The notes under the pieces: generated by a model
Seen by the model: only the letters and a program-made list of their open reading frames with translations
What the model was told of the DNA's origin: nothing
Databases searched by the model: none
Assembly: GCA_963820485.1 (NCBI GenBank)
Contig: CAWFZW010000004.1
Span: 61,743-125,742, forward strand
Direction of reading: 5' to 3'
Source: Candidatus Nealsonbacteria bacterium
GTDB taxonomy: Bacteria; Patescibacteriota; Minisyncoccia; Minisyncoccales; JBGOYX01
Length of the DNA: 64,000 nt
In this document: positions 1 to 64,000 of the stretch, piece by piece
Numbering within the stretch: the stretch's first letter is position 1
How the letters are laid out: every line of letters begins with the position of its first letter
Made by a program: the position numbers and the translations under genes

Positions 1-186
1 AAATTCGCAATTTGGCCCAGTCCGACTAACTGCAGAACCATCAGGACAAATCTTTGCCTCTTGAGTGCAAGCAACTGGTTTTGGTGCCTTCTTTACCAAA
101 AAATAATACGTTCCTCCTCCTAAAGCAAGAACTCCAATAATTATTAAGACTATTAAAATTGGTGCAACGCCTTTATTGTTTTTCAT
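1..186 (-). CDS. small exported/membrane-anchored Cys-containing protein, 5' part only (gene runs off the window start)
   Basis: ATG at 186-184. Translates MKNNKGVAPILIVLIIIGVLALGGGTYYFLVKKAPKPVACTQEAKICPDGSAVSRTGPNCEF with no stop before position 1. Hydrophobic N-terminal anchor. Junction module copy A lies 9 nt upstream. Confidence 0.45.
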   Translation of the reverse strand, partial: MKNNKGVAPILIVLIIIGVLALGGGTYYFLVKKAPKPVACTQEAKICPDGSAVSRTGPNCEF

Positions 187-195
187 ATTATTTGA

Positions 196-292
196 TTTTA
201 CCAAAAAACCGCCTTCTTGGCGATTTTTAGGCCTCTCGGTCTCTCGATAAAAAATGTTGATGGCTCGCTCTAGCGGACGATTTTAGAACTTT
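196..292 (-). repeat. junction module copy A (hairpin + TTTTTTGGTAAAAT) plus 3' element AGTTCTAAAATCGTCCGCTAGAG
   Basis: Minus strand reads AAAAATCGCCAAGAAGGCGGTTTTTTGGTAAAAT. The -10-like hexamer ends 9 nt before the ATG at 186. Confidence 0.7.
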
Positions 293-378
293 GAGATGGG
301 AGGAAGTATATAAATATCCTGAGGTAGCTTTAGGACAGATAAGGGAATTGATTGGACGACGTTATAACCTATTTGGCC

Positions 379-870
379 TTACAAACTAATTAGTTTTTGA
401 GGGTCATCAGGTAAATGGTCAATTCCCTCAAATTCTTTTACTACAATTGATTTTATTCTTTGTTTAATTTCTGGCCTAACGAAAGTGATTGTCATTTCTT
501 TTTCTCCGCCAATACTTTCACAGTCATCTTCAATTAACACATCGGGGATAATTTTTTCAGCAATATCTTTATAAGATTCTCCATCTTGGCGATAAAAAAT
601 TTGTCCTTTTGGAAAATTATATTTTTCTAAAACTGATTTATCTTTTTCAACATCATCAGAATTTTCGTGAGAACTTAAATAGATGATTTCTGCACCCTTC
701 ATTTCCCAACCCTTTAACTTTTCAACCGCATTACCAATAGGAACATAAGAAGCAAAATCAAGAACAGATGCTTCGTCTTCAGTAACTTGTTTAGCTATGT
801 CTTCCCTTCTATGCCCCATTCCACCCTTATGCATTATCGTTGTTCCGTGTAGAAATGCTAAAATCTTCAT
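379..870 (-). CDS. hypothetical protein (cassette ORF, function unknown)
   Basis: 163 aa ORF in the track. Module copy B is immediately upstream, with TAGAAT ending 6 nt before the ATG. Confidence 0.6.
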   Translation of the reverse strand: MKILAFLHGTTIMHKGGMGHRREDIAKQVTEDEASVLDFASYVPIGNAVEKLKGWEMKGAEIIYLSSHENSDDVEKDKSVLEKYNFPKGQIFYRQDGESYKDIAEKIIPDVLIEDDCESIGGEKEMTITFVRPEIKQRIKSIVVKEFEGIDHLPDDPQKLISL

Positions 871-876
871 ATTCCC

Positions 877-945
877 ATTCTACCAAAAAACCGCCTGCTT
901 GGCGATTTTTGTTGGCTCCCCTGGTTGGACGATGTTAGAACCTGG
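877..945 (-). repeat. junction module copy B
   Basis: Minus strand reads CAGGTTCTAACATCGTCCAACCAGGGGAGCCAACAAAAATCGCCAAGCAGGCGGTTTTTTGGTAGAAT. Confidence 0.7.
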
Positions 946-977
946 TTAGATGAAATAAATGGGTTTTTATCTAAGAC

Positions 978-1394
978 TTACAATATAGATTTCTTTAACC
1001 AATAATAGCTGCTAAAGAAAAGTACAACATCAATAAAAATAAGTTTTCCTATCTGGCCAAAATTAAATAGGCCATATATCACAGTTACAATAGTTTGAAT
1101 TATTACGAAAACCATTGTTAGTCCAATACTAATTTTAACAATATCTGCCCTAGGAATAATAGCTTTATTGAGGACTGTTCTTATTCCGACTTTAGACGAA
1201 TAAAAGAAAACAGCGGCTATAATTAACCACTCTAAAATACTTAGAATATTCTCACCTAAAAAACCAGACAGTAGCCAAGAAATTATCCTCCAAATTATTC
1301 CAACAACAATTAAATAGACAATGATGTATGACCAAATATTAGCAATAACCCAAAATTTACTTTTTTGAGGTTTTTGTGAAGTATTCTGTTCCAT
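978..1394 (-). CDS. hypothetical integral membrane protein (cassette ORF)
   Basis: 138 aa ORF with several long hydrophobic stretches. Module copy C is upstream. Confidence 0.6.
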   Translation of the reverse strand: MEQNTSQKPQKSKFWVIANIWSYIIVYLIVVGIIWRIISWLLSGFLGENILSILEWLIIAAVFFYSSKVGIRTVLNKAIIPRADIVKISIGLTMVFVIIQTIVTVIYGLFNFGQIGKLIFIDVVLFFSSYYWLKKSIL

Positions 1395-1442
1395 TATTTT
1401 AATTTATTAAGATTTTATCTATTATAGTTACGACCTTCCCTC

Positions 1443-1549
1443 ATTCTACCAAAAAACCGCCCAAAGAAATAGGCGGAATTATCAGCTCCCCTGGTTGGAC
1501 GATGCCTGCCCCGTAGACAGCTTCGCTGTTCTACTGGGGTTAGAACCTG
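1443..1549 (-). repeat. junction module copy C, with a 35 nt hairpin inserted in the 3' element
   Basis: Minus strand reads CAGGTTCTAAC[CCCAGTAGAACAGCGAAGCTGTCTACGGGGCAGGC]ATCGTCCAACCAGGGGAGCTG...CCGCCTATTTCTTTGGGCGGTTTTTTGGTAGAAT. Confidence 0.7.
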
Positions 1550-1575
1550 TTTTTTAGATATAATTATCAATTAAA

Positions 1576-2190
1576 TCACCACTTTATTAAAAATTCGTGA
1601 TATTCGTCCCCTCTGTGGACACACTTTGTTTCTTCTCCTATTGTCTCTTTTCCAGTTATTACCTGGATTATACTGGAATAATATCCTGTAAGAAAATAGC
1701 AGTAATCACGCGGCGAGTTAATCGGATAAACAGGATAGTCTTTAAGCCTGAGAATTGCATATTTTTTTTCTTCGCTATATTCTGGCACCGTAAACTCTCC
1801 GACTGTAAAGTACATTCTGTACATCTTCGAACTTAATTTAGCAGCCTTCTCGATAGAAATTAGATATTTTGTCCAAATCGTTATAATATTAGGAAACTTA
1901 AAACAAAACTTTCCCATTTCTTGAAATTTTTGTTCATCGTAATGAAAAAGCTTTCTAAGAAGTACAAAGGTAATAACACTCCACCATAGAGGATAAAAAG
2001 CCATCGCTTTTAACTTTTCGTATTTAATCGGACAACCGAGGCTTGACATCGCTTCTTCTAATTTCTTTAGCCCTTCTTTTTTATTTTCCCGAAGAATATA
2101 TTTTCCGTAGTTTTTTAATGCTAATCCTCTTATTTCCCCCTTAACATTCATTATTTTTTCTAATTCTTCCTTGGATATTATTGGTTCCAT
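1576..2190 (-). CDS. hypothetical protein (cassette ORF)
   Basis: ORF 1576..2244 in the track begins at a TTG inside the module. ATG at 2190 (MEPIISKEELEK...) lies 8 nt after the TAGAAT of module copy D, so the start is placed there. Confidence 0.6.
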   Translation of the reverse strand: MEPIISKEELEKIMNVKGEIRGLALKNYGKYILRENKKEGLKKLEEAMSSLGCPIKYEKLKAMAFYPLWWSVITFVLLRKLFHYDEQKFQEMGKFCFKFPNIITIWTKYLISIEKAAKLSSKMYRMYFTVGEFTVPEYSEEKKYAILRLKDYPVYPINSPRDYCYFLTGYYSSIIQVITGKETIGEETKCVHRGDEYHEFLIKW

Positions 2191-2198
2191 ATTACCCC

Positions 2199-2267
2199 AT
2201 TCTACCAGAAAACCGCCCCAACAATAAGGCGGTATTATCCACAAGCTGACTCCCCTGATCCAACGCC
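2199..2267 (-). repeat. junction module copy D
   Basis: Minus strand reads GGCGTTGGATCAGGGGAGTCAGC...CCGCCTTATTGTTGGGGCGGTTTTCTGGTAGAAT. Confidence 0.65.
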
Positions 2268-2452
2268 TTGCTCGTCTGAATTTTTAATAAAGGAGGGATA
2301 TTAAAACATGTTTTACTACCTAAAAAATTCGGCGATGAGACCACCTTCTAATAGCTTACGTTTTATAGTGAGTAGGACGCTCAATATACCGGGCGGCGTA
2401 CCGCCCGTTATAAAGATTTTTAATTTTTGTAAACAATAGAACTTCTAATTAT

Positions 2453-3199
2453 CTAATCAGTAACTTTTATTGTGGTCGTATAAACCATCTCGTCGTTATA
2501 ATAGATATTTAAATCAAATTCTCCTTTTCCAACTATCCTGGGTAAATCTGAGCCGGTTCCTGTGTCCCTTCCTTCTAACTTTTGTTTGTAGCCTGAGGAA
2601 GTAAACGCAACTTCTCCAGTAATCTGATTTATTGCTTCATAATATGCTTCGCCCTTGGCTGTGGATTTCACGCCGACAAAATCAATTTCTATGGCATCAG
2701 TTGTTTTAAACTCGGTTGTCGGTATAGGAATATTGTTTGGACCTGGTGGCATTCCCAGCTTCATTTTAGAGATAACAATCTTGTTAAAATATTGAGAATA
2801 AGAAGGGGGTTCGGAACATACTTCTTTCTTACAGAATAATCCTTTTTCGCAGTCTTTGTATGTTGAACAAACATCTTTTTTCTTCCCTTCTGTACACTTA
2901 CCACTTACGCAATAATTTGTTAAACAATCTACTTTAGCAATACAGGGGTCACCTCTTTTTCCTTCAGTGCATTTATTGGTAACGCAAAAATTAGTTTTAC
3001 AATCTGCTTTTATTTCACAATTTGATCCTGCCTCGCCAGAAGAACAAATTTTATTCGCGCATTTTAATCCTGTTTCACAGGTTTCTGTACTTTTACAGAC
3101 CGCACCCTCTGGAAGTTTTCTCAAGAAAAAATACCATCCCCAAAGCCCAAGCACTGCTAAAATAACGATAACAAAAATAATAATAACTATTTTTTTCAT
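2453..3199 (-). CDS. secreted/membrane-anchored cysteine-rich repeat protein
   Basis: 248 aa. N-terminal hydrophobic anchor (IIIFVIVILAVLGLWGWYFF) followed by five CxxxxC(x)nC modules (for example GDPCIAKVDCLTNYCVSGKCTEG). Module copy E is upstream. Confidence 0.7.
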   Translation of the reverse strand: MKKIVIIIFVIVILAVLGLWGWYFFLRKLPEGAVCKSTETCETGLKCANKICSSGEAGSNCEIKADCKTNFCVTNKCTEGKRGDPCIAKVDCLTNYCVSGKCTEGKKKDVCSTYKDCEKGLFCKKEVCSEPPSYSQYFNKIVISKMKLGMPPGPNNIPIPTTEFKTTDAIEIDFVGVKSTAKGEAYYEAINQITGEVAFTSSGYKQKLEGRDTGTGSDLPRIVGKGEFDLNIYYNDEMVYTTTIKVTD

Positions 3200-3238
3200 A
3201 TTTTTATTAATTATATTTAGTAGATGACCTTTTCTTCT

Positions 3239-3280
3239 ATTCTACCAAAAAACCGCCCTCTTGAGAAAGTGGCCGAAATC
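3239..3280 (-). repeat. junction module copy E
   Basis: Minus strand reads GCCGATTTCGGCCACTTTCTCAAGAGGGCGGTTTTTTGGTAGAAT. Confidence 0.65.
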
Positions 3281-3307
3281 GGCTCCGGAGGTAGGATTCG
3301 AACCTCT
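3281..3307 (-). other. tRNA 3'-end fragment (T-loop + 3' acceptor strand only), candidate att-type remnant
   Basis: Minus strand reads AGAGGTTCGAATCCTACCTCCGGAGCC. GGTTCGAATCC is the canonical T-arm signature. No D-arm or anticodon arm precedes it, because the nrdG stop is 7 nt upstream. Confidence 0.6.
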
Positions 3308-3314
3308 TTAAAAA

Positions 3315-4010
3315 TTACCTTACCTGACAAATCTCAAAAAATGGCGCGATGACTTTTTGAATTTCCAATAGAAATTCTTGAGGATAGGGTTTTATTTTTT
3401 CAAATTTGGGGTTAATTGTTTTTTCCGGCCGAAAATTCTGCAAATAGTATCTTTTAGCTCCTCTAATCCATTTTGCCATTTCTATTACATCTTCTTTTTT
3501 GTGTAAAGTAGGAACAATAGTGCTTCTAAATTCATAATCAACTCTCTCTTCTTTTAAAATATCAATGCTTTTTTGGATTTTTTTTATATCAACTTTTGCT
3601 CCGGAAAAATCACTGTATCTTTCTTTTGGCCCTTTAATGTCCATTGCAATATAATCAATTAATTTTTGGTCAATTAGATTTTTTAATAATTTTGGGTCTG
3701 AACCATTGGTATCTAATTTTACCAAAAATCCCATTTTCTTTATTTTTTTAATGAGCGGCACCAAACCCTTAGTAGTTGTCGGTTCTCCGCCGCACAAAAC
3801 TACGCCGTCAATCAATTCTTTTCTTTCCTTTAAAAAATTAAAAAATTCAATTTCTGAAATTTTTGGTTGATTTTTTATTTTTTCCGGTAAAACAAATTCA
3901 GAACTGTAACAAAAAGGACAGCGAAAGTTACAGCCAGTAAGAAAAACAGTGGCCGCCAAGCGACCCGGAAAATCAATAAGAGTTAATTTTTGAATGCCAG
4001 CTATTTGCAT
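3315..4010 (-). CDS. nrdG: anaerobic ribonucleoside-triphosphate reductase activating protein (radical SAM)
   Basis: 231 aa. CNFRCPFCYS is the CxxxCxxC radical-SAM motif. Sits directly downstream of nrdD. Confidence 0.9.
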   Translation of the reverse strand: MQIAGIQKLTLIDFPGRLAATVFLTGCNFRCPFCYSSEFVLPEKIKNQPKISEIEFFNFLKERKELIDGVVLCGGEPTTTKGLVPLIKKIKKMGFLVKLDTNGSDPKLLKNLIDQKLIDYIAMDIKGPKERYSDFSGAKVDIKKIQKSIDILKEERVDYEFRSTIVPTLHKKEDVIEMAKWIRGAKRYYLQNFRPEKTINPKFEKIKPYPQEFLLEIQKVIAPFFEICQVR

Positions 4011-4023
4011 TTAAGCTCATTGA

Positions 4024-6175
4024 TTACCATTCTAAAGTTTTCGTAATTTTGAATTCTTTTCTTTCTTTAAATTCTTCTTGTTTCCCTTCATTCCATTGAT
4101 CACCGGCCTTAAATACCCCACTACTCTTGAATAAACTTCGCAAGGCTGTTTGATTGTGCATTCTCGGACAAAAAAGTGTTCTCCTTCCAGATAACCATGA
4201 CTGGGACAAATTGAAAAAGTCGGAGTTAAAGTGATATAAGGCAAATGGAAATTTTCAAAAACTTTTTTAATCAAATTTTTAACCGTCTGGATATCAGAAA
4301 TTCTTTCTCCCAAAAAGAGATGTAAAACTGTGCCGCCAGTATATTTACACTGAATTTCATCTTGAAGTTTTAAAGCCTCAAAAGCATCATCGGTGTAATT
4401 ACCGGCAATTGGCTGGAGTTTGTATAATAAGGAACTTTTTTTGTTCCAGCACGAAATAATGTCCGGATATTTTTCTTTATCTTTTTGAGCGAAACGATAA
4501 GCAGTAGATTCGGCTGGCGTTGCTTCTAAGTTATAAATATTGCCAGTTTCTTTTTGATATTCAATTAATTTTTCTCTCATAAAATTTAAAATTTCTAAAG
4601 CAAATCTTCTTCCTCTTTTTGAAGCGATATTTTCTCCCAATAAAATTCAAAAGGGCTTCGTTCATTCCTACCAAACCAATGGTTGAAAAATGATTGGCAT
4701 AATAACCTCCTCTTGTTTTTTTAATCCCTGCAAATAAAATTTTGAATAAGGATAAAGACCTTTTTCAATAAAATTTTCCAAAGTTTTTCTTTTGATCTCC
4801 AAACTCTCTTTTGCCAAATCCATCATTTTCCCAAGTCTTTCAAAAAATTCTTTTTTGGTTTTTGACAAATAGCCAATTCTGGGCAAGATTCATTGTTACA
4901 ACGCCAGAGACTGCCAGTTAAGCTGCCGCTCCAAACAATCCTCCGCCGCCTCGGTTATAAAGTTCGGTTAAATCTCAAACTGAAGCCTGCAGCACATTGA
5001 CCTTACATCATCTGGTTTCATTTCGGAATTAATGTAATTGGCGAAATAATTTGTGCCGTATTTTGCCGAGGCCTCAAAAATAAGATCAAAAGCCGGGTCA
5101 TCCCAAGGAAAATCTTTAGTGATATTAATGGTGGGAATGGGAAAATGAAAGGGCCTTCCTGATTTATCTCCTCCTACCATCGTTTCATAAAAAGCCTTAT
5201 TAAAGATTTTCATTTCTTCTTCAAATTCCCGTAAGTTTCATTCTGAGGTTTCCGCCAATAATCACAGGTTGTTTGGCGAAAACTGGAGAAGGTTTAAGGT
5301 CTAAAGTAATATTAGTAAATGGACATTGAAATCCGACCCGGGTAGGAACTGCCATATTAAATAAAAATTCCTGTATAGCTTGTTTTACTTGTTGATAATT
5401 TAAATTGTCATAACGAATGAAAGGAGCAACAAAGTGTCAAAATTTGAAAAAGCAACAGCGCCAGCCGTTTCGCCTTGAAGAGTATATAAGAAAATTTACT
5501 GCCTGGCCTAAAGATTACCCTGAAAATGTTTTGCGGGTTTTGATTCAATTTTTCCCGGAACTCCTCCAAAACCTTTAAGCAATAAATCATACAAATCCCA
5601 TCCGGCACAATAAGGACCGAGAGTATCTAAATTATGGATATGAAAATCTCCGGATTCATTTGCTTCTCTGATTTCTTTTGGATAAATTTTGTTAAGCCAA
5701 TATTTTTTAACAATGTAAGAAACTCCGTAATGATTTAATCCCTGCAAAGAAAAAGCCATGTTGGCATTTTCTTGAACTTCCCAGTCAAGTTTCTCCAAGT
5801 ATTGATCAATTTTTCAACTGCCTCTTCGGAAAACTGTCACTGCTTCCCTGATTCTTCTTCTTTGTTCTCTGTAAAGAATATAAGCTTTCGCAGTTTCAAC
5901 TAAGCCTTCCAAAATTAAAACTTCTTCTACGAGATCTTGAATCTGTTCAACATCAGGAATTTCTTCTTGTGTGCGACCAAAACGGCGATTTAAAATTTTA
6001 ACAATCGGCGATTTAAAATTTTAACAACTTTTTCAGAAATTCTTTTTGATTTTTTCCCATCGCCCTGGCCGGTAGCTGTTATGGCTTTAAAAATAGCGTT
6101 GGTAATTTTTTCTTGGTCGAAGTCAACAATAGTTCCGTCTCTTTTTTTAACTTTAGTAATTTTATTTTGAGCCAT
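4024..6175 (-). CDS. nrdD: anaerobic ribonucleoside-triphosphate reductase, interrupted by several frameshifts and a 23 nt tandem duplication
   Basis: Fragments 5990..6175 (ATP-cone, KKRDGTIVDFDQEKI), 5508..5798, 4968..5213, 4668..4886, 4032..4640 and 4024..4209. The C-terminal glycyl-radical region is RVVGYLRPV / WNEGKQEEFKERKEF. Confidence 0.85.
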
Positions 6176-6366
6176 GGCGATAAAAAACGCACCTTTTTTA
6201 TATCTTATAACAAACTGGCGATATTCCTTAAAGGTGCGGTATAAAAAAATCTCTTATAAAGAAGAATGTTATTTCATTTTAACTCAATAAAAAACTCCGT
6301 CAAATGGAGTCAAATTCTGTTAAAAATTGGAGTTATACACACCTTCAAAAACCCCGTTTAGCGAGG

Positions 6367-7297
6367 TCAAAAACCAGTAGCAATGACACTTACCTTTATT
6401 TCTCCTTCTTTCAAATTTTTATCTTTTAAGGCTCCAAAAATTACCTTAGCTTCTGGGTTAATTTCTTGGGTAATTAATTTAGCCACTTCGTCTATTTCAG
6501 AAAGGCTTAAGGTCGTCACCTCCTGAAATATTAAATAAAACTCCTTTTGCTCCTTTGCAAGATATATTAAGCAAGGGAGAATTAATTGCCCGCTTTGCTG
6601 CCTCAGTGGCTCTGTTTTCTCCACAAGCTGAACCTATTCCAAACAAAGCTGTGCCAGAATTTTTCATTATTGAATAAACATCAGCAAAATCAACATTTAT
6701 TATGCCAGGTAAAAAAATTAAATCAGTAATTCCTTGAACTGCTTGTCTTAAAATATCATCGCAAACCCAAAAAGCGGCAGAAACAGAAGTTTTAGGATCC
6801 AGATTTTCCAATAATTTATCATTTTCAATTGTAATCAAACTATCAACTTTTCCTTTTAGTAGTCTTTCAGTATTCTCAGCAATTTTCCTACGGAAAATTC
6901 CCTCAAAGGAAAAAGGTAGAGTAACTATTGCCACGGTCAAAGCTCCTGAATTTTTGGAAATCTCGGAAATAATTGGCGAAGCTCCGGAACCCGTACCTCC
7001 GCCCAAACCACAAGTAATAAAAACCATATCAGAATTTTTTAAAACTTCTTGAATTTCGTTTTTGCTTTCCTGGGCTGCCTTTTTTCCAATTTCAGGATTC
7101 ATACCGGTTCCTAAACCCTGAGTAATATTTTTCCCAATTCTTAATTTGAAATCAGCTTTAGTTTTCTTTAAATCCTGGTCATCGGTATTAATAGCAATCA
7201 ACTCAATTCCTTTAATTTTAGCTTTCCTCATTCTTAAAATGGCATTACATCCTGAACCTCCAACCCCTACTACTTTAATTTTGGTAATAGATTTCAT
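6367..7297 (-). CDS. ftsZ: cell division protein FtsZ (one frameshift near 6500-6620)
   Basis: Fragments 6497..7297 and 6367..6624. Motifs GVGGSGCNA and GLGGGTGSGASPI (tubulin signature). Confidence 0.9.
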
Positions 7298-7394
7298 AAA
7301 TTTATTGCCGAATCAAGGTTCTCGCCGTAGGCGAGGTTCTTATTTTTGTTATTGTTTTCATGGTATAAAAATTTAACCGCTAACGTAGAAATTT

Positions 7395-8616
7395 TCATGG
7401 TATAAAAATTTTAAAAATTCTTTTAATTTTTGTCCCCATCCCTTCTCCAAATTCAAAAGTTTTTCCTTCTGCCAAATCTGTTCCTAAAAGAACCAATCCG
7501 CCGCAAACTGCCAAAGCGGGGTCTTCTAAATTGGAAATTCCCTGGGGTTTTCCTATTTTAACCGGCAACTTTAACTCTTTTTTAGCTAATTCTGCTATTT
7601 TTGGCAATTTTGCCCCTCCGCCGGTTAAAACCACGCCAGCAGGCAATAGTTTTTCCTTGCCAATTTTCTTTAATTCTTTATAAATTTGACTGAAAATTTC
7701 AGAAACCCTTGGTTCAATAATGTTTGTTAATTGTTTCTGAGAAAAAATCAATGGAGCATCTTCGCCTATTTCAATTTTTTCTTTTTTTCTACTAACAGAT
7801 TTTTTATTATTCCCCTTTAAAGAACAAGTTCCGTATTCTATTTTTATTCTCTCTGCAATGTCAATGTCGGTTTTCAAACCAATAGCAATATCATTTGTAA
7901 TATTAGCGGAACCGATTGGTAAAATTATTAGATGAATTAAATCTCCTTCTTCAAAAACAGCTAAACCCGTAGTGCCTGCTCCAACATCAACTAAAGCCAC
8001 TCCCAATTCTTTTTGTCGGGAAGTTAAAACTGCTCGAGCTGAAGCTATTGGCGAAGGAATTCTGTCTAAAATTTGAAGGTCAGAATTTAAAACGGCTTCA
8101 GTCAAATTTTTTAAATAGGGTGAAAAACCGCCCAAAGCTAAAACGTCAGCTTCTAATCTCACTCCTCGAAGTCCTAAAACTTCTTTTATTCCACCTTGGC
8201 CGTCAACGATGAATTCTTTGGGAGAAACATCAAAAATTTCTTTGTTCGAAGGAAGAGAAAACGTCTGGGCGGCTTGAAAAACTCTTTCTATGTCTTCTTC
8301 AGAAATTTTTTGGTCAGCTCGGGAAACAGCTACCGTACCATGAGAAGAAGCAGAAAAAATGTGGCCGCCATTGATATTAAGAAAAACTGAATCAATTTTT
8401 AAACCATTATCATGCTGAATTTTTTCCAAAATATCGGTTAAGACAGTCAGAAACTTCTTCCATACCGATAACCACTCCTTTTCTGACTCCAGCCGCAGGT
8501 TCCTGAATTAAAGACATAACTTCTAATTCTGATTCTTTTGGTTTTTTTGAAGCAACTAAAATCTTTATCGCGCTTGTTCCAATATCTAAGCCAGTTATAA
8601 TAGATGGCTTTGCCAT
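7395..8616 (-). CDS. ftsA: cell division protein FtsA (frameshift near 8410-8430)
   Basis: Fragments 8410..8616 (ITGLDIGTSAIKILV) and 7395..8429 (actin-like ATPase, VDVGAGTTGLAVF). Lies directly upstream of ftsZ. Confidence 0.88.
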
Positions 8617-8621
8617 AATTT

Positions 8622-9033
8622 TTAAATTTTAAATTTTAATTGAGATAAGTAATAATTTTCTTTTTCCTCCATATCTTTAGCTTTTTTTGCCGACTTTTCG
8701 TGGTCCCGGCCTAAAAGGTGTAAAATTCCGTGAATTAAAACCCGACTTAATTCTTTTTTAAAAGCTGATTTATATATTTTAGCATTCTTTTTAACTTTTT
8801 GAGGACAAATAACTATTTCGCCTGAATTTATATTATATATATATGAAAGTATATCTGTCGATTTATCTTTTTTGCGATATTTTTTGTTTAATTTACGGAT
8901 TTTTGCCGGATTTATAAAGGCAAGAGAAATTTCTGTTTTTTTCTTTCCGTTCGCCTTTCAAAACCCTTTGAATTACTTTTTTAAAAAATCTCTTATCAAT
9001 CTTTATCCTGCTCAAATTATTAATCTCAATCAT
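8622..9033 (-). CDS. ybeY: rRNA maturation endoribonuclease YbeY (frameshift at the T7 run 8936-8942)
   Basis: Not in the ORF track because both pieces are under 60 aa. Hand translation gives MIEINNLSRIKID...VLKGERKEK / ISLAFINPAKIRKLNKKYRKKDKSTDILSY...HGILHLLGRDHE (the H..H.....H zinc motif). The 412 nt length is not a multiple of 3. Confidence 0.75.
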
Positions 9034-9068
9034 TTTACAATTTTACCAAATTCGGCCCTGAAAAACAA

Positions 9069-9099
9069 ATGGCGCCCCCCGCGACGCGGGGGGCGCCAT
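9069..9099 (-). terminator. GC-rich perfect palindrome, intrinsic terminator after the YqeY-like gene
   Basis: ATGGCGCCCCCCGCG-A-CGCGGGGGGCGCCAT, flanked by an A-run and a T-run. Confidence 0.75.
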
Positions 9100-9121
9100 G
9101 AAACATTTTTTAAAATGTTAT

Positions 9122-9632
9122 TCAGTTTGAGGAAGTAAGTAATTCTTTTACAATTTTTGAAACTAAACTGCCGTCAGCTTTGCCTTTGACTTTTGGCATT
9201 AATTCTGCCATTACTTTTCCCATTTCTTTTATTTCTTTAGCGCCAACTTTCTCAATCGCTTCTTCAACGATTTTTTTAATTTCTTCTTCTGATAATTGCT
9301 CTGGCAAATATTTCTCTAAAATTTCTAATTCTGTTTTTTCTTTTTTTACTCAAATCTTCTCTGTTGCCTTTTTCAAATTCCGAAATTGCTTCTTTTCTTT
9401 TTTTGGCTTCAGAAGAAATTACTTCAATAACCTCCTCGTCAATTAATTGACTTTCTTTTTCAATTTCCTTTTCTGTTAATTCCGGTTTCCCCTTGCTTAT
9501 TTTATATCTTTTTTCCTTTTCTTTATTCACTATAGCCGCACTAAGCATTCTTAAAGTTGAAAGCTCCGCCTCTTTTTTTTCTTTTAAGGCCTTTCTTAAT
9601 TCTTCTTGGATTTTTTGTCTCAAGGAATCCAT
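9122..9632 (-). CDS. GatB/YqeY domain protein (frameshift near 9300-9350)
   Basis: Fragments 9276..9632 and 9122..9307. The C-terminal part [32 protein letters not shown] is typical of the YqeY family. Confidence 0.75.
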
Positions 9633-9647
9633 AAATATAAATATTTA

Positions 9648-9869
9648 TTACTCAACTGGTTTCCCTAATTTTTTCAACATTTCATATTTATTTTTTCTCT
9701 CTTCCCTTGTTTTAGCTGCTCTTTTTTGCATTGTTCCAGATTTTTTTCTTTCTTTAAACCTAATTTTTCTTGCTCTAATTAAAATGCCGCTGCCCTGGAC
9801 AGCTTTAGTAAACCGCCTAACTAAACTTTGGGTTGTTTCTCTTTCTTGTTTTTTAATTTCTAAAACCAT
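9648..9869 (-). CDS. rpsU: 30S ribosomal protein S21
   Basis: 73 aa, very basic. SLVRRFTKAV...ARKIRFKERKKSGTMQKRAAK fits the S21 pattern. Confidence 0.7.
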   Translation of the reverse strand: MVLEIKKQERETTQSLVRRFTKAVQGSGILIRARKIRFKERKKSGTMQKRAAKTREERKNKYEMLKKLGKPVE

Positions 9870-9873
9870 AATT

Positions 9874-10212
9874 TTAAATATTTCGCAATGGTATTTTTTT
9901 CTTCCAGCCGCCTATTAAATGTAAATGAATATGGGTAATGTGTCCGGTTTTTCCGACATTAAAAATCAATTTACAGGCTGAGAAAATATTTTTCTTTTGA
10001 GCAACTTTTTTTGCGGCTAAAATTAATTTGTTAAAAATAATTGAATTTTTCGTTTTAAATTTATTTTTCCATTCAATGTGTCTTTTGGGTATGAGTAATA
10101 AATGAATTGGCGCTTCTAGTCTGGACATTTTTAAAACCCAGAATTTCTTTATCCTCATAAACTATTTCAGCCGGTATTTCTTTTTTGACAATTTTACAAA
10201 AAACACAGTTCA
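9874..10212 (-). CDS. HIT (histidine triad) family protein with two homopolymer frameshifts
   Basis: ATG at 10212 (MNCVF); the frame is lost at the A5 run 10198-10202. ORF 9874..10158 carries APIHLLLIPKRH and the triad HITHIHLHLIGG. Confidence 0.75.
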
Positions 10213-10218
10213 TAATAA

Positions 10219-11502
10219 TCATCTTTTTATTCTTTTTACCATTTCTCTTACCACCTTATCTAATTTTACTGTTTCTTGTTTGCCCTTTTCCATATCTCTA
10301 ATAATTATTGTTCCTTCCAAAGCCTCTTTCTGTCCTAAAATTAAAGTATATTTTACTTCGGCTTTGTCAGCCTTATTTAGTTGGGCTTTTAAAGAATCGC
10401 GGCCGAGAGATTCGGTAATTTGGATTTTTTCTTTTCTAAAATCTTCCATTAACCGCAAGCTCTTTTTTTTGGCTAAATCTCCTAGTTGAGCTAAAAAAAC
10501 CTTAGGCAGTGACGGTTGGGAAAGCCGAATCTTTTTTGTTTTCATTAAATTTATCAATCTTTCTACCCCGCAAGCTCCGCCACAAGCAGGAGTATCTTTT
10601 CCTCCCAAGAGCTTTACCAAGTGGTCATATCTCCCGCCACCTGGCAGAGATCCTTGGGCTTTTCCTTCCGGAGAATCTTCATAAATTTCAAAAACCGTCT
10701 TTGTATAATAATCCAATCCCCTGACCAAATAAGGATTTAAATGATAAGGCATTTCAATTTCATCTAAAAATTCCAAAACTGACTTAAAATGTTTGTGGCA
10801 TTCCTCGCAAAGATGGTCAATCATTTGGGGAGCAGCGGCTTTGACCGGCTGACACTTTTCATCTTTGCAATCTAAAATTCTCAAAGGATTTTCTCTTAAT
10901 CTCCGCCGGCAATCGGAGCATAAAGCCATTTCTCTTGATCTAAAATAACTTGCCAAAAGTTTTTTATAATAAGGACGACATTGTGAATCGCCAATACTAT
11001 TTACTTCAACAACTAAATTCTTAAATTTAAGCTCTTTTAAGATATTATAAAAAATCTGAATAATTTGGGCATCAATTACCGCATTTTCTTCTCCTAAAAC
11101 TTCAAAACCAAATTGCCAAAATTGACGATATCTGCCTGCTTGCGGGTGTTCATAACGAAAATAAGGTCCGAAATGCCAAAGTTTTACTGGTTGAGGAAGA
11201 TTTTGCATTCCGTGTTCAATATAGGCTCTAACCATTGATGCTGTTTGTTCCGGCCTCAAAGTTAAATAATCTCCTCCTTTAGTTCTGAAAGTAAACATTT
11301 CTTTTCCAACAATATCAGTAGACAATCCAATCCCTCTTGAAAAAAGTTCAGTTTGTTCTAAAATCGGCGTTTCAATTTTTTGAAATTGATAAAAATCAGC
11401 TATTTCTTGCACCACATCATAAACTTTCTGAAAATATCGTTGTTCTTCTGGCAATATATCGTGCATTCCGGTCGGCGATTGAAATTTTGGTTTTTTACTC
11501 AT
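10219..11502 (-). CDS. hisS: histidine--tRNA ligase
   Basis: Intact 427 aa ORF with class II HisRS motifs (RPEQTASMVR, FRYEHPQAGRYRQFWQFG, GGGRYD). Confidence 0.93.
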   Translation of the reverse strand: MSKKPKFQSPTGMHDILPEEQRYFQKVYDVVQEIADFYQFQKIETPILEQTELFSRGIGLSTDIVGKEMFTFRTKGGDYLTLRPEQTASMVRAYIEHGMQNLPQPVKLWHFGPYFRYEHPQAGRYRQFWQFGFEVLGEENAVIDAQIIQIFYNILKELKFKNLVVEVNSIGDSQCRPYYKKLLASYFRSREMALCSDCRRRLRENPLRILDCKDEKCQPVKAAAPQMIDHLCEECHKHFKSVLEFLDEIEMPYHLNPYLVRGLDYYTKTVFEIYEDSPEGKAQGSLPGGGRYDHLVKLLGGKDTPACGGACGVERLINLMKTKKIRLSQPSLPKVFLAQLGDLAKKKSLRLMEDFRKEKIQITESLGRDSLKAQLNKADKAEVKYTLILGQKEALEGTIIIRDMEKGKQETVKLDKVVREMVKRIKR

Positions 11503-11522
11503 AAAAAGACTGGTATATTAAG

Positions 11523-12071
11523 TTAAAAACCGCTGTAATTTGGAATTTCAATTTTAGCCAAAGCAGCAAAGGGCCATGCTCTTACAAATACTCTGCCAAT
11601 GATGTCTTCTCTGGGAACGGTTCCCCAGCGCCGAGAATCAGAGGAATGAAGACGATTGTCTCCTAAAACAAAATATTCGTTTTCGCCCAAAGTAATTTTT
11701 GTAAAACCAAAATCTGGTGTGAAAAAATTCGGTGATAAATAACTTGTTTCCTCTAAAGCTTTTCCGGCAACAAAAATCTTTCCATCTTTTATTTCCACCG
11801 TTTCACCGGGCAACCCGATTATTCTTTTTATGTAGCGCTGAGAAGTATCTTGAGGGTATTTAAAAACTACCACTTCTCCCCTTTGAGGGTTTGAAAATTT
11901 ATAACTAATCTCGTCAACAATTAAATAATCGCCGTTTTCAAAGGTTGGCTCCATAGATTGACCTTTTACTAAAAACGGCTGAAATAAAAAATACCTGATA
12001 GGCACAACTATCACCAAAGCAATAACAACTATCTTTAGCGTTTCAAAAAGAAAAGAAAGAAAGTTTTTCAT
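11523..12071 (-). CDS. lepB: signal peptidase I
   Basis: The track ORF extends to 12242, but ATG at 12071 (MKNFLSFLFE...) lies 9 nt after a TTGCCA-17-TATAAT promoter. Motifs GQSMEPT, RGEVVVF, YIKRIIGLPGE, GDNRLHSSDSR. Confidence 0.9.
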   Translation of the reverse strand: MKNFLSFLFETLKIVVIALVIVVPIRYFLFQPFLVKGQSMEPTFENGDYLIVDEISYKFSNPQRGEVVVFKYPQDTSQRYIKRIIGLPGETVEIKDGKIFVAGKALEETSYLSPNFFTPDFGFTKITLGENEYFVLGDNRLHSSDSRRWGTVPREDIIGRVFVRAWPFAALAKIEIPNYSGF

Positions 12072-12080
12072 ATTACCGTA

Positions 12081-12109
12081 ATTATAGCAGATTTCCTTTA
12101 ATTTGGCAA
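12081..12109 (-). promoter_or_regulatory. sigma70-type promoter of lepB (TTGCCA-17 nt-TATAAT), 9 nt from the ATG
   Basis: Hexamers read directly: attata at 12081-12086 and tggcaa at 12104-12109 on the plus strand. Confidence 0.6.
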
Positions 12110-12129
12110 TGGTTATGATAAAATCAGTT

Positions 12130-12180
12130 AATAAGAACCTCGCTTTCAGCGAGAACCTTGATTTTTTCACTTCGTTCAAA
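12130..12180 (+). promoter_or_regulatory. conserved AAGAACC-hairpin-GAGAACCTTGATT 5' leader motif, copy ii (upstream of pth)
   Basis: AATAAGAACCTCGCTTTCAGCGAGAACCTTGATTTTTTCACTTCGTTCAAA. Related copies at 7311-7345 (minus strand) and 58181-58285. Confidence 0.5.
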
Positions 12181-12183
12181 ATT

Positions 12184-12768
12184 ATGTTGCTTATCGTAGG
12201 ATTGGGTAACCCGGGAAATAAATATGAAAAAACCCGCCACAATATTGGCTAGAAAAGTTTTAATCAATTGGCAGAAAAGAGTTGGTTTTCCTGATTTTAA
12301 ATTTCAAAAAAAATTTAACGCCCTAATTTCAAAGGGAATTTTTAACAAAAATGAAACTGTTTTAGCTCTTCCCAAAACCTTTATGAATCAATCTGGAATA
12401 GTATTAAAAAAGTTAATTAGACTAATTAGCAATTAGACAATTACAATTTATTGTAATTCATGACGATATAGATTTTCCTTTAGGAAAAATCAGAATTGTT
12501 AAAAATCGGGGCTCTGCTGGCCACAAAGGAATAGAATCAATAATTAGAGAGTTAAAAACAAAAGATTTTATTAGATTCAGAATAGGAATTAAGCCAAAAA
12601 TGGAATCCGCCAGCTGGCGGATTAAAAATCCTGAAAAATTTGTTCTTCAAAAATTTAATAAAGAAGAAGAGAAAATTGTAAAAGAAGTAATAAAAAAAAC
12701 CGCTGAAGCGATTGAAATGATAATAAAAGAAGGAATAGAAAAAGCAATGAATACATATAATAAATAAA
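12184..12768 (+). CDS. pth: peptidyl-tRNA hydrolase (at least 2 frameshifts)
   Basis: ATG at 12184 gives [22 protein letters not shown]. The sequence continues in ORF 12224..12436 and then in a third frame ([28 protein letters not shown]). Confidence 0.85.
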
Positions 12769-13205
12769 AAGCCGTGGCCACGAGCAAGAAGCTTATTCTC
12801 GCTTCACTCAAACATAAAAAAGCCGATGGCTATGAATCGAACATCTTAACCTCGGCTATACGTCAGGAACCTGACGGCCTCTTCTATCGGGTTCTACCAA
12901 TACTATATCAGAAGCTCGTTCAAAACAGGTACAGAATCTCCTTGTAAATTACCTCCGCTTCTGTACTATAACCAACTGTTACCCAATCTGACCAAGATTT
13001 CCGATTTCGCCAGTCACATGAATAGTTACAGGATCACGAATTGACTTACATTTTCACATTCAACTGCCATGCCTTAGTGCCTCCTTTCTTTTTAATATAC
13101 TCCGAGAAGACTTTCCAAAGTAATCCCTTTGATCACTCGGGGCGATGCCATTAAAGATTTAGCTTCCTGGCTATCTGGATCTCTGACATTGCGCCTTTTT
13201 TTCTT

Positions 13206-13336
13206 CTATATTTTCTTTATCTTCTTGATCGCTGCTCCCAAAGGAATCAAGATAATCCAAGTAAGAATCATAAGATAATGAACCAAAAAATATAAAAAGC
13301 CAATTCTATCCAATTATTAAAAATCCCTGACATCAT
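13206..13336 (-). CDS. candidate small hydrophobic peptide (about 43 aa if one frameshift is bridged)
   Basis: Strong SD AAGGAGGT 6 nt before ATGATG at 13336. Translates MMSGIFNNWIELAFYIFWFIIL(stop/frameshift)ILTWIILIPLGAAIKKIKKI. Below the track cut-off. Confidence 0.3.
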
Positions 13337-13380
13337 TTAATACCTCCTTTTGAAATTGTAAGAGCAAAAATTTTTGCCCT

Positions 13381-13527
13381 CCAGTCTACCTGTGAGCGTT
13401 AGAGATATAAAACATAAGTTTTAATCCGTAACCTAAGGCCCTAAGTTTAAGGAGGGATTACTCAGGTTTTGTCCCCTTCACTTTTGAAAAGCAAAGGTGA
13501 AGGGCGAGCCACTCACAGGTAGGCTGG
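13381..13527 (-). ncRNA. unassigned structured leader element (multi-stem junction closed by a 16 bp helix)
   Basis: CCAGTCTACCTGTGAG (13381-13396) pairs with CTCACAGGTAGGCTGG (13512-13527). Internal hairpins CCCTTCAC/GTGAAGGG and TAATCC/GGATTA. Lies between a minus-strand TTGACA-17-TATAAT promoter and the SD of the small ORF. Strand is uncertain: one G-U pair favours plus, the context favours minus. Confidence 0.4.
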
Positions 13528-13564
13528 AAAGCAAAATCACTAAATTTTTAATTCCATTAAAATT

Positions 13565-13594
13565 TTGACAATCGGTTGAATAATGTATTATAAT
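13565..13594 (+). promoter_or_regulatory. promoter of mfd (TTGACA-18-TATAAT), 8 nt before the GTG start
   Basis: ttgaca at 13565-13570 and tataat at 13589-13594. Confidence 0.6.
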
Positions 13595-13615
13595 TTATTT
13601 TAGTGAATTTGTCAA
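13587..13615 (-). promoter_or_regulatory. divergent minus-strand promoter (TTGACA-17-TATAAT) overlapping the mfd -10
   Basis: Plus-strand attata at 13587-13592 and tgtcaa at 13610-13615. Confidence 0.5.
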
Positions 13616-15560
13616 GGGTTGATAAAGCTTTAATCGTCAGTATCACCCCCTACTTTTTGGAAAAGGGGAATTTTTGGTTTGAACAAAATATAAAACAAAT
13701 TTTAGAAGCAAAGAAAACACAATCTTTTTTTGAGGAAAATATTACTTTATATTTAGAAAAAAACCAAAATTATAATTTCTCTCAAATTTTAAGAAAATTG
13801 GATGAAATGGGTTATGAAAGGGTTTGGCAGGTTTCAGAACCCGGCGAATTTTCCCAAAGAGGCGGAATTGTTGATGTTTTCCCAATAAATCTAAATTATG
13901 CATTCCGTTTTGAATTTTTAGGAAATAAAATTGAAAAAATTGAGAATTGCCGATTAAGATTGAAAATGAAAAAGAATCAAAAGAAAGATTAAAAAGAAAA
14001 TTAAAATCCCAAAAATTATTTTCTGATTTAAAAGGATTAAAACCAGGCGATTATTTAGTTCATTTGGACCACGGAATCGGAATTTACAATCAACAGTTGA
14101 TAATTAGATAGTAAGCATATTATGTAATAGAATATGATCAGGGAGATAAATTTTATGTGCCGGTTGGACTTGGAAAGAAAATTATCAAGATATATTGGCT
14201 TTACCGAACCTAAAATTTCCCGACTTGGTTCTTCTCTCTGGCAAAAAGTAAAAAGAAAAATTAAAGAAGAAACTGAAAAATTCGCCAAAGAACTCTTGGA
14301 AATTTATGCCAAAAGAGAAATTGTCACTCGCCCTCCATATTCGAGGTGAAGATGAAATTGATTTTCAATTGGCTTCCAGTTTTAAATATGAAGAAACGCC
14401 GGACCAAGCTGAAGCGATTGAAGAAATTAAAAAAGATTTGGAAAAAGACATCCCAATGGACAGAATTGTTTGCGGCGATGTCGGTTTTGGAAAAACAGAA
14501 GTGGCATTAAGAGCAATGGTAAAAGTGGTAAAATCCGGTTTTCAAGTGGTAATGATTTGTCCGACAACATTTTAGCCAATCAGCATTTTCAAAATTTCAA
14601 AGAAAGATTGAAAAATCTGCCAATCAAAATTGCGATGCTCTCGCGCCTGCAATCAAAAAAAGAACAAAAAGAAATAATTGAAGGACTGAAAAACGGAAGA
14701 ATTGACATTGTTATCGGCACTCACCGATTACTTTCCCGTGATATAGAATTTAAAAATTTAGGACTTTTAATTATTGATGATGAACAAAGATTCGGGGTTA
14801 AACAGAAAGAAAAATTTAAAAAAATAAGAGCTTCTCTTGATGTTTTATCTCTTTCAGCCACCCCCATCCCCCGAACTTTATATATGGCTTTATCTTCTTT
14901 AAAAAATATCAGTTTAATTCAAACTCCGCCTTGGGCAGATTGCCGGTAAAAACTTTTATTTCGCCCTTTAAAGAACGAAGTTAATTAAAAAAGCGATTGA
15001 AAATGAAATTTCAAGAGATGGCCAGGTTTATTATCTGCATAATCGCGTTGAAACAATTGAAAAAGTTAAAGAATTTTTAGAAAAATTATTTCCGAAAGTT
15101 AAATTCGGTATTGCTCACGGAAGAATGAAAGAAAAAGAATTAGTAAAAGTAATGGAAGATTTCCAAAATAAAAAAATAGATGTTTTAATTGCCACAACAA
15201 TTATTGAAAATGGTTTGGATTTACCAAATGTTAATACTTTAATCGTAGCGACTGCACCCGTTTGGGTTTATCCAGGCATATCAAATCCGAGGAAGAATTG
15301 GCAGGTCCCATATTCAAGCTTTTGCTTATTTTTTATATCCCAGGCGATCTTTCAGAAAAAGCAAAAATGGATTAGATGCCTTAAAAGAAGCTGAAGAATT
15401 GGGTTCGGGCTACAAAATCGCCTTAAAAGATTTGGAAATTCGCGGAGCGGGAAATATTTTAGGCAGAGAACAATCAGGAAATATTAATAAAATAGGATTG
15501 AATTTATATTGCCAAATATTATCAGAAGCTATAGAAAAATTAAAAAAAGAGCAAGTTTAA
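13603..15560 (+). CDS. mfd: transcription-repair coupling factor (Mfd), compact form, many frameshifts
   Basis: Fragments 13603..13992, 14134..14349, 14306..14575, 14470..14949, 15125..15394 and unlisted pieces. Motifs [30 protein letters not shown] (Walker A), [10 protein letters not shown] (DEAD-like), SATPIPRTL, and C-terminal [16 protein letters not shown]. Confidence 0.85.
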
Positions 15561-15598
15561 CTTGCCACTCCAAAAAATTGAATTCCTATATTATTTAA

Positions 15599-15915
15599 TT
15601 AAGACACAGATTTAGATTCGGGTCCCCAGAAGTCATTTCCGATTTTCTTTTTTCTCTTGCTGTTTTTTTTGCTTCAAAAATGCGCTGAATTTCTTCTGCC
15701 GAAGGTCCAACAAATACAACGATTTTACAAGTTGGGCAATAAGCGATGGGATGTTAAATCTTCTGAACCCAACTACGAATGGGCGAACCTATAGGAGTAT
15801 TCATTGTGAAGGGTTCAGTTTCTTCGTGTGCTTCAATCACTCGGACAAATTCCTTTCCTTCAATGTTACAAACATGACACATTATTATTAGTTTGGGTTT
15901 GAGTTGATTTTCCAT
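15599..15915 (-). CDS. hypothetical zinc-ribbon protein (one frameshift)
   Basis: SD GAAGGAG before the ATG at 15915. Translates MENQLKPKLIIMCHVCNIEGKEF...PIRSWVQKI / HPIAYCPTCKIVVFVGPSAEEIQRIFEAKK. CxxC...CPxC pattern. The 317 nt length is not a multiple of 3. Confidence 0.45.
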
Positions 15916-16025
15916 TTTCTACTCCTTCTTTAGTTTTAGAGAGCAGTCCCTCCACTTACGACATAAAATATTATAATCTAATTGTCAATGATTTTTAAAT
16001 TTTAAAAAATGAGTAAAGTTATAAA

Positions 16026-16899
16026 ATGATTGAAGAAATAAAAACGATTTCCGTTAATGACGAAAATTATCCGAAATTTTTAAAAGAAATTAAAAATCCA
16101 CCGAAAGTTCTTTATTATAGAGGAGAATTAAAAAATAAAGAAAATTGTTTTGCAATTGTCGGAACGAGAAGATATTCTTCTTATGGCAAACAAGTGGCTT
16201 TGGAAATTACTGGAGATTTAGCTGAAGCGGGATTAACGATTGTTTCTGGTTTGGCGCCGGGAATTGATACTTTCGTCCACCAAGCTAGCCATAGAAAGAA
16301 ACGGAAGGACAATTGCTGTTTTAGGTACTGGTTTAGATGAAAAAAGTATTTATCCAAAAGAAAATATAAAATTAGCAAGAAAAATTATTGAAAAAGGCGG
16401 ATGTTTGATTTCTGAATATCCTGCAGGGACCCGAGGAACCCAATTTACTTTTCCTCAAAGAAACAGAATAGTTGCCGGGCTTTCTTTGGGAGTATTGGTT
16501 ATTGAAGCCAAAGAAAAATCTGGCGCTTTAATTACGGCTAATTGGGCGAAAAAATACGGAAGAAAAGTTTTTGCCGTTCCAGGACCCGTCCATTCTTCCA
16601 ATTCAAAAGGGCCGCATAAATTAATCAAAGAAGGGGCGAAATTAGTGGAAAATGCCAACGATATTTTATCAGAATTAGACCTGCCTGAAATAAAAAAACA
16701 ATTAGGGAAGATAAAAGGAGAAACTGAAGAAGAAAATTTAATTTTGAGCGCCTTAAAAGAAGAATCTTTATATATTGATAAAATTATTGAAAAAACTAAA
16801 TTAACTGCGGCTGCTGCCGCTAGCACTCTTGCTATTTTGGAAATAAAAGGTAAAGTAAGAAACTTAGGAGGAAACGTTTATGCAATTAGTCATCGTTGA
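16026..16899 (+). CDS. dprA: DNA processing protein DprA/Smf (frameshift near 16290)
   Basis: Fragments 16026..16340 and 16240..16899. Motifs VGTRRYSSYG, SGLAPGID, FPQRNRIVAGLS. Confidence 0.88.
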
Positions 16900-18937
16900 A
16901 AGTCCAACTAAAGCAAATACAATTCAAAAATTTTTAGGCCCTGACTATAAAATATTATCTTCTTATGGCCATATAAGAGATTTGCCAAAGGGTGAATTTG
17001 GAATTGATGTAGAAAATAATTTTGAGCCGAAATATGTCACTCCCATTAAGGCGAGAAAAACCATTCGGCTTTTAAACGAAGAATCAAAAAAAGCGCAACT
17101 GATAATATTGGCAACTGATGAAGACAGAGAAGGAGAAGCCATCGCTTGGCATTTATCTCAAGTTTTAAAATTAGACGGAGAAAATCCTTATCAAAGAATT
17201 GTTTTTCATGAAATTACAAAATCAGCCATTGAGGAAGCATTAAAAAATCCAAGAAAAATTGACGAAAATTTGGTTGACGCCCAGCAATCCAGAAGAATTT
17301 TGGACAGAATCGTCGGTTATAGATTATCGCCTTTTTTGTGGAAAAAAGTGGCTCGGGGTTTATCGGCAGGCAGAGTTCAGTCGGTAGCCGTAAGATTAGT
17401 TGTAGAACGGGAAAGAGAAATAGAAAAATTTAACCCTCAGGAATATTGGACGATTGAAACTCTATTCAAAAAACAAGAAAAAGAGTTTACCGCTTTATTA
17501 ATCAAAGAAGACGGTAAAATAATTCCGAAATTGGGAATTAAAACGGAAAAAGAGACAGAAAAAATTGTCAAAGATTTAAAAGGCGCAGCATATAAAGTAA
17601 TAAATATTGAAAAAAAAGAAACAAAAAGAAATCCCCTGCCGCCTTTCACTACCAGCACTTTACAACAAACAGCTTGGCAGAAATTTCGTTTTCCGGCAAA
17701 ACTGACAATGAGAATAGCCCAAAATCTTTACGAAAAAGGTTTTATTACCTATCACCGGACAGATTCTTTGAATTTGAGCGATTTATCTCTTTTTGCCGCT
17801 AAAAAATTTATTATCAGTCAATATGGCGAAAATTATTGGGCGGGGTTTTTAAGAAAATATAAAGCCAAAGGAAAAGTCCAAGAAGCTCATGAAGCAATAA
17901 GGCCCGCCTATCCGGACAAAGAACCATCTACTTTGCTTACTAAAGCTGCGACGGACAATGAAAAGTTGGACGAAAATCAGTTTCGGCTTTATGATTTAAT
18001 TTGGCGGAGATTTATTGCCTGCCAAATGAGTCAAGCTGTTTTTGATTCAACCGCTGTCGATATTTCGGCAAAAGATTATATTTTTCGAGCAACGGGACAG
18101 GTTTTAAAATTTGACGGATTTTTAAAGGTTTACCCGATTGGGCTTGAAGAAACAGAACTGCCTTTATTGGAAAAAGACGAAATTTTAGAATTAATAAAAA
18201 TTATTCCCTCCCAGCATTTTACTCAACCTCCACCCCGTTACAACGAGGCTACCTTAATTAAAACTTTGGAGGAAAATGGAATCGGCCGGCCCTCAACCTA
18301 TGCGCCAATTCTCTCTACTGTTCAAGAAAGAAATTATATTGAAAAAGATGAACAAAAAAGGTTTCGACCAACTGAAATTGGAATCGTGGTAAATGATATC
18401 TTGGTAAATCATTTCCCGGAAGTCGTTGATATCGGTTTTACCGCTCAAATGGAAGAAGATTTGGATGAGGTTGCCGAGGGCAGAAAAAAATATATTGAAG
18501 TAATAAAAGAATTTTATATTCCCTTTGATGAGCATCTGCAAAAGAAATATCAAGAGGTTTCAAAAAAGGAATTTACCGAAAAACCTACCGAAAAAACTTG
18601 TCCAAAATGCGGAGCTCCGCTTTTAATCCGGCTTGGCAGATACGGCCAATTTTATGCCTGCTCTAATTTTCCGAAATGTAAACATACTGAATCTTTAGAA
18701 AAAAATAATTTAGGAATAAAATGTCCGAAATGTGCTCAAGGAGAAGTTATGGAAAAAAGGACGAAAAAGAGAAAAATTTTTTATGGCTGTTCAAATTGGC
18801 CGGATTGTGATTTTGCTTCTTGGGATAAACCGACCGGCGAAATTTGTCCAAAATGCAAATCATTTTTGGTAAAAACAAACAGAGACCAAATAAAATGCCC
18901 CAATAAAAAATGCGATTACAAATTGACAAAAAGGTAA
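16880..18937 (+). CDS. topA: DNA topoisomerase I with C-terminal zinc ribbons
   Basis: Intact 685 aa. TOPRIM (LVIVESPTKA, ATDEDREGE), active-site region ITYHRTDS, and four CxxC...CxxC fingers at the C-terminus. Confidence 0.95.
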   Translation: MQLVIVESPTKANTIQKFLGPDYKILSSYGHIRDLPKGEFGIDVENNFEPKYVTPIKARKTIRLLNEESKKAQLIILATDEDREGEAIAWHLSQVLKLDGENPYQRIVFHEITKSAIEEALKNPRKIDENLVDAQQSRRILDRIVGYRLSPFLWKKVARGLSAGRVQSVAVRLVVEREREIEKFNPQEYWTIETLFKKQEKEFTALLIKEDGKIIPKLGIKTEKETEKIVKDLKGAAYKVINIEKKETKRNPLPPFTTSTLQQTAWQKFRFPAKLTMRIAQNLYEKGFITYHRTDSLNLSDLSLFAAKKFIISQYGENYWAGFLRKYKAKGKVQEAHEAIRPAYPDKEPSTLLTKAATDNEKLDENQFRLYDLIWRRFIACQMSQAVFDSTAVDISAKDYIFRATGQVLKFDGFLKVYPIGLEETELPLLEKDEILELIKIIPSQHFTQPPPRYNEATLIKTLEENGIGRPSTYAPILSTVQERNYIEKDEQKRFRPTEIGIVVNDILVNHFPEVVDIGFTAQMEEDLDEVAEGRKKYIEVIKEFYIPFDEHLQKKYQEVSKKEFTEKPTEKTCPKCGAPLLIRLGRYGQFYACSNFPKCKHTESLEKNNLGIKCPKCAQGEVMEKRTKKRKIFYGCSNWPDCDFASWDKPTGEICPKCKSFLVKTNRDQIKCPNKKCDYKLTKR

Positions 18938-18958
18938 ATTTTGATAATTTTTAATTGT

Positions 18959-19042
18959 GCCCGGGTGGCGGAATTGGTTTACGCGTACGACTCAAAATCG
19001 TATGAGAGCAATCTCGTGTGGGTTCGAGTCCCACCCCGGGCA
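18959..19042 (+). tRNA. tRNA-Leu (anticodon CAA), CCA not encoded
   Basis: Acceptor GCCCGGG/CCCGGGC. Anticodon arm TACGA-CTCAAAA-TCGTA. Long variable arm. T-arm GTGGG-TTCGAGT-CCCAC. Discriminator A. Confidence 0.9.
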
Positions 19043-19055
19043 CTATTCAATAAAA

Positions 19056-19085
19056 AGTGGCGGCGCATTGCGCCGCCACTTTTTT
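19056..19085. terminator. bidirectional intrinsic terminator between tRNA-Leu and the convergent membrane protein gene
   Basis: AGTGGCGGCGC-ATT-GCGCCGCCACT flanked by A- and T-runs. Confidence 0.75.
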
Positions 19086-19110
19086 AAAATATTAAATTTT
19101 TACTATTTTA

Positions 19111-19455
19111 CTATTTTTCAGTTTGTTTTTCTGAAAAATCACCTACTATAGGTAATTTAAACTTTTCCCCTTGGTATGTTTTAGCTATTAATATTAACCA
19201 AAGAATCAATCCAAATATCCATATAAGCGCGGCAAAAACTGCACCGATAAAAGGAATCACGCCAATTATCCAAGCAACTAACATTATTGGTAAAAATGTT
19301 GCCAAGGATTGCATTGCATGAAATCTGACAAATTTATTCTTTTTTTCAATGGCTAAAAAGACGATGCCCGTTACCCAACCTAAAACATAACATAATAAAC
19401 CTTCAATATTTTCATTTATACCTAAAGCTGTTTTAGTTTTTTGTTCTTTTTCCAT
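19111..19455 (-). CDS. DUF4870-like small membrane protein
   Basis: 114 aa. FHAMQSL motif between TM helices, typical of the family. Confidence 0.65.
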   Translation of the reverse strand: MEKEQKTKTALGINENIEGLLCYVLGWVTGIVFLAIEKKNKFVRFHAMQSLATFLPIMLVAWIIGVIPFIGAVFAALIWIFGLILWLILIAKTYQGEKFKLPIVGDFSEKQTEK

Positions 19456-19513
19456 AATCTATTGTCTTTTTTGATTTAACCGAAATTCGACCTTTTTAAT
19501 ATATTTTATCATC

Positions 19514-20038
19514 CTAATTTATCTTTTTTAATTTTGTTTTTGTCAATTTTAAAATTAACCAGCCGGAAAAAACGCCAACCAAAGCGCCAGCTATTATATC
19601 CAAAGGCCAATGTACTCCAACGAATACTCGAGAGATAGAAATTAAAAAACTGGCAATAAAAAAGAAAATACCGGCTCTCTTATTATATGAATAAATAACC
19701 GTTGACAAAGCAAAATAAAATGCGGCATGACCAGAAGGAAAAGAAGATTCATTTATTTTATTTAAAAGTAAATTGACATGATTTTCGACAAAAGGACGAG
19801 TCCTCGGAAAGAAATAACGAATCAATTCCACAATTCCGAATCTCGCCAAAATAGCTGCTAAAAAAGATTGAAAAATTAATTTCCATCCCGCCTTTTTATA
19901 AAAAAGTAGGATTAAAAAAATTAAAATTATCAAGAAATATTCAAAATACTTGGCAAAAAAGATCCCTATATTATCTAACCAAATCCATCTTCCAGCGAAT
20001 TGATTAATTTGTTGAAAAATATAAAAATCTATATTCAT
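19514..20038 (-). CDS. PAP2-family phosphatase (undecaprenyl-diphosphatase-like)
   Basis: 174 aa membrane protein with PAP2 motifs RTRPF, SFPSGHAA, SRVFVGVHWPLD. Confidence 0.85.
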   Translation of the reverse strand: MNIDFYIFQQINQFAGRWIWLDNIGIFFAKYFEYFLIILIFLILLFYKKAGWKLIFQSFLAAILARFGIVELIRYFFPRTRPFVENHVNLLLNKINESSFPSGHAAFYFALSTVIYSYNKRAGIFFFIASFLISISRVFVGVHWPLDIIAGALVGVFSGWLILKLTKTKLKKIN

Positions 20039-20888
20039 TTTTTTGATAGGAAGTCGAGGGCTTTCTTTTCTTTGAAAGTTTTACTAAATTTTCAAGTAAA
20101 CAGGCGACGGTCATGGGACCCACGCCGCCAGGGACTGGCGTAATAAAACTTGCTTTCTTGGAAACAAACTTAAAATTAACATCGCCTACTAACTTTCCTT
20201 TTTTTATACTTGTACCAGCGTCAATTACAATTACCCCGTTTTTAACCATATCGCTTTCAATTAAATTTGGTTTACCAACGCCCGAAATTAAAATATCGGC
20301 TTTTCTGGTAAAAAAGGGGGTATCTTTTGTAAATTCGTTTAAAACTGAAAGGGTGGCTTTTTCTTTTAAGAGTTGAATGGCTAAGGGAAAACCAACCAAT
20401 CTTCCCGCTCCCACAATAACAATGTTTTTACCTTTTAGTTTAATTTTATAATTTTTCAAAAGAAATAGAATTCCACTGACAGTGGGGGGTAAAATTTTAG
20501 AGTTCCCTGATAAAATTTCCCCAAGCTTTTTTCTGATAAAACATCAATATCTTTTTCTGGCGGAATTAAATTTAAAATCTCTTGGGTATCAAATTTTTTC
20601 GGAAGAGGTAATTGGATTATTATCCCTGAATTATCAAAGTTTTTAATTATTCTTTTAATTCTTTCTTTTATTTTTTTAGAGCTAATTTTTTCCGAAAATT
20701 TAAATAACTTAAAATCAATGCCTATTTTTTCACAAGCTTTTCTTTTCTGTTTTATAAAAATTTTAGAAACTGGATTATCTCCAACCAAAACCGCCGCTAA
20801 TCCTAACTTTAAATGGCGTTTTTTAATCTCATTTTTAAGTTCCGTCTAAAATATTCTCTGATAATTTTTTACCATCAAGAATTATCAT
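20004..20888 (-). CDS. folD: bifunctional methylenetetrahydrofolate dehydrogenase/cyclohydrolase (2-3 frameshifts)
   Basis: ATG at 20888 overlaps the glyA stop (ATGA). MIILDGKKLSE, then fragments 20456..20788 and 20004..20459 (VIVGAGRLVGFPLA, TPVPGGVGPMTVA). Confidence 0.85.
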
Positions 20889-22114
20889 GGAATGGGAAAT
20901 TTTTTACAGAGTTTTTTAACTTCTGTCTTTATTTTTTTTACTGAAGCTGGATTAGAAATTACTTCATTTATCAAAGAAGCAATTTTTTTCATTTCTCTTT
21001 CTCTCATGCCTCTGGTAGTTAAAGCAGGTGTCCCCAATCTAATACCAGAAGGATTATAGGGTGGTCTCTTATCATAAGGAATAGCGTTTTTATTTAAAAC
21101 AATTCCTGCTTTTTCAAGAATAATTTGGGCTTCTTTGCCAGTGATATTTTTATTAGTTAAATCAACTAAAATCACATGATTATCGCTTCCACCGGAAACT
21201 AATTCAAATCCGTATTTTTTAAGTTCTTCAGCTAAAGCTTTCGTATTTTTTATAATTTGCTTGGCATATTTTTTAAACTTTAGAGTCATTGCTTCTTTTA
21301 AGGCAACGCCAATAGCGGCTATTGTATGATTATGAGGACCGCCTTGTAGTCCCGGAAAAACTTTTGGGAAAATTTTATCTCTTAATTCTTCCCGGCAAAT
21401 AATAATTGCTCCCCGTGGCCCCCTTAAGCTTTTATGAGTAGTGGTCATTACTACATCAGCAAAGGGAAAGGGGCTTGGATTGCTTTCCCCTACTACCAAG
21501 CCTGCAATATGAGATATGTCTGCCAAAAGATAAGCTTTGACTTTTTTAGCGATTTGGCTGAATTTTTTAAAATCAATTTTTCTCGGATAGGCGGTATAAC
21601 CCGCAATAATCAATTTTGGTTTTTCTTTTTTTGCTATTTTTTCAATTTCTTTATAATCTAAAAATCCTTCTTTGTTTAAAAAATAATTAACCACTTTGAA
21701 ATCCTGTCCAGAAAGAGAAACCGAAGCCCCGTGGGTCAAATGTCCTCCATGTGAGAGAGGTAAGGTTAGAATTTTGTCGCCAGTTTTTAAAAGTCCTCTT
21801 AATACGGCATAATTTGCCGGACTGCCAGAATACGGTTGAACATTAACCGCCCATTTTTTAGGATTAAGTTTGAAAATTTTTTTTACCCTTTCTTCAACCA
21901 ATGTCTCTAAGTTATCAACATTAACCTGACCAGCATAATATCTTTTATATGGCCTGCCCTCAGAGTATTTAGAAACAAAAAGAGAGCTGAGCGCTTCCCG
22001 TACGGCTTTTGATGGATAGTTTTCTGAAGCAATTAAATTCAGAGTCTCTTTTTGGCGACTATTTTCTTTTTCAATCAGTTCAAAAATTTTAGGGTCAGTT
22101 TTTCTTAGAGACAT
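20885..22114 (-). CDS. glyA: serine hydroxymethyltransferase
   Basis: Intact 409 aa. PLP lysine region TTTHKSLRGPRG. Confidence 0.95.
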   Translation of the reverse strand: MSLRKTDPKIFELIEKENSRQKETLNLIASENYPSKAVREALSSLFVSKYSEGRPYKRYYAGQVNVDNLETLVEERVKKIFKLNPKKWAVNVQPYSGSPANYAVLRGLLKTGDKILTLPLSHGGHLTHGASVSLSGQDFKVVNYFLNKEGFLDYKEIEKIAKKEKPKLIIAGYTAYPRKIDFKKFSQIAKKVKAYLLADISHIAGLVVGESNPSPFPFADVVMTTTHKSLRGPRGAIIICREELRDKIFPKVFPGLQGGPHNHTIAAIGVALKEAMTLKFKKYAKQIIKNTKALAEELKKYGFELVSGGSDNHVILVDLTNKNITGKEAQIILEKAGIVLNKNAIPYDKRPPYNPSGIRLGTPALTTRGMREREMKKIASLINEVISNPASVKKIKTEVKKLCKKFPIP

Positions 22115-22116
22115 GT

Positions 22117-23161
22117 TTATATTCTTAGATTAGCATTAGCTTTTATTTTTTTCCAGTTTTTTGTAGCTTCTTTCCGATGAAAATATGCTGTTATCGCAAT
22201 CATGGCCGCATTGTCGGTGCAAAATTTAGAATCTGGAATTAGAATTTGGAATTTGGCATTTCTTTTTTAACCTTTTCTCCAAATTGCTTTCTTAATTCAT
22301 CGTTGGCAGTCACGCCGCCCCCTAAAATTATTGATTTTACTCTATAATCTTTGGCAGCTTTTAGGGTTTTATGGATTAAAACATCAATAATCGACTGCTG
22401 AACTTCTTTTGAAATTTCTCCGATGTATTCTTTAGCTTTTCTAACTTTTGGCGGCCTATTTTTAAAATCATATAAGACGGCTGTCTTCAAACCGGAAAAA
22501 CTGAAATCGTAATTTTTCTGATATATCATCGGTCGGGGTAATTTTATTTGAAATTTGGATTTTTGTCCGTTAACTGGTGGATTAAATTTTTCCGCCTGCC
22601 TATCAATAATTGGTCCTCCGGGATACCCCAATCCTAAAATTCTGGCAACTTTGTCAAAACATTCGCCAGCCGCATCATCGCGAGTTTCGCCTAATTAATT
22701 TATACCTGCCGACATCTCGCATTAAAATTAATTGAGTGTGCCCACCACTCACAACAAGACATATGGCGGGAAAACAATTTTTAATTTCTTCGTCAATAAA
22801 ATTGGCGAGTAATGTGTGCTTCAATGTGATTTACCGGAATTATTGGTTTTTTAAGCTTTTCAGCCAATTCAATTGCGAAATTTATCCCCTGCCACAAGCA
22901 AGGCTCTAATCCCGGACCTGCAGTTACTCCAATTAAATCAATTTTTGAGATATCAATTCCCTTGGTGGCTTTTTTGAAAACAACTGGTAAATTTCTCTGA
23001 TGTTCTCTTTTGGCCAAAAAAGGATAAACTCCACCGTATTTTGCGTGGAGTTTAACCTGTGAAGAAATAATATTAGAAATAAGATTAAATTTTTTATTTT
23101 TCACTTCTAAGACGCTGATACAAGTATCGTCGCAAGAAGTATCAATACTAAGAATTATCAT
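22117..23161 (-). CDS. tsaD: tRNA N6-adenosine threonylcarbamoyltransferase TsaD (several frameshifts)
   Basis: Fragments 22793..23161 (ILSIDTSCDDTCISV, VNHIEAH) and 22239..22631, plus a hand-translated C-terminus IPDSKFCTDNAAMIA ending at 22117. Confidence 0.85.
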
Positions 23162-23745
23162 GGTCGTAAGACTTTAGGCGGATTAGTTGTTAAATCAATA
23201 AGTTTTGATTGTTTATTCTCTAATACACCTCCATCAATTATTAAAGTTGGCTTATTTTTCTTCTTATCAAACATTTCCAGCGCCTCTTTAATATTAATTA
23301 CAGGAGGTTCTCTGGAAATATTCGCTGATGTTTGAACTAATGGAAAATCCAATTTTTCTAATAGAATTTTAAGAAATTTGTATTTTGGAATTCTCAGGGC
23401 AATTGTTTTTTTATCAACTCCGTATAGTTTTTTATTACCTTTTCGTCTTAATCTAATCGTTACTTTACCTGGCCAAACTTTTCTTAAAAATTTTTCTTGG
23501 TTTTGGTTAATTTTAGCTATTCTTTTTGCCATTTTTATATCTTTTACAAAAATCGGAATGGGTTTTTTGAAAGAACGTTTTTTAATTTGGAAAATTTTCT
23601 TTACTGCCTTTTTATTGGTAGCATCGGCTATTAATCCATAAACGGTATCAGTCGGACAGATTAAAATCTTGCCTTCTTTAATTGATTTTCCTGCTATTTT
23701 AGTTATTTTCCCAAAATTTTTTTTCGTAAGTTTAAAAATCTCCAT
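23158..23745 (-). CDS. tsaC: L-threonylcarbamoyladenylate synthase (TsaC/YrdC/Sua5 family)
   Basis: 195 aa. ILICPTDTVYGLIADA. Adjacent to tsaD. Confidence 0.85.
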   Translation of the reverse strand: MEIFKLTKKNFGKITKIAGKSIKEGKILICPTDTVYGLIADATNKKAVKKIFQIKKRSFKKPIPIFVKDIKMAKRIAKINQNQEKFLRKVWPGKVTIRLRRKGNKKLYGVDKKTIALRIPKYKFLKILLEKLDFPLVQTSANISREPPVINIKEALEMFDKKKNKPTLIIDGGVLENKQSKLIDLTTNPPKVLRP

Positions 23746-23787
23746 ATTTTTATTTTATCATTTTTAAAGTTTGAATTAAATAAAAAA

Positions 23788-23811
23788 GGCTGGCGACTGT
23801 AAGCCGCCAGC
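23788..23811 (-). terminator. intrinsic terminator after the 23826..24341 gene
   Basis: GCTGGCGGCTTACAGTCGCCAGC followed by CTTTTTTATTT on the minus strand. Confidence 0.7.
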
Positions 23812-23825
23812 TGTCGAAAAAAACG

Positions 23826-24341
23826 TTAGTGGCCGCATCCGCAAGAAGGAGACCACTGAGGAGAATGAAAATCACAGGACGGAGGATCCGGCCAGCCATC
23901 TTGCCTATGAGTACTGTACCACATCCACCAGCAGTTCCGGCATTCCGCCCAACTACCTAACTGGGAATAATTTTCCGCTAAGAATTTCTGAATGGTATCA
24001 TTTATCCCTAGTTGATAACCCTCATTTTTTCCATCATTCTCACCGACGGCATAACCTCGATTATATCCCTGGTCTTCACCTTCGGCCTTACCGCGTTGAT
24101 AACCTTCGCTGTCACCAACTTTCTTTCCTGCGGCAAACCCCAATACCTTTCCTTCTTCTAATCCGGCTCTATGGCCCGTCTTCTCGCCGTTTTCATTGCC
24201 CTGCTCATAGCCTTCGGAGTGTCCTCGCGCATATCCTTGAGCATCTCCCTGCTTTTCACCAAAATACAAACCAACAACAAAAGAAGCAACCACGGCGACG
24301 ATTATACAACACGTTGTTATAGCAACTTTCCATGGTTCCAT
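23826..24341 (-). CDS. membrane-anchored protein with (E/D)GY-x-x-G repeats and a Trp/Cys-rich tail; G+C-rich relative to its neighbours
   Basis: 171 aa. SD GGGAGGTGA 6 nt before the ATG. TM anchor, 11-residue-like repeats (GYARGHSEGYEQGNENGEKTGHRAGLEEG...), and C-terminus CRNCWWMWY...SCGCGH. Confidence 0.7.
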   Translation of the reverse strand: MEPWKVAITTCCIIVAVVASFVVGLYFGEKQGDAQGYARGHSEGYEQGNENGEKTGHRAGLEEGKVLGFAAGKKVGDSEGYQRGKAEGEDQGYNRGYAVGENDGKNEGYQLGINDTIQKFLAENYSQLGSWAECRNCWWMWYSTHRQDGWPDPPSCDFHSPQWSPSCGCGH

Positions 24342-24429
24342 TTTATGTCACCTCCCTTTCTTTTTTTTGTTTTTTTTAAGTTGTTCAAGAACTAAATAAA
24401 TTATTAATCACCTCCTTTGAAAACTAATA

Positions 24430-24457
24430 TATCATACCAAATGAAAGTTTTTTGTCA
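24430..24457 (-). promoter_or_regulatory. promoter (TTGACA-16-TATGAT with a TG extension) for the 23826..24341 gene
   Basis: Plus-strand atcata at 24430-24435 and tgtcaa at 24452-24457. Confidence 0.55.
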
Positions 24458-24473
24458 AGAGCGGGCCTACAAA

Positions 24474-25135
24474 TAAAAAACGGTCCGCACAAGAGGTGGA
24501 ACCGTTCGAGGAGGTGAGGCCTTGGGTAGTGGCGCAAGCGCCACTACCCAAACCAATAAATCGGCTTAATCGGGCTGTGCCTTTTAACCCTACTTATCTT
24601 CTTCGGGCTTTTTCATAGGCTTCCCTGCTGTGGAGCTTTATAGTCCCACCTTGAGCCGGTTTACCAAGTCGGCAGTTACGAGGCTACGACGTGAACCACT
24701 TCTGCCGAAGCCAGAAAGATACAATCATATATCACATCACCTCCCTTAGAAAAGAACCATGTGGGGTAGCCCATGACTACACAACTACCCTGCCACCCAA
24801 CGAGCGGAGGACTACCCCTGAAATGTAATGTAATGTGCTGTAATGACGGGGAGCCTCAATTTTGCTCTCGCCTCTTCCTCACTCCTTCTCTAATGAGCTC
24901 AGAGCGCTCCAGCCGTGTGATGGTGGCACAATGGGATTGTGCAGCAACTAGGCATAGTGCCTAGAGCTAGGCATGGTGCCTAGACAGAGTCGGTGTGCGC
25001 TACACGAGGTAGTTGCCGGACTTCTAATGCCAACCATACTGCTCTACTTATCCTCCTCCTTTTTTGAAAAAAGGAAACCAACCGACCTTGGTTTGGCTAA
25101 TGGTTTTTACCCATTATTCCTTCTTTCTTTTTAAT
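24474..25135 (-). ncRNA. candidate large (~660 nt) structured non-coding RNA, family unassigned
   Basis: Markedly more G+C-rich than the flanks, with stops in all six frames. Many perfect hairpins, including UUCG-looped CTGGC-TTCG-GCAG, a 14 bp stem TTGGGTAGTGGCGC/GCGCCACTACCCAA, and twin hairpins CTAGGCA-NNN-TGCCTAG. Own promoter at 25142-25169 and a terminator hairpin + T-run at 24474-24504. Confidence 0.5.
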
Positions 25136-25141
25136 TAATAA

Positions 25142-25169
25142 ATCCTATCAAAAATAAAAACCCTGTCAA
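25142..25169 (-). promoter_or_regulatory. promoter (TTGACA-16-TAGGAT) upstream of the candidate large RNA
   Basis: Plus-strand atccta at 25142-25147 and tgtcaa at 25164-25169. Confidence 0.45.
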
Positions 25170-25198
25170 TAATGGAAATTTCACCACAGGATTAATTT

Positions 25199-26452
25199 TT
25201 ACTTCTTTTTTATAATTCCTTCAAATTTTGTCAAAAAATCAATATTATCTTCAATATTTTCAAAAACAACCGTATTGGGACCAATATTACAATTATTTCC
25301 AATTAAAACCCCGGGCATCAAAGAGCAATTTATACCGGTTCTGGAATTTTCTCCCATAACCACCCCTAAAGAATCCAGACCTGTACCGATTTTTTCTCCC
25401 TTAACAATTGATTTTATCTCTCCCCTGTCAATTCTAACATTGGCAGTTATTGTTCCCGCTCCTATTCTGCAACCTTTACCGAAAATTGAATCGCCAAAAT
25501 AACCGGAATGAGTGTGAACATCTTCTTGAAAAATACATCTTGTTACTTCGGCTAAAGCACCGATTAAACTATTTTGTTCCAAATTGGTGTAATCTCTGAC
25601 CAAAGAATTATTCCCGATAACACAGTTATCGCCAATATAACAAGGTCCTTTAATTACTGCTCCTTCATAAATTTTTGCGTTTTCGCCGATAAAAACCTTA
25701 CCTTCAATGATGACGTTTTTTGAAATTCTGGCGGTTTTGGCAATTTTACCTTCTAAGTATTTGTCCATTAAATATTTTGTTACTTCAAATAAATGCCAAG
25801 GATATTTAAAGGCCAAAGTTTTTTCCTTGATAATTACAACTCTCACATCTTTTTCTCTCATATAAAGAGATAGGACGTCCTCAAAGGCATACATATGCTC
25901 TGGAACTCTTTGGTAATAATCTAAAAATTCTTTCGGCAAAAAGTAAATTCCAACAACTTTTATATTTGACGCCTCTTTCCCCTTTTCCGGTTTTTCAATC
26001 AGATTTTTTGCCTTATCTCCTTCTAAATCTAAAATTCCAAAAAGCGAAGGATTTTCAGTTTCAGCCCCCAGTAAAACCATTTTCGCTCCCGAAGATTTTT
26101 GTTTCTCTAAAATAGATTTAATATAATCCTTAACGTCAAATCTTTCGGCATTCAAAACAAAAAATTGGTCCTGTAAAACATTTCTTGCCTGAAAAAGAGC
26201 GTTTCCCATCCCTTTTGGTTCTTCCTGAATCACATATTTAATATCAATCCCTAAATTATAATGCTTCAATTCTTCTTCAACATCTTTTTTGGGCCCCTGA
26301 ACAACAATAATATCTTTAATCCCGGCCCTTTTTAAGCTTTCAATTGTATACCAAATCAAAGGCCTCCCCATTATTTTCAGAAGGGATTTATGCTTTATGT
26401 TTAATGGCCAGAAGCGAGATGACTCGCCTGCTGCTAAAATTAATGTTTGCAT
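25199..26452 (-). CDS. sugar-1-phosphate nucleotidyltransferase with a C-terminal left-handed beta-helix acyltransferase domain (GlmU-like)
   Basis: Intact 417 aa. N-terminal [13 protein letters not shown]...K nucleotidyltransferase signature. C-terminal hexapeptide repeats ([13 protein letters not shown]...). Confidence 0.8.
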
Positions 26453-27447
26453 AAATTTACTATAATTTTCGCCAATTTATTAGAGTCATGAAGAACCATT
26501 GTTCTTCTGTTTTCTTTTTTAACAAGAATATCCGAAGGATTTAATGGCTGGAGACGGCGATCTAAAATATCTGCTCCAATATAATTCTTATTTTTTAATA
26601 AATTTTTATCGTATTTAACGAAATCTCCTTTGGGGAAAACTTTTTTTATTTTTTTAAATAAAGCCTTGGGTAATTTTCCCGTGTTAAAAATCACATAATC
26701 AACGGAATTTTTTCCTAAATATTTTTCCAAAACAGTTAAAAAATCCTGTACGCTGAAATTGTCCGTATTGCCGCCCTGCGTCATTAAATTACAAATAAAA
26801 ACTTTTTTAGCTCGGGAACTGCGGAAAGCTGTTTTTATCCCTTTGACCAAAAAATTGGGTAAGATGCTGGTATAAAATTTCCCAGGAGCAATAATAATAC
26901 AATCTGCATTCTTAATTATTGAAATAGCCTTTGGGTTGGCTTTAACTTGAGGATTCAAATACAATTTTTTAATGCCTATTTTTGATAAATACCCGCAATT
27001 TATAATATTTTCTTCACCCTTTATTCTTTTTTTATTATTCAACAAAACTTCTATATCGGCATTGTTTAGGGTTACAGGAATTATTCTGCCTTTAATATTC
27101 AATAATTTTCCCATAATATCTACTGCTCTTTCTAAACTTCCTGCCATCTGCCCAATTCCAGCTATCAAAAGATTACCCAGATTTTGGCCTTTCAGCGTTC
27201 CTTTTCCAAAACGATAGTGAAGAAATTTGGTAAGGTTGCTTTCATTTGCTAAAGCAACCAAACATTGTCTTATGTCTCCGCAGGGTAAAACATTTAATTC
27301 TTTTCTTAATTTGCCGCTGGAGCCTCCGCTATCAAACATTGTTACAATAGCGTTTAAATTAAACGGGTATTTTTTTAGTCCGGATAAAACAACTGAAGAG
27401 CCAATACCTCCGCCAATAACAACGATATTTTTAATTCTTTTTGACAT
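26440..27447 (-). CDS. yvcK: YvcK/CofD-family (UPF0052) gluconeogenesis/cell-shape factor
   Basis: 335 aa. [17 protein letters not shown] and [12 protein letters not shown] motifs. Confidence 0.8.
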
Positions 27448-27476
27448 ATATTCTTCTATATATCTAAAATAAATTA

Positions 27477-28778
27477 TTGATTATGGCAAATAGTTTTCTT
27501 ATTAAAGGAGGCTTTCCTCTTTCAGGAGAGGTTGAAATTTCTGGCTATAAAAATTCAGCTGGCGCAATTTTGGCGGCTGTTTTGCTTTCCGAAGAACCAT
27601 CTATTATTGATAATCTGCCTCAAGTCACCGATGTTTTGGACCAAATTGAAATTTTAAAACAGATGGGTGCAGAAGTTGAATGGCAGGGAAAAAGAAAATT
27701 AAAAATAAATACAAAAAATATAAATCCTGAAAAAATTCCTATTAATCTTTTTGAGAAAATGAGGGTATCGGTACTATTTATCGGCCCCTTGGCCATCAGG
27801 TTTAAAAAGTTCAAAGTTCCCCATCCCGGCGGGGATAAAATCGGTTTAAGGCCGATTGTTACTCATCTGGAAGCTCTTGAAAATTTCGGCATAAAAACCG
27901 AAGAAAAAGACGGCTTCTATCATTTCCAAGCTCCCGAAAAACTGGAAGGTAAAAAAGTGGTTCTAAAAGAGTTCTCTGTAACCGCCACTGAAATTATAAT
28001 GATGCTGGCGAGCCGGGCTGCAGGAATTACTAAAATTGAAATTGCCGCCGCCGAACCCCAAGTTCAGGATTTGGGATTTTTTTTAAGAAAAATGGGGGCA
28101 AAGATAGAAGGAATCGGCACCCACACCATTAAAATTGAGGGAAAGGAGAAATTAGGCGGCGCCGAATTTTCTTTGTGTCCAGATTTACTGGAAGCCGGAA
28201 CGTTTTTTATAGCTTTAGCGCTGACCGGCGGAGAAGGCAGAATAAAAAACATAAATCCCGACCACCTCACATTTTTTCTGGGGAAGATGAAAGAAATGGG
28301 AGTAAATTTTGACATCTTAGACAACCCCAAAGGAATTCCTTTGGAATCCTACGGAACAAGTGAAATTTTAGTTAAGAAATCTAATGATTTTAAGCCAGCC
28401 AAAATTCAAGTCCTTCCTTATCCCGGATTTCCGACCGACTTGCAGCCCCAAACATCAGTTTTATTAACACAAGCTCAAGGAAAATCTTTAATCCACGACC
28501 CTCTATATGAAAATCGCTTCCAGCATTTGCACGAATTAAGAAAATTGGGGGCTGATATTGAAATCACCGACCCTCACCGGGCTTTAATTTTTGGAAAAAC
28601 GGAACTTATCGGGAATAAAATCAACGCCTCAGATATAAGATCGGGCGCAGCTTTAATTTTAGCGGGTTTAATTGCTAATGGCCAAACTACAATTGAAAAT
28701 ATTTCTCAAATTGAACGCGGCCACGAAGAAATTGAGGAAAAATTACGAAAACTCGGAGCACAAATTGAAAAAATATAA
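27477..28778 (+). CDS. murA: UDP-N-acetylglucosamine 1-carboxyvinyltransferase
   Basis: Intact 433 aa (an ATG at 27483 is also possible). EPSP/MurA fold motifs: GAKNSA-like YKNSAGAIL, PGGDKIGLRPI, YPGFPTDLQPQ. Confidence 0.93.
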   Translation: MIMANSFLIKGGFPLSGEVEISGYKNSAGAILAAVLLSEEPSIIDNLPQVTDVLDQIEILKQMGAEVEWQGKRKLKINTKNINPEKIPINLFEKMRVSVLFIGPLAIRFKKFKVPHPGGDKIGLRPIVTHLEALENFGIKTEEKDGFYHFQAPEKLEGKKVVLKEFSVTATEIIMMLASRAAGITKIEIAAAEPQVQDLGFFLRKMGAKIEGIGTHTIKIEGKEKLGGAEFSLCPDLLEAGTFFIALALTGGEGRIKNINPDHLTFFLGKMKEMGVNFDILDNPKGIPLESYGTSEILVKKSNDFKPAKIQVLPYPGFPTDLQPQTSVLLTQAQGKSLIHDPLYENRFQHLHELRKLGADIEITDPHRALIFGKTELIGNKINASDIRSGAALILAGLIANGQTTIENISQIERGHEEIEEKLRKLGAQIEKI

Positions 28779-28782
28779 TTAA

Positions 28783-28807
28783 AAGAGGGCGTCCAAAACG
28801 TCCTCTT
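28783..28807. terminator. bidirectional hairpin between the convergent murA and MetE-like genes
   Basis: AAGAGGGCGT-CCAAA-ACGTCCTCTT. Confidence 0.6.
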
Positions 28808-29510
28808 ACAAACCCAATAGCAACTCTCTTGTGATTTGTTGAAGATTGTGAAATACTGGTTCGCAATCTTCAACCGTATATTCCAACGGGCTCAAGCCGC
28901 ACGGTGGCGTGATCAAATCGCCTTTTTGGAAATCTTTAACATCTTCTCTCTTTTCTATACCCCAAGCAATTTTCTTACCGCCCCTATAATGGAGGTACTT
29001 TGTAATATCGTATTGAGATGCATTGAAACTTATAATTTCAATGGCTTGCGATTGAAAAATGACATCCCAATCCATATTTCCGCAGCAATGCACGCCTGGT
29101 ATTACTGAGAAACTCTTGAATATCGGCGTCCATAAGTCCTCAAAATTAAATCCTGCTTGGCCCAGACCGGGTTCGTCTAAGATAAGAATAATTTCCTTTG
29201 CTTTAAGGGGCTCCATAATTAAGGAAATATATTTTACTATCTTTCCCACTGCCTCATCTTCGCTGTAGCCACGCATAACTAATGTTGCTGGTCCGGGAGC
29301 CTGAATTTTTACGGTAGTAAATTCGTTTTTGCAGAATTCGGATAAACAACTTGGGCAAATGAGTTCCTTAATCCAATCCAGCATGAATCCATCCAGCTTC
29401 GGAAGTTCTGGTAAAAAAGGTTTACCATGTCTCAAGCTATACTTTACGGCTTGTTTTATCTTTTTAAAGGGCAATGAGCCAATTTGAGTAATTGGTAATA
29501 TATCCTGCAT
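28806..29510 (-). CDS. MetE-like (cobalamin-independent methionine synthase / UROD-like fold) zinc protein; G+C-rich inserted gene
   Basis: 234 aa. SD GAAGGAGGTGA. TQIGSLPF N-terminus, and GVHCCGN and PPCGLS resembling the His/Cys zinc ligands of the MetE family. Confidence 0.55.
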   Translation of the reverse strand: MQDILPITQIGSLPFKKIKQAVKYSLRHGKPFLPELPKLDGFMLDWIKELICPSCLSEFCKNEFTTVKIQAPGPATLVMRGYSEDEAVGKIVKYISLIMEPLKAKEIILILDEPGLGQAGFNFEDLWTPIFKSFSVIPGVHCCGNMDWDVIFQSQAIEIISFNASQYDITKYLHYRGGKKIAWGIEKREDVKDFQKGDLITPPCGLSPLEYTVEDCEPVFHNLQQITRELLLGL

Positions 29511-29582
29511 TATTCACCTCCTTCTTAATTATTAGAGTAGTAATTCTAAAATATGTGATATTAATAAAAAAATCAAGGCCAG

Positions 29583-29645
29583 CGCGGCCACGAAGAAATT
29601 GAGGAAAAATTACGAAAACTCGGCGCCCAAATTGAAAAGATTTAA
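29583..29645 (+). pseudogene. orphan second copy of the last 20 codons + stop of murA
   Basis: 59/63 nt identical to 28716-28778. All 4 differences are synonymous third-position changes, so both copies encode RGHEEIEEKLRKLGAQIEKI*. Confidence 0.85.
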
Positions 29646-29664
29646 ATAAATTAAAATAAAAATT

Positions 29665-29745
29665 AAAAAATCGTCCGACCTGTAAGGTATAGGGCGATTT
29701 TTTTATTTGGCAGGTCGTCTATCGGACAATGTTAGATCCTGTCTG
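29665..29745 (-). repeat. junction element copy J (3' element with exact ATCTAAC core; hairpin variant; no -10)
   Basis: Minus strand reads CAGGATCTAACATTGTCCGATAGACGACCTGCCAAATAAAAAAATCGCCCTATACCTTACAGGTCGGACGATTTTTT. Confidence 0.6.
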
Positions 29746-29746
29746 G

Positions 29747-30367
29747 TTATAATAGGCCCAATTTAATTAACTCTTTCCTTAATTGCCCTGGTGCCTGAAA
29801 AACAATTCCGTACATCCCTAATTTCTCCGCCGTTTCAACATTAACCTTTTTATCGTCTACAAAAACACAAGCTTCGGGTGGAAGGTTCAGCCTTTTAAGT
29901 GCGATTTCGTAAATCTTTTGGTCAGGCTTCTTAAAACCTTCTTCGCAAGACCAAATAAAAGTTTCTACTCCAATGTCTCTAAGCCTCTGAAGCCTTCCCA
30001 TTTCTTCATCAGCCAAAAGAGAAGTTTTATTTATATTTGCTAAGACAGCTAAACGAATCCCTCTTTTGTGTAATTCGCTTAGAATATCCCATGATGGCTT
30101 GATATCTTTAGACCACTCTTTATACGAGTTAAACCAGAAATTATCGGTAAATTCTTTAGATAATTCAATCCCTCTCTGTATTTTAATTTCATTCCAAAAA
30201 ATACTTTCATCAATCTCCCCCTTACCCCATCTATCAAAAAGCGGCTTAACGATTTCTTCTGTTTTCTCTGTGCCGATGTTTAATTCATCGGCGATCTTTT
30301 TATACAATACCGTCCAATTTTCTGTTGCCAAAACTGAACCTAAATCAAAAATCACTGCTTTTATCAT
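29747..30367 (-). CDS. HAD-superfamily hydrolase (YihX-like, IFDLGSVL motif I); cassette ORF
   Basis: 206 aa. Motif I VIFDLGSV and motif IV FVDDKKVN. Module copy F has TAGAAT 6 nt before the ATG. Confidence 0.8.
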   Translation of the reverse strand: MIKAVIFDLGSVLATENWTVLYKKIADELNIGTEKTEEIVKPLFDRWGKGEIDESIFWNEIKIQRGIELSKEFTDNFWFNSYKEWSKDIKPSWDILSELHKRGIRLAVLANINKTSLLADEEMGRLQRLRDIGVETFIWSCEEGFKKPDQKIYEIALKRLNLPPEACVFVDDKKVNVETAEKLGMYGIVFQAPGQLRKELIKLGLL

Positions 30368-30373
30368 AAATTT

Positions 30374-30457
30374 ATTCTACCAAAAAACCGCCTTCTTTTA
30401 AAAGCGGCTCCCCTTCTGTGAGGGCTAGTCAGGGTGGCTAAGCAGATTCAAACCAGT
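30374..30457 (-). repeat. junction module copy F
   Basis: Minus strand reads CTGGTTTGAATCTGCTTAGCC...CAGAAGGGGAGCCGCTTTTAAAAGAAGGCGGTTTTTTGGTAGAAT. Confidence 0.65.
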
Positions 30458-31010
30458 TTAGCCTTTAGCTAATTCAAACGCCTTGAGATTTAATTCCAGA
30501 AATTGAGCTGGAATTATTTTTTTAATGGCGGTTTTAATCGATTCGGATTCCAGAGGGATTAAATTTTTGGAAACAGCCAAGCTCATCAGGTAAATGCCGG
30601 AAAAACCTCTTTTCCAAGTTTTTCTTGGCAGATTTTTTCTGCCGGGAAACCGATAATGCCTTTACTAATTTTTTTTAGCTTATTTAAAATTTCTTTTTCC
30701 GACAAGGGTTTTTCCGCGGGAATTGGAAAAACATATTGATTAATCAAAAAATTGGTCTTCGAATTGGCAAAATAAATTCCGTTTAAAGTTTCTTGCTCTT
30801 CCAGACCTAAAACTAAATCGGCCTTTCCTTGAGATACCATTGGCGAAAAAATCTTCTTGCCGAATTTGATATGAACTTCCACCGAACCTCCTCTTTGAGC
30901 GAAACCGTGAAGCTCCGAACTTATAACGTCATAACCTTCCAACAGGGCGGCCTGATTTAAAATCTGCAAAAGAGTAATCAACCCCTGTCCGCCACTCCCA
31001 TAATTATCAT
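30458..31010 (-). CDS. iorB: indolepyruvate/2-oxoacid:ferredoxin oxidoreductase beta (gamma-like) subunit, frameshifted
   Basis: ATG at 31010 gives MIIMGV; one G is missing in GGQG. ORF 30586..30981 carries ITLLQILNQAALLEGYDV...HGFAQRGGSV. The C-terminus was recovered in another frame. Confidence 0.75.
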
Positions 31011-31032
31011 ATTAAATTGGTGGGTTATTTTT

Positions 31033-32651
31033 TTAATTTATTACGAATTTACAGGGATGTTTGGCAATGATTACCGAAACTTCTTCTTTATCCAAAAAAT
31101 TCTTTAACCGTATGGATAAATTCTTCCTGATTTATCGGGGTCGATTGTTTTTAAATTTTTTACTCCGCAGGCTGAACCAGAGTTTCAATTTCTATTGGCT
31201 CTGCCACGCCGACGGCAGCCGGATGAGGTTGATGACCGGTCATAGCCGTAGTTTCATTATTTAAAATAATAATTAAAGGATTTGATTTGTTGACAACGGC
31301 ATTAATTAAAGCCGGAATTCCCGCGTGAAAAAAAGAACAATCGCCGACAAAAGTAATCAATTTTTGACTGGTGGCTTTCTCAATTCCGTGGGCAATTCCC
31401 ACCGAAGAACCCATACAAGAGAAATAATCCTGCAAATCAACTGGCGAATTGCCAAAAAGCATATAACAGCCAATTTCTCCGCCAAAAATTACTTCCTCAG
31501 GTTAACCGCTTTTTTTATAGCTGAAAAACCAGCCAATAAGGGCATCCGGGGCAGAGTTGAGGAAACGTTTGGCGCGAATTTTTGATTCCGTTTCAATTTA
31601 TAATTTTTGTTAGCGACTTTGCCAATAGCCGAAATGACATTTCGGGTTTTGATTCGCCGACTTCGGCAATAGATTTTTCCCAAAAATTGAAGTTTACGAT
31701 TTACTTCTTTAGCTAAACCTTTTACCCATTGTTCCAAAGATGGCTTCCAGTTCTTCTACAATTAAAACTTTTTTAAGTTTCCTTATAAAATTTTTAGCTT
31801 TTTTATTGGGAGAAGGATAAAAAAACCCGAGCTTCAAAATAGGAAGGTTGAGATTCAACTCTTTTAAATTTCTTCCACATATAGATAAGAGATGGCTGAA
31901 GTTATAATTCCTATTTTTGATTTTTTGCCAATTTCAATCTTATTTATTTTTGTTTTTTCTGAAAACTCTCTTATTTTTTCAATTTTTTCAAACAACTCTT
32001 TTTTCATTTCCAAAACGCGTGGCGGCAAGTCACACATCGTTTGACGTCTTTAATAAATTTTCCTTTATTCTTAATTCCTAATTCATACTCCCCAATTTTT
32101 ACCGGCATTCTCTGATGGGCCACTCTTGTGGTAGTTCTTATCATCACTGGTATTTTAAATTTTTCTGAAATTTGAAAACCTAATTTGATAAAATCTAAAC
32201 ATTCTTGCGGGTCGGATGGCTCTAAAATCGGAATATGAACAAGATTTTTAATGGGTCTCGTATTTTCTTCTGACTGGGCTGAACTGTGACAGGAAGGGTC
32301 GTCAGCAACAATAATCACGGTCGGCCCCTTTGTGCCCGTATAAACAAAAGGAAATAAAGCGTCCAAAGCAACATTCAAGTCCGAAATTTTTCATTGCCAC
32401 TAATGTTTTTAAGCCGGAAAAAGAGGCGCCGATGCTAGCTTCCAAAGCTACTTTTTCATTGGTGGAAAATTCAAAATAAACTCCAGCGTCTTTTGCAATT
32501 TTATAAAAAATATTGCCGATTTCCGAAGCCGGCGTACCAGGATAAGTGGAGATAAAATTGACGCCCGCTTCCAAGGCGCCTCTAACAATAGCTTCATTTC
32601 CCAATAAAATAATTTTTTTATTGGAATTATTTAATGAAGAATATTCTCCAT
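31033..32651 (-). CDS. iorA: indolepyruvate:ferredoxin oxidoreductase alpha subunit (TPP-binding), multiple frameshifts
   Basis: Fragments 32302..32604 (GNEAIVRGALEAGVNFISTYPGTPASEI), 32004..32378 and 31160..31462 (GDCSFFHAGIPALINAV, TAMTGHQ). Confidence 0.75.
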
Positions 32652-32662
32652 ATATATATATT

Positions 32663-34483
<1,821 letters not shown>

Positions 34484-34488
34484 GTATG

Positions 34489-36937
34489 TTAAATTACTAT
34501 ATTAATTAATTTTCCGGGGACAAAAATTACTTTTTTAACCTTTTTCCCTTCTATCCATCTTTTAACTTTTTCTCTTTCTAATGTCAATTTTTTAGCTTTC
34601 TCTTCTGAAGTATTAGCATCAACCTCAACTTTATCCCGAACCTTGCCATTTACCTGGATTACCAAAGTTATTATTTTTTCTTTAAGTAATTTTTTGTCAT
34701 ATTTTGGCCACGATTGATTGTGAATACTTTCTTCATGCCCCAGTTGATGCCACAATTCTTCAGTAATATGGGGAGCAAACGGCGAAAGTAAAATCAGCGT
34801 TTTTTTAAGCGTATCTCTGCCGATTTCTGATTTATTTTCTGATGCAAAATTAATAAATTCCATAAAAGCTGCGACTATTGTATTAAATTTTATCGCTTCC
34901 AAATCATTATCTATTTTTTTATTTAATTTGTTTATCTCCCTTATTGCGCTTTTGCTACTTTTCTTATTATTCTGACAATTCTAAAAATAATTTCCAAACT
35001 TTTTCCAAAAACCTGGAAACGCCTTTTACTCCATGAGTACTCCAAGAAATGGCTTGGTCAAAAGGCCCCATAAACATTTCATAAAGACGCAGAGTATCTG
35101 CTCCGTATTCCTTGATAATATCATCGGGGTTAATTACATTTCCGAAAGATTTTGACATTTTCCTACCGTCTTCCGCCAAGACAATTCCGTGAGAAGTCCT
35201 TCTTTTATAGGGTTCTGGCTGCGGAGCTATACCAATATCAAAAAGAAATTTATAGATAAATCGTGAATATAAAAGATGTAAAGTAGTGTGTTCGAAACCG
35301 CCATTGTACCAATCGACTGGAAGCCAATATTTTAATTTCTTTTTATCTGCCAAAACTTCATCATTTTTGGGGTCGGTGTATCGCATAAAATACCAGTTAG
35401 AACCTGCCCAATTAGGCATAGTATCAGTTTCTCTTTTGGCGGGACCTTTGCAGTTTGGACACTTTGTATTTACCCATTCAGAAATTTTAGCTAAAGGCGA
35501 CTCACCCGTTCCGGTAGGTTGATATTTTTCTATATAAGGTAGTTCAACCGGCAAATCTTTTTCCGGCACTGGGACTTGACCGCATTTTTCGCAATGGATA
35601 ATCGGAATCGGTTCTCCCCAATAATGCTGTCTGGAAAAAATCCAGTCTCTTAATTTATAGCAGATCGTTTTTTTGCCTGAATTTCTCTTTACTAAAAATT
35701 CGGCAATTCTCTCTTTGGCAATTTTTGAGTCTAATCCGTCAAATCTTCCTGAATTTATTAAAATTCCTTCTCCTTCATAAGCTTTCTCAAAAGTCCCGCT
35801 GGAAACCACTAAGGGCGCCTCTTCCGGCAATTCTTCTTCATGGGGTTTTATTACTTCAATCATTGGCAAATTATATTTTTTGGCAAAATCAAAATCTCTC
35901 TGGTCGTGGCAAGGAACGGCCATTATAGCTCCCGTGCCATAAGAAGATAAAACATAATCTGCAATAAAAATAGGAATTTCCCGATTATTTACGGGATTTA
36001 CGGCTTTTACCCCCTTAATTTCTACCCCGCTTTTCTCTTTTATTTCAGAAATTCTTTCTCTTTCGCTTTTTCTTTTTGATTTTTCAATATAATCTTCAAT
36101 AAATCTGTAATTTTTAATTTGAGGTTTCAATTTTTCAATAATAGGATGCTCGGGTGCCGCCACTAAATAAGTGCAACCAAACAAAGTGTCCGGCCTGGTG
36201 GTAAATACCTCAATTGAAAATTCAGAATTAATAATCGAAAATTTGATTTCAGCTCCTTCCGATCTCCCAATCCAGTTTATCTGCTGAATTTTAACCTTTT
36301 CCGGATAATCAACTTTTTTTAAATCGTCTATTAATCTATCGGCGTAAGCTGTAATTTTTATCATCCACTGTTTTAATATTTTTTCCCCCACTTCTGCTCC
36401 GCATCGTTCGCATTTTCCATCTACCACCTCCTCGTTGGCTAAACCGATTTTACAGGAAGGACACCAATTAACCGGAATTTCAGCCTGATAAGCTAATCCT
36501 TTTTCAAAAAGTTTCAGAAAAATCCATTGGGTCCATTTATAATATTTAGGATCGGTGGTGTTTATTTCTCTAGACCAGTCAAAAGAAAGACCCATATTTT
36601 TTATTTGTTTTTTAAAATTAGCTATGTTTTTTTCGGTGGCTATCTGGGGATGAATTCTTTTTTTAATGGCATAGTTTTCCGTTGGCAGACCGAAAGCATC
36701 CCAACCAATGGGATATAAAACATTGAAACCTTCCATTCTTTTTTTCCGTGAAATGGCATCTATGGCGGCATAAGGACGAGCATGACCGACGTGGAGTCCG
36801 TCTCCTGAAGGATAGGGAAATTCAATCAAAATATATTGTTTGTTCTTCTTTGAAAAATCTTCGGCTCTATAAAATCCGTGTTGTTCCCAATAACGCTGCC
36901 ATTTAGATTCTATTTCATCTGGATTATATTTTTCCAT
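34489..36937 (-). CDS. leuS: leucine--tRNA ligase (one frameshift near 34900-34970)
   Basis: Fragments 34967..36952 (start refined to ATG 36937, [10 protein letters not shown]; HVGHARPY = HIGH; KMSKS present) and 34489..34902 (anticodon-binding/C-terminal domain). Confidence 0.93.
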
Positions 36938-37013
36938 ATTGCATTGCTTCAATATTTTTCACTTTATCATAAAAAATCGGCTTTCTCAAGCCGATTTTTT
37001 AATTTTTAATACT

Positions 37014-37899
37014 TTATTCTAAATTAAATAATTTTTTGGCATTTTGGGTGGTAATTTGAGATATTTTTTCAAAACTTTCTTCTTTTAATTCAGCAATCTT
37101 CTGGATTACGTGTTTAATATATAATGGCTCGTTGCGCCCATTTTCTTGTGGAGGTGTAAGATAAGGACAATCTGTTTCAATTAAAATTTTTTCCAAAGGT
37201 ATTTTTTTTATTATTTCATTTGAATTTAGTTTAAAAATTATTCCGTTAAATCCGAGATAAAATCCCATTTCTAAATATTCTTGTGCTTCCTTCAAAATGC
37301 CGACAAAACAGTGCACTACACCGCTGTAAATCTGGCCAATTAAATTCTTTTATCGCGCCAATTAAGTCGTTATGCGCAACTCTGCAATGAAAAATTACCG
37401 GTAAATCCAGTTCTTTCGCCAATTCTAATTGTTTTAAAAAAACTTCTTTTTGCTTTTCTTTAAATTGTTCCAGTTTAATCTTGGTTTTCGGCCGATAATA
37501 GTAATCCAAGCCGATTTCGCCTATTGCTACTACCCGCCTCATCGGCGGGTCGCCGATGAGGCGACTTGTTAATTCCCTGTATTTTTCGTAATCAAATTCT
37601 TCTTCTTTTGTTTTAAATTTTATTTCTTCAGTGCTTGCCCCGTGAATTCCCGAGGGTAACTCTGCGGGGTCTATTTTTGTTTTAAAAATTCCACTTGATA
37701 AATGAATCGGATGAAGACCAACGGCAGCATAAATTCCTTTCTCATATTTTTCTGCAATTTCCACCGCTCTTTTACTTGTTTCATAAGTTGAACCGACATT
37801 TATCATCCAAATATCATTATCCAAAGACCGACGAATCACTTCGTCGGCATTGTCTCTGAAGGCATTAAAATTAAGGTGTGCGTGAGTATCTATTATCAT
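37014..37899 (-). CDS. tatD: TatD-family metal-dependent hydrolase (frameshift near 37250-37320)
   Basis: MIIDTHAHLN, AIGEIGLDYY, and HCRVAH/HCF motifs across fragments 37246..37899 and 37014..37316. Confidence 0.88.
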
Positions 37900-37978
37900 A
37901 AAAGCGTTGAAACTTGCCCCGTAGGGAAAACGAAGTTTTCTCCTTTGGGGTTTAAGTGAGCATGAGTATCAATAAGCA

Positions 37979-38887
37979 TTATTTTTTAAGTATTTCTTAG
38001 ACTGCCAAAAAGCAATACCGACAAGTAGAATTGTAATTAATGTCGGAAGATATTCCGGGATAGCCGCTCCGAAACTTTTGACGATAATAAAAACTCCCAA
38101 AAGTCCGATTGAGGTCATTGCTCCGTTTTTTAAAAAGTTATATTGAGCACTTTTTCAATACTTTTAATAGTTAAATCCCTGACAATTAAAGCGCCGATTC
38201 CGTTTCCTATTAAGAATCAAAGGACTGAAGTGGTAAAGGCAAAAGCGCCCATCACTCCGTCAAAACTAAAAGAAGCATCTAAAACTTCAAATAAATAAAT
38301 TTTGAAAAATCACTAAATCTGTGATCCTGTCTTTTAATATTTCTTCTTGTTTTCGGCTTGTTCGCGAAATCCATACATAATAAAAAAAACAGCATTACCA
38401 ACAGCAGCAGAAAGCATCAAAAACGGAGAATGCCGGGCCAAATAAAGCAAGAGCAACTAAAATTATGGCAGCAAAGGCAAAAAACCAAACTCCATGATGG
38501 GGTTTTATAAATTTATCAATAACAAAAAGAGGATCTTTTTTCTTCCAAAAATAACCAGTGTAAATATAAAAGTAAAAGAAAAACGCCGGCTCCAATCAAA
38601 ATTATTCCTTTTCTTGCTTCCATAAGTTCAGCTATTTCCGGCTTTGAATGAAACATTGCTTCAAATGCGCCCAGAAATCCAATTTCGGGCACAGACAACC
38701 AAACAACCAATAAGGGCAAAAGTCCTCTCATAATAAAAACGGCGGATAAAATCCCCCAAAAAAGGAAAATTTTCCGCCACTTTCCGGCTCATTGTTTTTA
38801 AAACATAGCATTAACAATGGCATTATCAATGCTGTTCACCGCCTCAAAAACCATCAATCCCAAAATTATAATAATAGCCGTAAGCAT
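37979..38887 (-). CDS. DUF475/TerC-like integral membrane protein, many frameshifts
   Basis: Hand translation from ATG 38887 gives MLTAIIIILGLMVFEAVNSIDNAIVNA... and later LEVLDASFSFDGVMGAFAFT. Track fragments 38516..38731 and 38395..38595. Confidence 0.6.
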
Positions 38888-38912
38888 GTTTTAAATTTTC
38901 AGGAATAAAGGT

Positions 38913-40318
<1,406 letters not shown>

Positions 40319-40385
40319 AAAACAAAAAAAGGAAGTTTAATTCCTCTAATTTTAACACAAAGTCGGCTTAATTTAAACTCGTTTT

Positions 40386-41069
40386 TCACTTGCCCACCAT
40401 CACTACAAATTCTCCTTTAATTTTGTCTTTTTCAATTTCTTCCATTACTTTTCCGATATTTCCCATATAAATTGTTTCAAATTTTTTAGTTAATTCGCGC
40501 GCCACAACCATTCTTAAATTTTGATTTAAAATCTTCAATTCGTTTAAGGTTTTTAAAATTCTGTGGGGCGACTCATAAAAAATTACAGGATATTTTAAGT
40601 TCGCCAGCTGGCGGATTATTTCTTCAAAGAATTTTTTTCTTTTTCTTTTTGCGGGCGGAAAACCCATAAAAATGAATTTATCCACTGGAAAACCGGAAAT
40701 ACTGGCTGCTGCCGTCACTGCCGAGGGGCCGGGAATTGGAACGACTTTTACTAAATCACTCAATGACTCAATTACTTTTTCCACCAACTTATTTCCCGGA
40801 TCAGAAATTCCCGGGGTGCCGGCGTCTGAAACCAAAGCTAAGTTTTTTCCTCGTTTTAAGAGATTAATAATATAATCAATTTTCTGAAGCCTTGAATGTT
40901 GGTGATAGCTTAAGGTCGGCGTTTTTATCTGGTAATGCTCTAATAATTTCTTAGTGGTTCTCGTGTCTTCGCATAAAATTAAATCAACCTCCGTTAAAAT
41001 ACGGAGGGCTCGCTTGGTTATATCTTCCAAATTACCAATAGGAGTAGCGACAATATATAGTGCGCTCAT
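40386..41069 (-). CDS. rsmI: 16S rRNA (cytidine1402-2'-O)-methyltransferase
   Basis: Intact 227 aa. LYIVATPIGNLEDIT and ILCEDTR motifs. Confidence 0.9.
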   Translation of the reverse strand: MSALYIVATPIGNLEDITKRALRILTEVDLILCEDTRTTKKLLEHYQIKTPTLSYHQHSRLQKIDYIINLLKRGKNLALVSDAGTPGISDPGNKLVEKVIESLSDLVKVVPIPGPSAVTAAASISGFPVDKFIFMGFPPAKRKRKKFFEEIIRQLANLKYPVIFYESPHRILKTLNELKILNQNLRMVVARELTKKFETIYMGNIGKVMEEIEKDKIKGEFVVMVGK

Positions 41070-41084
41070 AACGGTTTTAAAATA

Positions 41085-42114
41085 TTACAAAACAACTGTT
41101 TTTTCTTCTTGTTTTTTCTTTAAGAAATCCTTTATAAATTCAAATAAAATTCCAAAGAGAGGAATAGCCAAAACCGCTCCTAAAAATCCCCAAAGAGTTC
41201 CGCCGATAGCCAAAGCAACTAAAACTAAAGCTGGCGGCAACCCCACAAATTTTCTGGTTAATATTGGCGTAAGAATATTGCTTTCCAACTGTTGAATCAG
41301 AATAAAAACCAATAAAACAAAAACTGCCTTCCAAAAATTATCAATCAAAACAACAAGAAAAATAATGATTCCGGCAATTAACGGCCCGACTATCGGAACA
41401 AAGTTGGTAACTCCCGCTAATAACCCCAAAGAGAAAGGATATTTAGTATTAAAAAGTAAAAATGTAAGATAGGAAATTAATCCTACAAACAAAGCGCCTA
41501 GAATTCTTGAAAAAAACCAGCCGTTAACTTTAGTTTGGCATCTATGCCAAAGAGAAAGAATATATGCCTCATACTTTTTAGGAAAAAGCAAACTTAAACT
41601 TTTCTCAATCGGTTTTTCTTCCAAAGATAAGAAAAATAGCAATAGTTAAAACAAATATGGTTGAAAATATGCCTCCGAAAATAACAAAAAAGGCATTTAA
41701 AATATTAGTTGCTATTTTTTCAATGTGTCCGCTTAAAAGATTGATAAAATTCTCTAAATTCTCAAAAGCTGGTATCCCCAAACCTCTTAAAGAAGGAGAA
41801 ATTTTCTCAAAATATTGGGGGAAAATCTTGGAAAAATTAGAAATCTCAGAAACAAATACGGAACTGGTTGAATAAATAAAAAGGGAAATTAACCCAAAAA
41901 CAAAAAAGTAGATAAAAATCGTTGCAATTACCCTTGGAACCTTTCTTTTCTGTAAAAAATCAATTGCTGGATTAAATAAAACAGAAATTATTAAAGCGAA
42001 AATAAACCAAACAACGATATCCCGAATTAAATAAAGAATATAAAAACCGAGAACGGCTATGGCTATTTTAAAAATTGATTCCCAAGAAATATCCAATATT
42101 TTTTCTTGACTCAT
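41085..42114 (-). CDS. AI-2E family transporter (PerM/UPF0118), one frameshift near 41620
   Basis: Fragments 41605..42114 and 41085..41642. Multi-TM, with the C-terminal pattern PALVLVALAIGGTLWGFLGAVLAIPL. Confidence 0.8.
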
Positions 42115-42128
42115 AATTTAAACGCTTC

Positions 42129-43431
42129 CTATAAATTATATCGAATGAAGTTCACTATAATTTTAATAATTTTTGAAATTTCTGCTTTTTCTTTAAAAGG
42201 TCCTATCAAAGCTAAATTTAATTTTTTTGGCTGGAAAATTTCTTTCGCTACTTTTAGAATATCATCTTGGCTGACTTTATCAATCTTTTGACATTCTTCT
42301 TCGGGAGTAGAAATTTTATTCTCTAAAATCTCTTGAGAGCCGAGATAAGCCGCCCAAGCATCGGAAGTTTCCAGACCCAATAGAATATGTCCTTTAATAT
42401 TGTCTTTTGCCTTTTGAAGTTCTTCTTTCGGGACCTTTTTTTCTTTGAGTTTTTTATATTCTTTCAAGATAATTTTTATCGCTTCTTCGGTTCTTTTGTT
42501 ATCAATTCCGGCGTGAGTAACTAAATATCCCGTGTCGGTGTAATCTTCAGCCATTGTCCTGATATAATAAGCCATTCCTCTTTTGTCTCTGATTTCAATA
42601 AACAGCCGGGAACTCATAATTCCGCCCAAAAGATTGGAAAGAACGGCTAAGGGATATTTTTTAGGTGAAAAAATATTATAAGCCCTGACGCCCAAAGTTA
42701 AGTGAGTTTGATCTGTTTCTTTTTCCTGGAGCAAAACCTGGGGAGATTTTTGCTTTTCAATGACCGGTTTTTTGGATAGGGTTTTAATTTTTTTAAATTT
42801 CCCGAAAAAATTTTTAATTTTGAGAATTGCTTCTTTTTCTTTAAAATTTCCCGCCAAAACAATAACAACATTCTTTGCTCCTAATTGCGATTTAAAATAA
42901 TTTAAAATATCTTTTCTGGAAATTTTTCTGACCGTTTCTTTTTCTCCGAGCAATTGGCCAGCCCGCCGGCTGATTTCCGTATAAAAGCTCTTCCCAAAGA
43001 TTTAAAATATGGATTTGAGGAGTATCTAAAAACATATTAATTTCTTCAATAATCGCCATTTTTTCTTTTTCTATTTCTTTTTCTTGAAAAAGAGAATTAA
43101 AAATCATATCAGATAAAACATCGCAGGGTAAATCAAAATGTTTTGAATCAACTTTAACCCAAAATCCCATTAATTCTTTACTTGTAAAAGCATTATAAAT
43201 ACCACCCACCTTGTCTAATTCTTTAACAATATCTAAGGTTTGGGGTCTTTTTTTTGTTCCCCGAAAAACAGTATGCTCTATTAAATGGGAAATGCCGTTT
43301 ATTTCCTTTTTTTCATATTTTGAACCGGCGCCAACCAATATTAAAAGAGTAATAGCTTTGGTACTCTCCATCGGAAAAGTAATAATTCTTAATCCATTTT
43401 TAAGAGTAGTTTTACGAAACATTTTTTCCAT
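42129..43431 (-). CDS. M16-family zinc peptidase (insulinase-like), one frameshift near 42920
   Basis: Fragments 42892..43431 (the HLIEHTVFRGT inverted zinc motif HxxEH) and 42129..42953. Confidence 0.85.
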
Positions 43432-43527
43432 TATACCCGATAGTAAAAATTTGACAAATATTTATTTTTTGCAAAAAAGTCAAATTTTCACTACTGGGTT
43501 ACACTTTATAATTCTATGAAAAACAAA

Positions 43528-43556
43528 ATGCGCCCCCCCGCTTAGCGGGGGCGCAT
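43528..43556 (-). terminator. GC-rich hairpin terminator after the pilin-adhesin gene
   Basis: ATGCGCCCCCGC-TAA-GCGGGGGGGCGCAT followed by TTTTGTTTTT on the minus strand. Confidence 0.7.
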
Positions 43557-43585
43557 TAAAATGTTATTTTTTAATTTTACTTTTT

Positions 43586-45882
43586 TTATTTCAATAATCC
43601 CTTTATTTTAGCTATTAAATCTGTTATTAAATCGGTAATCATTTGGACAACAGAAGCCAATTGACTTTCTTTGTTTTGTGGCTCAAAACTACTTCCGCCG
43701 CAATTTGCATCACAGGTCGCTTTAGAATTTGTTATAAAACCATAACCGCCCCAGGCAGCAGCGCAACAATAAGGCGCAGATGACGTTGCGGTATTATATA
43801 AACCACATCTGCAGGGCAGTACGGCATTAGAATATTGGCATGAAGAGTAAGTACAGGTTGGTGTTGGGGTTGAGGTAGGCGTGGGGGTTGGAGTGGCTGT
43901 ACCACAATTTGCATCACAGGTTGTTTTAGAATTTGATGTAATACCACTACCGCCATTACCAGCAGCGCAGCAATAAGGATAAGATGCTGTTGCGGTATTG
44001 GATGAACCGCATTTACAGGGCAGTACGGCATTAGAATATTGGCATGAAGAGTAAGTACAGGTTGGTGTTGGGGTTGGAGTTGGAGTTGGGGTTGGAGTAG
44101 GGGTTGGAGTAGGAGTTGGTGTTGGGGTTGGGGTTGGGGTTGGAGTGGGTGTACCGCAATAAGAATCGCAGGTCGCTTTAGAGTTTGTTACAAAACCATA
44201 ACCGCTCAAATAAGAAGCGCAGCAATAAGGATAAGATGCTGTTGCGGTATTGGATGAACCGCATTTACAGGGCAGTACGGCATTAGAATATTGACATGAA
44301 GAGTAAGTACAGGTTGGGGTTGGGGTTGGGGTTGGGGTAGGGGTAGGGGTTGGTGTTGGAGTGGGTGTTGGAGTGGGTGTTGGGGTTGGGGTTGGCGTTG
44401 GGGTTGGCGTTGGGGTGGGGGTTGGGGTTGGGATTGGAGTTGGAGTGGGGGTTGGAGTTGGGGTGGGGGTGGGGGTAGTAAGATTGAACATAGTCCCAAC
44501 TGAAGTGTCAGAATTTAAAGTTAAGGTACAAATATTATTAGTGCTACCAGAGCAAGCTCCCGACCAACCTGCAAAGATGGAACCAGAAAAAATAGAGGCG
44601 GTTAGAGTAACTTGTGTTCCTTGAGTATAGTTTTCTGAACAATCTGTTCCGCAGTTAATACCTGAAAGAGAACTAGTAATATTGCCGGAACCTGTTCCTA
44701 ATTTTGAAATATTTAAAGTATATGTGGTACCGCCTACAAGATTAAACGCAGCTCCAACTGAAGTATTGGAATTTAAAGTCAGAGTGCAGGTGCTGGTACC
44801 GGAGCAAGCTCCTGACCAGCCAGTAAAGGTGGAACCTGCGGCCGGAGAAGCGGTAAGAGTAATTTGAGTTCCTTGGTTGTAATCTTCAGTACAATCTGTG
44901 CCGCAGTTAATACCAGAGGGGGAAGAAGTAACTGTTCCTGAACCTGTGCCTGATTTGGAGAGAGTTAAGGTATAGCTTGTGGGTAGTAGTAAGATTAAAG
45001 GCAGCTCCGACTGAAATATTAGAATTCAAAGTAATAGTACAGGTAGTTTTAGTACCCGAGCAAGCTCCTGACCAGCCTGCAAAAGTGGAACCTGTGGTTG
45101 GAGTGGCGGTTAAGAGTAATTTTAGTACCAGAAACAAATTTAATACTGCAAGTGCTTCCGCAGTTAATACCAGAAGGAGAACTATTAATAGTTCCAGAAC
45201 CTGTGCCTGATTTGGAAATCGTAACGGTTTTTGAGTTGTTGGGTTGGTGTTGAAGAGGGTTTAGGTGTCGCTGTCGGAGTTGGAGATGAAGGTGTGATGT
45301 TGGAGTTGGAGTAATTACGGGGGAAAGGTTGGTGTGGGTTCGGGGGTAAGTGATGGAGTGATTGTTGGCATTGTAAAACCTTTGCTTCCGGGTTGATTAA
45401 GATTAGAAACACAATACTCTTGTTTGGTTCTTTCTAATTTATTAGCGCAAATTTTCCAGGAACAACCTTTTGTCTGCTTGACAAATATTAAAACCTTCGC
45501 CATTGTCTGGTTCAAAATAATAATAGTAAGGATTGCGATCTATGGGGTCAATCGGAAGTTTGGCAATCAAGTCTGGCAGTAAAACTCTTAAATCCGTCCT
45601 GTCGCACCAATTATCCCCATCAGGCAGGGTTTGATCATCACTGCACCCCATACTGGTGTCAAAATAATGATTTTCTTCGGGATATTTATCGTATACTGAC
45701 CAATACGTTTCCAAAGCGTCGGCTATTTGTTTTACATCTGCTTCTCTTTTTGCGTCTCTCTTTTTTTCATTAATAGATTTGAGATTCATAAAAACTATGG
45801 TACCCAAAACAGCAACAGCTATTAACACCCAAACCACGCTTAACCCTTTTTGTTTCAACACAGTTGTTGTTGAAATTTTCAT
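43586..45882 (-). CDS. mosaic surface protein: pseudopilin-like N-terminus + Pro/Thr linkers + 3 InlB-type B-repeat domains + 3 eight-Cys modules (several frameshifts)
   Basis: Fragments 45442..45882 (hydrophobic N-terminus, then [27 protein letters not shown] as in GspG/pilins), 45315..45515, 45185..45412, 44907..45137 ([38 protein letters not shown]) and 43586..44491 (TP repeats; [18 protein letters not shown]...YCCA...CDxxCG three times). Confidence 0.7.
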
Positions 45883-45886
45883 ATTT

Positions 45887-47251
45887 TTATTTTTCTAATT
45901 TTTCTTTTAAAATATTGATTAATTCATCAATTTTAATTCTTTCTTGTTTCATTGTGTCGCGGTCTCTCAATGTCACATCATTTTCTTTTAAGGTTTCAAA
46001 ATCAATTGTAATAGCGAAGGGTACTCCGATTTCATCCAATCTGCGATATCTTCTGCCGATTGAACCCACTTCATCGTATTGGCAAGTAAAGTGGGGTTTT
46101 AAAAGATTATAAACCTCTTTGGCTTTTTCAACTAATTCTGGCTTATTTTTAACTAAAGGTAAAACCGCTACTTTTATCGGAGCTATTTTTTTATCTAATT
46201 TTAACAAAACTTCAATTTCTTTTGCGGCTTCGGTTGTTTCTGTTCTGCCACCCTTTATTTCTTCATAAGCATCGCACAAAACTGCCAAAATCGCTCTTTC
46301 TAATCCCATTGTAGGTTCTATCACATAAGGAAAATATTTTTTATTTTTCTCATCATCATAATATTGTAGGTCCTGGCCGGAAAATTGACTGTGTCTTTTT
46401 AAATCAAAATCTGTTCTATTTGCTACTCCAGCTAATTCTGACCAGCCAAATGGAAATTTATACTCAATATCAACCGTTCTTTTTGAATAATGAGCTAAAC
46501 TTTTTTTCGGGTGTTCAAAACTTCTCAAATTTTCTTTTTTTAATCCTAAATCTAAAAAGAATTTTTCCCATTTATCCAACCAAGCCTCAAAATATTTTTC
46601 ATCTTTTTCTGACTCAACAAAATATTCAATTTCGGCAAGATCAAATTCCCGGGAACGAAAAATAAAATCGCCGAGAGTAATTTCGTTTCTAAAAGACCTG
46701 CCAATTTGAGCAATACCAAAAGGTAATTTCAATCTCATTGAATTTAAAACATTCTGAAAATTAGTAAATATTGATTGGGCAGTTTCCGGCCGTAAATAGG
46801 TTTCGTGGGTTTTATCTTCTACCGGACCTAAAAAAGTTTTAAACATTAAATTAAAAAGACGCGGTTCAGTAAATTCATTTTTACCGCAATTTGGGCATTG
46901 ATTCTTGGTCTTGGCCTTTCCCTGACCAGCGAAACGGCCCGCTGCCATATGGTCAGCCCGATAACGAAAATGACAATTTTTGCATTCAACTAAAGGATCT
47001 GTGAAATTTTCCAAATGGCCTGATGCTTCCCAAGTTTTAGGATGCATTAAAACTGTGCCATCAATTAAAACAACATTTTCTTCTTCCAAAATAAATCTTT
47101 TTATCCAAAATTCTCTTAAATTATTTTTCATTAAAGCTCCTAACGGGCCCAAGTCCCAAAGCCCCTCCACCCCGCCATAAATCTCCGAGGATTGAAAAAT
47201 AAATCCCCGTCTCTTACAAAGTGATACAATTTTTTCCATTAGGTTTTCCAT
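45887..47251 (-). CDS. glyQS: glycine--tRNA ligase (class II, dimeric type)
   Basis: Intact 454 aa. RRGFIFQSSEIYGG, FRNEITLGDFIFRSREF, and anticodon-binding C-terminus. Confidence 0.93.
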   Translation of the reverse strand: MENLMEKIVSLCKRRGFIFQSSEIYGGVEGLWDLGPLGALMKNNLREFWIKRFILEEENVVLIDGTVLMHPKTWEASGHLENFTDPLVECKNCHFRYRADHMAAGRFAGQGKAKTKNQCPNCGKNEFTEPRLFNLMFKTFLGPVEDKTHETYLRPETAQSIFTNFQNVLNSMRLKLPFGIAQIGRSFRNEITLGDFIFRSREFDLAEIEYFVESEKDEKYFEAWLDKWEKFFLDLGLKKENLRSFEHPKKSLAHYSKRTVDIEYKFPFGWSELAGVANRTDFDLKRHSQFSGQDLQYYDDEKNKKYFPYVIEPTMGLERAILAVLCDAYEEIKGGRTETTEAAKEIEVLLKLDKKIAPIKVAVLPLVKNKPELVEKAKEVYNLLKPHFTCQYDEVGSIGRRYRRLDEIGVPFAITIDFETLKENDVTLRDRDTMKQERIKIDELINILKEKLEK

Positions 47252-47256
47252 ATTTT

Positions 47257-48963
47257 TTATTCCTCACCCGTCGGGCTGGATTTTAAAGAAGTATCAATTG
47301 CCGGAACCGTACTTTCTATTAGAGTTGAAGCCCAATTGTCTTCGGCTGTGATTGTGGCTTGCCCTACAAGCTGAAAAATCTGATTACCTTGAGAAAAATC
47401 AGGAGTAATGGCAACTTGAAAAGTAACCTTTGGAGCTGAGTTTAAAATTCCCGCCCCGACTCCCAAATCCCCAATTTCCCAAACGATTTCTCTTGACTGG
47501 GAGTCAAAAGTTAGTCTTGAATCTTCCGGGATGATTTTGCCGGTTAATTTAACTTGCGACGGCAAAACGGCTTTCACTTTTACATCTTTTAAATCGTTAT
47601 AATAATTATTAACTTCCCAAACTATTGCGTAAGTGGTGGTCTGGCCGACTTGGGGAGGAATTGGTCCTATATTTTCAAAGCCATCCAGTTGGGCATATCC
47701 TTTTTGAGAAATTTCCAATTTTGAGTTTATTTTAGTTGTAAATTCTTCCTGAACTTGGGATATATAAACCCTATTTTTAATAACCGGATTTCTATCTTGT
47801 GAGCCGGTAAATGATAAATTATTTTTTAATTTTACCCAAAAATCAATCTTTCCCTCTTCTTGAGGAAGCAAAAGCTGAAGCTTTGAAACTCTTTTCCAGT
47901 CAAAAACGACCGAATTATCTCCCGCATTAAAGTCTCCCAGTTCGGACTTTAAACTTTCCAAATCAAAAGCTGCTCCATCCAAAGTTGCCACTAAAAACAA
48001 ATAATCGGACTTTAAACTTTCTAAATCAAAGGCTGCTCCGTCCAAAGTTGCCACTAAAAATAAATTTGTCATAGCTTCCTGACTAAGGTTTTTAAAGAAA
48101 ATTTCATAATGAAGATTATCTCCCAGATTGGCGACGTATTGAGGATTTCCGTTAATCATTTGGGAAATAAAAATGTTAGGCTGGGCGATTTCTACTCCCT
48201 TGGTTGTGTCTTTTAATAAAATAAATTCTCCATTCTGTAAAACACCCAAACTTGCTCTAAAAATTTTCTGTCCTCCTACGTCTCCCCTAAGAATACCTGA
48301 AATTTCAATTCTTCCTCCCTCGGCTTTATTTAAAAGGGGGATTTCCCACTCGGTTTTATCCAAAGCAGTAGGGTTGGAATCAATAAATTCAAAGTCAGAA
48401 GGATAATCGATTTTTACTCTCAAGTTGGAAAGAGGATAATTTGCATTTGAAAAATAATTTAACTTAAAATTGGTCGTTTTACCGGATTCTATTTTTGAAG
48501 GAATATCAAACTCAAAGGTGATGGGAACTTTTTTAATAATTGTGGTGAAGGTGGTGGTTACTTCATAACGAGCACTTAAGTTTTTTGGCTTAAAATTCAA
48601 CCAAGCTTTGGCTTCTTTGGTTTCATTTTCTTTTCCAAATAGTCTTGCTTTAAAAGAATAAGTTTTTTCTTGACCGGGATAAATGGGTTCTAATACGATT
48701 TCTTTTCTTAAAAAACTTTCCCCCTCCACAATTGAATATTTTGGATATTCAAAAATAAGCTTTGGCTCTTCTAATTTAAAATTGCCGTTGTTTTTATATT
48801 TAACAATGTATTCAACCTCCTCGCCAAGGTCTGTTTCATTGGGTCCTAAAATTTCCAATTTCAAAACTGATTTTGAATAGACGTTTCTTTGGTAATACCA
48901 AAAACCCAAAACTCCCAAAATTACCGCAAAAATTATAAGAAAAAAAATGATTTTTTTACGCAT
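47257..48963 (-). CDS. large membrane-anchored hypothetical surface protein with an internal 21-aa tandem duplication
   Basis: Intact 568 aa. N-terminal TM (IIFFLIIFAVILGVLGFWYY). Beta-rich repeats. Duplicated LFLVATLDGAAFDLESLKS. Confidence 0.75.
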   Translation of the reverse strand: MRKKIIFFLIIFAVILGVLGFWYYQRNVYSKSVLKLEILGPNETDLGEEVEYIVKYKNNGNFKLEEPKLIFEYPKYSIVEGESFLRKEIVLEPIYPGQEKTYSFKARLFGKENETKEAKAWLNFKPKNLSARYEVTTTFTTIIKKVPITFEFDIPSKIESGKTTNFKLNYFSNANYPLSNLRVKIDYPSDFEFIDSNPTALDKTEWEIPLLNKAEGGRIEISGILRGDVGGQKIFRASLGVLQNGEFILLKDTTKGVEIAQPNIFISQMINGNPQYVANLGDNLHYEIFFKNLSQEAMTNLFLVATLDGAAFDLESLKSDYLFLVATLDGAAFDLESLKSELGDFNAGDNSVVFDWKRVSKLQLLLPQEEGKIDFWVKLKNNLSFTGSQDRNPVIKNRVYISQVQEEFTTKINSKLEISQKGYAQLDGFENIGPIPPQVGQTTTYAIVWEVNNYYNDLKDVKVKAVLPSQVKLTGKIIPEDSRLTFDSQSREIVWEIGDLGVGAGILNSAPKVTFQVAITPDFSQGNQIFQLVGQATITAEDNWASTLIESTVPAIDTSLKSSPTGEE

Positions 48964-49105
48964 ATAATTATCTTATTTTAACATAATTTAACTAATTACC
49001 GCTACCTATCGACTTTTTTATAGCAAACTTTAGTTTGATATATCAAAGTTTCCCTTTGCTATAAATAGAAAAAAGTAATCCGAAATTATTTTTAAAGTTT
49101 TTAAA

Positions 49106-49772
49106 TCAGTCGGAATTAACCTTTAGTTTTTTCGCGGTTTGCCAGTCCTTTTTAAGGAAAATTCTGATAATTTTGATTGTTTCTTGCTCAATTTTTTTAC
49201 CCTGCTTGTTTTTATCTAAAACAAGAAGCACAAATTACTCCTCCTTCTTCCGGGTCAAAGTATAGGTTTCCAGCGGCCAATTTCTTTTGGCAAATGGAAC
49301 ATTTGTATAATTCGGGTTCATATCCAAGAATGGAAAGAAAATTCCAAAGGAAATAATAATATAGTAATTGTAAGTTATAGATTGTAAATTGGAGATTATT
49401 TAGTTTGTCAAAAGTTTCATCAAGTAAATTCCACAACTTTTCGTCTCTCTCTTGGCCTTTAACTAATTCATCAAAAACTTCGGAAATTTTAGAGGCGATT
49501 TTTAATTTCCTTAAATTTTTTCTTATATTTTCAAATTTTTCAATTAAAATGGCGTCGGTTAAGGTTTTGTGAGTTTTTCCCTGAATGAATTCAATGTCCG
49601 ACAAATAGAAAATATCTATCCCCGATCTTAATTTTGAAGAAATTTTCCGAATCGCTTTTCCTAAAATTTCCAATTTTCCGAATCTTTTTGTATAAATCGT
49701 AAATAACTGGTTGCTTTCGCCCCGGTTTTCTTTTTTCAAAACAAAACCCTGACTCCTGTAATGAACGAACAT
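49106..49772 (-). CDS. recO: DNA repair protein RecO (frameshift near 49215)
   Basis: ORF 49212..49772 (OB-fold N-terminus, CSICQKKL...VICASC zinc motif). C-terminal 35 aa recovered in another frame, ending at 49106. Confidence 0.8.
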
Positions 49773-49773
49773 T

Positions 49774-50124
49774 TTATTTACCTAGGAGTTGTTGTTCAAT
49801 TAATTTATATTCTCTTTGCCTTTTTATTCTTTCGGCTGGGTCAGGAGTTTCGGAAATTCTTCTTTTTTCTTTTTGTAAAACGAATGGTATTTTTTGTTTT
49901 GTTATAAAATCACCATGATCCTTTCTTAATCGATCGGATAGATTTTTCATATCTCCAAGAGAAGATGCTCCGGGGTAGCCAGGGACAATACGAGGAGCAT
50001 ACCGAAACGCTCCTGTTTTAAAATCCTGCCTTCCACGAAATATCGATTTGTCTGGAGGAGGAACAACTGGTTTTGGTGGAACTCCACCTGGCCTTCCCGG
50101 TTGTTGAGGTAATGGTTGCGGCAT
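49774..50124 (-). CDS. proline-rich hypothetical protein
   Basis: 116 aa ORF abutting recO. No recognisable motif. Confidence 0.5.
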   Translation of the reverse strand: MPQPLPQQPGRPGGVPPKPVVPPPDKSIFRGRQDFKTGAFRYAPRIVPGYPGASSLGDMKNLSDRLRKDHGDFITKQKIPFVLQKEKRRISETPDPAERIKRQREYKLIEQQLLGK

Positions 50125-50231
50125 AGTTTTTTAATATTTAAAAATTTAATATTCGACCTTTACCCCTACACCATAACGAATATCATGCTCTATTTAGTTA
50201 AATATTATTTATATTTATTTGGTGCGGATTT

Positions 50232-53117
50232 TTAATTCTTTTTTATTCCAATATAATGTTTTTTCCCCTCTAATTCTATTTCTTTTTTAACATCAACATC
50301 TGTCATTTCGTTTTCTGTTTCAACTTTTATAAATTCTTTTGCTCCCGTTTCTTTTTTAAATTCTTCTTCTGGCATATATAGCGGCACAATGCTAACCGTA
50401 GAAGTTATGCCGCTAACCATATATTGAGGAGATAAACCGAGTTTTTTGCGTAAATCTTTAATATTTCTAAGGATTTCTCTTTTTTCTCCTTCTTTTCTAA
50501 GCTCTGGCGTAATTTCTGTATTTAATTCAATTTCTTTTTCTAACTTTTCGTCAAAAACTATTTCTTTTACATTAACTTCCTCTTTTACTAAATCCAATAA
50601 TTCTTCATTGTTTTTAATCTTGAATTTTTTATCTTTAATTTTAATCGAAGCGAGGGGTTGTCTTACTTTTATTCCGGTTTGTGCTCTTTCAGCTAAAGAC
50701 AAAGCAACGATTTCTCGCACTTGTTTCATTTTTTCTTCTAATTCTTGATTTATCAATTTTTTTTCTGCTTTCGGCCAGTCGCAAAGATGAACTGATTCTG
50801 GCATATTTTCTGTTTTTAGTTCCTGGTATATTTCTTCGGCTAAAAAAGGCATTATTGGAGCAATAATTTTTATTAAATTTAAAAGAACGTAATAAAGCGT
50901 ACAAACCGCTTCTTTTTTTTCTTCTTCATTTTTCGGCTTTTGGAAACGGCTGCGCGACCTTCTTATATACCATAAAGAAAGATCCTCTATAAAAAATTCC
51001 TCAATAGCCGCGCTGGCAGCTGCGCTGTTATATTCATCTAAGTTCTTGGTTATTTTATCAATAAGATTATTTAAGCGAGAAATAATCCACTTATCCAAAA
51101 TATTATTAGTTTTGGGAAAATTTTTATCTTTTAAAAATTTCTCTTCTCCCATATAAGTTTTAAAAAAGATAAAGCTGTTCCAAAGGGTTAAAAGTTTTCT
51201 TTTTGTTTCTTTGGCAGCATTATAGCCGAAAAGTAAATTTAAAACGGGATTTTGTTTTACATACATCCATCTCATAGGGTCTGCTCCTATTTTTTCCACT
51301 GCCTCGTCAAACCAAATGGCGTTTCCTTTGGATTTGTGCATTTCTTCTCCTTTTTCGTCGCGCACCAAAGCGTATCCAAAAATAGTTTTCGTAGGATTAG
51401 TTTTTTCCAAAACCGTGCTCATCACAATTAAAGAATAAAACCAATTCTTAAATTGACCGGGAAAAGATTCGCAGATAAAATCAGCCGGAAACCATTTTTT
51501 CCAATATTTTTTATCGCTGAAAATATCCCATGGTTGAAAAAGGCACGATACCGGCATCCAGCCAGGGATTTCCAACGTCAGAAATTCGGGAAACCAATTT
51601 TCCGCATTTTGAACATTTGATTTTCACTTTATCAACCCATGGCCTATGAGGCGAATTGCCTTCAAATTCTTCCCACCCCTCAACCGCTCTTTCTTTTAAT
51701 TCTTCTTTTGAACCGATAACTTCAAAATTTCCGCATGAACATTCAAAAATCGGCAAAGCCAGCCCCCAATATCTTTTTTTGGAAATCAGCCAATCCTGCA
51801 TATTTTTCAGCCAATCCAGTTCCCTTTCCAATCCAAAAGAAGGAATCCATTTTATTTTTTTTGCCACTTCCATCAATGGTTTCCTCAATTTTTCCATTGA
51901 AATATACCATTCATCAACCAAACGAAAATCAATTCTTCTTTACAGCGCCAGCAGGTCGGATATCTATGTGTATAATCTTCAATTTTATAAACAAATTTTT
52001 TATTTTTTAAATAATCAAAAATTAAATTATTCACTTCTGTTGCTAATTTTCCTGCCAAAAAATCAAATCCTTCTTTATATTTGCTTTCATCATCTAAAGG
52101 ATCAATGTAGGGTAAGACCTGATTCTTTACTAAGTTTAAAATCTTCCTGACCGCATCCTGGAGCAATATGAACAATACCAGTACCTTCTTCTTCTGAAAC
52201 TTCGTCCCATAAAATAACTTTATGATCGTTAAAATTTCCTAAGTTTTCTTTAACTGCCGGTAATTCATCAAATATTCCTTTATATTCCAATCCTTCTAAT
52301 TCTTTTCCCTGAAAATTCTCTAATTATTTTCCCGTCTTCTACAATTCCTGCTTTGCTTTTAAAAGAATAAAAATATTATCGTTTTTATCTTTAGCTTCAA
52401 CATAAATTAATTCTGGGTTTACAGCTACGGCCACATTTGCGGGAAGAGTCCATGGAGTAGTTGTCCAAATTAAAAGATATGTTTTTTTTCGTCCGATAAC
52501 AGGAAGTTTGATAAAAACTGACTCATGGGTAATTTCCTGATATTCTTCGGTCAAAATTTCGTGCTGGGAAATGGCTGTTCCGCAACGAAAACACCAAGGA
52601 ACAACATCATTGCCTTTATAAAGCAATCCTTCTTTCCAGCATTTTTTTAAAAAATACCAAATGGCGTAATTATTTTCGTCAGACATCGTGTAATAAGAAT
52701 TCTCCCAGTCCATCCATTGGCCCAATCTGATTGATTGCTCTGTCTGAATTTTAGAATATTTTCTAACCCTTTCTTTGCATTTTTCCACAAAATTGGCTAT
52801 TCCGTATTTTTCAATATCTTTTTTATTTTTAAAACCGAGTTCTTTTTCCACTTCCACCTCAACCCAAAGTCCCTGGCAGTCAAAACCATTCTGAAATCTC
52901 TGGTCAAAACCCTGCAGGCTTTATACCTTTGAAAAACATCTTTATATGTTCTTCCCCAGGCATGATGAACGCCCATGGGATTATTGGCGGTAATGGGACC
53001 ATCCAAAAAAGACCAATGTTTTTTATTTTGGTTTTTTTTTCTGAGTTTCTCAAAAATCTTATTTTCTTCCCAAAACTTTAAGATTTTTTTTTCAATTTGA
53101 GGAAAATTTAATTCCAT
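50232..53117 (-). CDS. ileS: isoleucine--tRNA ligase, at least 6 frameshifts
   Basis: Fragments 52797..53117 ([16 protein letters not shown] = HIGH), 52339..52857, 52102..52290, 51885..52175, 51511..51921 (zinc CSCG...CSKCG) and 50232..51575 (KSKGNAI = KMSKS). Confidence 0.9.
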
Positions 53118-53118
53118 A

Positions 53119-53700
53119 CTAATTAATTTTTCTCAATTCACCCACTTTTATGTAATTTTTCTTTAGAAAAATTTCGTCTAAAAGTTCTCGGTTGGTCATC
53201 CCTTTAATTATACCTTCCAGTATCCATAAAGGATCTCCGTGGCCAACAATTAAAATCTTTTTGTTTTTGTATTTTTTATCAATATTTTTTAAAAAACCTG
53301 TCATTCTTTTTTTAAGGTCGTCCCAGCTTTCTCCTTTTGGAGGTTTTGTAGAAAATTTTCTTTTTTTATAGCCGACGAACTTATAAAATTCTTCTTTTCC
53401 CCTGCCGTGAAAAACGCCCATATTTATATCTCTAAGCCTTTTATCAAAATTGATTTTCTTAATACCCAATTCCCTTAAAGCAATCTTTGCGGTTTCCTTT
53501 GTTCTGTAAAAATCGGAGGAATAAATAAAATCTATTTTTTCTTTTTTTAGTTTTTTTAAGCCTTTTTTTACTTGATTTTTTCCTCCTTTTGTTAATTTAA
53601 TTGAATTATTGTCCTTTAAGGGATAAGCATATCCTCTTTTTTTTACCCTATAAACGTTTTCTCCATGCCGCAAAAGAAAATAATGGTTTTTTAGCTTCAC
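53119..53700 (-). CDS. histidine phosphatase (phosphoglycerate mutase-like) family protein
   Basis: 193 aa, GTG start. LLRHGEN (RHG motif), ILIVGHGDP. Confidence 0.8.
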
Positions 53701-53831
53701 CCCGTTAGAAGTCTGTCTTTATATAACAACACGTTAATTTCAGACAGCTTTCTTTTTTCTATTAATAACCCCGTTTGTTTAGTTGTAGAAAAATTTAATT
53801 AAAATTTTTCTACCAAAAACTTCTAACGGGG
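53701..53831. repeat. 131 bp element bounded by a 13-14 bp inverted repeat (ACCCCGTTAGAAGT / ACTTCTAACGGGGT) with two internal palindromes
   Basis: ccccgttagaagt at 53701-53713 versus acttctaacgggg at 53819-53831. Internal CTGTCT...AGACAG and GTAGAAAAATTT-AATT-AAAATTTTTCTAC. Confidence 0.6.
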
Positions 53832-54007
53832 TTCATATTATTAAGATTATCATTTTAACCGCCTTTTTTCAAATAAAAAGAACGTCTAAAAAAGAGGCGA
53901 TGCTAACGCCTGTACTGCTTGAATAAATTTATTACCAGAATAAATCTCAGTCGCCTAATTATGATGAATATTAATGGAAATTCTCCTTTTTGTCTTGCTG
54001 AAGATTT

Positions 54008-54220
54008 TTACGAAAGAATCTTTCGTATCTCTCCTGCCAACATAAAACTATAGAGTGCACTTATTCCAACCGGGAAAGCCGCGGCCAAAAATCCATTCGG
54101 CCAAATAGGATTACTCTTTATCAGAGCGATGATCGCGACGATAAGGGGAATAATAATCCAATAAACAATACCCCAATAACCAACGTCCCAATTTTTAAAA
54201 ATCAATTTTAATTTGAACAC
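54008..54220 (-). CDS. small two-TM membrane protein
   Basis: 70 aa. SD AAAGGAGGAAAAAAC before the GTG start. Confidence 0.55.
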   Translation of the reverse strand: MFKLKLIFKNWDVGYWGIVYWIIIPLIVAIIALIKSNPIWPNGFLAAAFPVGISALYSFMLAGEIRKILS

Positions 54221-54308
54221 GTTTTTTCCTCCTTTTCTATCTTTATTAAAATAAAAAGAGCTTTTACCCTCCTTTTTTCTATATTACTATTTCAACTAAA
54301 AAGTCAAA

Positions 54309-55902
54309 CTACATCTTTTCCGGAGCGGAAATACCCATCAAAGACAAGGTATTTTTCAAGACAATTTTAGTCGCTGAAATTAAACCTAAACGAGTCTGGG
54401 TAAGATTTTTATTTTCTGAAATTACCTGACAGTCACGGTAAAATTGGTGAAACGAAGTTGCCAAATCCAAAGCGTATTGCGGAAATCTTTGAATTTGATA
54501 ATCTTTCGCCGTATCTTCAATAATTTCCGGAAAACGAATCAATTGTTTAACAAGTTGTAATTCCGATTGGTGGGTTAATAGTTTCAAATCTGAAATATTA
54601 AATTTAAAACCTGGCGCTTTGCGTAAAATACTGCAAATTCTGGCATGGGCATATTGAATGTAAAATACCGGATTTTTTTCCGATTGCTCTTTGGCTAAGT
54701 CCAAATTAAAATCTATATGAGTATCAACTGATTTTGCTAAAAAGAAAAATCGAGCAACATCCGAACCGACTTCATCTATTAACTCTTCCAAAGTAATAAA
54801 AGTTCCTCCCCTTTTACTCATTTTCACTTCTTTACCTTTTTCAACTAAACGGACAAATTGACCGATAATAATATTCAATTTTCGGTCAAATCCTAAAACT
54901 TTGGCTGCCGCCATTAAGCGTGGTTTATACCCGAAATGGTCGGCGCCCCATCCATCAATCATTAAATCGTATTTACGCAAAACTTTATCTAAATGATAGG
55001 CTATATCAGAGGCAAAATAAGTTGGTTCGCCATCTGCCCTAACTAAAACCCTATCTTTGTCGTCGCCGAATTGGTTGATTTAAACCACAAAGCACCTTCT
55101 TTTTCATAAGTAAAATCTTTTTTTTCTAATTCTTTTATCGTTTTTTTAACTAAATCTTTTTTATATAGTGTTTTTTCGGAAAACCAAATATCAAATTTAC
55201 CCTTATTCTTCTAAAAGTTCTTTGGTCTCGTTTAATATTTGCTTTAAGCCTATATCTGTAAAAATATTAATTCTTTCTTCCTCTGATAATTTTAAATATT
55301 TGTCTTTGTCCCTTTTAATAATTTTATTTACAATATGTTTAATATATTCACCTTTATAAAAATCTTCTTTCATTTCTACTTTTTCGCCTAAAATTTCTCT
55401 GTAGCAAGCGTCTATTGATTTCCCTAACAATGAAATTTGTTTTCCATAATCATTGATAAAATATTCTCTAGTTACTTTATAGCCGGCTTTTTCAAAAATA
55501 TTGGATAAGACATCTCCCCAAAAAGCCCCCCGGCCATGACCCAAATGCAAAGGACCTGTCGGATTTGCCGAACAAAATTCAATATTTACTTTTTCTCCTT
55601 TTCCGATTTTTAAATTGCCGTATTTTTCTTTTTCCTTCAAAATCTCTTCAACTCTGTTTTTGTAGATATTCTTTTGAAATAAAAAAATTAATAAAGCCGT
55701 TTTTTACTTCTACTTTTTCTAAAATATCCGATTTTATTGAATCGACGATCTGCTGAGGATTTTTCTTAATCACCATCGCTATATTTGTGGCATAATCGCC
55801 AAAAGCTGGCTCTGCAGGTCGATCTATCTCAACTTCAACCTCTTTTTTATATAAGGTTTTTATTGCTTTTTCTATTAAATTTTTAATTTCTTCCCTTATC
55901 AT
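54309..55902 (-). CDS. argS: arginine--tRNA ligase, several frameshifts
   Basis: Fragments 55648..55902 (N-terminal Arg_tRNA_synt_N), 55203..55640 (EFCSANPTGPLHLGHGR = HIGH) and 54309..54980 (DALR anticodon-binding; ends ...APEKM). Confidence 0.9.
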
Positions 55903-56253
55903 TAATTTAATTTTATCTTAATTCTTGCTAAAATTAAAAGTATTTTAAAAAATAAAAAAACCGTGAAGTGGCGGTATTCAAAAATGATGTAGAGCCTCTG
56001 ATGTTAGTAGGGCACACAGAGGCTCTTTTAGTTAATTATGTGATTGTTCTACACTAGTTGTCAAGCGAAGAATTGGAGAACTTTTGTCCATGCGGCCTCT
56101 GGGATGAGGTTTGATCTTTTTCCCAGCTTTCGGTGGGAAGAATTGTCACCAGCCCTAATTTATACCATAGAGTTCGGAGACACTGACGTCCTATAATTTT
56201 GTCGCCACGAGATCTGAACGTCTGATTCGTGGTGTTATCTAGGACCTAAATCC

Positions 56254-56649
56254 TCAAGAGGACCGCGTCTTGTGGCGATCTTTGTACTCTGCATGAAATA
56301 CTGACATTGATACGCCCTTTAGGATTACTTGGGGATAAGTATCTTGTAAGGAAATATCCCCGACAAGATCGGCCAATGGAGAAGGAATGCGATCACCTAA
56401 ATCCAGGTTAATATAGATTTGTCCCTTCTCTCGGTACAAATCTAATACCAGGAAGAGAATATTCTCTCCCGATTCGCGTCCGTCCCTGTTTTTTATTGTT
56501 TGAGTTTTAAAACCTTGAACTTTTTGTATCTCATCGTTTAAATATACGTGAATCACTTTTTCTCCTTTTTCCGTCCGGGTTTTATTTACGCCGTTCTTCA
56601 CGGTCGCAGACCACAGTACGGTATGAAATGAGCTTTGTCTTCCTACCAA
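56254..56649 (-). CDS. hypothetical protein of unknown family in a G+C-rich block (more likely starts at GTG 56556, ~100 aa)
   Basis: 131 aa track ORF begins at a TTG right after the promoter. SD AAGGAG 5 nt before GTG at 56556 (VIHVYLNDEIQK...). Coding status is unproven. Confidence 0.4.
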   Translation of the reverse strand: MVGRQSSFHTVLWSATVKNGVNKTRTEKGEKVIHVYLNDEIQKVQGFKTQTIKNRDGRESGENILFLVLDLYREKGQIYINLDLGDRIPSPLADLVGDISLQDTYPQVILKGVSMSVFHAEYKDRHKTRSS

Positions 56650-56660
56650 GACAATAATTA

Positions 56661-56689
56661 ATTATACATCTTATTTTTAAATTTGTCAA
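56661..56689 (-). promoter_or_regulatory. consensus promoter TTGACA-17-TATAAT driving the 56649..55903 transcript
   Basis: Plus-strand attata at 56661-56666 and tgtcaa at 56684-56689. Confidence 0.6.
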
Positions 56690-56711
56690 GAACGAATTTT
56701 TATGCTAAAAT
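56683..56711 (+). promoter_or_regulatory. smpB promoter TTGTCA-17-TAAAAT, ending 5 nt before the ATG (leaderless)
   Basis: ttgtca at 56683-56688 and taaaat at 56706-56711. ATG at 56717. Confidence 0.6.
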
Positions 56712-56716
56712 AAAAA

Positions 56717-57167
56717 ATGAAGGTATTAGCTGAGAATAAAAAGGCATATTTTAATTATGAAATCCTGGAGAAGTTTGAAGCAGGGATTTCTTTGATTGGA
56801 CAGGAAGTAAAATCAATTAAAACCAAAGGGGTAAATTTAGCCGGTTCTTATGTGGTTGTAAAAGATGAAGAGGTTTTTTGGATTGGGGCAAGAATTCCTC
56901 CTTATCAGCCAAAAAATGCGCCCCCTGATTATCAACCGGAGAGGTCGCGGAAACTTCTTTTGAGAAAATCAGAAATTAAATATTTAATCGGAAAATCCCA
57001 GCAAAAAGGCTTGACTTTGATACCTTTGAAAGGTGTATAATAAAAATGGTAAAATCAAATTTGAGTTTGGAATAGCAAAAGGAAAAAAGGAATTTAATAA
57101 AAAAGAGTTAATTAAAAAAAGGGAGACAGAAAGAGAAATTAAAAGAGAATTAAATTTACGGGGATGA
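56717..57167 (+). CDS. smpB: SsrA-binding protein SmpB (frameshift near 57035)
   Basis: ORF 56717..57040 (KAYFNYEILEKFEAGISLIGQEVKS, RSRKLLLRKSEI). The C-terminal tail KIKFEFGIAKGKKEFNKKE... is in another frame and stops at 57165-57167. Confidence 0.88.
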
Positions 57168-57507
57168 AAAAGAATCGATGAAAGATCTTTATAAAATATG
57201 CAGGCTGAGTTTACTAGAATCTCAAAAAACTTCTGGTAAAAAGAATAAATGCCAATTTATTCAAACAACCCGCTTTAGCTTACGTCTAAAGCCATCTAAT
57301 TTAGTGATTCTCGATAGCTAAAATTAGGTGTCATATTATCGAGATAGATGGTTCTTTTGTCTCGCGAACTTATCAAAGCAACAGAGACAATTAGTACTAG
57401 AGCTTTTTTCTGTTTCTAATCTAGTATTTCAAAGTTAAACAGAATAATCCTGTAGAATTATTTTAAAAAGACTTTCAGATGTGGGAGCATCACCCACCAT
57501 CTCCACC
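57160..57507 (+). ncRNA. ssrA: tmRNA (SsrA)
   Basis: 5' GGGGATG pairs with 3' CATCTCC, including the G3-U pair. T-arm GTGGG-AGCATCA-CCCAC. Discriminator A + CC. Candidate tag frame GCC AAT TTA TTC AAA CAA CCC GCT TTA GCT TAC GTC TAA (ANLFKQPALAYV) at about 57251-57289. Lies next to smpB. Confidence 0.85.
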
Positions 57508-57508
57508 G

Positions 57509-58021
57509 ATTTTGTTCAAAAAACCATTAATCAACAACCAAATAAGGGCTCGTCAGGTAAGAGTAATTGATGAAGCCGGAAAACAGTTAGGCGTTGTTTC
57601 GTTAGAGGAAGCGCTCCGCATGGCCCAGGAGCGCAATTTAGATTTAATCCAAGTTACGGAAAAAGTGGAGCCGCCCGTTTGCAAAATAATGGATTATGGG
57701 AAGTACCTTTATCGCGAAGAAAAAAAAGAAAGAGAAACAAAAAAACAAAAAGGGGGAGAAGTTAAGGGAATAAGATTATCATTTGGCATTTCTTCTCATG
57801 ATTTGGAAGTTAGAGCCCATCAGGCGGAAAAATTTTTGAAAGAAGGAAATAAAGTTAGAATAGAATTGATTTTAAGAGGCCGAGAAAAAGCCCATTTGGA
57901 TTTTGCAAAAGAAAAAATTAAGAAATTTTTAGAAACCTTGGAAAATCAAATTCCGATAAAAGTTGAGAGGGATTTGAAAAAAGAGTTCAAAGGGCTCATA
58001 ATGATAATCTCAAAACTATGA
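57509..58021 (+). CDS. infC: translation initiation factor IF-3 (probable ATT or TTG start)
   Basis: The track ORF 57479..58021 overlaps the tmRNA 3' end. The conserved IF-3 N-terminus INNQIRARQVRVIDEAG begins just after ATT 57509 / TTG 57512. IF-3 genes commonly use AUU. Confidence 0.85.
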   Translation: MLFKKPLINNQIRARQVRVIDEAGKQLGVVSLEEALRMAQERNLDLIQVTEKVEPPVCKIMDYGKYLYREEKKERETKKQKGGEVKGIRLSFGISSHDLEVRAHQAEKFLKEGNKVRIELILRGREKAHLDFAKEKIKKFLETLENQIPIKVERDLKKEFKGLIMIISKL

Positions 58022-58201
58022 AAACAAGGAAATCAATTTTAAAACGTTTTAAAATTCACAAAAACCGGTAAGATATTAAGAAGACCTACCGGTCTTGATC
58101 ATTTTAGGGCAAAAAAGTCAGGGAAAAAAATCAGAAAATCGCGAAAGTGGATAAGAGTTTCCCCATCCGAGGTTAAAAAAATAAGAACCTTACTTAGGTA
58201 A
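58018..58201 (+). CDS. rpmI: 50S ribosomal protein L35 (frameshift at about 58065)
   Basis: ATG overlaps the infC stop (ATGA). MKTRKSILKRFKI / TGKILRRPTGLDHFRAKKSGKKIRKSRKW... Confidence 0.8.
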
Positions 58202-58285
58202 GAACCTTGATTTCTTACAAAAATAAGAACCTTACTTAGGTAAGAACCTTGATTTCTTACTTCGTTCGAAATTCAAACATTACTT
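58177..58285 (+). repeat. 42 nt tandem duplication containing the AAGAACC-hairpin-AAGAACCTTGATT motif (copy iii), rpmI-rplT spacer
   Basis: ATAAGAACCTTACTTAGGTAAGAACCTTGATTTCTTAC at 58181-58218 and again at 58223-58260, followed by TTCGTTCGAAATTC. Confidence 0.8.
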
Positions 58286-58292
58286 AAATAAC

Positions 58293-58640
58293 ATGGTTCG
58301 CGTTAAAAGAGGAAAAACAGCTCACAAAAGAAGAAAGCATTTATTAAAATATGCCAAGGGTTTTCGTTGGGGAAGAAAAACAAAGTATCGTCAGGCAAAA
58401 GAAGCCCTATATCACGCTTGGAGATATGCTTTTAGAGACAGAAAAGCAAAAAAGAGAGAATTTAGAAAACTCTGGCAAATTCAAATTAATGCTGCCTGCC
58501 GACAATTTGGTTTATCTTATTCTAAATTTATTGCCGGTTTAAAGAAAAACAAAATTGAGATTGATAGAAAAATTCTATCTCAACTCGCCCAAAATCATCC
58601 TCAAATTTTTGAAAAAATCGTAGAAAAAGTAAAGAGTTAG
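58293..58640 (+). CDS. rplT: 50S ribosomal protein L20
   Basis: Intact 115 aa. MVRVKRGKTAHKRRKHLLKYAKGFRWGR. Confidence 0.95.
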   Translation: MVRVKRGKTAHKRRKHLLKYAKGFRWGRKTKYRQAKEALYHAWRYAFRDRKAKKREFRKLWQIQINAACRQFGLSYSKFIAGLKKNKIEIDRKILSQLAQNHPQIFEKIVEKVKS

Positions 58641-58662
58641 AAAAAACAAAAACTAGAAAATT

Positions 58663-58703
58663 AGCCCATCTAAATTAATGGTATTAATAGGTGGGCTTTT
58701 TTG
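58663..58703 (+). terminator. intrinsic terminator after rplT
   Basis: AGCCCA...TGGGCT stem followed by TTTTTTG. Confidence 0.65.
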
Positions 58704-58917
58704 TTTTAGGAGATTTATCTAAAGTATATTTACTATGGATATTCGGTAAATCTCCCGAATCGGATGTTTTGGCCATAATAGAAAACCAGCAACCATTTCA
58801 TCATTAAACTCTAATATTTAATTCTTCTATTAATTAGGTTTTTAAATTTCGTACTACCGCATAGTGAAAGATAATTTCCTTCTGAGACTGGTCAATCTTA
58901 TCTTTTTCTCTTAATAG

Positions 58918-59356
58918 TCATGGCTTGGAACAACTTAAAGCAACACATTTACTTCCTTGAGTAAACACAGATAGCCCACATTTTTCACATTGTTTCAGTC
59001 TTGGCATTTTAATCTCGAAAGATTCCGTTCCGCCACTTTTCGCCTCCTTATTAAAATTTTGAACCCTCCAATTTTTTATTATCATACCTTCTTTTTTTAG
59101 TAAAGCAACTTTTCTTTTTGACTCCTTTATTATATCCGCCGATTTTCCCATCCGATTTTATTACTCGGTGGCAGGGAATTTTCGGATCTCTGTTTTTATT
59201 TAAAATATTTCCTACTGCCCTCCAAGCCCGAGAAGAACCAGTTAATTTCGCTATTTCTTTATAGCTCAAAACCTTCCCACGAGGAATTTTTTTGACAATA
59301 TCATACACTCTTTTTTGAAAGAAAGTCGTTTGCTTTTTTGAGGATTTTTTTGGCAT
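58918..59356 (-). CDS. ogt: methylated-DNA--protein-cysteine methyltransferase (frameshift near 59100-59150)
   Basis: ATG at 59356 (MPKKSSKKQ...). IPRGKVLSYKEIA and the active site IPCHRVI. The tail continues in ORF 58918..59151 (VALLKKEG...). Confidence 0.8.
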
Positions 59357-59745
59357 TTTGAAATTTGAGTTGTTCCAAAGATTCTTCATAAGGCAACCAT
59401 TGATATCCTATATGCTCTCCAGAAATTTTTACATCCTTTGTTTTGGTTTCGGCTAAATAAAAGGTAACAAATTTTAAAATATTTTTTCCTTCAAATTTAA
59501 AAAAATACTTTATTGTCTCTTTAAATCCTTCAATAATTTTAATGTCTTTTAAGCCCGTTTCCTCTTCTGCCTCTCTTTTTGCGGTGTCTTCTAATTTTTC
59601 TCCTTTTTCAATATGTCCTTTTGGGAAAGTCCCAATAATCTTCCGAAGCCCTATGGCTTAAGGCAGGATAATATAAAAGAAGATAAAAAAATTTATCTCC
59701 TTCTTTTTTAAAAATAATTACTCCGGCTGATTTTTCTATTGGCAT
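59301..59745 (-). CDS. NUDIX hydrolase (frameshift near 59650); its 3' end overlaps the ogt start in another frame
   Basis: Hand translation from ATG 59745 gives MPIEKSAGVIIFKKEGDKFFYLLL... with the NUDIX box GHIEKGEKLEDTAKREAEEETG. Not in the ORF track. Confidence 0.7.
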
Positions 59746-59748
59746 ATT

Positions 59749-60240
59749 CTAAATCTCTAAAATTAAGGGAATTTCATTACAATTAAAAGGGAATCTTGGG
59801 CATTTAACGCATTCTTGCCAAATTTTTTGCGGTAATCCTGATTTTTTAACAGTTTTAAAACCTAATTTTTTAAAAAATTTTATATTCTTTTGAACGGTTA
59901 AAGTAAATATTTTATTTATTTCCATTTTTTTCGCTTCGTTAATACATTCTTTTATCAATTTCGTCCCGATTCCTTTTCCTTGAAAATTTTTGGCAACAAC
60001 TAATGACCTTATCTCGGCCAAAATACACTCTCTGCCCCCAGGTTTATATTCCTTGCCTAAAATATGTAAGGCGCAACAACCGACGACTTTTTCCCCAACT
60101 TTAGCCATGAAATAATCTCTAATCTCGCCATAAATTTCATAAATCGGCCTAAAAAGCATAATTCCTCTTTTGGCATAAAAGTCAGTTAATTTTTTTATTT
60201 TTTCAGCATCACTGATTTTCGCTTTCCTAATAGTAAACAT
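59749..60240 (-). CDS. GNAT-family N-acetyltransferase
   Basis: 163 aa. Acetyl-CoA motif VAKNFQGKGIGTKLI. Confidence 0.85.
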   Translation of the reverse strand: MFTIRKAKISDAEKIKKLTDFYAKRGIMLFRPIYEIYGEIRDYFMAKVGEKVVGCCALHILGKEYKPGGRECILAEIRSLVVAKNFQGKGIGTKLIKECINEAKKMEINKIFTLTVQKNIKFFKKLGFKTVKKSGLPQKIWQECVKCPRFPFNCNEIPLILEI

Positions 60241-60249
60241 TTATTAACT

Positions 60250-61982
60250 TTATTTAAAAAATTTTAACATTTTCTCTAATGGCCAGCAATTTATTATATC
60301 TTCTTTTTCCGCCCAGCCTCTTCTCGCTTGAGCAATACCAAACTCCATAAAACGCATTTGGTCTTTATGATGAGAGTCTGTGTTTATTATCATTTTTACT
60401 CCAACTTCTTTTGCCCGACGGATATTTTGGTCATTCAAATCTAATCTTTCTGGCCAAGCGCTTATCTCCAAAATAGTTCCCGTTTCTTTTGCTACTCTTA
60501 AAATTTTATCAAAATCTATTTGATATTCGTCTCTTCTTTTCAAGATTCTGCCAGTTGGATGGGAAATTATGTCCACATTGGGATTTTTCATTGCTTTTAT
60601 TATTCTTTCTGTCATTTTTTCACGAGGCATTTTAAAACTTGAGTGGATTCCAGCAATAACAAAATCTAATTTTTTCAGTGTTTCGTCATTAATATCAATT
60701 GAGCCATCGTTTAAAATATTCGTTTCAGCTCCTTTAAGAATGCGGAAATTCAATCCGCCGACCGGCAGATTGAATTTTTCATTTAATTTATCTATTTCTT
60801 TGTTCCGCTGGATAATTCTTTTTTCGTCTAAACCGTGTTCAATTCTCAAAAATTTCGTATGGTCGGCAATTCCCAACATATTCATACCTCATTTTTAATC
60901 GCAGCTTTCGCCATATCTACAATTGAATTTGCTCCCCCGTCCCAATCCGAATGACAATGTAAATCTCCTTTAATATCGCCGTAATCAATAATTTTAGGAA
61001 GTTTATGTTTTAAAGCGACTTCAATTTCTCCTTGATTTTCTCTCATTTCCGGCGGCGGGCACTGCATTCCAAGAGCTCTGTAAATTCCTTCTTCATTCTC
61101 GCCAGCTATCATTCTTGCTCCTCGAAAAAGACCGTATTCTGAAAGTTTTAAACCCTTATCAATGGCAATTTTTCTCAAAGCGATATTGTGTTCTTTTGAA
61201 CCTGTGAAATATTGCAAAGCTGCTCCGTAAGATTTTTTAGGCAAAACCCTGATATCCATATCAAATCCCTCTCTCATTCTGATAGAAGCTTTTGTGCTTC
61301 CCTTGCCCCAAATTTTTTCTATACCCGGCAAAGAAGTGAAAAAATCCATTACTTTTTCCGGTTTTTTTGAAATGACCAAAAGGTCAACATCGCCAATTGT
61401 TTCTTTCATTCGTCTTACAGAGCCCGCTGTTGAGATTTCTTCTACTTCTTTTAAACTTTTTAATTTTTCAAAAACTTCTTTAACGATTGGTAAAATCTCT
61501 CCCAATAAAAATCTTCCTTTTGACCTTTTCAAAAATTCAATTCCTTCTAAAATATTTTTTTCAGTTTTTTCGCCAAAACCGAATAAAGGGGCGATTTTGT
61601 GGGTTTTAGCTGCTTTTTCCAAGGTTTTTAAATCCCTGATGCCCAATTTTTGATAAAGAATTTTGACTTTTTTGGGACCCATTCCTTCAACCCTTATTAA
61701 TTCATCCAATTTCAAGGGAAGCCGTTTTTTAAATTGCTCATAGTATTTTATCTTGCCGGTTTTTATATATTCTTCAATTTTTTCGGCAATACTTTTTCCT
61801 ACGCCGGGAATTCCTTCTAATTTTTTAATTCCTCCTTTTTTGTAAATATCCTCAACATCTTCTTCTAAGGTTTCCAAATTAATAGCTGCTTTTTCATAAG
61901 CATAAGGTTTAAAAGCCACCTCTTCCATTTCAAGAAAAGAGGCAATTTCGTAAAATATCTTAGCTATTTCTTGATTCTTCAT
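60250..61982 (-). CDS. polX: family X DNA polymerase with C-terminal PHP domain (frameshift near 60885)
   Basis: Fragments 60882..61982 (HhH motifs GIPGVGKSIAEKI and GMGPKKV; catalytic GDVDLLV) and 60250..60885 (PHP histidinol-phosphatase-like domain). Confidence 0.88.
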
Positions 61983-61991
61983 AGAAAAATT

Positions 61992-62393
61992 TTATTCTAC
62001 TATTTTTATGATTATCTCTCTTTCTCTTGGTTGATTATCAAAATCAATAAGAACGATTTGTTGCCAAGTACCCAAAACTAATTTTCCATTTTCAATGGGA
62101 ACAGTCAGAGAAGGCTTCATTAAAGCCGCTCTGATATGGGCATAACCGTTACAATCTCCCCACTTTTTACAATGCTCATAATTCTCATTCATTGGAGCTA
62201 CAATTTCCAAGGCTCTTTTTAAATCTTTGATGGCTCCTTCTTCATATTCAATTGTGGTTAGAGCACAGGTTGAATGGGCGACAAAAATTAAACAAACCCC
62301 TTCATCAACTTTTGATTTTTCCACTTCTTTTTCTACTTGATGAGTAATATCAACAACATCTGTAAATCCCTTAGTATGAATTGAAAATCTCAT
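61992..62393 (-). CDS. yjbQ: YjbQ/UPF0047 family protein (secondary thiamine-phosphate synthase-like)
   Basis: 133 aa with a family-typical pattern (HSTCALTTIEYEEG, NGYAHIRAALM, GTWQQIVLIDFD). Module copy G has TAAGAT 7 nt before the ATG. Confidence 0.8.
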   Translation of the reverse strand: MRFSIHTKGFTDVVDITHQVEKEVEKSKVDEGVCLIFVAHSTCALTTIEYEEGAIKDLKRALEIVAPMNENYEHCKKWGDCNGYAHIRAALMKPSLTVPIENGKLVLGTWQQIVLIDFDNQPREREIIIKIVE

Positions 62394-62400
62394 ATATTTT

Positions 62401-62473
62401 ATCTTACCAAAAAACCGCCTTTAGGCGATTTTTTGTTCGGCAGGTCGTGTCTAGCGGACGATGTTAGAACCTG
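62401..62473 (-). repeat. junction module copy G
   Basis: Minus strand reads AACAGGTTCTAACATCGTCCGCTAGACACGACCTGCCGAACAAAAAATCGCCTAAAGGCGGTTTTTTGGTAAGAT. The first 12 nt are the last codons (N R F stop) of ORF 62464..62895. Confidence 0.7.
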
Positions 62474-62895
62474 TTTAGTAATAAAACAATAAAATTTACC
62501 ACTAAAAAAGATAAAATGGAAAAAATAAGTAAAATAATTATACCAGAAAGTGTTGAAATCGGTTTATTCCAATGGAAGCGTGGATAAAAACAAGAAACAA
62601 AAGCAATAATTGCGGTAAGTCCAAATAAAAATAATGATTGAATAACAGCATCGGTATCATAATTAAAAATCTTTAAAAAATACCAACCCTCATTTAAAAT
62701 AAATATCCCATTTACAAACCAACTAACTCTATCTCCAATGGTTGGATTTTCTTTAACAAATACCAAACCATCTTTAATAAAAATTCCGGGAAGTCTCTTT
62801 CCTAAAGCTAAATAAAACAAACTTATGTATAAACCAATTGGAGTTAAATAAAGTAATCTTATAATTAAATTTACGAAAATATCTATTAATTTCAT
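62464..62895 (-). CDS. hypothetical integral membrane protein (cassette ORF)
   Basis: 143 aa, 4 hydrophobic segments. Module copy H has TAAAAT 6 nt before the ATG. Confidence 0.6.
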   Translation of the reverse strand: MKLIDIFVNLIIRLLYLTPIGLYISLFYLALGKRLPGIFIKDGLVFVKENPTIGDRVSWFVNGIFILNEGWYFLKIFNYDTDAVIQSLFLFGLTAIIAFVSCFYPRFHWNKPISTLSGIIILLIFSILSFLVVNFIVLLLNRF

Positions 62896-62901
62896 TTTTT
62901 C

Positions 62902-62936
62902 ATTTTACCAAAAAACCGCCTGATTGGCGATTTTTT
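62902..62936 (-). repeat. junction module copy H
   Basis: Minus strand reads AAAAAATCGCCAATCAGGCGGTTTTTTGGTAAAAT. Confidence 0.7.
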
Positions 62937-62958
62937 GTTTACAATTACTCGCTGAATT

Positions 62959-63414
62959 TTATATACCAACATTTTGCTGAATTTGGCTTTCGGTTTTTTC
63001 GGTATTTTGGATATATTTTTTACTAATAATATAGAATAGAAAGGCTGCAATAATAAATCCGACGAAAGAATATACAAGAGCTATACCGGTTGCTTTTCCT
63101 ATAAGAATATTGAGTAAAATATATCCTCCATTTAGAACAACAAGATATGTTGTTGCTAAATTTATAATCTTATCTTTATTTTCAATAATATAAGTTTTCT
63201 TAAGGTAATTTGCAGAATAAATTGTTCCAAGCCAAATGGATAGAATCCTTATCACTAATAAAAATACCATTATTAAAAGTGATGACCCAAGTTTAATTAA
63301 CGGTAATAAAATAAAAGTTGCGACAAGACCTATTATAAATGGTATCGCAAAGCCAGCTGTTAGATAATGGGTCGCTGCAATATACCAATTAGATGATTTC
63401 TTTTTTTCTTTCAT
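62959..63414 (-). CDS. hypothetical integral membrane protein (cassette ORF)
   Basis: 151 aa, 4 hydrophobic segments. Module copy I is 45 nt upstream. Confidence 0.6.
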   Translation of the reverse strand: MKEKKKSSNWYIAATHYLTAGFAIPFIIGLVATFILLPLIKLGSSLLIMVFLLVIRILSIWLGTIYSANYLKKTYIIENKDKIINLATTYLVVLNGGYILLNILIGKATGIALVYSFVGFIIAAFLFYIISKKYIQNTEKTESQIQQNVGI

Positions 63415-63459
63415 TTTATGTAAATGTGATCATCTTAATAATTAACCGACCTTTACATA

Positions 63460-63490
63460 ATCCTACCAAAAAACCGCCTTCTTGGCGATT
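63460..63490 (-). repeat. junction module copy I
   Basis: Minus strand reads AATCGCCAAGAAGGCGGTTTTTTGGTAGGAT. Confidence 0.7.
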
Positions 63491-63615
63491 AAACCCTTAC
63501 TTCCAACTCAAACTTTGGCTAATTCCCTTCTCCCCTCCCAAACTTTTTTACTTACCTCGCTTCTTGAAAGTAGTTCTACTTTTGTAAACACCCTGAATGA
63601 TTCTTCTTTACAACC

Positions 63616-63644
63616 AATCCCTTAGTGTGAATTGAAAATCTCAT
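63616..63644 (-). pseudogene. orphan second copy of the first 29 nt of yjbQ
   Basis: ATGAGATTTTCAATTCACACTAAGGGATT versus ATGAGATTTTCAATTCATACTAAGGGATT at 62393-62365 (28/29). Lies 10 nt downstream of the UPF0104 gene stop. Confidence 0.8.
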
Positions 63645-63654
63645 GGCTTGAAAT

Positions 63655-64000
63655 TTAATGAAAGTTTTCTTCAGAATGATAAATTTTTGTAAAATTGTCT
63701 ATCTTTTTAAAAAGCATGTTTTTGATTATCTTAACTCCGAAATGGAATAAAATCACCACTCCAAACAAAGCTATAAATAATTCAGCCCCCCTGATAATCA
63801 TAGTAAAAGCGGTGGCGGTAGGAAGCCCCAATTTAAGAGAATTAAAGGCGAAAGTTTGAATTGCTTCATGAGAGCCTAAGGCCGTTGGGATAGGAATCAT
63901 TGATGCTAAATAAGTAAAACCTAATATAGATAAAGCAGGTAACCACCCGATATTTTTTCCTAAAAAAAGTATTAAAAACCAACCCCTCAAATACATTACG
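63655..64000 (-). CDS. UPF0104 / flippase-like (lysylphosphatidylglycerol synthase TM region) membrane protein, C-terminal part (5' end outside the window)
   Basis: ORF open to the window end. ASMIPIPTALGSHEAIQTFAF and IIRGAELF patterns typical of the family. Confidence 0.65.
   Translation of the reverse strand, partial: VMYLRGWFLILFLGKNIGWLPALSILGFTYLASMIPIPTALGSHEAIQTFAFNSLKLGLPTATAFTMIIRGAELFIALFGVVILFHFGVKIIKNMLFKKIDNFTKIYHSEENFH

Follow-up and report, generated by a model that had tools for sequence, protein, structure and literature searches.

In T4-type phages, genes are accompanied by terminator-hairpin and promoter motifs in so-called PeSL (promoter-early stem-loop) cassettes (Arbiol et al. 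2010, PMC2839356; Comeau et al. 2014, PMC4122927). The arrays described here, which lie in a 64,000-nt stretch of Candidatus Nealsonbacteria DNA ("the window"), resemble them in that a conserved composite of a terminator hairpin and a sigma-70-type promoter flanks small genes of unknown function, that these cluster where variable regions separate conserved core blocks, that indels and replacements among close relatives break within the motifs, and that each gene is transcriptionally insulated. They differ from PeSL cassettes in being located in a cellular Patescibacteria chromosome and not in a phage, in the fusion of the U-run to an extended -10 element at a fixed spacing, with mRNAs that are often predicted to be leaderless, and in an extra, non-regulatory site at array heads (T3) and cassette ends (TL).

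Integrons share with the arrays the co-oriented single-gene cassettes, each with one conserved site, a distinct head site, and a strain-variable content, and in the sole insertion seen here the new cassette is likewise at the array head. In contrast to integrons, no tyrosine recombinase adjoins the arrays, TL is not a folded imperfect palindrome, the cassettes have their own promoters and no common Pc, several arrays per genome are found behind different housekeeping genes, and the sites imitate the 3′ end of a tRNA. A further comparison is with tRNA-targeted integrative islands such as tycheposons and the tRNA-flanked genomic islands of Prochlorococcus. The common features are hypervariable regions of streamlined genomes that are punctuated by partial tRNA 3′-end copies, and serine- or tyrosine-type recombinases linked to tRNA ends. 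However, each unit in the present arrays is a single gene (0.4-1.5 kb) that brings no integrase, replication or packaging genes of its own, most arrays are located not at a tRNA gene but at a 23-nt mimic of tRNA-Asn that follows a protein-coding gene, and TL is not a tRNA copy (spacing 13 nt, not 8). Like the short, non-identical attB and attP sites of large serine integrases, T3 and TL share just a short core (GGAGC...), and a gene of the Resolvase/Recombinase/Zn_ribbon_recom family was found abutting such sites. In contrast to the integrase systems, the sites of these recombinase elements are inverted, within 100-bp inverted repeats, and an action in trans on the arrays is conjectural.

The window contains three arrays of single-gene expression cassettes (Table 1), of a type that is common in Patescibacteria. 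The order within a cassette is a GC hairpin with a U-run, an extended -10 element, one ORF, often its own terminator, and then TL. In GC content the arrays do not differ from the remainder of the window.

Table 1 Features of array A (behind nrdG, 1-3304), arrays B and C, and a variant module; positions of GGCGGTTTTTTGGTAGAAT are given for each module copy
Array	Feature	Positions	Strand	Description
A	T3 head site	3282-3304	-	GGTTCGAATCCTACCTCCGGAGC; begins 10 nt past the nrdG stop codon (14 nt counting the stop)
A	Junction module 1	3239-3272	-	GGCGGTTTTTTGGTAGAAT at 3239-3257; imperfect hairpin CCACTTTC/GAGGGCGG, T6, TGGTAGAAT; 39-nt leader from -10 to ATG at 3199, includes AAAGGTC
A	Cassette 1 ORF	2453-3199	-	248 aa, N-terminal transmembrane segment and Cys-rich repeats, no Pfam family
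A	GC hairpin of cassette 1	2391-2406	-	GGGCGGTACGCCGCCC, 3′ of the ORF
A	Degenerate TL 3′ end	2248-2261	-	GGATCAGGGGAGTC, immediately 5′ of module 2
A	Junction module 2	2199-2233	-	GGCGGTTTTTTGGTAGAAT at 2199-2217; hairpin ACCGCCTTA/TGGGGCGGT, TTTTCT, GG, TAGAAT; ATG 8 nt on
A	Cassette 2 ORF	1576-2190	-	204 aa, weak V4R domain
A	TL of cassette 2	1485-1549	-	35-nt hairpin between GGTTCTAAC and ATCGTCC; 3′ end CCAGGGGAGC
A	Junction module 3	1443-1476	-	GGCGGTTTTTTGGTAGAAT at 1443-1461; hairpin CCGCCTA/TGGGCGG, T6, TGGTAGAAT; long leader with AAGGTCG
A	Cassette 3 ORF	978-1394	-	138-aa membrane protein, no Pfam family
A	TL of cassette 3	914-944	-	Exact consensus CAGGTTCTAACATCGTCCAACCAGGGGAGCC
A	Junction module 4	877-910	-	GGCGGTTTTTTGGTAGAAT at 877-895; AAAAATCGCC-AAGCA-GGCGGTTTTTT, GG, TAGAAT; ATG 6 nt past -10; TCGCCA at the -35 position, spacer 17 nt
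A	Cassette 4 ORF	379-870	-	163 aa, faint HAD/LNS2 likeness only
A	Tandem TL pair	262-371	-	354-371 and 262-292, no ORF in between; followed by a degenerate T-arm-like hairpin linker
A	Junction module 5	195-228	-	GGCGGTTTTTTGGTAGAAT at 195-213; AAAAATCGCC-AAGAA-GGCGG, T6, GG, TAAAAT; ATG 8 nt on
A	Cassette 5 ORF	1-186	-	Transmembrane segment and Cys motif; truncated by the window edge
C	Degenerate T3-like head site	30432-30455	-	TGGTTTGAATCTGCTTAGCCACCC, directly past the POR-gamma stop codon
C	Junction module	30374-30408	-	GGCGGTTTTTTGGTAGAAT at 30374-30392; hairpin CCGCTTTT/GAAGGCGG, T6, TGGTAGAAT; ATG 6 nt on
C	HAD hydrolase cassette ORF	29747-30367	-	206 aa, family assignment confirmed
C	TL of HAD cassette	29709-29741	-	CAGGATCTAACATTGTCCGATAGACGACCTGCC
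C	Terminator-only copy	29665-29700	-	Hairpin and T-run, without -10
B	Junction module	63460-63490	-	GGCGGTTTTTTGGTAGAAT at 63460-63478; TAGGAT; long leader with AAAGGTCG
B	Cassette ORF	62959-63414	-	151 aa, no Pfam family
B	Junction module	62902-62936	-	GGCGGTTTTTTGGTAGAAT at 62902-62920; TAAAAT; ATG 6 nt on
B	Cassette ORF	62464-62895	-	143-aa membrane protein; stop codon is the TAA within the TL core
B	TL	62439-62473	-	CAGGTTCTAACATCGTCCGCTAGACACGACCTGCC
B	Junction module	62401-62434	-	GGCGGTTTTTTGGTAGAAT at 62401-62419; TAAGAT; ATG 7 nt on
B	UPF0047/YjbQ cassette ORF	61992-62393	-	133 aa, family confirmed
	LeuRS-fragment variant module	36961-36999	-	Different stem: hairpin, T6, TGATAAAGT, as AAAAATCGGCTT-GAGA-AAGCCGATTTTTT-A-TGATAAAGT; TTG 8 nt on

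An earlier note on this DNA had described a repeated unit of a hairpin and an extended -10 element, each copy directly 5′ of a small minus-strand ORF and often with the -10 just before the ATG. A pattern search of the window for GGCGGTTTTTTGGTAGAAT, in which up to three mismatches were allowed, revealed nine copies with 0-2 mismatches, compared with an expectation of 0.05 from shuffles, none of which reached nine. Each of the nine is on the minus strand and has a small minus-strand ORF directly 3′ of it, and in six copies (starting at 195, 877, 2199, 30374, 62401 and 62902) the distance from the -10 hexamer to the ATG is 6-8 nt, so that the description was accurate in these respects. Other points had to be amended. 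The degenerate copy at 29665-29700 possesses the hairpin and the T-run but lacks the -10 element. The assignments as HAD hydrolase and UPF0047/YjbQ were verified, while two further ORFs show just weak or faint domain likeness and the rest have no Pfam family. The absence of copies at core genes applies to exact GGCGGTTTTTTGGTAGAAT modules in the window, but a module with a different stem precedes a core gene, i.e. a LeuRS fragment (34967-36952).

Folding yielded a hairpin that runs into the T-run for nine of the nine copies as well as the degenerate one, with free energies of -7.8 to -16 kcal/mol. The weakest score (z = -0.9) was obtained for the copy at 3239, the stem of which is mismatched. 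Stem variants carry compensatory changes (ATCGTC/GACGG, ATTAC/GTAAT, CCTCC/GGAGG, TGCC/GGCA, CCCGAGA/TCTCGGG), indicating that the hairpin itself is under conservation, and an adjacent hairpin is present at 75% of the sites with a T-run and an extended -10, in contrast to 3.8% of other T-runs. The proposed reading as a terminator joined to a promoter holds: the module consists of a GC hairpin with a U-run, a putative intrinsic terminator, at a fixed spacing from a predicted extended -10 element (TGGTAGAAT). In other genomes, the ATG is most often 6-9 nt past the -10 (86 of 179 cases), which implies leaderless mRNAs for about half of the cases. Core genes of the window assembly contain frameshifts, and thus individual copies may be unreliable at the level of single bases.

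Outside this genome, the module occurs in 119 or more stretches, almost exclusively of Patescibacteria, and virtually none of the 2.9 million viral contigs searched contain the motifs. The 187 proteins encoded 3′ of it fall into 147 BLAST clusters, and 126 Pfam families, including GTPases and P-type ATPases, are represented in 142 proteins, showing that the module is not a regulon marker. In other genomes it is also found 3′ of genuine tRNA genes, and versions with other stems occur before LeuRS and in relatives of the V4R cassette. It is a feature of the lineage as a whole and not a mobile repeat specific to this genome.

A second junction element, which resembles a tRNA end and was not seen by the earlier reader, is formed by T3 and TL. 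T3 copies the 3′ end of tRNA-Asn over 23 nt, of which 22 match real tRNA-Asn genes, and is at the array heads, directly behind a conserved gene (nrdG, POR-gamma). The site at 3282-3304 corresponds to the segment of tRNA-Asn(GTT) that extends from the T-loop through the discriminator, plus C, and is outside any tRNA gene. At the POR-gamma position, an exact T3 is found in the relative L106 and a T3-like site in L043. TL closes each cassette and has the form CAGGTTCTAACATCGTCC-N-GGAGC, also written as aaCAGGTTCTAACATCGTCC, about 8 variable nt, and GGAGC. It occurs five times in the window, with 0.01 expected. TL is about 21 nt long and conserved nearly nucleotide for nucleotide over many genomes; the spacing from GTTCKAAC to the end is 13 nt, versus 8 nt in a real tRNA end. 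The median spacing of successive TLs is 782 bp, and 98 of 129 are at most 80 nt past a co-oriented stop codon, compared with 62 of 498 random positions. In most units TL follows the stop codon and precedes the terminator hairpin, and in several cassettes a terminator comes before it. No fold of its own was predicted for TL (median z 0.05), and no Rfam family matched the elements. The cassette interpretation of the earlier note is thus partly supported: the hairpin-promoter unit does go with a single ORF, but T3 and TL, which had been missed, are the better marks of array heads and cassette ends.

Comparison with relatives revealed extensive presence/absence variation at the array positions of the window, so that a fixed gene order, which would speak against portability, does not apply. 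The block from S26 and HisRS to FtsA, FtsZ, NrdD and NrdG is syntenic in all relatives; it contains no module copy in the window, L121 and L124, and the adjoining arrays have one module per gene. The region past nrdG differs. Between nrdG and comEC, relatives have from zero to six or more unrelated cassettes: L120 has six, L121 and L124 have other sets, and in two species comEC is directly behind nrdG, without T3. Different cassette genes are also present at the POR-gamma site in the window, L043 and L106. In the Nealsonbacteria contig L019 the same module precedes an ORF fragment with 82% protein identity to the cassette 1 ORF.

Close relatives differ by whole cassettes, and one cassette recurs in different arrays. 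L124 and L125 are 100% identical over flanks of 8.7 kb and 2.5 kb, and their sole difference is a 474-bp block of a hairpin-promoter, an 87-aa ORF and TL, which is directly past T3 and edged by the 8-nt repeat GGAGCTGA. The end of contig L126 coincides exactly with the boundary of this block. The V4R cassette (1539-2218) is 96.6% identical to positions 6054-6733 of L120, while nrdG is 87% identical between the same genomes; in L120 it closes an array of six, a different position than in the window. Relatives of its ORF with 84-87% amino-acid identity are in T3-headed arrays behind rpoD. The 474-bp block, together with shared cassettes that retain promoter core and ORF, bears out the claim that the unit travels with single ORFs. 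Three cassettes common to genomes have their breakpoints at the promoter core and at the TL core or short of it. Junction spacers from one genome resemble each other more than those from different genomes do (0.48 versus 0.37, P = 1e-5), an excess that was not found for the ORFs.

The statement that no recombinase is in view is correct for the window (tblastn), but in relatives a candidate is tied to similar sites. It is a large serine recombinase family with the domains Resolvase, Recombinase and Zn_ribbon_recom. In three independent contexts (L087, L193 and L197), the gene has a tRNA end or T3 on one side, and on the other a hairpin, GTTCGAAC, N13 and the final 6-8 nt of this tRNA once more. 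TL has the same GTTCKAAC-N13-end layout. More than 7,500 matches with E<1e-40 were obtained among 8,000 scored candidates sharing most words, and the 120 best matches, several of them of named Patescibacteria lineages, have 72-83% identity. The nrdG arrays of L120, L121 and L124 have no recombinase gene of any kind within 8 kb.

On balance, and with modest confidence, we favour the view that these are arrays of self-expressing cassettes that are gained and lost by recombination at their junction sequences, with the serine recombinase, acting in trans, as a candidate catalyst. Cassettes would move primarily by site-specific recombination of T3 (B-type, with the spacing of a real tRNA end) and TL (P-type, GTTCKAAC-N13-end), which would excise or insert circles in an integron-like manner. 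The enzyme would be supplied by the family that is abundant in Patescibacteria and whose gene is flanked by a tRNA end and the GTTCGAAC-N13-end pseudo-site. Homologous exchange between promoter cores and between TL cores, for which DNA taken up by the competence machinery may serve, would then reshuffle the ORFs and leave the junction spacers resident and genome-specific. One clean indel event (L124/L125) bears on the presumed T3 x TL crossover, and its 8-nt direct repeat could just as well have led to a deletion without a recombinase. The breakpoints of genome-shared cassettes are not at the TL 3′ end, no recombinase gene is in the window or near the nrdG arrays of those three relatives, and the sites of the recombinase elements are inverted and not direct, all of which speaks against this route. 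Large serine integrases of the classical type need a directionality factor to recombine hybrid (attL-like) sites. T3 is missing from the empty nrdG-comEC site, and therefore the explanation does not cover the first insertion there.

We consider it less likely that the junctions are kept for regulatory roles as in the phage cassettes, i.e. as terminator, promoter and perhaps 3′-UTR element, and that cassette turnover is a by-product of homologous or short-homology recombination without a dedicated recombinase. This mechanism is documented for motifs flanking T4-type phage ORFans (PMC2839356, PMC4122927). It is compatible with breakpoints in the promoter and TL cores between which the spacers stay of the resident type, with the mere 8 identical nt at the L124/L125 deletion, as expected for slippage or a short-homology deletion, and with arrays devoid of an adjoining recombinase; comEC next to the nrdG array makes DNA uptake plausible. 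However, the homology arms are just 18-34 bp, and neither the tRNA-Asn 3′-end copy at array heads nor the conservation of TL, which does not fold and is often parted from the ORF by a terminator, nor its layout in common with the recombinase-flanking sites is accounted for. T3 and TL are equally unexplained if the module is nothing but the standard compact terminator-promoter of streamlined genomes, and the variable regions are ordinary indel hotspots. The lineage-wide occurrence, also behind genuine tRNA genes, the very diverse downstream genes, the other-stem versions and the unremarkable GC content would all fit such generic punctuation. We consider it improbable nonetheless, given that cassette-sized presence/absence edges coincide with junction elements, that a cassette is far more alike between genomes than the flanking core gene, and that the core block is free of copies next to arrays with one per gene.

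Alternatively, TL might be an RNA element, a tRNA-3′-end-like tag in the 3′-UTR of the upstream mRNA that is processed or protective, and its conservation would be unrelated to DNA recombination. Its usual place before the terminator hairpin, where it would be transcribed, the occurrence of the same hairpin behind real tRNA genes, and the tolerance of an extra internal hairpin with the flanking parts kept are consistent with this. We nevertheless regard it as very unlikely: an acceptor-like helix would have no partner strand, no TL fold is predicted and no Rfam family matches, several TLs follow the terminator, and the ends of TL and T3 are exactly where the sole observed indel breaks. A true integron, with the tyrosine recombinase IntI acting on attI and a folded attC, is scarcely credible. 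Co-oriented single-ORF cassettes with a conserved site behind each, and the extra L124 cassette at the array head, do recall one, but no Phage_integrase gene adjoins the nrdG arrays of L120, L121 and L124, TL is neither an imperfect palindrome nor folds, every cassette has its own promoter, and arrays are at several loci per genome.

For the favoured arrays of self-expressing cassettes, the hairpin would block read-through from upstream and the promoter would then yield a largely leaderless mRNA. With a terminator and a promoter of its own, each cassette would be insulated from its neighbours and expressed wherever it lands.

The core of the hairpin-promoter unit (GGCGGTTTTTTGGTAGAAT) was searched for in the 64-kb window with up to three mismatches. 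Nine copies were found, all on the minus strand, compared with 0.05 expected from dinucleotide-preserving shuffles; this recurrence is real and far beyond chance. The nine copies are those that an earlier note had listed from the sequence alone as modules directly 5′ of minus-strand ORFs, and this placement holds for all copies. A 5′ arm that pairs with GGCGG precedes every core copy, and TGGTA(G/A)(A/G)AT is present in 9/9. The hairpin folds in all ten window copies (dG −7.8 to −16 kcal/mol), i.e. including the tenth copy, which has the hairpin and the T-run without a −10; in the copy at 3239 the stem is mismatched. A terminator scan of positions 1–5000 gave 10 sites versus 3.0 expected. The six copies described as having a −10 close to the ATG were found again, with the ATG 6–8 nt after the hexamer in 6/9. 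Of the proposed ORF identities, the HAD hydrolase and UPF0047/YjbQ were recovered with Pfam, the membrane and secreted ORFs match no Pfam family, and a 204-aa ORF contains a weak V4R domain.

The window is a piece of a Patescibacteria chromosome of low GC content (34.5%), encoding HisRS, FtsA, FtsZ, NrdD/NrdG, LeuRS, topoisomerase I (TopA), one tRNA, and one tmRNA. Its remaining promoters are ordinary TTGACA-N17-TGnTAnAAT types; the region upstream of a LeuRS fragment has the architecture of the module, but a different stem. Each of NrdD, FtsZ, and FtsA needs two to four reading frames to align with its intact counterpart in a relative (L124), so that these essential genes carry frameshifts, likely indel errors of the assembly and alternatively a sign of pseudogenes. 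The tmRNA gene (Rfam, 81 bits) was not called by ARAGORN, and its 3′ end is without the usual GGTTCGA T-loop sequence.

The functional statements below, i.e. on termination, promoter activity, leaderless starts, and recombination, rest on sequence. In other genomes, the 5′ arm of the stem follows the 3′ arm where the latter departs from GGCGG, yielding the pairs ATCGTC/GACGG, ATTAC/GTAAT, CCTCC/GGAGG, TGCC/GGCA, and CCCGAGA/TCTCGGG. The geometry is fixed, with the hairpin always ending 8 nt before the hexamer (T5-6, G, G or T, TAnnAT), and an adjacent hairpin is found at 75% of the T-runs that have an extended −10 behind them, but only at 3.8% of other T-runs. Among 179 copies in other genomes, the hexamer is followed by the first ATG of the downstream ORF after 6–9 nt in 86 cases, with a sharp peak at 6. 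Transcription is expected to start about 7 nt after a −10 hexamer; the ATG peak coincides with this position, and mRNAs from the promoter of the unit would therefore be leaderless. Together, the compensatory changes, the fixed geometry, and the position of the start codon argue for a genuine terminator and promoter in fusion rather than a chance resemblance, so that the earlier reading of the unit as a predicted intrinsic terminator joined to a predicted extended −10 promoter is well supported. In the commonest form, AAAAATCGCC-AAnnA-GGCGG, the 5′ arm TCGCCA occupies the −35 position with a 17-nt spacer. One sequence may thus double as hairpin stem and −35 element, which would partly explain the uniformity of the stem.

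Another motif, AAAGGTC(G), is common to genes with a leader of 40–55 nt and lies about 8–12 nt past the −10, which places it right at the start of the predicted transcript. It is found in many loci (e.g. L016, L044, L058, L082, L102–L104, and L117), behind the repeated module and behind ordinary promoters alike.

A scan of one genome per species revealed the exact unit in at least 119 stretches of other genomes; among the matches listed, nearly all are Patescibacteria metagenome-assembled genomes. The carriers include Parcubacteria, Nealsonbacteria, Paceibacterota, and TPA bins labelled “Saccharibacteria”. Loci L001–L119 were chosen by the motif itself; only the loci reached by way of proteins give estimates free of this bias. 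The proteins behind the unit fall into 147 BLAST clusters for 187 proteins and 126 Pfam families in 142 proteins (again among the matches listed), e.g. HAD hydrolases, P-type ATPases, methyltransferases, ABC transporters, GNAT, NUDIX, and GTPases including RsgA. This extreme diversity rules out that the unit is the signal of a regulon or a transcription-factor site. The unit is also found behind genuine genes for tRNA-Asn (L004, L041), tRNA-Gln (L007, L014), and tRNA-Asp (L114). It is a lineage-wide expression module and not a private mobile repeat. Of the earlier proposal of a portable unit, the association with single-gene cassettes is supported by comparison of relatives.

Several other identities were considered for the motifs. 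A compositional island was rejected, the GC content of the arrays being that of the rest of the window, and a phage origin likewise, with one match each for the unit and for the cassette-end site TL (see below) among 2.9 million viral contigs (IMG/VR). By inspection, letters and spacing do not match a sigma-54 promoter (GG-N10-GC). No Rfam family was found on the junctions at gathering or permissive thresholds, and a weak CRISPR-DR61 match lies inside an ORF and is due to chance. Short DNA uptake motifs are expected in excess across the genome, on either strand and within genes as well, whereas the nine modules and five TLs of the window all lie on the gene strand, either between genes or overlapping a stop codon. 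A REP or MITE is opposed by the terminator hairpin being the only dyad and by the lack of any visible target duplication; for REP/RAYT, the GTAG of GGTAGAAT would have to stand on the opposite side of the palindrome, and its orientation is wrong as well.

Relatives were reached through protein homologues; no exact-protein match was found for three window proteins, and NrdG homologues with 78–94% identity are plentiful. Upstream of nrdG, the order S26 peptidase-HisRS-HIT-YqeY-YbeY-FtsA-FtsZ-NrdD-NrdG is conserved in all contigs examined. In one related species (L127–L136), NrdD carries an intein with a LAGLIDADG homing endonuclease and has 1134 aa versus about 708 aa elsewhere. Downstream of nrdG, two species, one of them with an nrdG 87% identical to that of the window, have comEC after 9 nt and no array-head site (T3). 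In L120, six cassettes stand between nrdG and comEC; L121 and L124 carry different sets, and the window array has at least five cassettes, none of them common to L121 or L124. Behind POR-gamma, the window has a HAD gene, whereas L043 has a uridine-kinase-like gene and L106 a pair of small ORFs. Relatives were compared at these two sites; array B has no relative among the loci fetched.

A single clear-cut indel of 474 bp separates L124 and L125, contigs from two samples whose flanks of 8.7 kb and 2.5 kb are 100% identical. Right after T3 (...CCGGAGCTGA), this block opens with a hairpin-promoter; it holds one 87-aa ORF with its own terminator and ends with TL (...CCAGGGGAGCTGA), and its two ends have only GGAGCTGA in common. 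A contig from a third sample stops exactly at the boundary of this block. Cassettes are also shared between otherwise different arrays: window cassette 2 is 96.6% identical to the sixth L120 cassette, compared with 87% for the nrdG genes, and the pairs L121/L073 and L091/L117 share cassettes with 90.6% and 97.4% identity. Relatives of the cassette 2 ORF with 84–87% amino-acid identity are found in T3-headed arrays behind rpoD, and distant homologues (33–45%) in signalling operons without T3, TL, or module motifs. The same ORFs in the same order, which would have spoken against portable single-gene cassettes, are clearly not what the nrdG and POR-gamma sites contain, and the 474-bp block together with the moved and differing cassettes supports this part of the earlier proposal.

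While the unit stands at the front of a cassette, as originally described, array heads and cassette ends are marked by two other sites, T3 and TL. T3 (GGTTCGAATCCTACCTCCGGAGC) is the first site of an array, differs from TL, and is identical in 22 of 23 nt to the 3′ end of real tRNA-Asn(GTT) genes in related genomes; the window T3 is not part of a tRNA gene according to ARAGORN, and the majority of arrays lie away from tRNA genes. TL consists of aaCAGGTTCTAACATCGTCC, about 8 variable nt, and GGAGC, and is found upstream of most units, with five copies in the window versus 0.01 expected and up to five exact copies within 3 kb at one locus (L091). In 98/129 cases a co-oriented stop codon lies no more than 80 nt upstream of it, compared with 62/498 random positions; many TLs are directly preceded by TAA, i.e. 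they are packed tightly against the ORF. The gap between TL and the following unit is 30–49 nt in 40 of 59 pairs, and the median distance between successive TLs is 782 bp. Several cassettes have a terminator between ORF and TL. At the end of a 143-aa membrane ORF in the window, the stop codon TAA belongs to the TL core GGTTCTAAC.

TL has no fold of its own (117 sequences, median z-score 0.05, 5% below −2). With a spacing before its end of 13 nt rather than the 8 nt of T3 and real tRNA ends, TL does not qualify as a copy of a tRNA. Decay from a tRNA or tmRNA 3′ end of the same genome was also rejected, as ARAGORN finds no tRNA there and the 3′ end of the window tmRNA is unrelated. Several genomes have an optional T-arm-like hairpin GCTCGGTTCGAGCGACCGAGC that separates the unit from the preceding end of tRNA-Asn, T3, or TL (L005, L044, L051, L061, L070, L077, L104; degenerate in the window). 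Three loci contain a structured-looking RNA that ends in a tRNA-Asn-like T-arm and acceptor end and was called neither tRNA nor tmRNA by ARAGORN.

Arrays, sites, and accompanying features in the window and in loci fetched from other, mostly Patescibacteria genomes (L numbers)
Feature	Locus	Position	Remark
Array A, behind nrdG	window	from T3 at 3282–3304 to the window edge	
Array C, behind POR-gamma	window	from degenerate T3 at 30432–30455	
Array B	window	61992–63615	
Hairpin and T-run without −10	window	29665–29700	
T3	window	3282–3304	starts 10 nt past nrdG stop codon
T3-headed arrays behind nrdG	window, L120, L121, L124		
T3-headed array behind POR-gamma	window	30432–30455	T3 degenerate
T3-headed arrays behind POR-gamma	L106, L043		T3 exact (L106), T3-like (L043)
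T3-headed arrays behind rpoD-DUF2784	L189, L192		
T3-headed array behind signal-peptide peptidase gene	L087		
T3-headed array behind a gene	L055		
Cassette 2	window	1539–2218	
Two tandem TLs	window	262–371	no ORF between; resembles an emptied cassette slot
TL with inserted hairpin	window	1485–1549	also in L121
End of 143-aa membrane ORF	window	62464–62473	
T-arm-like hairpin, degenerate	window	229–261	
AAAGGTC(G)	window		upstream of ATGs at 1394, 3199, 63414, 19455, 50124
CRISPR-DR61 chance match	window	1084–1121	
Module architecture, upstream of LeuRS fragment	window	36961–36999	
NrdD, FtsZ, FtsA	window	4101–8616	minus strand
tmRNA gene	window	57160–57508	plus strand
NrdD with intein	L127–L136	2600–6004	
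Structured-looking RNA	L097	about 6330–6415	
Structured-looking RNA	L107	about 7790–7870	minus strand; abuts recombinase gene
Structured-looking RNA	L109	about 7340–7430	
Recombinase element	L087	1790–3500	one layout in three independent contexts
Recombinase element	L193	2150–4070	
Recombinase element	L197	4640–6540	
Recombinase remnant beside T3	L055	6555–6674	

How cassettes are exchanged can be approached from their breakpoints. In the L124/L125 indel, the break is at the 3′ ends of T3 and TL. In the three cassettes common to two genomes, similarity stops at or just before the TL core; it begins in the conserved 3′ arm and −10 core for window/L120 and L121/L073, and just upstream of the ATG for L091/L117, which has no hairpin-promoter module at the 5′ end. 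The hairpin 5′ arm, loop, linker, and variable TL end of these cassettes are of the resident-genome type, in agreement with junction spacers resembling each other more inside one locus than across loci (0.48 versus 0.37, P = 1e-5); the cassette ORFs show no greater likeness within a locus. The breakpoints of the three cassettes and the resident-type spacers fit an exchange within conserved cores, by analogy with the composite promoter/terminator motifs (PeSLs) that shuffle ORFans in T4-type phages by such exchange (PMC2839356, PMC4122927). PeSLs are the closest published analogue of the cassette arrays: a conserved composite of promoter and stem-loop terminator flanks small non-core genes in variable regions (PMC2839356, PMC4122927), and differences between close relatives break inside the motifs. 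Unlike the T4-type phage genomes, the window is a cellular chromosome (HisRS, FtsA/Z, NrdDG, LeuRS, TopA, tmRNA).

A site-specific recombinase may also take part. None had been seen in the window before, and indeed neither the window nor the 8 kb around the nrdG arrays of L120, L121, and L124 contains a large serine recombinase gene; elsewhere, however, a candidate lies by such sites (L087, L193, L197). In L087, a 525-aa ORF with Resolvase, Recombinase, and Zn_ribbon_recom domains adjoins an array, and its 3′ end overlaps a T3 of the opposite strand. Patescibacteria contain very many, highly conserved members of this family, with more than 7,500 matches at E below 1e-40 and 72–83% identity among the best 120 clusters. 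In L087, L193, and L197 the gene has perfect inverted repeats of about 100 bp on both sides, and the element may be invertible or IS-like. Its near end directly adjoins the 3′ end of a real tRNA gene (Ala, Arg) or T3, the tRNA-Asn mimic; at its far end, a GC hairpin is followed by GTTCGAAC, 13 nt, and a repeat of the final 6–8 nt of that tRNA. The layout of TL (GTTCTAAC, 13 nt, GGGAGC) matches this far end. From the shared N13 layout we propose that T3 would be a B-type and TL a P-type site of this family, that recombination between T3 and TL would excise and insert cassettes, and that an excised, circular cassette would contain ...CCAGGGGAGCTGA joined to GTTCAGCCGCC.... Against this proposal, the sites flanking the recombinase gene are inverted, and the crossover point is backed by one natural event only. 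A distinct, recombinase-driven cassette system in Patescibacteria is a serious possibility, although less likely than not.

The integron is the closest functional counterpart: both have an array of co-oriented single-gene cassettes with strain-variable content. Nevertheless, defining features of integrons were looked for and not found. No intI tyrosine recombinase is present beside the nrdG arrays in L120, L121, and L124, and no Phage_integrase family was detected within 8 kb of these arrays or among the window genes scanned by Pfam, which were part of the window ORFs. The attC site of integrons folds in single-stranded form through its imperfect inverted repeat, whereas TL does not fold; in an attC-like pairing of GGTTCTAAC with GGTAGAAT, 6 of 7 bases could pair, but the sole real dyad of the junction is the terminator. 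In contrast to the common Pc promoter for promoterless integron cassettes, each cassette here has its own extended −10. Islands targeted to tRNA genes have partial direct copies of a tRNA 3′ end at their borders and encode an integrase. In the arrays, the head site T3 matches the tRNA-Asn 3′ end and the repeated TL is no tRNA copy; each cassette holds one small ORF and no integrase, the recombinase occurring solely in elements of its own (L087, L107, L193, L197). A phylum-wide integron-like system with a trans-acting recombinase, an attI-like T3, an attC-like TL, an insulated leaderless promoter in every cassette, and several arrays per genome behind housekeeping genes is possible, though less likely than not. 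Full-text literature searches gave no description of such arrays in Patescibacteria, and nothing similar is described in the Nealsonbacteria genome paper or the Gracilibacteria “hypervariation” paper.

CPR bacteria (Patescibacteria) are host-dependent organisms with very small genomes that acquire foreign DNA by uptake; to our knowledge, little has been described of how they gain and test new genes. The arrays offer a concrete route for this gene flux. Judged from the sequences, single genes, mostly for small membrane or secreted proteins and stand-alone enzymes, would be packaged as self-sufficient expression units and exchanged at defined junctions beside essential genes. The motifs make accessory genes simple to find by sequence across thousands of metagenome-assembled CPR genomes, and, as marks of predicted leaderless gene starts, they could aid gene calling. 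If the link to the recombinase is true, the arrays would represent a second, independently evolved integron-like system, and the sites of about 20–30 nt and the promoter-terminator unit of about 35 nt, being compact and clearly delimited, would be useful as genetic parts.

Follow-up and report, generated by a model that had tools for sequence, protein, structure and literature searches.

What does a genome encode in a stretch that separates two housekeeping genes and holds no gene of ordinary size? The question is raised by a block (12770-13615) between pth and mfd in the DNA analyzed here, a stretch of 64,000 nucleotides from a Candidatus Nealsonbacteria bacterium (hereafter, the window). The block is read on the minus strand, from mfd toward pth. 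The original prediction had described it as G+C-enriched and as lacking any long ORF. The enrichment is present but modest, at 37.8% as compared with 34.5% for the window, which corresponds to the 89th percentile of windows of the same size. ORFs of 60 aa or more are indeed absent from the block, the largest having 57 aa; however, this lack is in part due to 1-nt indels and stop codons that are specific to the window.

The quality of the sequence has to be considered here. Between 12250 and 16285, about 20 frameshifting 1-nt indels separate the window from three independent relatives, whose sequences are mutually consistent. They hit pth, the ORF next to the RNA described below (the cargo), mfd, and dprA, and none occurs in hisS-lepB; nrdD (4600-6500) and metG (37850-39750) are also split across several frames. 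Given that essential genes are among those broken, the indels point to patchy errors in the consensus sequence rather than to real decay. Exact-protein look-ups for HisS and the 685-aa protein gave no entry.

Public data divide the block into two parts. In public sediment and soil assemblies, 13367-13553 was matched at ~97% identity and pth and mfd at ~85%, whereas 12778-13366 was never found in those assemblies. Eighteen sediment, soil, and marsh runs contained 5-14% of the sampled words of the query, and the coverage by contigs from four of these 18 runs was restricted to the RNA, pth, and mfd. The element was also present on two metagenome contigs, lying directly against pth in one (locus L001) and being followed by a different, apparently broken ORF in the other (locus L002). 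The presence of the RNA, pth, and mfd in the public assemblies, the absence of 12778-13366, and the differing flanks in L001 and L002 indicate that the window carries a conserved element plus a variable cargo. In other words, the block is a composite, with an RNA core and then a variable cargo slot, and not a single unit. Its features are collected in Table 1.

Table 1. Features of the pth-mfd block in the window and contents of the cargo slot in related loci
Feature	Position or locus	Strand	Evidence or remarks
Conserved structured RNA, 171 nt	13370..13540	-	Covariance-model score 186 bits; covariation; G-U asymmetry
RNA promoter	13587..13615	-	TTGACA -35 13615-13610, 17-nt spacer, TATAAT -10 13592-13587; 12/12 match
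mfd promoter, TTGACA-18-TATAAT	13565..13594	+	12/12 match; -10 at 13589-13594
Clade-specific 5' leader, ~40 nt, from inferred transcription start to P1	13541..13580	-	Alignment with relatives
P1, 25 bp, one internal mismatch	13536-13511 with 13397-13372	-	UUCC/GGAG invariant near base
P2, GGC/GCC, encloses P3 and P4	13510-13508 with 13439-13437	-	Consensus structure
P3, optional variable hairpin	13503-13492 with 13486-13475	-	Consensus structure
P4, loop with 16S-tail-like sequence	13466-13460 with 13446-13440	-	Consensus structure
AUCCCUCCUU in P4 apical loop, anti-Shine-Dalgarno look-alike	13449..13458	-	28/29 members, covarying stems
P5, 14-bp hairpin	13432-13418 with 13413-13398	-	Consensus structure
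Hairpin GAGGGCAAAAA/UUUUUGCUCUU	13360..13381	-	-9.8 kcal/mol, z = -2.5
Cargo gene 1, broken	13153..13349	-	SD AAGGAGGT; ATG 13336; homologue of intact 57-aa ORF of L040
Orphan segment, 296 nt, this window only	12857..13152	-	Contains SD AAAGGAGGC and 14-codon ORF
Intrinsic terminator, hairpin 12857-12816 then U6	12810..12857	-	-16.5 kcal/mol, z = -3.5
Small single-pass membrane proteins	Window, L040, L019, L010		Cargo slot
Cys-rich proteins, 51-55 aa	L009, L017, L037		Cargo slot
Stand-alone GGDEF cyclases	L016, L004		Cargo slot
Zn-ribbon proteins	L003, L035		Cargo slot
NUDIX protein, without SD	L025		Cargo slot
Several proteins without family	Other loci		Cargo slot

The structured RNA and its relatives

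The element had been predicted as a ~147-nt structure (13381-13527) closed by a 16-bp helix with at least three internal hairpins. The three hairpins are real, but the element is larger than was thought and its closing helix has 25 bp. The folding z-score of the element against shuffled sequences was -7.6. We scanned one genome per species with the intact Mfd of L001 and obtained 46 loci, nearly all of them from MAGs of Nealsonbacteria, Parcubacteria, or Paceibacteria. Of these, 36 Parcubacteria/Nealsonbacteria loci have upstream sequence. A covariance model built from ten sequences placed the RNA next to the 5' end of mfd and on the opposite strand in 26 of the 36; in the other 10, no RNA was found by the covariance-model search with filters off. 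These 26 genome loci, together with the window, L001, and L002, make up 29 members. They measure ~122-180 nt, apart from two variants of ~250-270 nt, and they always lie on the strand opposite to mfd, with scores of 27-186 bits as against 14-44 bits for the mirror strand. The RNA of the window is intact and has the highest score among the members (186 bits).

In the alignment of 26 sequences, 93% of the cells at paired positions can pair, as compared with 73% in shuffled alignments and 39-51% in controls with slid partners, although the pairing percentage is somewhat inflated because the alignment was fitted to the model. Double-sided changes were observed in 51 of the 61 pairs of this alignment, a number reached by 0 of 500 shuffles, and an independent MAFFT/RNAalifold analysis of ten sequences gave compensatory changes in 28 of 61 pairs. 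G-U and U-G cells outnumbered A-C and C-A cells by 168 to 31. This excess fixes the transcribed strand and excludes a palindrome that acts at the DNA level. Homologues and covariation, which the original prediction had named as the checks to be made, were therefore both found, and the segment at 13381-13527 belongs to a genuine conserved structured RNA that is encoded on the minus strand and has a promoter of its own.

It could be argued that the block is an ordinary protein-coding gene masked by sequencing errors, or an inverted repeat in the DNA such as a recombination site or the end of a mobile element. Patches of 1-nt indels do break pth, mfd, dprA, nrdD, and metG, and the cargo ORF is truly a broken gene. 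However, no reading frame is conserved across 13370-13540, P3 varies by indels and is missing in some members, and relatives with error-free short-read sequences are also ORF-less in the RNA region. The compensatory pair changes and the strong asymmetry of G-U over A-C speak against both the gene and the repeat. We also tried a frameshifted protein across the block by six-frame reading, by tblastx against 48 loci, and by Pfam searches with stitched frames, and rejected it, since only the first 217 nt of the cargo correspond, as a broken homologue, to the ORF of L040, and the RNA does not code for protein. For the RNA part, the coding or DNA-repeat reading is refuted by the covariation and the G-U asymmetry, and as an account of the locus we give it hardly any credence.

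Taken together, these results indicate that 13370-13540 on the minus strand is, almost certainly, a member of a genuine new family of structured RNAs in Nealsonbacteria-like Parcubacteria. Pattern scans of viral contigs gave 0 matches to the RNA. Among RNA sequencing runs, none contained the window sequence, and coverage was zero in four metatranscriptomes taken from studies in which a relative occurs.

Promoters, helices, and the exposed loop

The original prediction had also placed a TTGACA-17-TATAAT promoter on the minus strand, overlapping the -10 box of mfd, and this was confirmed with a match at all 12 positions. The -10 boxes of the RNA and mfd promoters overlap through the palindrome ATTATAAT. 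The two promoters had been called face-to-face; since they fire apart, they are instead divergent, standing back-to-back on a common -10. The RNA promoter is of the sigma-70 consensus type; its -35 box is embedded in codons 3-5 of mfd, and TTGACA/TATAAT-like boxes occur 5' of the RNA in all 29 loci. The GTG start codon of mfd (13603) lies only 8 nt past the mfd -10 box, so that the mfd mRNA looks leaderless; at the position of the mfd start, the relatives read ATG GAT TTG TCA AG. In the leader of the RNA, an 11-nt insertion near 13550-13564 is not present in the relatives, and in other clades P1 starts 7-10 nt past the -10 box.

The consensus fold consists of the long closing helix P1 and a junction bearing two or three hairpins. 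The sequence of P1 is strongly conserved (UUCC/GGAG and CUGCGAG/CUCGCAG). P3 is the variable part: its identity to L001 and L040 is merely 34-56%, whereas the rest of the RNA matches L001, L002, and L040 at 96-99% identity, and mfd DNA is ~86-88% identical. P3 has no counterpart in four short members (L006, L007, L011, and L013), and in the shortest members the P2-P3 module has shrunk to a lone loop-bearing hairpin, so that the minimal members L021, L029, and L035 comprise P1, the loop hairpin, and P5. At the other extreme, L012 and L014 carry two additional hairpins. A search for covariation beyond the consensus helices found no further helix, pseudoknot, or tertiary helix.

A short GC/AT hairpin, GAGGGCAAAAATTTTTGCTCTT, had been noted downstream of the element and was recovered at 13381-13360. 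The GGAGGGCAAAA strand can enter either this hairpin or the basal 11 bp of P1, so that the two compete. The hairpin has no U-tail and is restricted to the window, L001, L002, L040, L004, and L037; its overlap with the 3' strand of P1 likewise occurs only in the clade of the window, L004, and L037.

In the loop of P4, the sequence AUCCCUCCUU is unpaired in the consensus structure and its columns are invariant, while the stems that present it covary (CUGAG/CUUAG, CCAG/CUGG, GGGC/GCCC, and others); L025 is the sole member without the loop. The 3' tail of bacterial 16S rRNA reads GAUCACCUCCUUA. The loop is identical to the tail AUCACCUCCUU, taken in its canonical bacterial form, less one A. Among the members, the loop reads (G/A/U)AUCCCUCCUU(A), and in L043 it reads GAUCACUCCUU. 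It differs from the tail in being a closed hairpin loop of ~13-15 nt, whereas the tail has a free 3' end. Because an invariant AUC precedes CCUCC, the resemblance to the 16S tail exceeds the core that pairs with SD sequences.

The cargo slot behind the RNA

An SD-led ORF follows the RNA on the same strand in 18 of the 29 loci, with its start codon 13-41 nt past the RNA 3' end and its SD just upstream of the start codon. The cargo consists of small proteins that are unrelated among loci, and no homologues were retrieved for the Cys-rich cargo protein. In nine loci (L001, L005, L006, L012, L021, L023, L029, L039, and L041), there is no downstream ORF, and only a few bases separate the 3' end of the RNA from the stop codon of the convergent pth gene; these loci nevertheless retain the RNA with compensatory changes. 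Given that the cargo is unrelated or missing across loci, the slot is variable and the RNA is maintained whether the slot is filled or empty. Among the loci that lack the RNA, a divergent gene lies next to mfd in L022, L024, L027, L028, L032, and L047, and a TTGACA box in the first mfd codons together with an SD-led ORF is evident in L024, L027, L032, and L047; in the remaining RNA-less loci, pth lies directly against mfd. Thus, cargo-like genes can stand straight behind the same promoter in RNA-less relatives, which suggests that the cargo has no need of the RNA.

In the window, the SD AAGGAGGT (13349-13342) followed by ATGATG, which had been predicted to open a hydrophobic mini-ORF, was confirmed, and the ORF comprises 22 codons (13336-13268). 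The segment 13369-13153 shows 80% identity over 220 nt to L040, in which an intact 57-aa ORF (MILGIFNNWIELAF...) encodes a protein that is hydrophobic in its N-terminal half and ends in a charged tail. In the copy of the window, a Cys codon has been altered (TGT>TGA), and at least seven 1-nt indels are present; these changes account for the 22-codon mini-ORF.

Such a peptide might be the toxin of a type I toxin-antitoxin-like system in which the mRNA leader sequesters the SD of the toxin. Behind the RNA of both the window and L040 stands an ORF of the 57-aa type, with its hydrophobic N-terminal half and charged tail, and the leader carries an anti-SD-like loop. However, a small transmembrane ORF is found in only four of the 29 members, the RNA persists without any ORF, the copy of the ORF in the window is interrupted, and no antisense RNA gene is evident, a promoter scan having shown no conserved antisense promoter in the cargo. 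We therefore regard this possibility as very improbable.

The segment between this cargo and the terminator (12857-13152) had a homologue in none of the 48 loci and in no sequencing run. The second SD, AAAGGAGGC (13087-13079), and its 14-codon ORF (13070-13026) are there as predicted, and stitched frames of the segment gave no Pfam match. Indels may have disrupted a second small gene in this segment. The several hairpins reported from it do not exceed the level of chance (z ~0; z = -0.9 for CGTCAGG-TTC-CTGACG), and a second structured RNA was rejected with z ~0 on both strands. A minihelix with a T-loop-like sequence and a T-run had also been reported near the end of the block. Its hairpin and U-run exist at 12857-12810, but they are not tRNA-like and instead form the stem and loop of an intrinsic terminator; ARAGORN found no tRNA- or tmRNA-like element in 12500-13800. 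The terminator is homologous in L040 and L002 and sits next to the stop codon (12767) of the convergent pth gene.

Possible functions and comparison with known RNAs

The original prediction favored a riboswitch-like or attenuator leader for a small membrane peptide, or a type I toxin-like peptide. A small hydrophobic ORF with an SD does follow directly behind the RNA, but the link of the RNA with a membrane peptide is not conserved. One of the proposed checks was whether a small hydrophobic ORF always follows the element; we found one in only 4 of 29 members (window, L040, L019, and L010). The unrelated cargo and the nine ORF-less loci argue against a gene-specific riboswitch, an attenuator, and a type I toxin-antitoxin module alike.

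A more general form of the leader would be a cis-acting riboswitch or thermosensor for any ORF that follows, with the anti-SD loop or the hairpin that competes with P1 as its expression platform. The presence of an SD-led ORF on the same strand within ~40 nt in 18 of the 29 members fits this, as does the complex and conserved fold, which is backed by covariation in the way that riboswitch-type aptamers are. In addition, the hairpin at 13381-13360 competes with the base of P1 in the clade of the window, and stand-alone GGDEF and NUDIX enzymes are found among the cargo. However, the functions of the cargo are unrelated rather than coherent, and in nine members the RNA is not followed by any ORF. 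Conservation is concentrated in the helices and a single loop and spares the cores of the junctions, and the competing hairpin is restricted to some clades and lacks a U-tail. Pairing between the loop and an SD, the other candidate platform, is possible but generic. Nor was any known class matched: as the original prediction had noted, the element corresponds to no known riboswitch. No Rfam family reached the gathering threshold anywhere in the window, and a search with E up to 10 of the block and two relatives gave only inconsistent chance matches (miRNA, IRES, and others). A cis-acting riboswitch or thermosensor thus seems unlikely.

The reading that we prefer, although tentatively, is that the RNA works by pairing of its anti-SD-like loop with SD sites, in cis on the cargo, in trans, or both. 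The transcript would start near 13580, take in both the RNA and the cargo, and end at the terminator (12857-12810). The exposed loop would then base-pair with Shine-Dalgarno sites and occlude them. Its first target would be the SD of the cargo ORF right behind P1, in cis; where there is no cargo, the targets would be the SDs of other mRNAs, in trans. P1, with its 25 bp, would close and stabilize the RNA, and is also a plausible substrate for RNase III. Two features found in SD-targeting sRNAs are present here, namely, a separate promoter and a C/U-rich loop that is left unpaired and complements SD sequences. For the 18 cargo ORFs, the predicted duplexes between the loop and the SD range from -6 to -15 kcal/mol, similar to those with the assumed canonical 16S tail. 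Most cargo SDs belong to the 16S type (GGAGGUGA) and show no tuning to the loop (GGAGGGAU). Given that every SD complements CCUCC by definition and that these SDs are not tuned, pairing in cis is possible but not specifically supported. Moreover, the loop and its presumed targets are both invariant, so that the interaction is inaccessible to covariation. The missing loop of L025 and the cargo-like genes behind the same promoter in RNA-less relatives also count against this reading.

Because the RNA persists without cargo, a function beyond control in cis is needed. This could be pairing with SDs in trans, titration of a protein by a mimic of the 16S tail, or competition of the promoter with that of mfd. 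These possibilities can be combined: the rigidly presented AUCCCUCCUU would act in trans as a mimic of the 16S tail, titrating SD-bearing mRNAs or an Era-type ribosome-assembly factor that binds the tail, and would thus provide these ultra-small, regulator-poor bacteria with a cell-wide brake on translation or on the maturation of ribosomes. The promoter would compete physically with that of mfd, and the 3' flank would dock newly acquired small genes, whose expression the RNA would control. We consider this combined scheme rather improbable.

We also considered a protein-binding or housekeeping RNP RNA, acting as a scaffold or a decoy, in which the cargo would merely hitch-hike on a strong promoter. 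The 3' tail of 16S rRNA is bound by SD sequences and by the KH domain of Era, and in one version the RNA would be a mimic of this tail that titrates an Era-type assembly GTPase, bS21, or the RNases of 3'-end maturation; in another, it would be a 6S-like global regulator. The presence of AUC together with CCUCC, a likeness to the 16S tail that goes past the SD core, is consistent with protein binding, and the strongly conserved helical sequence of P1 fits it equally well. The consensus promoter, the retention of the RNA in nine cargo-less loci, and its maintenance in very small genome records (517-640 kb) point the same way. However, searches with E up to 10 gave no match to 6S, SRP, RNase P, or any other Rfam family, the junction of several hairpins is not the central bubble of 6S RNA, and no gene for a partner protein is linked to the RNA. 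In addition, ten related loci have no RNA at the site, so that it is either dispensable or relocated in them. On balance, an RNA of this kind is somewhat unlikely, and we retain pairing with SD sites as the working model.

The family represents a candidate for RNA-based control of translation in bacteria that have genomes of ~0.5-0.6 Mb and few regulators. It is a concrete candidate in view of its unusually strong covariation, its consensus promoter, and the likeness of its loop to the sequence with which the ribosome docks on mRNA. The design is compact in two respects. First, divergent promoters share one -10 palindrome, and the -35 box of the RNA promoter lies within the first codons of a leaderless-looking mfd. 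Second, there is a fixed slot behind the RNA in which unrelated small genes come and go among species. A cis-acting RNA would be a portable module of translational control, and a trans-acting one would be a global regulator.

A limited full-text search of the literature gave no prior description of the family, and no native structured regulatory RNA of Patescibacteria/CPR turned up in a limited search. Known RNAs resemble it in part. SD-sequestering leaders, such as the 5' UTRs of type I toxin mRNAs (for example, Helicobacter aapA1) and the translational riboswitches preQ1-II and SAM-II, also have a CCUCC-type anti-SD element near the SD of a short ORF. However, the gene downstream of the present RNA is not conserved and is often missing, no antisense partner is evident, and the family shows neither conservation like that of a ligand pocket nor a match to these families. 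In E. coli, ygfA lies behind 6S RNA (ssrS) on the same transcript. The arrangement here is similar, with a presumably abundant and stable RNA, a long terminal helix, a strong promoter, and an unrelated ORF behind. It differs in that the RNA has a multi-hairpin junction without a central bubble and no match to RF00013, and the ORF behind it is variable rather than fixed. RoxS/RsaE and the cyanobacterial Yfr1, from bacteria in which they act independently of Hfq, block translation initiation with C/U-rich loops. Like the present RNA, they have a strong promoter of their own and present unpaired C/U-rich loop sequences that complement SD regions. The RNA of the window has no relation to them in sequence or in Rfam and greatly exceeds them in size, its closing helix having 25 bp and its junction several helices. 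They carry short CCC motifs, whereas its one loop reproduces 10-11 nt of the 16S tail; and, unlike them, it is in most cases joined to an ORF behind it. By analogy, therefore, the RNA would be closest to RoxS/RsaE and Yfr1 in its mode of working and, in topology, would resemble 6S RNA with its co-transcribed ORF, while being a member of neither group.

Variable hairpins of the RNA

We compared the conserved structured RNA divergent from mfd with its counterparts at the mfd loci of relatives (numbered L001, L002 and so on). The variable hairpin P3 (window 13475-13503) shares only 34-56% identity with L001 and L040, whereas the remaining RNA is 96-99% identical. Despite this sequence divergence, the hairpin form of P3 is always kept in the window, L001, L002 and L040, and the short members L006, L007, L011 and L013 lack P3 altogether. 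P3 may be free to drift, or else it may be a specificity element. In addition, L012 (3640-3910) and L014 (3658-3909) carry two additional hairpins between P5 (the 14-bp hairpin) and the 3' strand of the closing helix P1, giving a total RNA length of ~250-270 nt; they may have arisen, by their appearance, when part of the P5/P1 3' region was duplicated internally.

The pth-mfd slot and the divergent promoters

Six loci (L022, L024, L027, L028, L032 and L047) are without the RNA, yet have a divergent gene directly upstream of mfd, and L024, L027, L032 and L047 clearly show both an SD-led ORF and the promoter boxes within the first codons of mfd. The pth-mfd slot varies in content with or without the RNA. 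The slot gene of L016 (3137-3730) and L004 (3180-3752), from two species, encodes a stand-alone GGDEF diguanylate cyclase of ~190 aa, without a sensor domain and directly behind the RNA.

In the window (13587-13617), L024, L027, L032, L034 and L047, the mfd start codon lies 8-13 nt past its own -10 and has no SD; mfd appears to be leaderless at these loci. The first mfd codons (ATG GAT TTG TCA AG) are conserved and, on the opposite strand, encode the divergent promoter's -35 box, TTGACA. Presumably, RNA polymerase can occupy just one of the two divergent promoters at once.

Sequence quality and other RNAs in the window

The single-base indels in pth, mfd and the dprA-like gene are found in none of the relatives L001, L002 and L040, which are independent and mutually concordant; against the same relatives, the hisS-lepB stretch (window 10221-12131) has zero such indels. 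Because nrdD, metG and pth are all broken, the sequence suggests patches of poor consensus rather than true pseudogenes. At the gathering threshold, Rfam gave no match in the 64-kb window beyond one tmRNA and one tRNA.

Broken genes and Rfam matches in the window
Feature	Position	Strand	Remarks
nrdD (anaerobic ribonucleotide reductase, with ATP-cone)	4600-6500	minus	broken over three reading frames
pth	12138-12767		several frames, split by single-base indels
mfd	13603-15545		several frames, split by single-base indels
dprA-like gene, next after mfd	16006-16300		several frames, split by single-base indels
tRNA	18959-19042		Rfam
metG (methionyl-tRNA synthetase)	37850-39750	minus	broken over three reading frames
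tmRNA, full-length	57160-57508		Rfam, 81 bits

Mfd and its neighbor in L001

In L001, the gene after mfd encodes a 290-aa protein that is DprA-like in appearance, as judged by eye. Mfd itself has only 649 aa in the L001 clade (L001 1927-3876), far short of the usual length of this protein in bacteria, ~1,100-1,200 aa.

Follow-up and report, generated by a model that had tools for sequence, protein, structure and literature searches.

The interval at 24474-25135 of the window (the whole 64,000-nucleotide stretch of DNA that we analysed; all features described below lie on its minus strand unless stated otherwise) is a real, separately transcribed and folded RNA of ~660 nt in the genome of a tiny-celled Patescibacteria (Paceibacteria) organism. 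Two units make up this modular RNA, and, judged from sequence, it belongs to a previously uncatalogued family that has so far been seen only in Paceibacteria-type Patescibacteria. As for its function, which we infer, we lean towards a regulatory RNA of a new kind that is based on Shine-Dalgarno (SD)/anti-SD helices and engages ribosomes, and we think that it is neither an inert scaffold nor an ordinary mRNA. Read from 5' to 3', its modules are the promoter and start, a purine-box/CU-box/SD module, a mini-ORF, hairpin F, box B, domain G, hairpin D, box E and terminator T.

The predicted transcript (24474-25135, ~662 nt) has ends deduced from its promoter and terminator. The promoter, TTGACA-16-TAGGAT at 25142-25169, matches the consensus at 10/12 positions and carries a TG before the -10 box; in relatives (see below), the RNA follows a promoter of this type too, down to its T-rich spacer and a 'TTAATTA' initial transcribed sequence. 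At the other end, terminator T (CGGUUCC...GGACCG followed by U6, 24474-24504) forms in the MFE fold and matches the relatives' terminator in position; a simple terminator scan missed it, its stem having 6 bp with a bulge and its loop 11 nt. Both signals had been proposed in an earlier note on this DNA, and both are borne out. The MFE of the transcript is -237.4 kcal/mol, compared with -207 +/- 8 in 20 dinucleotide shuffles (z = -3.7), and the minus-strand fold is 20 kcal/mol better than the plus-strand fold. Of the individual elements that the earlier note listed, the stems AAACCAA/TTGGTTT, CCTTTTTT/AAAAAAGG, GCAACTA/TAGTTGC, GCACAAT/ATTGTGC and GGGTAG/CTACCC were all found, as were a perfect 14-bp hairpin (24522-24551) and twin hairpins (24948-24983); the UUCG-capped stem is present in imperfect form.

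The composition of the interval sets it apart from the genome, as the note had also observed: the transcript has 49.2% G+C, whereas the 64-kb window averages 34.5% (mean 0.345, sd 0.055 in 200-nt windows), and in 300-nt windows G+C reaches 0.51 across the transcript vs 0.26-0.37 in the flanks. The accompanying description of the interval as ORF-free holds insofar as there is no long ORF, since 24474-25135 contains no minus-strand ORF of at least 40 aa and its plus-strand ORFs are of 40-63 aa only, with no Pfam match in any. It does not hold for a conserved 29-codon frame on the minus strand (24948-25037), to which we return below.

We compared the RNA with known families using the 4227 models of Rfam 15. 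No gathering-score match was obtained on the RNA in the window, and nothing relevant appeared on 24200-25400 at E<=10, while the same scan recovered a tmRNA (57160-57508) and a tRNA (18959-19042) elsewhere in the window. Likewise, no match was obtained at E<=1 on eight relatives' loci, nor at gathering score on 12 loci, so that the RNA, which the earlier note had left without a family pending a cmscan check, remains unassigned in Rfam 15. The covariance models of OLE, ROOL, GOLLD, HEARO (omega-RNA) and raiA, which we take to be among the Rfam 15 models scanned, were not matched, and the RNA matched none for RNase P RNA, 6S RNA, SRP RNA, tmRNA or group I/II introns. The suggestion that it falls in the size class of OLE, ROOL, GOLLD or an omega-RNA is right for its length only, the RNA being composite and its relatives measuring ~180-660 nt. 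OLE is further disfavoured by the host, a Patescibacterium and not one of the extremophilic or anaerobic Firmicutes in which OLE goes with oapA-type genes, and by the missing membrane-protein gene beside most RNA-bearing relatives; HEARO or omega-RNA by the absence of an IscB/IsrB (or TnpB) nuclease gene from the window neighbourhood and from the relatives' gene maps; and a DGR template RNA by the absence of an extended repeat linking the RNA with the small-protein gene and of an RT gene nearby. Searches of phage records with blastn gave no match, two specific motif patterns had no match in viral contigs, and the 54 matches of a 15-mer in viral contigs were attributed to chance, none of them fitting the module HMMs. 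Our literature search found no described structured RNA of this kind in Patescibacteria or candidate-phyla-radiation bacteria.

We identified ~16 further distinct relatives, all in Paceibacteria-type contigs and all occupying one and the same slot, which is bounded by a GlmU-like nucleotidyltransferase gene and by tsaC; since all loci were gathered via the flanking gene, this restriction to one locus may reflect sampling. The closest relative (locus L022) matched RNA positions 312-670 (nhmmer, E = 1e-47), and only the 3' ~360 nt can be aligned with it by sequence; positions 1-311 had no match even in this relative, whose TsaC is ~92% identical (estimated by eye). Module HMMs found F+B and/or D-E-T in L105, L016, L019, L104, L083, L013 and L168, a B-box scan added L002, L086, L091, L092, L049, L054 and L138, a start-motif scan added L134, and contig look-ups added L224 and L225. 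HMMs built from distant members only scored the window weakly (E = 0.15 for F+B and 0.0057 for the tail), so the link to these members rests on synteny, module order and structure. The promoter and the module order are conserved although the flanking protein is only 54-84% identical among relatives.

The slot itself varies in length from 9 nt to >3 kb. Relatives with a ~65-nt gap retain only a similar terminator (weak matches, E 0.013-0.28), and L088 retains only an E+T remnant. From an identity table, not a formal tree, the RNA subtypes appear to track the similarity of the flanking nucleotidyltransferase, a pattern that vertical descent with losses explains better than a recent acquisition would. 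In the window, the neighbours are an NTP_transferase/Hexapep protein, CofD, Sua5/YrdC and a small membrane protein, and the flanking proteins have no identical database records. The adjoining tsaD is frameshifted in the assembly, so indel errors are possible in the RNA region as well.

In the 3' half of the RNA, hairpin F (GGGGUAGUCC ... GGGCUACCCC, 24763-24818) has a variable apex and is followed by a U-rich run (24748-24758). Comparing its basal stem in seven members, with the apices swapped for GAAA, we observed two-sided change at 5/14 pairs and pairing in 90% of cells vs 36-60% with slid partners; in the L104 subgroup, MAFFT put the 3' arm of F out of register. Next comes box B (AAGGGAGGUGAUG, 24735-24747), a perfect SD box, which we take to be almost perfectly complementary to the 3' tail that bacterial 16S rRNA usually has (a general consensus, this genome's 16S lying outside the window), and which together with the conserved tail GUGAUAUAUGAUUGUAUC after it spans 24718-24747. 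The sequence GGAGGTGATG recurs exactly at the corresponding site of 12 relatives' loci, the relatives' equivalents of box B reading GAAAGGAGGUGAUG. The frames that follow it have 1-14 codons and are not conserved in register (M-stop, MIV-stop, MI-stop, MNVP-stop, MIVSFW...), so box B may not drive meaningful translation.

Box B has a partner further downstream. Box E (CCUCACCUCCUC, 24508-24519) contains an anti-SD mimic, CUCACCUCCUC, that pairs with box B in a duplex (RNAduplex) of -17.6 kcal/mol in the window and of -8.5 to -17.6 kcal/mol in 14/14 members. In 7/14 members, B pairs best of all with E; in the others, E ranks within the top few per cent. This helix (helix 3) is kept between the window and L022, and changes in E are confined to pairing-preserving ones (G-C/G-U, U-A/U-G), both between L002 and L092 and between the window and L022; as B barely varies, the support is one-sided (G-C to G-U) and not fully compensatory. 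Enclosed by the B:E helix is domain G (24557-24727), a multi-helix region that includes a CUG..CAG hairpin with a UUCG loop and the conserved motif GAUAAGUAGGG (24586-24598). In the consensus fold of the window and L022, its helices 4-11 persist without exception, through 3 two-sided and 9 one-sided changes. Hairpin D (UUGGGUAGUGGCGC/GCGCCACUACCCAA, 24522-24551; helix 12), a perfect 14-bp stem, shows four two-sided compensations vs L022, and relatives carry a G+C hairpin in its place, usually with a GUGGCGC core. MAFFT left whole RNAs, and hairpin D stripped of its apex, out of structural register; hairpin D is therefore described per sequence and not counted.

Across the 3' domain, the window and L022 have 84/84 predicted pairs in common, 19 of which differ on one side and 8 on both, the consensus structure having been derived from the same two sequences used for counting; slid controls gave 35-49% paired and 0-1 two-sided changes. 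Taken together, these comparisons show or strongly indicate that helices F, G, D and B:E are conserved, that the SD boxes are perfect, and that E closes the 3' domain by pairing with B. Along with the folding energy, the kept pairs also substantiate the earlier claim of a highly structured RNA.

These data bear on the most deflationary explanation, namely that the interval is non-functional debris within a variable intergenic island, what is left of small-gene cassettes (terminators, SD boxes and gene starts) or of a protein gene after decay. The high variability of the slot, the remnant in L088, the frameshift in the neighbouring tsaD and the slot of another relative (L223), which carries four small-gene cassettes whose 5' SD box is of this kind too, would all suit such an origin. 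We nevertheless consider it very improbable, given that all 84 pairs are kept while 27 of them vary, that indels vs L022 are not multiples of three, and that promoter and module order persist at the flanking-protein identities given above. Moreover, neutral decay in a 34.5% G+C genome is expected to drift towards A+T, yet this region is G+C-rich. A decayed protein gene in particular, which the earlier note had named as a finding that would overturn its proposal, did not materialise: there was no Pfam match, and 0/142 ORFs of at least 70 aa from the same island in relatives match the RNAs.

The 5' half opens with module A (25050-25130), which comprises, from 5' to 3', purine box 1 (25117-25130), two small hairpins (25075-25116), a CU box (UUCCUUUUUUC, 25066-25076) and an SD box (AAAAAAGGAGGAGGAU, 25050-25065). 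A stem of 11 pairs between box 1 and the CU box is kept in the window, L105 and L016 (n=3), and, as read from the sequence, the CU box could alternatively pair with the SD box directly downstream. The type-1 mini-ORF (MVGIRSPATTSCSAHRLCLGTMPSSRHYA, 24948-25037, 29 codons plus stop) starts 14 nt after the SD box, a long spacing compared with the 5-8 nt seen in relatives. Its N-terminus, MxxIR[S/A]PxT, is common to the window and its only two homologues, in L105 (MVYIRAPTDV...) and L009 (MNPIRSPNTV...), and codon differences within it are 11 synonymous to 14 non-synonymous in frame, as opposed to 0:25 and 0:23 in the other frames. Relatives carry a different mini-ORF, of an HxPRDx type that the window is without; pairwise codon differences in this block are 38 synonymous to 24 non-synonymous in frame, as opposed to 3:52 and 5:49 out of frame. 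Its octapeptide, MHLPRDF[I/P] followed by a stop, uses all four Pro codons across relatives, as well as CGC/CGU, GAU/GAC and CUU/UUA, an unusually clean example of selection acting on a frame so short that gene callers miss it.

With a synonymous excess in one frame only and a workable SD distance, the mini-ORFs pass as protein-coding, and we regard them as predicted translated short frames. The data thus show or strongly indicate a second purine/CU/SD triad at the 5' end and mini-ORFs whose first 6-9 codons are conserved as amino acids. The earlier reading of the RNA as simply non-coding accordingly needs correcting, in view of the strong SD boxes and an N-terminus conserved through synonymous codon changes. 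More broadly, G+C-rich 'ORF-free' islands in A+T-rich genomes can conceal predicted translated frames of 8-30 codons. Beyond the first 6-9 codons, the length and C-termini of the mini-ORFs vary freely, L054 and L019 have frames of 2-6 codons only, and the order of the mini-ORF relative to B and F differs among subfamilies. In the window, the 3' part of the mini-ORF holds the twin near-identical hairpins CUAGGCA(CCA/CUA)UGCCUAG (24948-24983), enclosed by GCAACUA/UAGUUGC (24944-25016); these hairpins are window-specific and were found in no relative. The variable region that follows (24819-24947), which includes a purine-rich stretch and a GCACAAU/AUUGUGC hairpin (24926-24942), can be aligned with no relative.

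Two rival explanations need to be considered here. The RNA could be a purely structural, non-coding RNP scaffold, OLE-like and perhaps acting with the small membrane protein, in which the SD-like and CU-rich boxes are nothing more than G+C-rich segments that form helices and the mini-ORFs are incidental. Its extensive conserved helices, the recurring single-stranded motifs (GAUAAGUAGGG / UGAAUAGG and AAUGGGGUCGURAUGAUC), the conserved sequence core of the D stem, which suggests a protein-binding site, and a small membrane-protein gene after the RNA in three members all point that way. However, the in-frame-only synonymous excess in both mini-ORF types is hard to explain without translation, the SD-to-start spacing in relatives (5-8 nt) is right for it, most members have no adjacent membrane-protein gene and the OLE model was not matched, and we judge the scaffold unlikely. 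Conversely, the RNA could be a small mRNA for one or more micropeptides of 8-36 aa, with the structured 3' part merely a stabilising UTR. The coding signature, the strong promoter and the SD boxes agree with such an mRNA, and stabiliser-type SD boxes and terminal hairpins are known mRNA-stability devices. Set against this are the conservation of the first 6-9 codons only, the frames of just 2-6 codons in L054 and L019, the lack of the HxPRDx type in the window, the differing order of mini-ORF, B and F among subfamilies, and a pairing constraint over many 3'-domain helices that exceeds a stabiliser's need; on balance we give the micropeptide mRNA slightly less credence than the scaffold.

Downstream of the RNA, and outside it, lies the small membrane-protein gene (23826-24341), which has its own promoter directly after T (TTGACA-16-TATGAT, 24431-24458; 11/12 positions, with TG) and an upstream B-like SD box in its 5' UTR (24389-24419). 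A word-indexed search with the protein gave no match, while a full HMMER scan recovered full-length homologues at 46-49% identity; it is fast-evolving (23% identity to the L022 orthologue) and has no strong Pfam match, Yae1_N falling below the cut-off. The gene follows the RNA in the window, L022 and L019; ~14 relatives have the RNA without any such gene, and L223 has an orthologue inside its small-gene array, with no RNA in the contig part examined. The earlier proposal that RNA and gene may form one acquired unit is therefore not supported, given the gene's own promoter, its absence beside the RNAs of ~14 relatives, the orthologue in L223, and a subtype pattern that fits vertical descent better; no phage or viral link was found.

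This arrangement also raises the possibility of a cis-acting leader or attenuator, in which mini-ORF translation controls read-through of T into the membrane-protein gene (or, elsewhere, into tsaC). The grammar of leader peptide, hairpins and terminator does resemble that of classical attenuators, and internal hairpins are followed by U-runs both after module A and after F. Nonetheless, the near-perfect promoter directly after T serves the downstream gene; tsaC is preceded by an extended -10 box of its own and looks leaderless in every relative inspected, such that read-through would yield an SD-less 5' UTR; and RNA-less relatives retain the same terminator and tsaC promoter. We consequently hold attenuation to be improbable.

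We thus return to a ribosome-engaging regulatory RNA as the reading that we favour. According to this model, the SD boxes would recruit 30S subunits or ribosomes, which would go on to translate the mini-ORFs, and this would compete with the intramolecular SD:anti-SD helices, thereby remodelling the RNA. Bound ribosomes may also shield the RNA from 5'-to-3' decay, by analogy with STAB-SD elements, and a freed anti-SD box could pair in trans with the SD regions of other mRNAs. A bolder version, which we offer as a long shot, is that these are abundant Patescibacterial RNAs of a new class, which sense or buffer the supply of free 30S subunits or ribosomes: loading on the SD boxes and on arrest-type mini-ORFs would open the helices, either releasing a 16S-tail mimic that represses SD-led mRNAs in trans or exposing a structured effector domain. 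If true, such a sensor of the 30S/ribosome pool would act as a rheostat of translation status in organisms whose regulatory repertoires are minimal. Candidate-phyla-radiation bacteria have tiny genomes in which few regulators are known; an RNA of 300-660 nt that has a strong promoter and a conserved structure and links perfect SD boxes with anti-SD mimics and mini-ORFs of conserved peptide sequence would be a new regulatory device, and would provide a concrete case, open to testing, of ribosome-coupled RNA remodelling outside model bacteria.

Parts of this RNA recall known systems. Like OLE (and ROOL and GOLLD), it is ~600 nt long, high in G+C relative to its genome and rich in conserved helices, and in three members it adjoins a small membrane-protein gene, as ole does oapA. 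Unlike them, it matches no covariance model, ranges from 180 to 660 nt, carries SD boxes and predicted translated mini-ORFs, and mostly lacks the membrane-protein gene. Dual-function sRNAs are exemplified by RNAIII/hld, SgrS/SgrT and SR1/SR1P, and here, too, a structured regulatory transcript also bears a short (in this case predicted) translated frame. Their peptides are of 26-43 aa and conserved over the full length, in contrast to the first 6-9 residues and frames down to 8 codons seen here, and they come from unrelated organisms; our RNA has no Rfam match.

Leader and arrest peptides (ErmCL/ErmBL, Cat/Cml leaders, SecM and the RAPP-type ApdA/ApdP) share with the mini-ORFs the property that few residues matter in a short frame, and the I-R-S/A-P motif superficially recalls R-A-P-P / R-A-G-P cores. 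A RAPP-like core, however, calls for R-[A/G/S/D]-P-P (or RAGP / RAPG) close to the C-terminus, as well as an adjacent N-terminal region (PMC12992588). Here, the corresponding residues are I-R-S-P-A in the window (with R-S-P-A at codons 5-8), I-R-A-P-T in L105 and I-R-S-P-N in L009, all at codons 4-8, and the same transcript has no regulated downstream cistron; we thus rejected a RAPP-like arrest peptide.

The icaR transcript is a normal mRNA for a 186-aa repressor. The masked SD in our RNA, unlike that of icaR, precedes frames of 1-14 codons, and there is no sequence relationship between the two. The S. aureus icaR 3'-UTR nonetheless has an anti-SD motif that pairs with its own SD (PMC3868564). 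Similarly, in our RNA a CU/C-rich motif just before the terminator pairs with an upstream SD in the same molecule, and this B:E pairing is conserved in 14/14 members; as with sRNAs that have C-rich seeds (RsaE, RNAIII), the C/U-rich motif could equally target SDs in trans.

Lastly, STAB-SD elements, which stabilise the 5' ends of Gram-positive mRNAs by way of the ribosome, are proposed to bind the 16S 3' end, upon which the 30S subunit blocks RNase J-type 5'-to-3' decay (PMC4113751, PMC5737220), RNase J1 being the enzyme blocked by 30S binding (PMC4113751). Whereas the RNA described here is structured and stands alone, contains 2-5 such boxes that pair with anti-SD boxes dedicated to them, and would be stabilised by analogy, the STAB-SDs of B. 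thuringiensis cry3A and of the B. subtilis hbs, aprE and ermC leaders resemble it in having a very strong SD, GAAAGGAGG, that serves no real gene. Box B is likewise a strong SD box with no real gene after it, only frames of 1-14 codons, and the same box heads the 5' UTRs of neighbouring small-protein genes.

The predicted RNA begins at 25135 on the minus strand, ~7 nt past a promoter (TTGACA-16-TAGGAT, 25169-25142, minus; 10 of 12 consensus positions, with a TG preceding the -10 box), and runs for 662 nt to 24474, ending in the hairpin CGGUUCC...GGACCG followed by U6 (24504-24474, minus). Its G+C content is 49.2%, compared to a window mean of 34.5% (sd 5.5%, 200-nt windows), and in 300-nt windows it reaches 0.51 within the interval versus 0.26-0.37 in the flanks. 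No ORF of at least 40 aa was found on the minus strand of the interval, and the plus-strand ORFs (40-63 aa) had no Pfam match. The RNA folds with a minimum free energy of -237.4 kcal/mol, versus -207 ± 8 kcal/mol for shuffled sequences (z = -3.7), and the folding energy of the opposite strand is 20 kcal/mol worse. This asymmetry, together with the many G-U pairs and the orientation of promoter and terminator, points to the minus strand as the RNA strand. The earlier note, made from the sequence alone, was therefore correct in describing a G+C-rich interval without a long ORF, bearing its own promoter and terminator, and every stem it listed is present.

The note had left the family of the RNA unassigned. 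An Rfam 15 scan of the whole window returned tmRNA and tRNA only, and the RNA interval gave nothing meaningful at E ≤ 10. Likewise, 12 related loci had no match at the gathering score, eight had no match whatever at E ≤ 1, and phage records and viral contigs held no match to the RNA above chance level. The RNA is thus a member of no Rfam family; we regard it as a new family with a new combination of parts, from a phylum that is almost unexplored.

To collect relatives, we used as bait the flanking 417-aa NTP_transferase/hexapeptide (GlmU-like) protein, which identifies the host as a Paceibacteria-type Patescibacterium. Genome and metagenome collections were entered through this protein only, and the spread of the family is judged within the resulting sample of 160 syntenic loci and a few more obtained by exact-protein look-ups. 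In 76 loci tsaC is next after the nucleotidyltransferase gene, the intervening gap ranging from 9 nt to >3 kb. An nhmmer search for homologues of the window RNA yielded a single match, L022 (E = 1e-47), restricted to RNA positions 312-670 at ~80% identity. No relative is closer than L022, whose flanking protein is 84% identical, and the 5' 311 nt of the window RNA are unalignable with it, the adjoining TsaC being ~92% identical by eye comparison of translations. The same anatomy recurred when we inspected gaps at other loci that were ORF-free and richer in G+C, in agreement with module HMMs and motif scans. The family comprises ~17 distinct sequences of 180-660 nt: the window, L022, L019, L105, L016 (Candidatus Paceibacter normanii SCGC AAA255-P19) and L013; the L104 group (L104, L083, L168, L224, L225); L134, L009 (= L106) and L138; the L002 group (L002 (= L086), L091, L092); and L054 and L049. 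The window scores weakly with HMMs built from distant members only (E = 0.15 for hairpin F plus box B, 0.0057 for the tail), and it is tied to these members by synteny, the order of modules and structure; its type of 3' domain has one close homologue and its type of mini-ORF two. In relatives with a ~65-nt gap, an apparently similar terminator alone remains (weak matches, E 0.013-0.28), and in L088 only the anti-Shine-Dalgarno (anti-SD) box and terminator are left. These remnants place the RNA gene between the nucleotidyltransferase stop codon and the common terminator.

The window RNA (all its features on the minus strand) opens after the promoter with the conserved start UUAUUAAUUA. Module A contains an 11-pair stem, formed across two small hairpins by purine box 1 (25117-25130) and a CU box, UUCCUUUUUUC (25066-25076), and after it the SD box AAAAAAGGAGGAGGAU (25050-25065); the stem is also kept in L105 and L016, and an alternative pairing of the CU box can mask the SD. 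A type-1 mini-ORF of 29 codons (25037-24948) then passes through window-specific twin hairpins, followed by an unalignable stretch (24947-24819), hairpin F (24818-24763) with a U-rich run after it, the SD box B, AAGGGAGGUGAUG (24747-24735), with its conserved tail, the multi-helix domain G (24727-24557), hairpin D, a perfect 14 bp (24551-24522), the anti-SD mimic box E, CCUCACCUCCUC (24519-24508), and terminator T (24504-24474). Among short members (e.g., L002, L054), a separate promoter precedes the B-to-T unit, so the window RNA is a fusion of two units. L054 itself carries two tandem units (L054:7206-7650), both equipped with a promoter and a terminator of their own, the first (~135 nt) consisting of a D-like hairpin and terminator only and the second (~180 nt) of box B, hairpins, box E and terminator; independent transcription of the units is thus possible. 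In the window sequence only, we also observed a 16-nt long-range pair (24541-24556 with 25088-25103, 88% complementary), in which the 5' region CCAUUAGCCAAACCAA can pair with UUGGUUUGGGUAGUGG; the latter segment overlaps hairpin D in its 5' arm, and the pairing may compete with that hairpin as an alternative.

RNAalifold analysis of the 3' domains of the window and L022 gave 84 pairs with 0 broken, 19 one-sided and 8 two-sided changes, a count somewhat inflated because these two sequences also served to derive the structure; pairing was 100%, versus 35-49% (0-1 two-sided changes) with slid partners. The basal stem of hairpin F, compared across seven members with variable apices replaced by GAAA, showed two-sided change in 5 of 14 pairs, and 90% of cells were paired versus 36-60% with slid partners, the unpaired cells reflecting a one-base bulge misplaced by MAFFT and shorter stems in the window and L022. 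Boxes B and E gave RNAduplex energies of -8.5 to -17.6 kcal/mol in 14/14 members, and in seven of them no other segment of the RNA pairs with B better than E does, E ranking among the top few per cent in the others. Box B is nearly invariant, and the changes in E are all pairing-compatible, e.g., UAUCUCC (L002) versus UGCCUCC (L092). Judged by sequence comparison, the predicted transcript is strongly promoted and conserved, with conserved helices, and it carries perfect SD boxes and anti-SD boxes positioned to pair with them. The idea that the interval is debris from decayed cassettes or genes is hard to credit given the conserved pairs and promoter, the high G+C content and the lack of any protein similarity. 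We consider it very likely that the interval encodes a real, new, structured RNA family.

Scanning each RNA for an SD box followed by a start codon revealed two recurrent peptide types. Type 2 follows the pattern H-x-[P/A]-R-D-x, as in the complete peptides MHLPRDFP (L002, L091, L092), MHLPRDFI (L104, L168, L224), MRLPRDFI (L138), MDSKHCPRDWVF (L013), MKHLARDHL (L009) and MRHHSRDTPC (L134), and in MRHARDG... (L016) and MTHTRDP... (L013). Its codons vary for Pro (CCU, CCA, CCG, CCC), Arg (CGC, CGU, CGA, AGA), Asp (GAU, GAC) and Leu (CUU, UUA, CUG), and pairwise synonymous:non-synonymous differences are 38:24 in frame, the other two frames giving 3:52 and 5:49. Type 1 (MVGIRSPATT... in the window, MVYIRAPTDV... 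in L105, MNPIRSPNTV... in L009) gives 11:14 versus 0:25 and 0:23, with Ser encoded by AGU and UCA and Pro by CCG, CCU and CCC. By these codon patterns the short frames are under amino-acid selection, and the mini-ORFs are probably translated. A purely structural RNA of a ribonucleoprotein particle is an unlikely alternative, opposed mainly by this frame-specific synonymous pattern. Conservation is confined to the first 6-9 residues of frames spanning 8-36 codons, which, together with the many constrained helices, poorly fits an mRNA that codes for a micropeptide and ends in a structured tail, a reading we hold to be improbable. SD and start codon lie 5-8 nt apart in the relatives and 14 nt apart in the window. 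Within the conserved part of type 2, the segment CAC CUU CC is also an anti-SD able to pair with its own SD, so RNA and peptide constraints overlap there. Downstream of box B lie tiny frames (M, MIV, MI and MNVP, each followed by a stop, and MIVSFW...) in which the nucleotide sequence is conserved and the register is not. Within the unalignable part of the window RNA, a frame at 24812-24859 (minus; UUG AGG CUC CCC ..., encoding MRLPVITAHYITFQG before its stop) shares MRLP with the L138 mini-ORF and has a weak SD 11 nt off; either a type-2 mini-ORF has decayed here or the resemblance arose by chance. A RAPP-type arrest peptide was rejected, as the leader-peptide-like frames fail that definition.

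Directly after the RNA terminator lies a second promoter (TTGACA-16-TATGAT, 24458-24431, minus; 11/12 positions), which serves the gene of a 171-aa membrane protein (24341-23826, minus). As the downstream gene has its own promoters, an attenuator controlling it is quite improbable. The protein has one N-terminal hydrophobic segment, a Cys/Trp-rich tail, G-Y-x-x-G repeats and a below-cut-off Pfam match to Yae1_N; it is only 23% identical to its L022 orthologue, and a full HMMER scan found two full-length homologues (46-49% identity) and hundreds of repeat-only matches. The best of these (170 aa, 49%) lies on L223 (Logan SRR14702244), in a row of four small-gene cassettes upstream of tsaC (L223:1-2400; proteins of 139, 164, 80 (CxxC zinc-ribbon-like) and 170 aa), each with a TTGACA promoter and terminator and at least two with 5' leaders bearing a B-like SD box and a 4-codon frame. 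No RNA module was found in the 2.9 kb of L223 examined, and most RNA-bearing relatives lack any such membrane-protein gene. The suggestion that RNA and gene form one acquired unit was thus not upheld, and we found no sign of recent acquisition; rather, since they occur together or separately, the slot is a variable island hosting the RNA, one or more small membrane-protein genes, or both.

The 5' UTR of the 171-aa protein gene begins with a B-like box, CAAAGGAGGUGAUU. Such membrane-protein leaders start with the perfect SD box AAAGGAGGUGAUU (window 24389-24419, minus; L022:1620-1660; L223:95-135 and 735-775), followed by a 4-codon frame (MKYL or MGYL, then stop) or none and then a conserved UAGUUC, well upstream of the real SD; they look like a common module related to box B. 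Nearby, tsaD (22239-23161, minus) lies in at least three reading frames compared to an intact 345-aa L022 orthologue (residues 1-121, 129-158, 158-304 and 306-345 in frames -2, -3, -1 and -3), and is either a pseudogene or affected by local assembly indel errors; the neighbouring tsaC, glyA and nucleotidyltransferase genes are all intact. tsaC is apparently leaderless (23752-23760, minus, and equivalent sites in L013, L016, L168 and L224), with an extended -10 box, TGATAAAAT or TGATATACT, ~7 nt before the ATG and no SD. In some relatives (L104:1573-1665, L088:6120-6200, L138:2880-3010 and probably L105:3560-3645, where a similar element has different ends), this -10 region is interrupted by what looks like a miniature transposable element with inverted-repeat ends CCCCGTTAGAAAT ... 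ATTTCTAACGGGG and an apparent TGATA duplication. Elsewhere in the window, the other strongly G+C-rich spot (43586-44491, minus; up to 0.60) is not an RNA; it encodes a 301-aa protein in which long Thr-Pro repeats alternate with a Cys-rich module present in three copies. At 12950-13520 (minus), two strong SD boxes precede only 14- and 22-codon frames, with no long ORF, which could represent another small-ORF/RNA locus or a decayed gene.

Taken together, we lean towards a composite reading in which the RNA is engaged by ribosomes via its SD/anti-SD helices and mini-ORFs. Ribosomes or 30S subunits would load on the SD boxes and the mini-ORFs would be translated. Such loading would rival the intramolecular SD:anti-SD helices, i.e., that of module A and B:E, which closes the entire 3' domain, so that the fold of the RNA would depend on ribosome engagement, and bound ribosomes may shield it from 5'-to-3' exonucleolytic decay in the manner of STAB-SD elements. 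Box E could also act in trans on the SDs of other mRNAs.

The core sequence of STAB-SD elements is GAAAGGAGG, the same core as in the SD boxes of this RNA. In the STAB-SD mechanism, bound ribosomes protect against 5'-to-3' decay (PMC4113751; see also PMC5737220). Box E, flanked by hairpin D and the terminator, is similar to the anti-SD motif of the icaR 3'-UTR and to the C-rich seeds that RsaE and RNAIII carry (PMC3868564). Overall, the way the RNA would work comes closest to a STAB-SD stabiliser combined with an intramolecular anti-SD switch of the icaR type and a dual-function small RNA.

Follow-up and report, generated by a model that had tools for sequence, protein, structure and literature searches.

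A duplicated murA 3' end flanks an inserted gene in a Candidatus Nealsonbacteria genome and recurs with different cargo in other lineages

The DNA analysed here, a 64-kb stretch hereafter called the window, has genuinely gained a gene at the 3' end of murA, and has done so fairly recently. A unit of 867 bp lies between murA and the native terminator; in it, a 63-nt murA end is followed by a terminator hairpin, one gene of predicted MetE/URO-D fold (X234), and the ribosome-binding site and upstream region of that gene (Table 1). We lean towards the view that it entered as a fragment of a relative's chromosome, by one homologous crossover in the murA end and one non-homologous joint. The genomes of CPR/Patescibacteria are tiny and contain few recognisable mobile elements, and the way these bacteria acquire genes is therefore poorly understood; the murA locus provides a readable scar of such a gain, in which occupied site, empty site and joint are all visible, and this scar recurs in several lineages.

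Table 1. Features of the murA locus, with positions in the window
Feature	Position	Strand	Basis or remark
Intact murA (UDP-N-acetylglucosamine 1-carboxyvinyltransferase)	27483..28778	+	Pfam EPSP_synthase 1e-75
Copy 1, functional last 20 codons and stop of murA	28716..28778	+	Repeat comparison
Hairpin between convergent murA and X234	28783..28807	.	Folds on both strands, 10-bp stem
Inserted gene X234, 234 aa	28806..29510	-	Sole ORF between the copies
X234 5' region, AT-rich	29511..29582	-	Ribosome-binding site AGGAGG at 29517-29522, 6 nt before ATG
Copy 2, untranslated murA end	29583..29645	+	Contiguous with L007-homologous post-murA sequence
Native murA terminator hairpin	29660..29708	.	Conserved directly after the L007 murA stop
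Adjacent single-gene insertion, HAD-family hydrolase (29747-30367)	29716..30435	-	Pfam Hydrolase/HAD_2; absent from L007

The murA gene matches NCBIfam TIGR01072 (475 bits, over the cutoff) and encodes a protein with 95% amino acid identity to that of the closest relative, L007. Its reading frame was listed from a TTG at 27477, and the start of the relatives corresponds to the ATG at 27483; exact-protein look-up of the two start variants returned no record. An earlier note on this DNA had claimed that the last 63 nt of murA are duplicated with synonymous differences only, and the repeat comparison confirmed this. The copies are the same at 59 of 63 nt, the four mismatches (copy 1/copy 2: 28757/29624, 28760/29627, 28772/29639 and 28775/29642) are all synonymous changes at third codon positions, and both copies translate to RGHEEIEEKLRKLGAQIEKI followed by a stop. 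The likeness sets in abruptly on the upstream side, as had been stated, but does not end at the stop codon, running 5 nt further to span 68 nt at 93%. A degenerate murA-end pattern matched twice in the window (0.00 in 100 shuffles), and besides low-complexity arrays and one paralogue pair the two copies are the sole dispersed repeat of their kind in the 64 kb.

Copy 1 is a mosaic, which equals copy 2 over its first 41 nt and holds all four variants, each a synonymous A, in its last 22 nt. Counted over synonymous sites, the copies differ at 0 of 13 in the proximal part versus 4 of 7 in the distal part (Fisher p = 0.007). Of the four variant sites, three have the copy 2 base in L007 and one has the copy 1 base, and we infer that the four A variants came in with the insert. 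Polarising these sites by about 100 relatives was dropped, as L007 alone is close enough to be informative.

The polarity of the copies is apparent from the empty site. In L007, the murA end is followed by a homologue of 29646-29715 and then by the sequence from 30436 onward, which is the empty-site allele that the earlier note had predicted for a real insertion at the murA terminus. Copy 2 has in-frame stops upstream and lacks a preceding start codon, and the sequence from this copy onward is 87.6% identical over 137 nt to the region after the L007 murA stop. The terminator hairpin that follows has folding energies of -18.2 kcal/mol (+ strand) and -13.0 kcal/mol (- strand). Because the L007 murA stop adjoins that terminator directly, copy 2 and the terminator are the displaced resident murA end, the terminator now being parted from murA. 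Among about 100 Paceibacteria relatives, about 60 have murA directly followed by the convergent POR-gamma gene, which is the ancestral layout, and none carries X234 or the HAD gene downstream of murA. The HAD gene forms an insertion of its own: L007 is continuous at the corresponding point (...GGCAGGT|GGCTAAG...), and the edges show CAGGT/CAGGGT microhomology, not a gene-end repeat. This gene has a promoter-like site at 30402-30374, and an exact look-up of its protein returned only one other contig (L001, see below). Single-gene insertions without a repeat also occur at the murA end in other lineages (L016, L033, L043, L079 and L071).

Between the copies, the bidirectional hairpin and the single opposite-strand gene with a strong Shine-Dalgarno sequence that the earlier note had described were both recovered. 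The hairpin folds at -14.4 kcal/mol (+, z -6.1) and -10.9 kcal/mol (-, z -3.2), is absent from L007, and is likely a bidirectional terminator imported with the insert. The AT-rich stretch upstream of X234 is presumed to carry the promoter of the gene; a consensus promoter scan of this stretch found no strong site. The insert meets copy 2 at 29582|29583 (...AATCAAGGCCAG|CGCGGCCACG), a joint without counterpart in L007, and a GGCC that may represent microhomology is repeated in AAGGCCAG|CGCGGCCACG as read in the window. The description of the insert as G+C-rich stood only in a weak form. The sequence between the copies (38.6%) and the X234 reading frame (39.6%) exceed the window (34.5%), but murA is equally high (39.1%), and total G+C was therefore rejected as a mark of foreignness; GC3 of X234 alone is mildly raised (0.387 versus 0.287 +/- 0.049 for 50 window ORFs).

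The likeness of X234 to MetE held at the level of fold and motif but not of sequence families, as no family match was obtained in Pfam (E <= 0.01), NCBIfam (E <= 1) or PADLOC, and the X234 family profile found no sequence match among PDB chains. An AlphaFold2 model (pLDDT 85) had MetE (3pph; E 6e-4, TMq 0.64) as its top PDB fold in Foldseek, followed by URO-D (4wsh and 2inf), and an alignment of 36 sequences showed His141 and Cys143 (a His-x-Cys motif), Cys204 and Glu113 to be invariant. Judged from the model, X234 is a short protein of an uncharacterised family, a TIM barrel whose fold resembles those of MetE and URO-D, and its His-x-Cys, Cys and Glu residues, as putative ligands, resemble the zinc site of thiol methyltransferases. 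The TIM-barrel fold and the Cys/His/Glu pattern are held in common with URO-D methyltransferases and with core-MetE (PMC7005905) and MesA-D (PMC7857596), which are core methionine synthases without the folate domain; X234 is, however, about 100 residues shorter, and matches neither the Meth_synt nor the URO-D profile. Homologues (631 at 55-69% identity) were found in CPR bacteria, DPANN archaea, Omnitrophota and Bipolaricaulota, one of them between folE and formate-tetrahydrofolate ligase. The family is large, well conserved and common to the first three of these groups, and so a candidate minimal methyl- or thiol-transferase in reduced genomes. X234 as the mobile part itself was rejected, since nine homologue loci (L002-L005 and L113-L117) have varied contexts and no gene-end duplication; in L002, L003 and L005 the homologue has a neighbour of ~165-175 aa.

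Insertions with murA-end repeats were found in other lineages as two or three further events with different cargo (L091; L013 and L014). In L091, identical 49-nt repeats flank 3.15 kb with three genes, and five relatives at 95-96% identity have the empty site (L086, L088, L089, L090 and L093). L014 has 53-nt repeats whose copies are 98% identical, and in L013 the second copy has diverged. The murA genes of L013 and L014 are 95.2% identical in the body versus 75.9% in the last 54 nt, which displays the replacement of the gene end by an incoming copy that the earlier note had drawn on; their cargo proteins are 40% identical, and a conserved palindrome closely precedes copy 2 in both loci. The two copies match without interruption over at most 41 nt in the window, 41 nt in L014 and 49 nt in L091, and the repeat begins on its left side at -63, about -54 or -49 nt from the murA stop, depending on the event. 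Head-to-tail with copy 2, L091 further holds a 33-nt copy (29/33) of the native sequence after the murA stop, taken from the end of a relative's downstream gene, with a score reached by none of 500 shuffles, and two of its four variants are common to L092, from another lineage. As it carries a relative's downstream flank together with shared variants, the L091 insert is best read as a chromosomal fragment of a relative. The reading that copy 2 of L091 is a murA end which has lost 21 nt internally was dropped, because the 10-nt match concerned is part of the 33-nt downstream copy. Direct repeats that end at the stop of a long ORF were seen only in these murA cases in about 940 kb, and no such duplication occurs at the roughly 1000 further gene ends of these loci. 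A 159-aa ORF of L013 and L014 was rejected as a murA-specific element gene, since it belongs to a highly conserved Patescibacteria family whose member in the one other locus inspected lies elsewhere and has no duplication.

No recombinase, integrase or transposase domain was found by Pfam in the cargo ORFs of the window, L013, L014 and L091, and none of integrase or transposase in ten further downstream ORFs; box I/II motifs of tyrosine recombinases were likewise absent by regular expression from the 64-kb window and about 100-125 loci. The integrase search thus consisted of motif expressions and about 20-30 ORFs by Pfam. The window, L014 and L091 share no junction motif, the palindrome being confined to the sister loci L013 and L014. 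The murA-end pattern, which as a control matched the window and 34 loci, had 0 matches in IMG/VR viral contigs, and X234 was absent from viral contigs as well. Inverted repeats pairing the two insert ends were not found, nor was a transposase, and the 63-nt repeat with non-identical copies is unlike the short identical target-site duplication of a transposon or IS. There is no attC-like imperfect palindrome at a cassette end of the kind that marks an integron; the sole hairpin is the simple 10-bp terminator. Rfam gave no match over 24000-34000 and nothing relevant at the other occupied loci, and the sole PADLOC match was an MzaB-like GHKL ATPase in L013. The earlier note had proposed a miniature integrase-less cassette with the murA terminus as attachment site. 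The lack of an integrase and the repeated use of the terminus are borne out by these data, but a dedicated cassette and a true att site are not.

The favoured explanation, a homologous anchor at one end and an illegitimate joint at the other, would run as follows. The incoming DNA would stem from the chromosome of a related member of the Paceibacteria that already had the gene just past its own murA stop. A homologous, RecA-type crossover within the conserved last ~60 nt of murA would then take place, while the opposite end of the fragment would be attached by a non-homologous joint. The fragment may have been circularised before a single Campbell-type crossover, or it may have entered by homology-facilitated illegitimate recombination (HFIR), with the illegitimate joint placed 63 nt before the murA stop; both routes are equally possible and yield an identical product. 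The segment from joint to stop would thereby be duplicated, with copy 2 and its terminator as the resident end and the distal third of copy 1 brought in with the gene, while murA would stay intact and the cargo would be expressed from its own signals. The insertion, the empty site, the polarity of the copies, the recurrence and the mosaic structure are observed; the enzyme responsible, any circular intermediate and the identity of the donor are what we infer. The donor arrangement (murA end ...GGAGCACAAATTGAAAAAATATAA, hairpin and X234, without copy 2) was not found, and the closest X234 homologue, at 69% identity, is located elsewhere. A double-stranded circular intermediate is also hard to reconcile with single-stranded uptake in natural transformation. 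In model bacteria, an identity of 41-49 nt supports crossovers only inefficiently, which counts against a homologous event, as does the finding that the detected duplications are all at murA and all about 49-63 nt long, as a site-specific system predicts. A possible account of this narrow range is that crossover requires a minimum of identity, while the instability of long repeats caps their length.

The main rival, which we regard as possible though somewhat unlikely, is that the unit is a remnant or satellite of a site-specific element, whose attP mimicked the murA 3' end and whose tyrosine or serine recombinase restored murA and displaced the original end; the recombinase gene would later have been lost, or would act in trans as for integrase-less CIMEs and degraded tycheposon remnants. 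An att site classically shows itself by direct repeats reaching precisely to the stop codon of a gene whose end has been replaced, and the gene-end direct repeats with murA restored are present at 63, 53 and 49 nt. The use of murA in three or four events, against none at the other gene ends, and the similar repeat lengths point the same way, the palindrome of L013 and L014 could be a putative protein-binding site, and tycheposon islands follow a like logic with partial tRNA genes and degraded integrases (10.1101/2020.12.28.424599). An adjacent recombinase is, however, missing from the four occupied sites, the window and about 100 related loci, a common crossover core or arms are likewise missing, IMG/VR viral contigs hold no murA-end mimic, the left boundary shifts from event to event, and the cargo is unrelated between events. 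The relative's downstream chromosomal sequence in the L091 insert is not expected of an evolved attP element. Uninterrupted identity at the duplicated segment, and polymorphisms and flanks from a related chromosome, are instead what homology at one end would leave, and both are seen. Given the lack of shared ends, of a recombinase and of a phage-borne site, and the chromosomal piece in L091, homologous recombination with an illegitimate joint is preferred over site-specific integration.

Duplication in place, through fill-in of a staggered break or through a small tandem duplication when foreign DNA was captured, with the differences arising later, appears improbable. It would suit the 100% and 98% identical copies of L091 and L014, in L091 the murA end and a further 36 nt could form a tandem duplication whose first unit encloses the cargo, and the adjacent HAD insertion is a plain illegitimate capture at this very locus. 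The four differences in the window nevertheless speak against decay, because decay of an untranslated copy would scatter them and hit other codon positions, whereas all are synonymous and confined to the last 22 nt. In L091, the 33-nt piece has 4/33 differences versus 0/49 in the adjacent repeat, and this unequal divergence, with variants of another lineage, indicates different origins and not decay; the replaced murA end of L013 versus L014 would also be left unexplained. The earlier note had further allowed for a mis-join of contigs or strain variants that produced a false duplication, and this we consider highly improbable. The source is a metagenome assembly, and L001, the sole other contig with the structure, is itself mosaic (identity to the window is 100% within 26474-30478 but about 70-98% outside that tract), so that it could stem from a strain-switching assembly. 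L001 comes, however, from a separate ENA assembly and matches both copies and both junctions base for base, and analogous structures occur in unrelated assemblies of other studies (L014, L013 and L091). At 29582|29583, unique cassette sequence meets the murA interior with no shared sequence, and since graph or overlap assemblers err inside repeats and not at repeat edges, this joint does not look like a mis-join; the four differences likewise show that the copies are not a collapsed or expanded identical repeat.

If a homologous crossover in murA did anchor the insert, short conserved gene termini would suffice for foreign genes to dock in these bacteria, and such events could be traced genome-wide by their gene-end duplications. 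A more speculative extension, which we regard as rather unlikely, is that in Paceibacteria, and perhaps in CPR generally, the conserved final ~50-60 nt of an essential gene act as a portable homology arm for integrase-free cassette traffic. Host recombination would loop repeat-flanked cargo out as a small circle, which ~40-50 nt of identity would allow to re-enter murA in other lineages. Served by RecA, the murA terminus would then function much like an attachment site, and self-contained genes, each equipped with promoter and terminator, could spread singly as pseudo-mobile units with no element-encoded enzyme.

Campbell-type and HFIR integration have in common with the murA case one homologous anchor, one illegitimate joint and no element-encoded enzyme; the original HFIR work was reportedly done in Acinetobacter and S. 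pneumoniae. In E. coli, circularised transferred DNA integrated by a single crossover with duplication of 109-950 bp of the homologous locus in 56/60 integrants, and true HFIR usually deleted recipient DNA and left 3-10 bp of microhomology at the joint (PMC3240628). The Campbell route leaves a copy of the homologous segment, of variable length, on each side of the insert, as at murA, whereas classical HFIR mostly deletes recipient DNA where murA shows a duplication. The murA case further differs in its 41-49 nt of unbroken identity compared to the 109-950 bp duplicated in those experiments, in an anchor invariably placed at the extreme end of a single essential gene, and in being natural and recurrent in uncultured Patescibacteria.

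CIMEs of Streptococcus thermophilus at the fda 3' end are flanked by att sites and lack an integrase, and degraded tycheposon remnants with partial tRNA repeats are found in Prochlorococcus; for the latter, see 10.1101/2020.12.28.424599. As here, the cargo lies at the 3' end of a conserved gene between gene-end direct repeats, the incoming copy restores the gene, the unit holds no recombinase and the host genome is streamlined. CIMEs and tycheposons, however, have recognisable integrase-bearing relatives at the same site, whereas none was found for the murA case, in which the junction position also varies by event and the L091 insert holds a relative's chromosomal flank. Chromosomal transfer hotspots without mobile elements, in which the core genes alongside show recombination (Oliveira et al. 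2017, PMC5635113), resemble the murA/POR junction, where single genes or small gene sets differ by lineage and no mobile-element genes occur, and the tract identical to L001 and the replaced murA end are comparable signs of flank recombination. Double-crossover turnover at hotspots leaves no scar, whereas at murA the gene-end duplication records the joint, which makes the mechanism readable from the sequence.

The 3' end of murA occurs twice in the window. Positions 28716-28778, the end of the intact gene (NCBIfam TIGR01072 score above cutoff; Pfam EPSP_synthase, 1e-75), and 29583-29645, beyond an insert, are identical at 59 of 63 nucleotides. The mismatches (28757, 28760, 28772 and 28775) fall on third-codon positions in four cases out of four, and both copies encode the same peptide, RGHEEIEEKLRKLGAQIEKI-stop, a degenerate pattern of which has two matches in the window against 0.00 expected from shuffles. 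Between the copies lie a hairpin, recovered by folding both strands, and a single opposite-strand gene of 234 amino acids (X234) with an AGGAGG site. The architecture described in an earlier note, including the synonymous nature of the differences, is correct, and the finding is real. Two details required adjustment: the similarity does begin abruptly upstream, but continues 5 nt past the stop codon at which it had been said to end, and the description of the insert as G+C-rich holds weakly, since the X234 ORF (39.6% GC) and murA (39.1%) are nearly equal (window, 34.5%) and GC3 (0.387 versus 0.287 ± 0.049) is the sole composition measure standing out. Elsewhere in the window, a 180-aa plus-strand ORF at 23780-24322 has 48% GC (window mean 34%) and a GC3 of 0.47; it had no Rfam match at the gathering threshold and could be either foreign DNA or a spurious ORF.

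Coordinates of features in the window and in the loci compared with it
Feature	Locus	Position	Strand	Remark
Hairpin, 10 bp	window	28783-28807	both	folding
X234 ORF	window	28806-29510	-	AGGAGG 6 nt before ATG
Upstream region of X234, 72 nt	window	between X234 and second murA end		AT-rich
Separate 720-nt insertion	window	29716-30435		absent in L007; flanks share CAGGT/CAGGGT microhomology only
HAD-family hydrolase	window	29747-30367	-	own promoter-like site
Palindrome	L013	6246-6270
Palindrome, two copies	L014	6879-6903; 7728-7752
159-aa ORF and noncoding block	L014	6267-6850
159-aa ORF and noncoding block	L118	4001-4590
Conserved ORF after X234 homologue	L002	2030-2533
Conserved ORF after X234 homologue	L003	6694-7218
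Conserved ORF after X234 homologue	L005	6785-7276
Repeat-free single-gene insertion	L016	murA junction		inorganic pyrophosphatase
Repeat-free single-gene insertion	L079	murA junction		V4R-domain protein
Repeat-free single-gene insertion	L043	murA junction		no Pfam match; membrane-embedded appearance
Repeat-free single-gene insertion	L033	murA junction		107-aa ORF
Repeat-free single-gene insertion	L071	murA junction		MFS transporter fragment

By its murA relatives, the host is placed in the Paceibacteria, within CPR/Patescibacteria. The nearest species representative (L007, JBGOYX010000009.1), with murA identities of 95% at the protein and ~90% at the DNA level, is colinear with the window until the murA stop, which is followed at once by a homologue of the terminator hairpin at 29646-29715 and then by sequence corresponding to 30436 onward. 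The empty-site allele predicted earlier, with the murA stop directly before the 29646-29715 homologue, is thus present in L007, showing that the second copy and its terminator are the displaced resident end. Of the four variant sites, three match L007 in the second copy and one matches it in the first. Among ~100 related loci drawn from genome and metagenome collections, ~60 carry a convergent POR-gamma gene directly after murA (0-140 nt apart or overlapping) and others an OFOR-beta gene in that position; X234 and the HAD gene follow murA in none.

The HAD insertion is independent of the X234 insertion and holds a single gene. A CTACCAAAAAACCGCC…GGCG module occurs seven times in the window (184, 866, 3228, 30363, 62389, 62891 and 63449) and reads on the minus strand as a terminator hairpin with an extended -10 box (TGGTAGAAT) after it; this box lies only ~8 nt before the HAD start codon, a spacing that hints at short-leader or leaderless transcripts. 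Further along, at 30458-34483, the coding sequences of POR-gamma, POR-alpha/beta and glmS each run through two or three frames, and their products share only 35-92% identity with the intact proteins of L007. The other window genes are intact; these three have the appearance of pseudogenes in decay.

A second copy of the locus's own murA end was sought in every locus. In L091, 49-nt repeats (100% identical) enclose ~3.15 kb with three minus-strand genes, one for a CYTH-domain protein and two without Pfam match, and the site is empty in five loci 95-96% identical to it (L086, L088, L089, L090 and L093). L014, on the same contig as L066, has 53-nt repeats (98% identical; one synonymous change and TAG versus TAA) enclosing a 159-aa ORF, and its sister L013 carries a diverged second murA end, NLDEKLRKLGDRIERI-stop, 2.5 kb downstream. 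In ~940 kb, the murA-end repeats were the only direct repeats whose end coincided with a long ORF's stop codon, in loci that were picked around murA and offer roughly ten other genes each for comparison. Together with five repeat-free single-gene insertions, these recurrent scars make the murA/POR junction a hotspot of gene gain.

Several further observations concern these loci and other repeats. In L013 and L014, the displaced murA end has a near-perfect palindrome, ATGTTARACATC-N-GATGTTTAACAT, 15-25 nt upstream of it, and L014 holds a second copy past a HEPN/MNT toxin-antitoxin pair; the palindrome was found neither in the window nor in any other locus. The ORF after murA in these two loci is a member of a family exactly 159 aa long, without Pfam match, whose proteins share 72-90% identity over many candidate phyla of Patescibacteria. 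A conserved noncoding block of ~70-100 nt (…GTGCCTGCCTTCGGCTTATGTATT…GGGCTGACGCCCCACAAGCAC), without Rfam match, comes after it, and the two may form an unrecognised gene-plus-RNA unit. Just downstream of dnaJ on the Nealsonbacteria contig L115, 52-nt direct repeats (4229-4280 and 4641-4692, 98% identical) enclose an 82-aa GIY-YIG ORF, perhaps an insertion of the homing-endonuclease type that left a duplication scar of its own. Dense arrays of the GGTTGG type, 12 and 18 nt in period and nested within 252-nt repeats, occupy 43650-45400 of the window; their complement carries a 479-aa minus-strand ORF whose GC content (45.7%) is unusually high and whose product is probably a repetitive surface protein. 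Tandem pairs occur at 58173-58256 (42 nt, 98% identical, ~660 nt past the tmRNA gene at 57160-57508) and at 47942-48065 (63 nt, 93% identical, in frame within a minus-strand ORF).

X234 matched nothing in Pfam, NCBIfam or PADLOC and no PDB chain by sequence. Its 631 homologues (~230 aa, 55-69% identity) occur in CPR bacteria, DPANN archaea, Omnitrophota and Bipolaricaulota, and His141-x-Cys143, Cys204 and Glu113 are invariant in 36 aligned sequences. The best structural matches of an AlphaFold2 model (pLDDT 85) are MetE (3pph, TMq 0.64) and URO-D, so that the earlier label MetE-like is reasonable at the level of fold, but membership of the family was not borne out when tested; the nearest described kinds are core-MetE (PMC7005905) and the Mes families (PMC7857596). 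The homologues stand in varied contexts, one between folE and formate-tetrahydrofolate ligase, and behind several of them, on the same strand, lies a conserved ORF of about 163-175 aa without Pfam match, which may be a functional partner and is missing from the window insertion. Other MetE-like copies flanked by gene-end duplications had been suggested as a search target; none was found among the X234 homologues examined, and the scar belongs to the murA site, not to X234.

The copies are mosaics, each pair sharing one long identical stretch: the longest unbroken identity between the copies is 41 nt in the window, 41 nt in L014 and 49 nt in L091. In the window, the four differences all lie among the seven synonymous sites of the last 22 nt, and the ~13 synonymous sites of the first 41 nt have none (Fisher p = 0.007), a distribution that points to a recombination breakpoint within the repeat block, rather than random decay of an untranslated copy. 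In L091, a 33-nt piece just upstream of the second copy matches the native sequence after the murA stop (the OFOR-beta 3' end) at 29 of 33 positions, a score equalled by 0 of 500 shuffles, and two of its four variants are common to another lineage's allele; the order is murA end, cargo, downstream piece, murA end, downstream piece. This order is expected if a relative's fragment, made up of murA end, cargo and downstream piece, was joined head-to-tail and then crossed over in the murA end; an illegitimate joint between the far end of the fragment and a point 49 nt before the recipient stop would give the same order. The murA bodies of L013 and L014 are 95.2% identical, the last 54 nt only 75.9% and the cargo proteins only 40%; by this comparison, the murA end was exchanged together with the cargo.

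We consider it somewhat probable that these are homology-anchored insertions, in which a single RecA-type crossover within the conserved end of murA and one non-homologous joint would bring in a chromosome fragment from a relative. The main rival, a remnant or satellite of a site-specific element, draws on the exclusive use of murA, the similar repeat sizes and the palindrome adjoining the second copy in both L013 and L014, but appears rather unlikely: no recombinase or transposase domain was present in any cargo examined, tyrosine-recombinase box motifs were found in neither the window nor the loci, junction positions vary with no motif common to the events at either junction, viral contigs held neither a murA-end mimic nor X234, and the L091 insert includes chromosomal flank. 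The cassette with an attachment site proposed earlier is borne out only in part: the murA-end repeats and the empty site stand, but the data speak more for host recombination at a short, conserved gene terminus than for a dedicated system. Duplication in place with later divergence is improbable, fitting poorly with the clustered synonymous differences and the unequal divergence of neighbouring L091 segments.

The mis-join raised earlier, or any other assembly artefact, is very improbable, as no sequence is common to the two sides of the joint 29582|29583, analogous structures occur in unrelated assemblies, and the identical structure is found in L001 (ENA ERZ25039515, contig_62305), which counts as only partly independent support. 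L001 equals the window over 26474-30478 (cofD, murA, X234, the second copy and the HAD gene) but for two bases, and is only ~70-98% identical beyond; the flank differences cluster at third-codon positions, and L001 therefore represents a genuinely different lineage there. The 4-kb tract reflects either a recent move between lineages by homologous recombination or a strain switch in the L001 assembly. If imported by recombination, it would fit the homology-anchored mechanism, with the right-hand crossover at most 49 nt from the HAD junction.

To our knowledge, from literature searches that covered the point in part, recurrent scar-leaving use of one gene terminus is undescribed in Patescibacteria. 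The class of mechanism is already known. In E. coli, circularised incoming DNA that integrated through one crossover left a duplicated stretch of the homologous locus (109-950 bp) in 56 of 60 integrants; classical homology-facilitated illegitimate recombination (HFIR) combines one homologous end with one joint at 3-10 bp of microhomology, usually with a deletion in the recipient (PMC3240628). At the murA/POR junction, such a deletion would harm murA or POR, and survivors are therefore expected to carry only duplicating joints or joints in the intergenic spacer.
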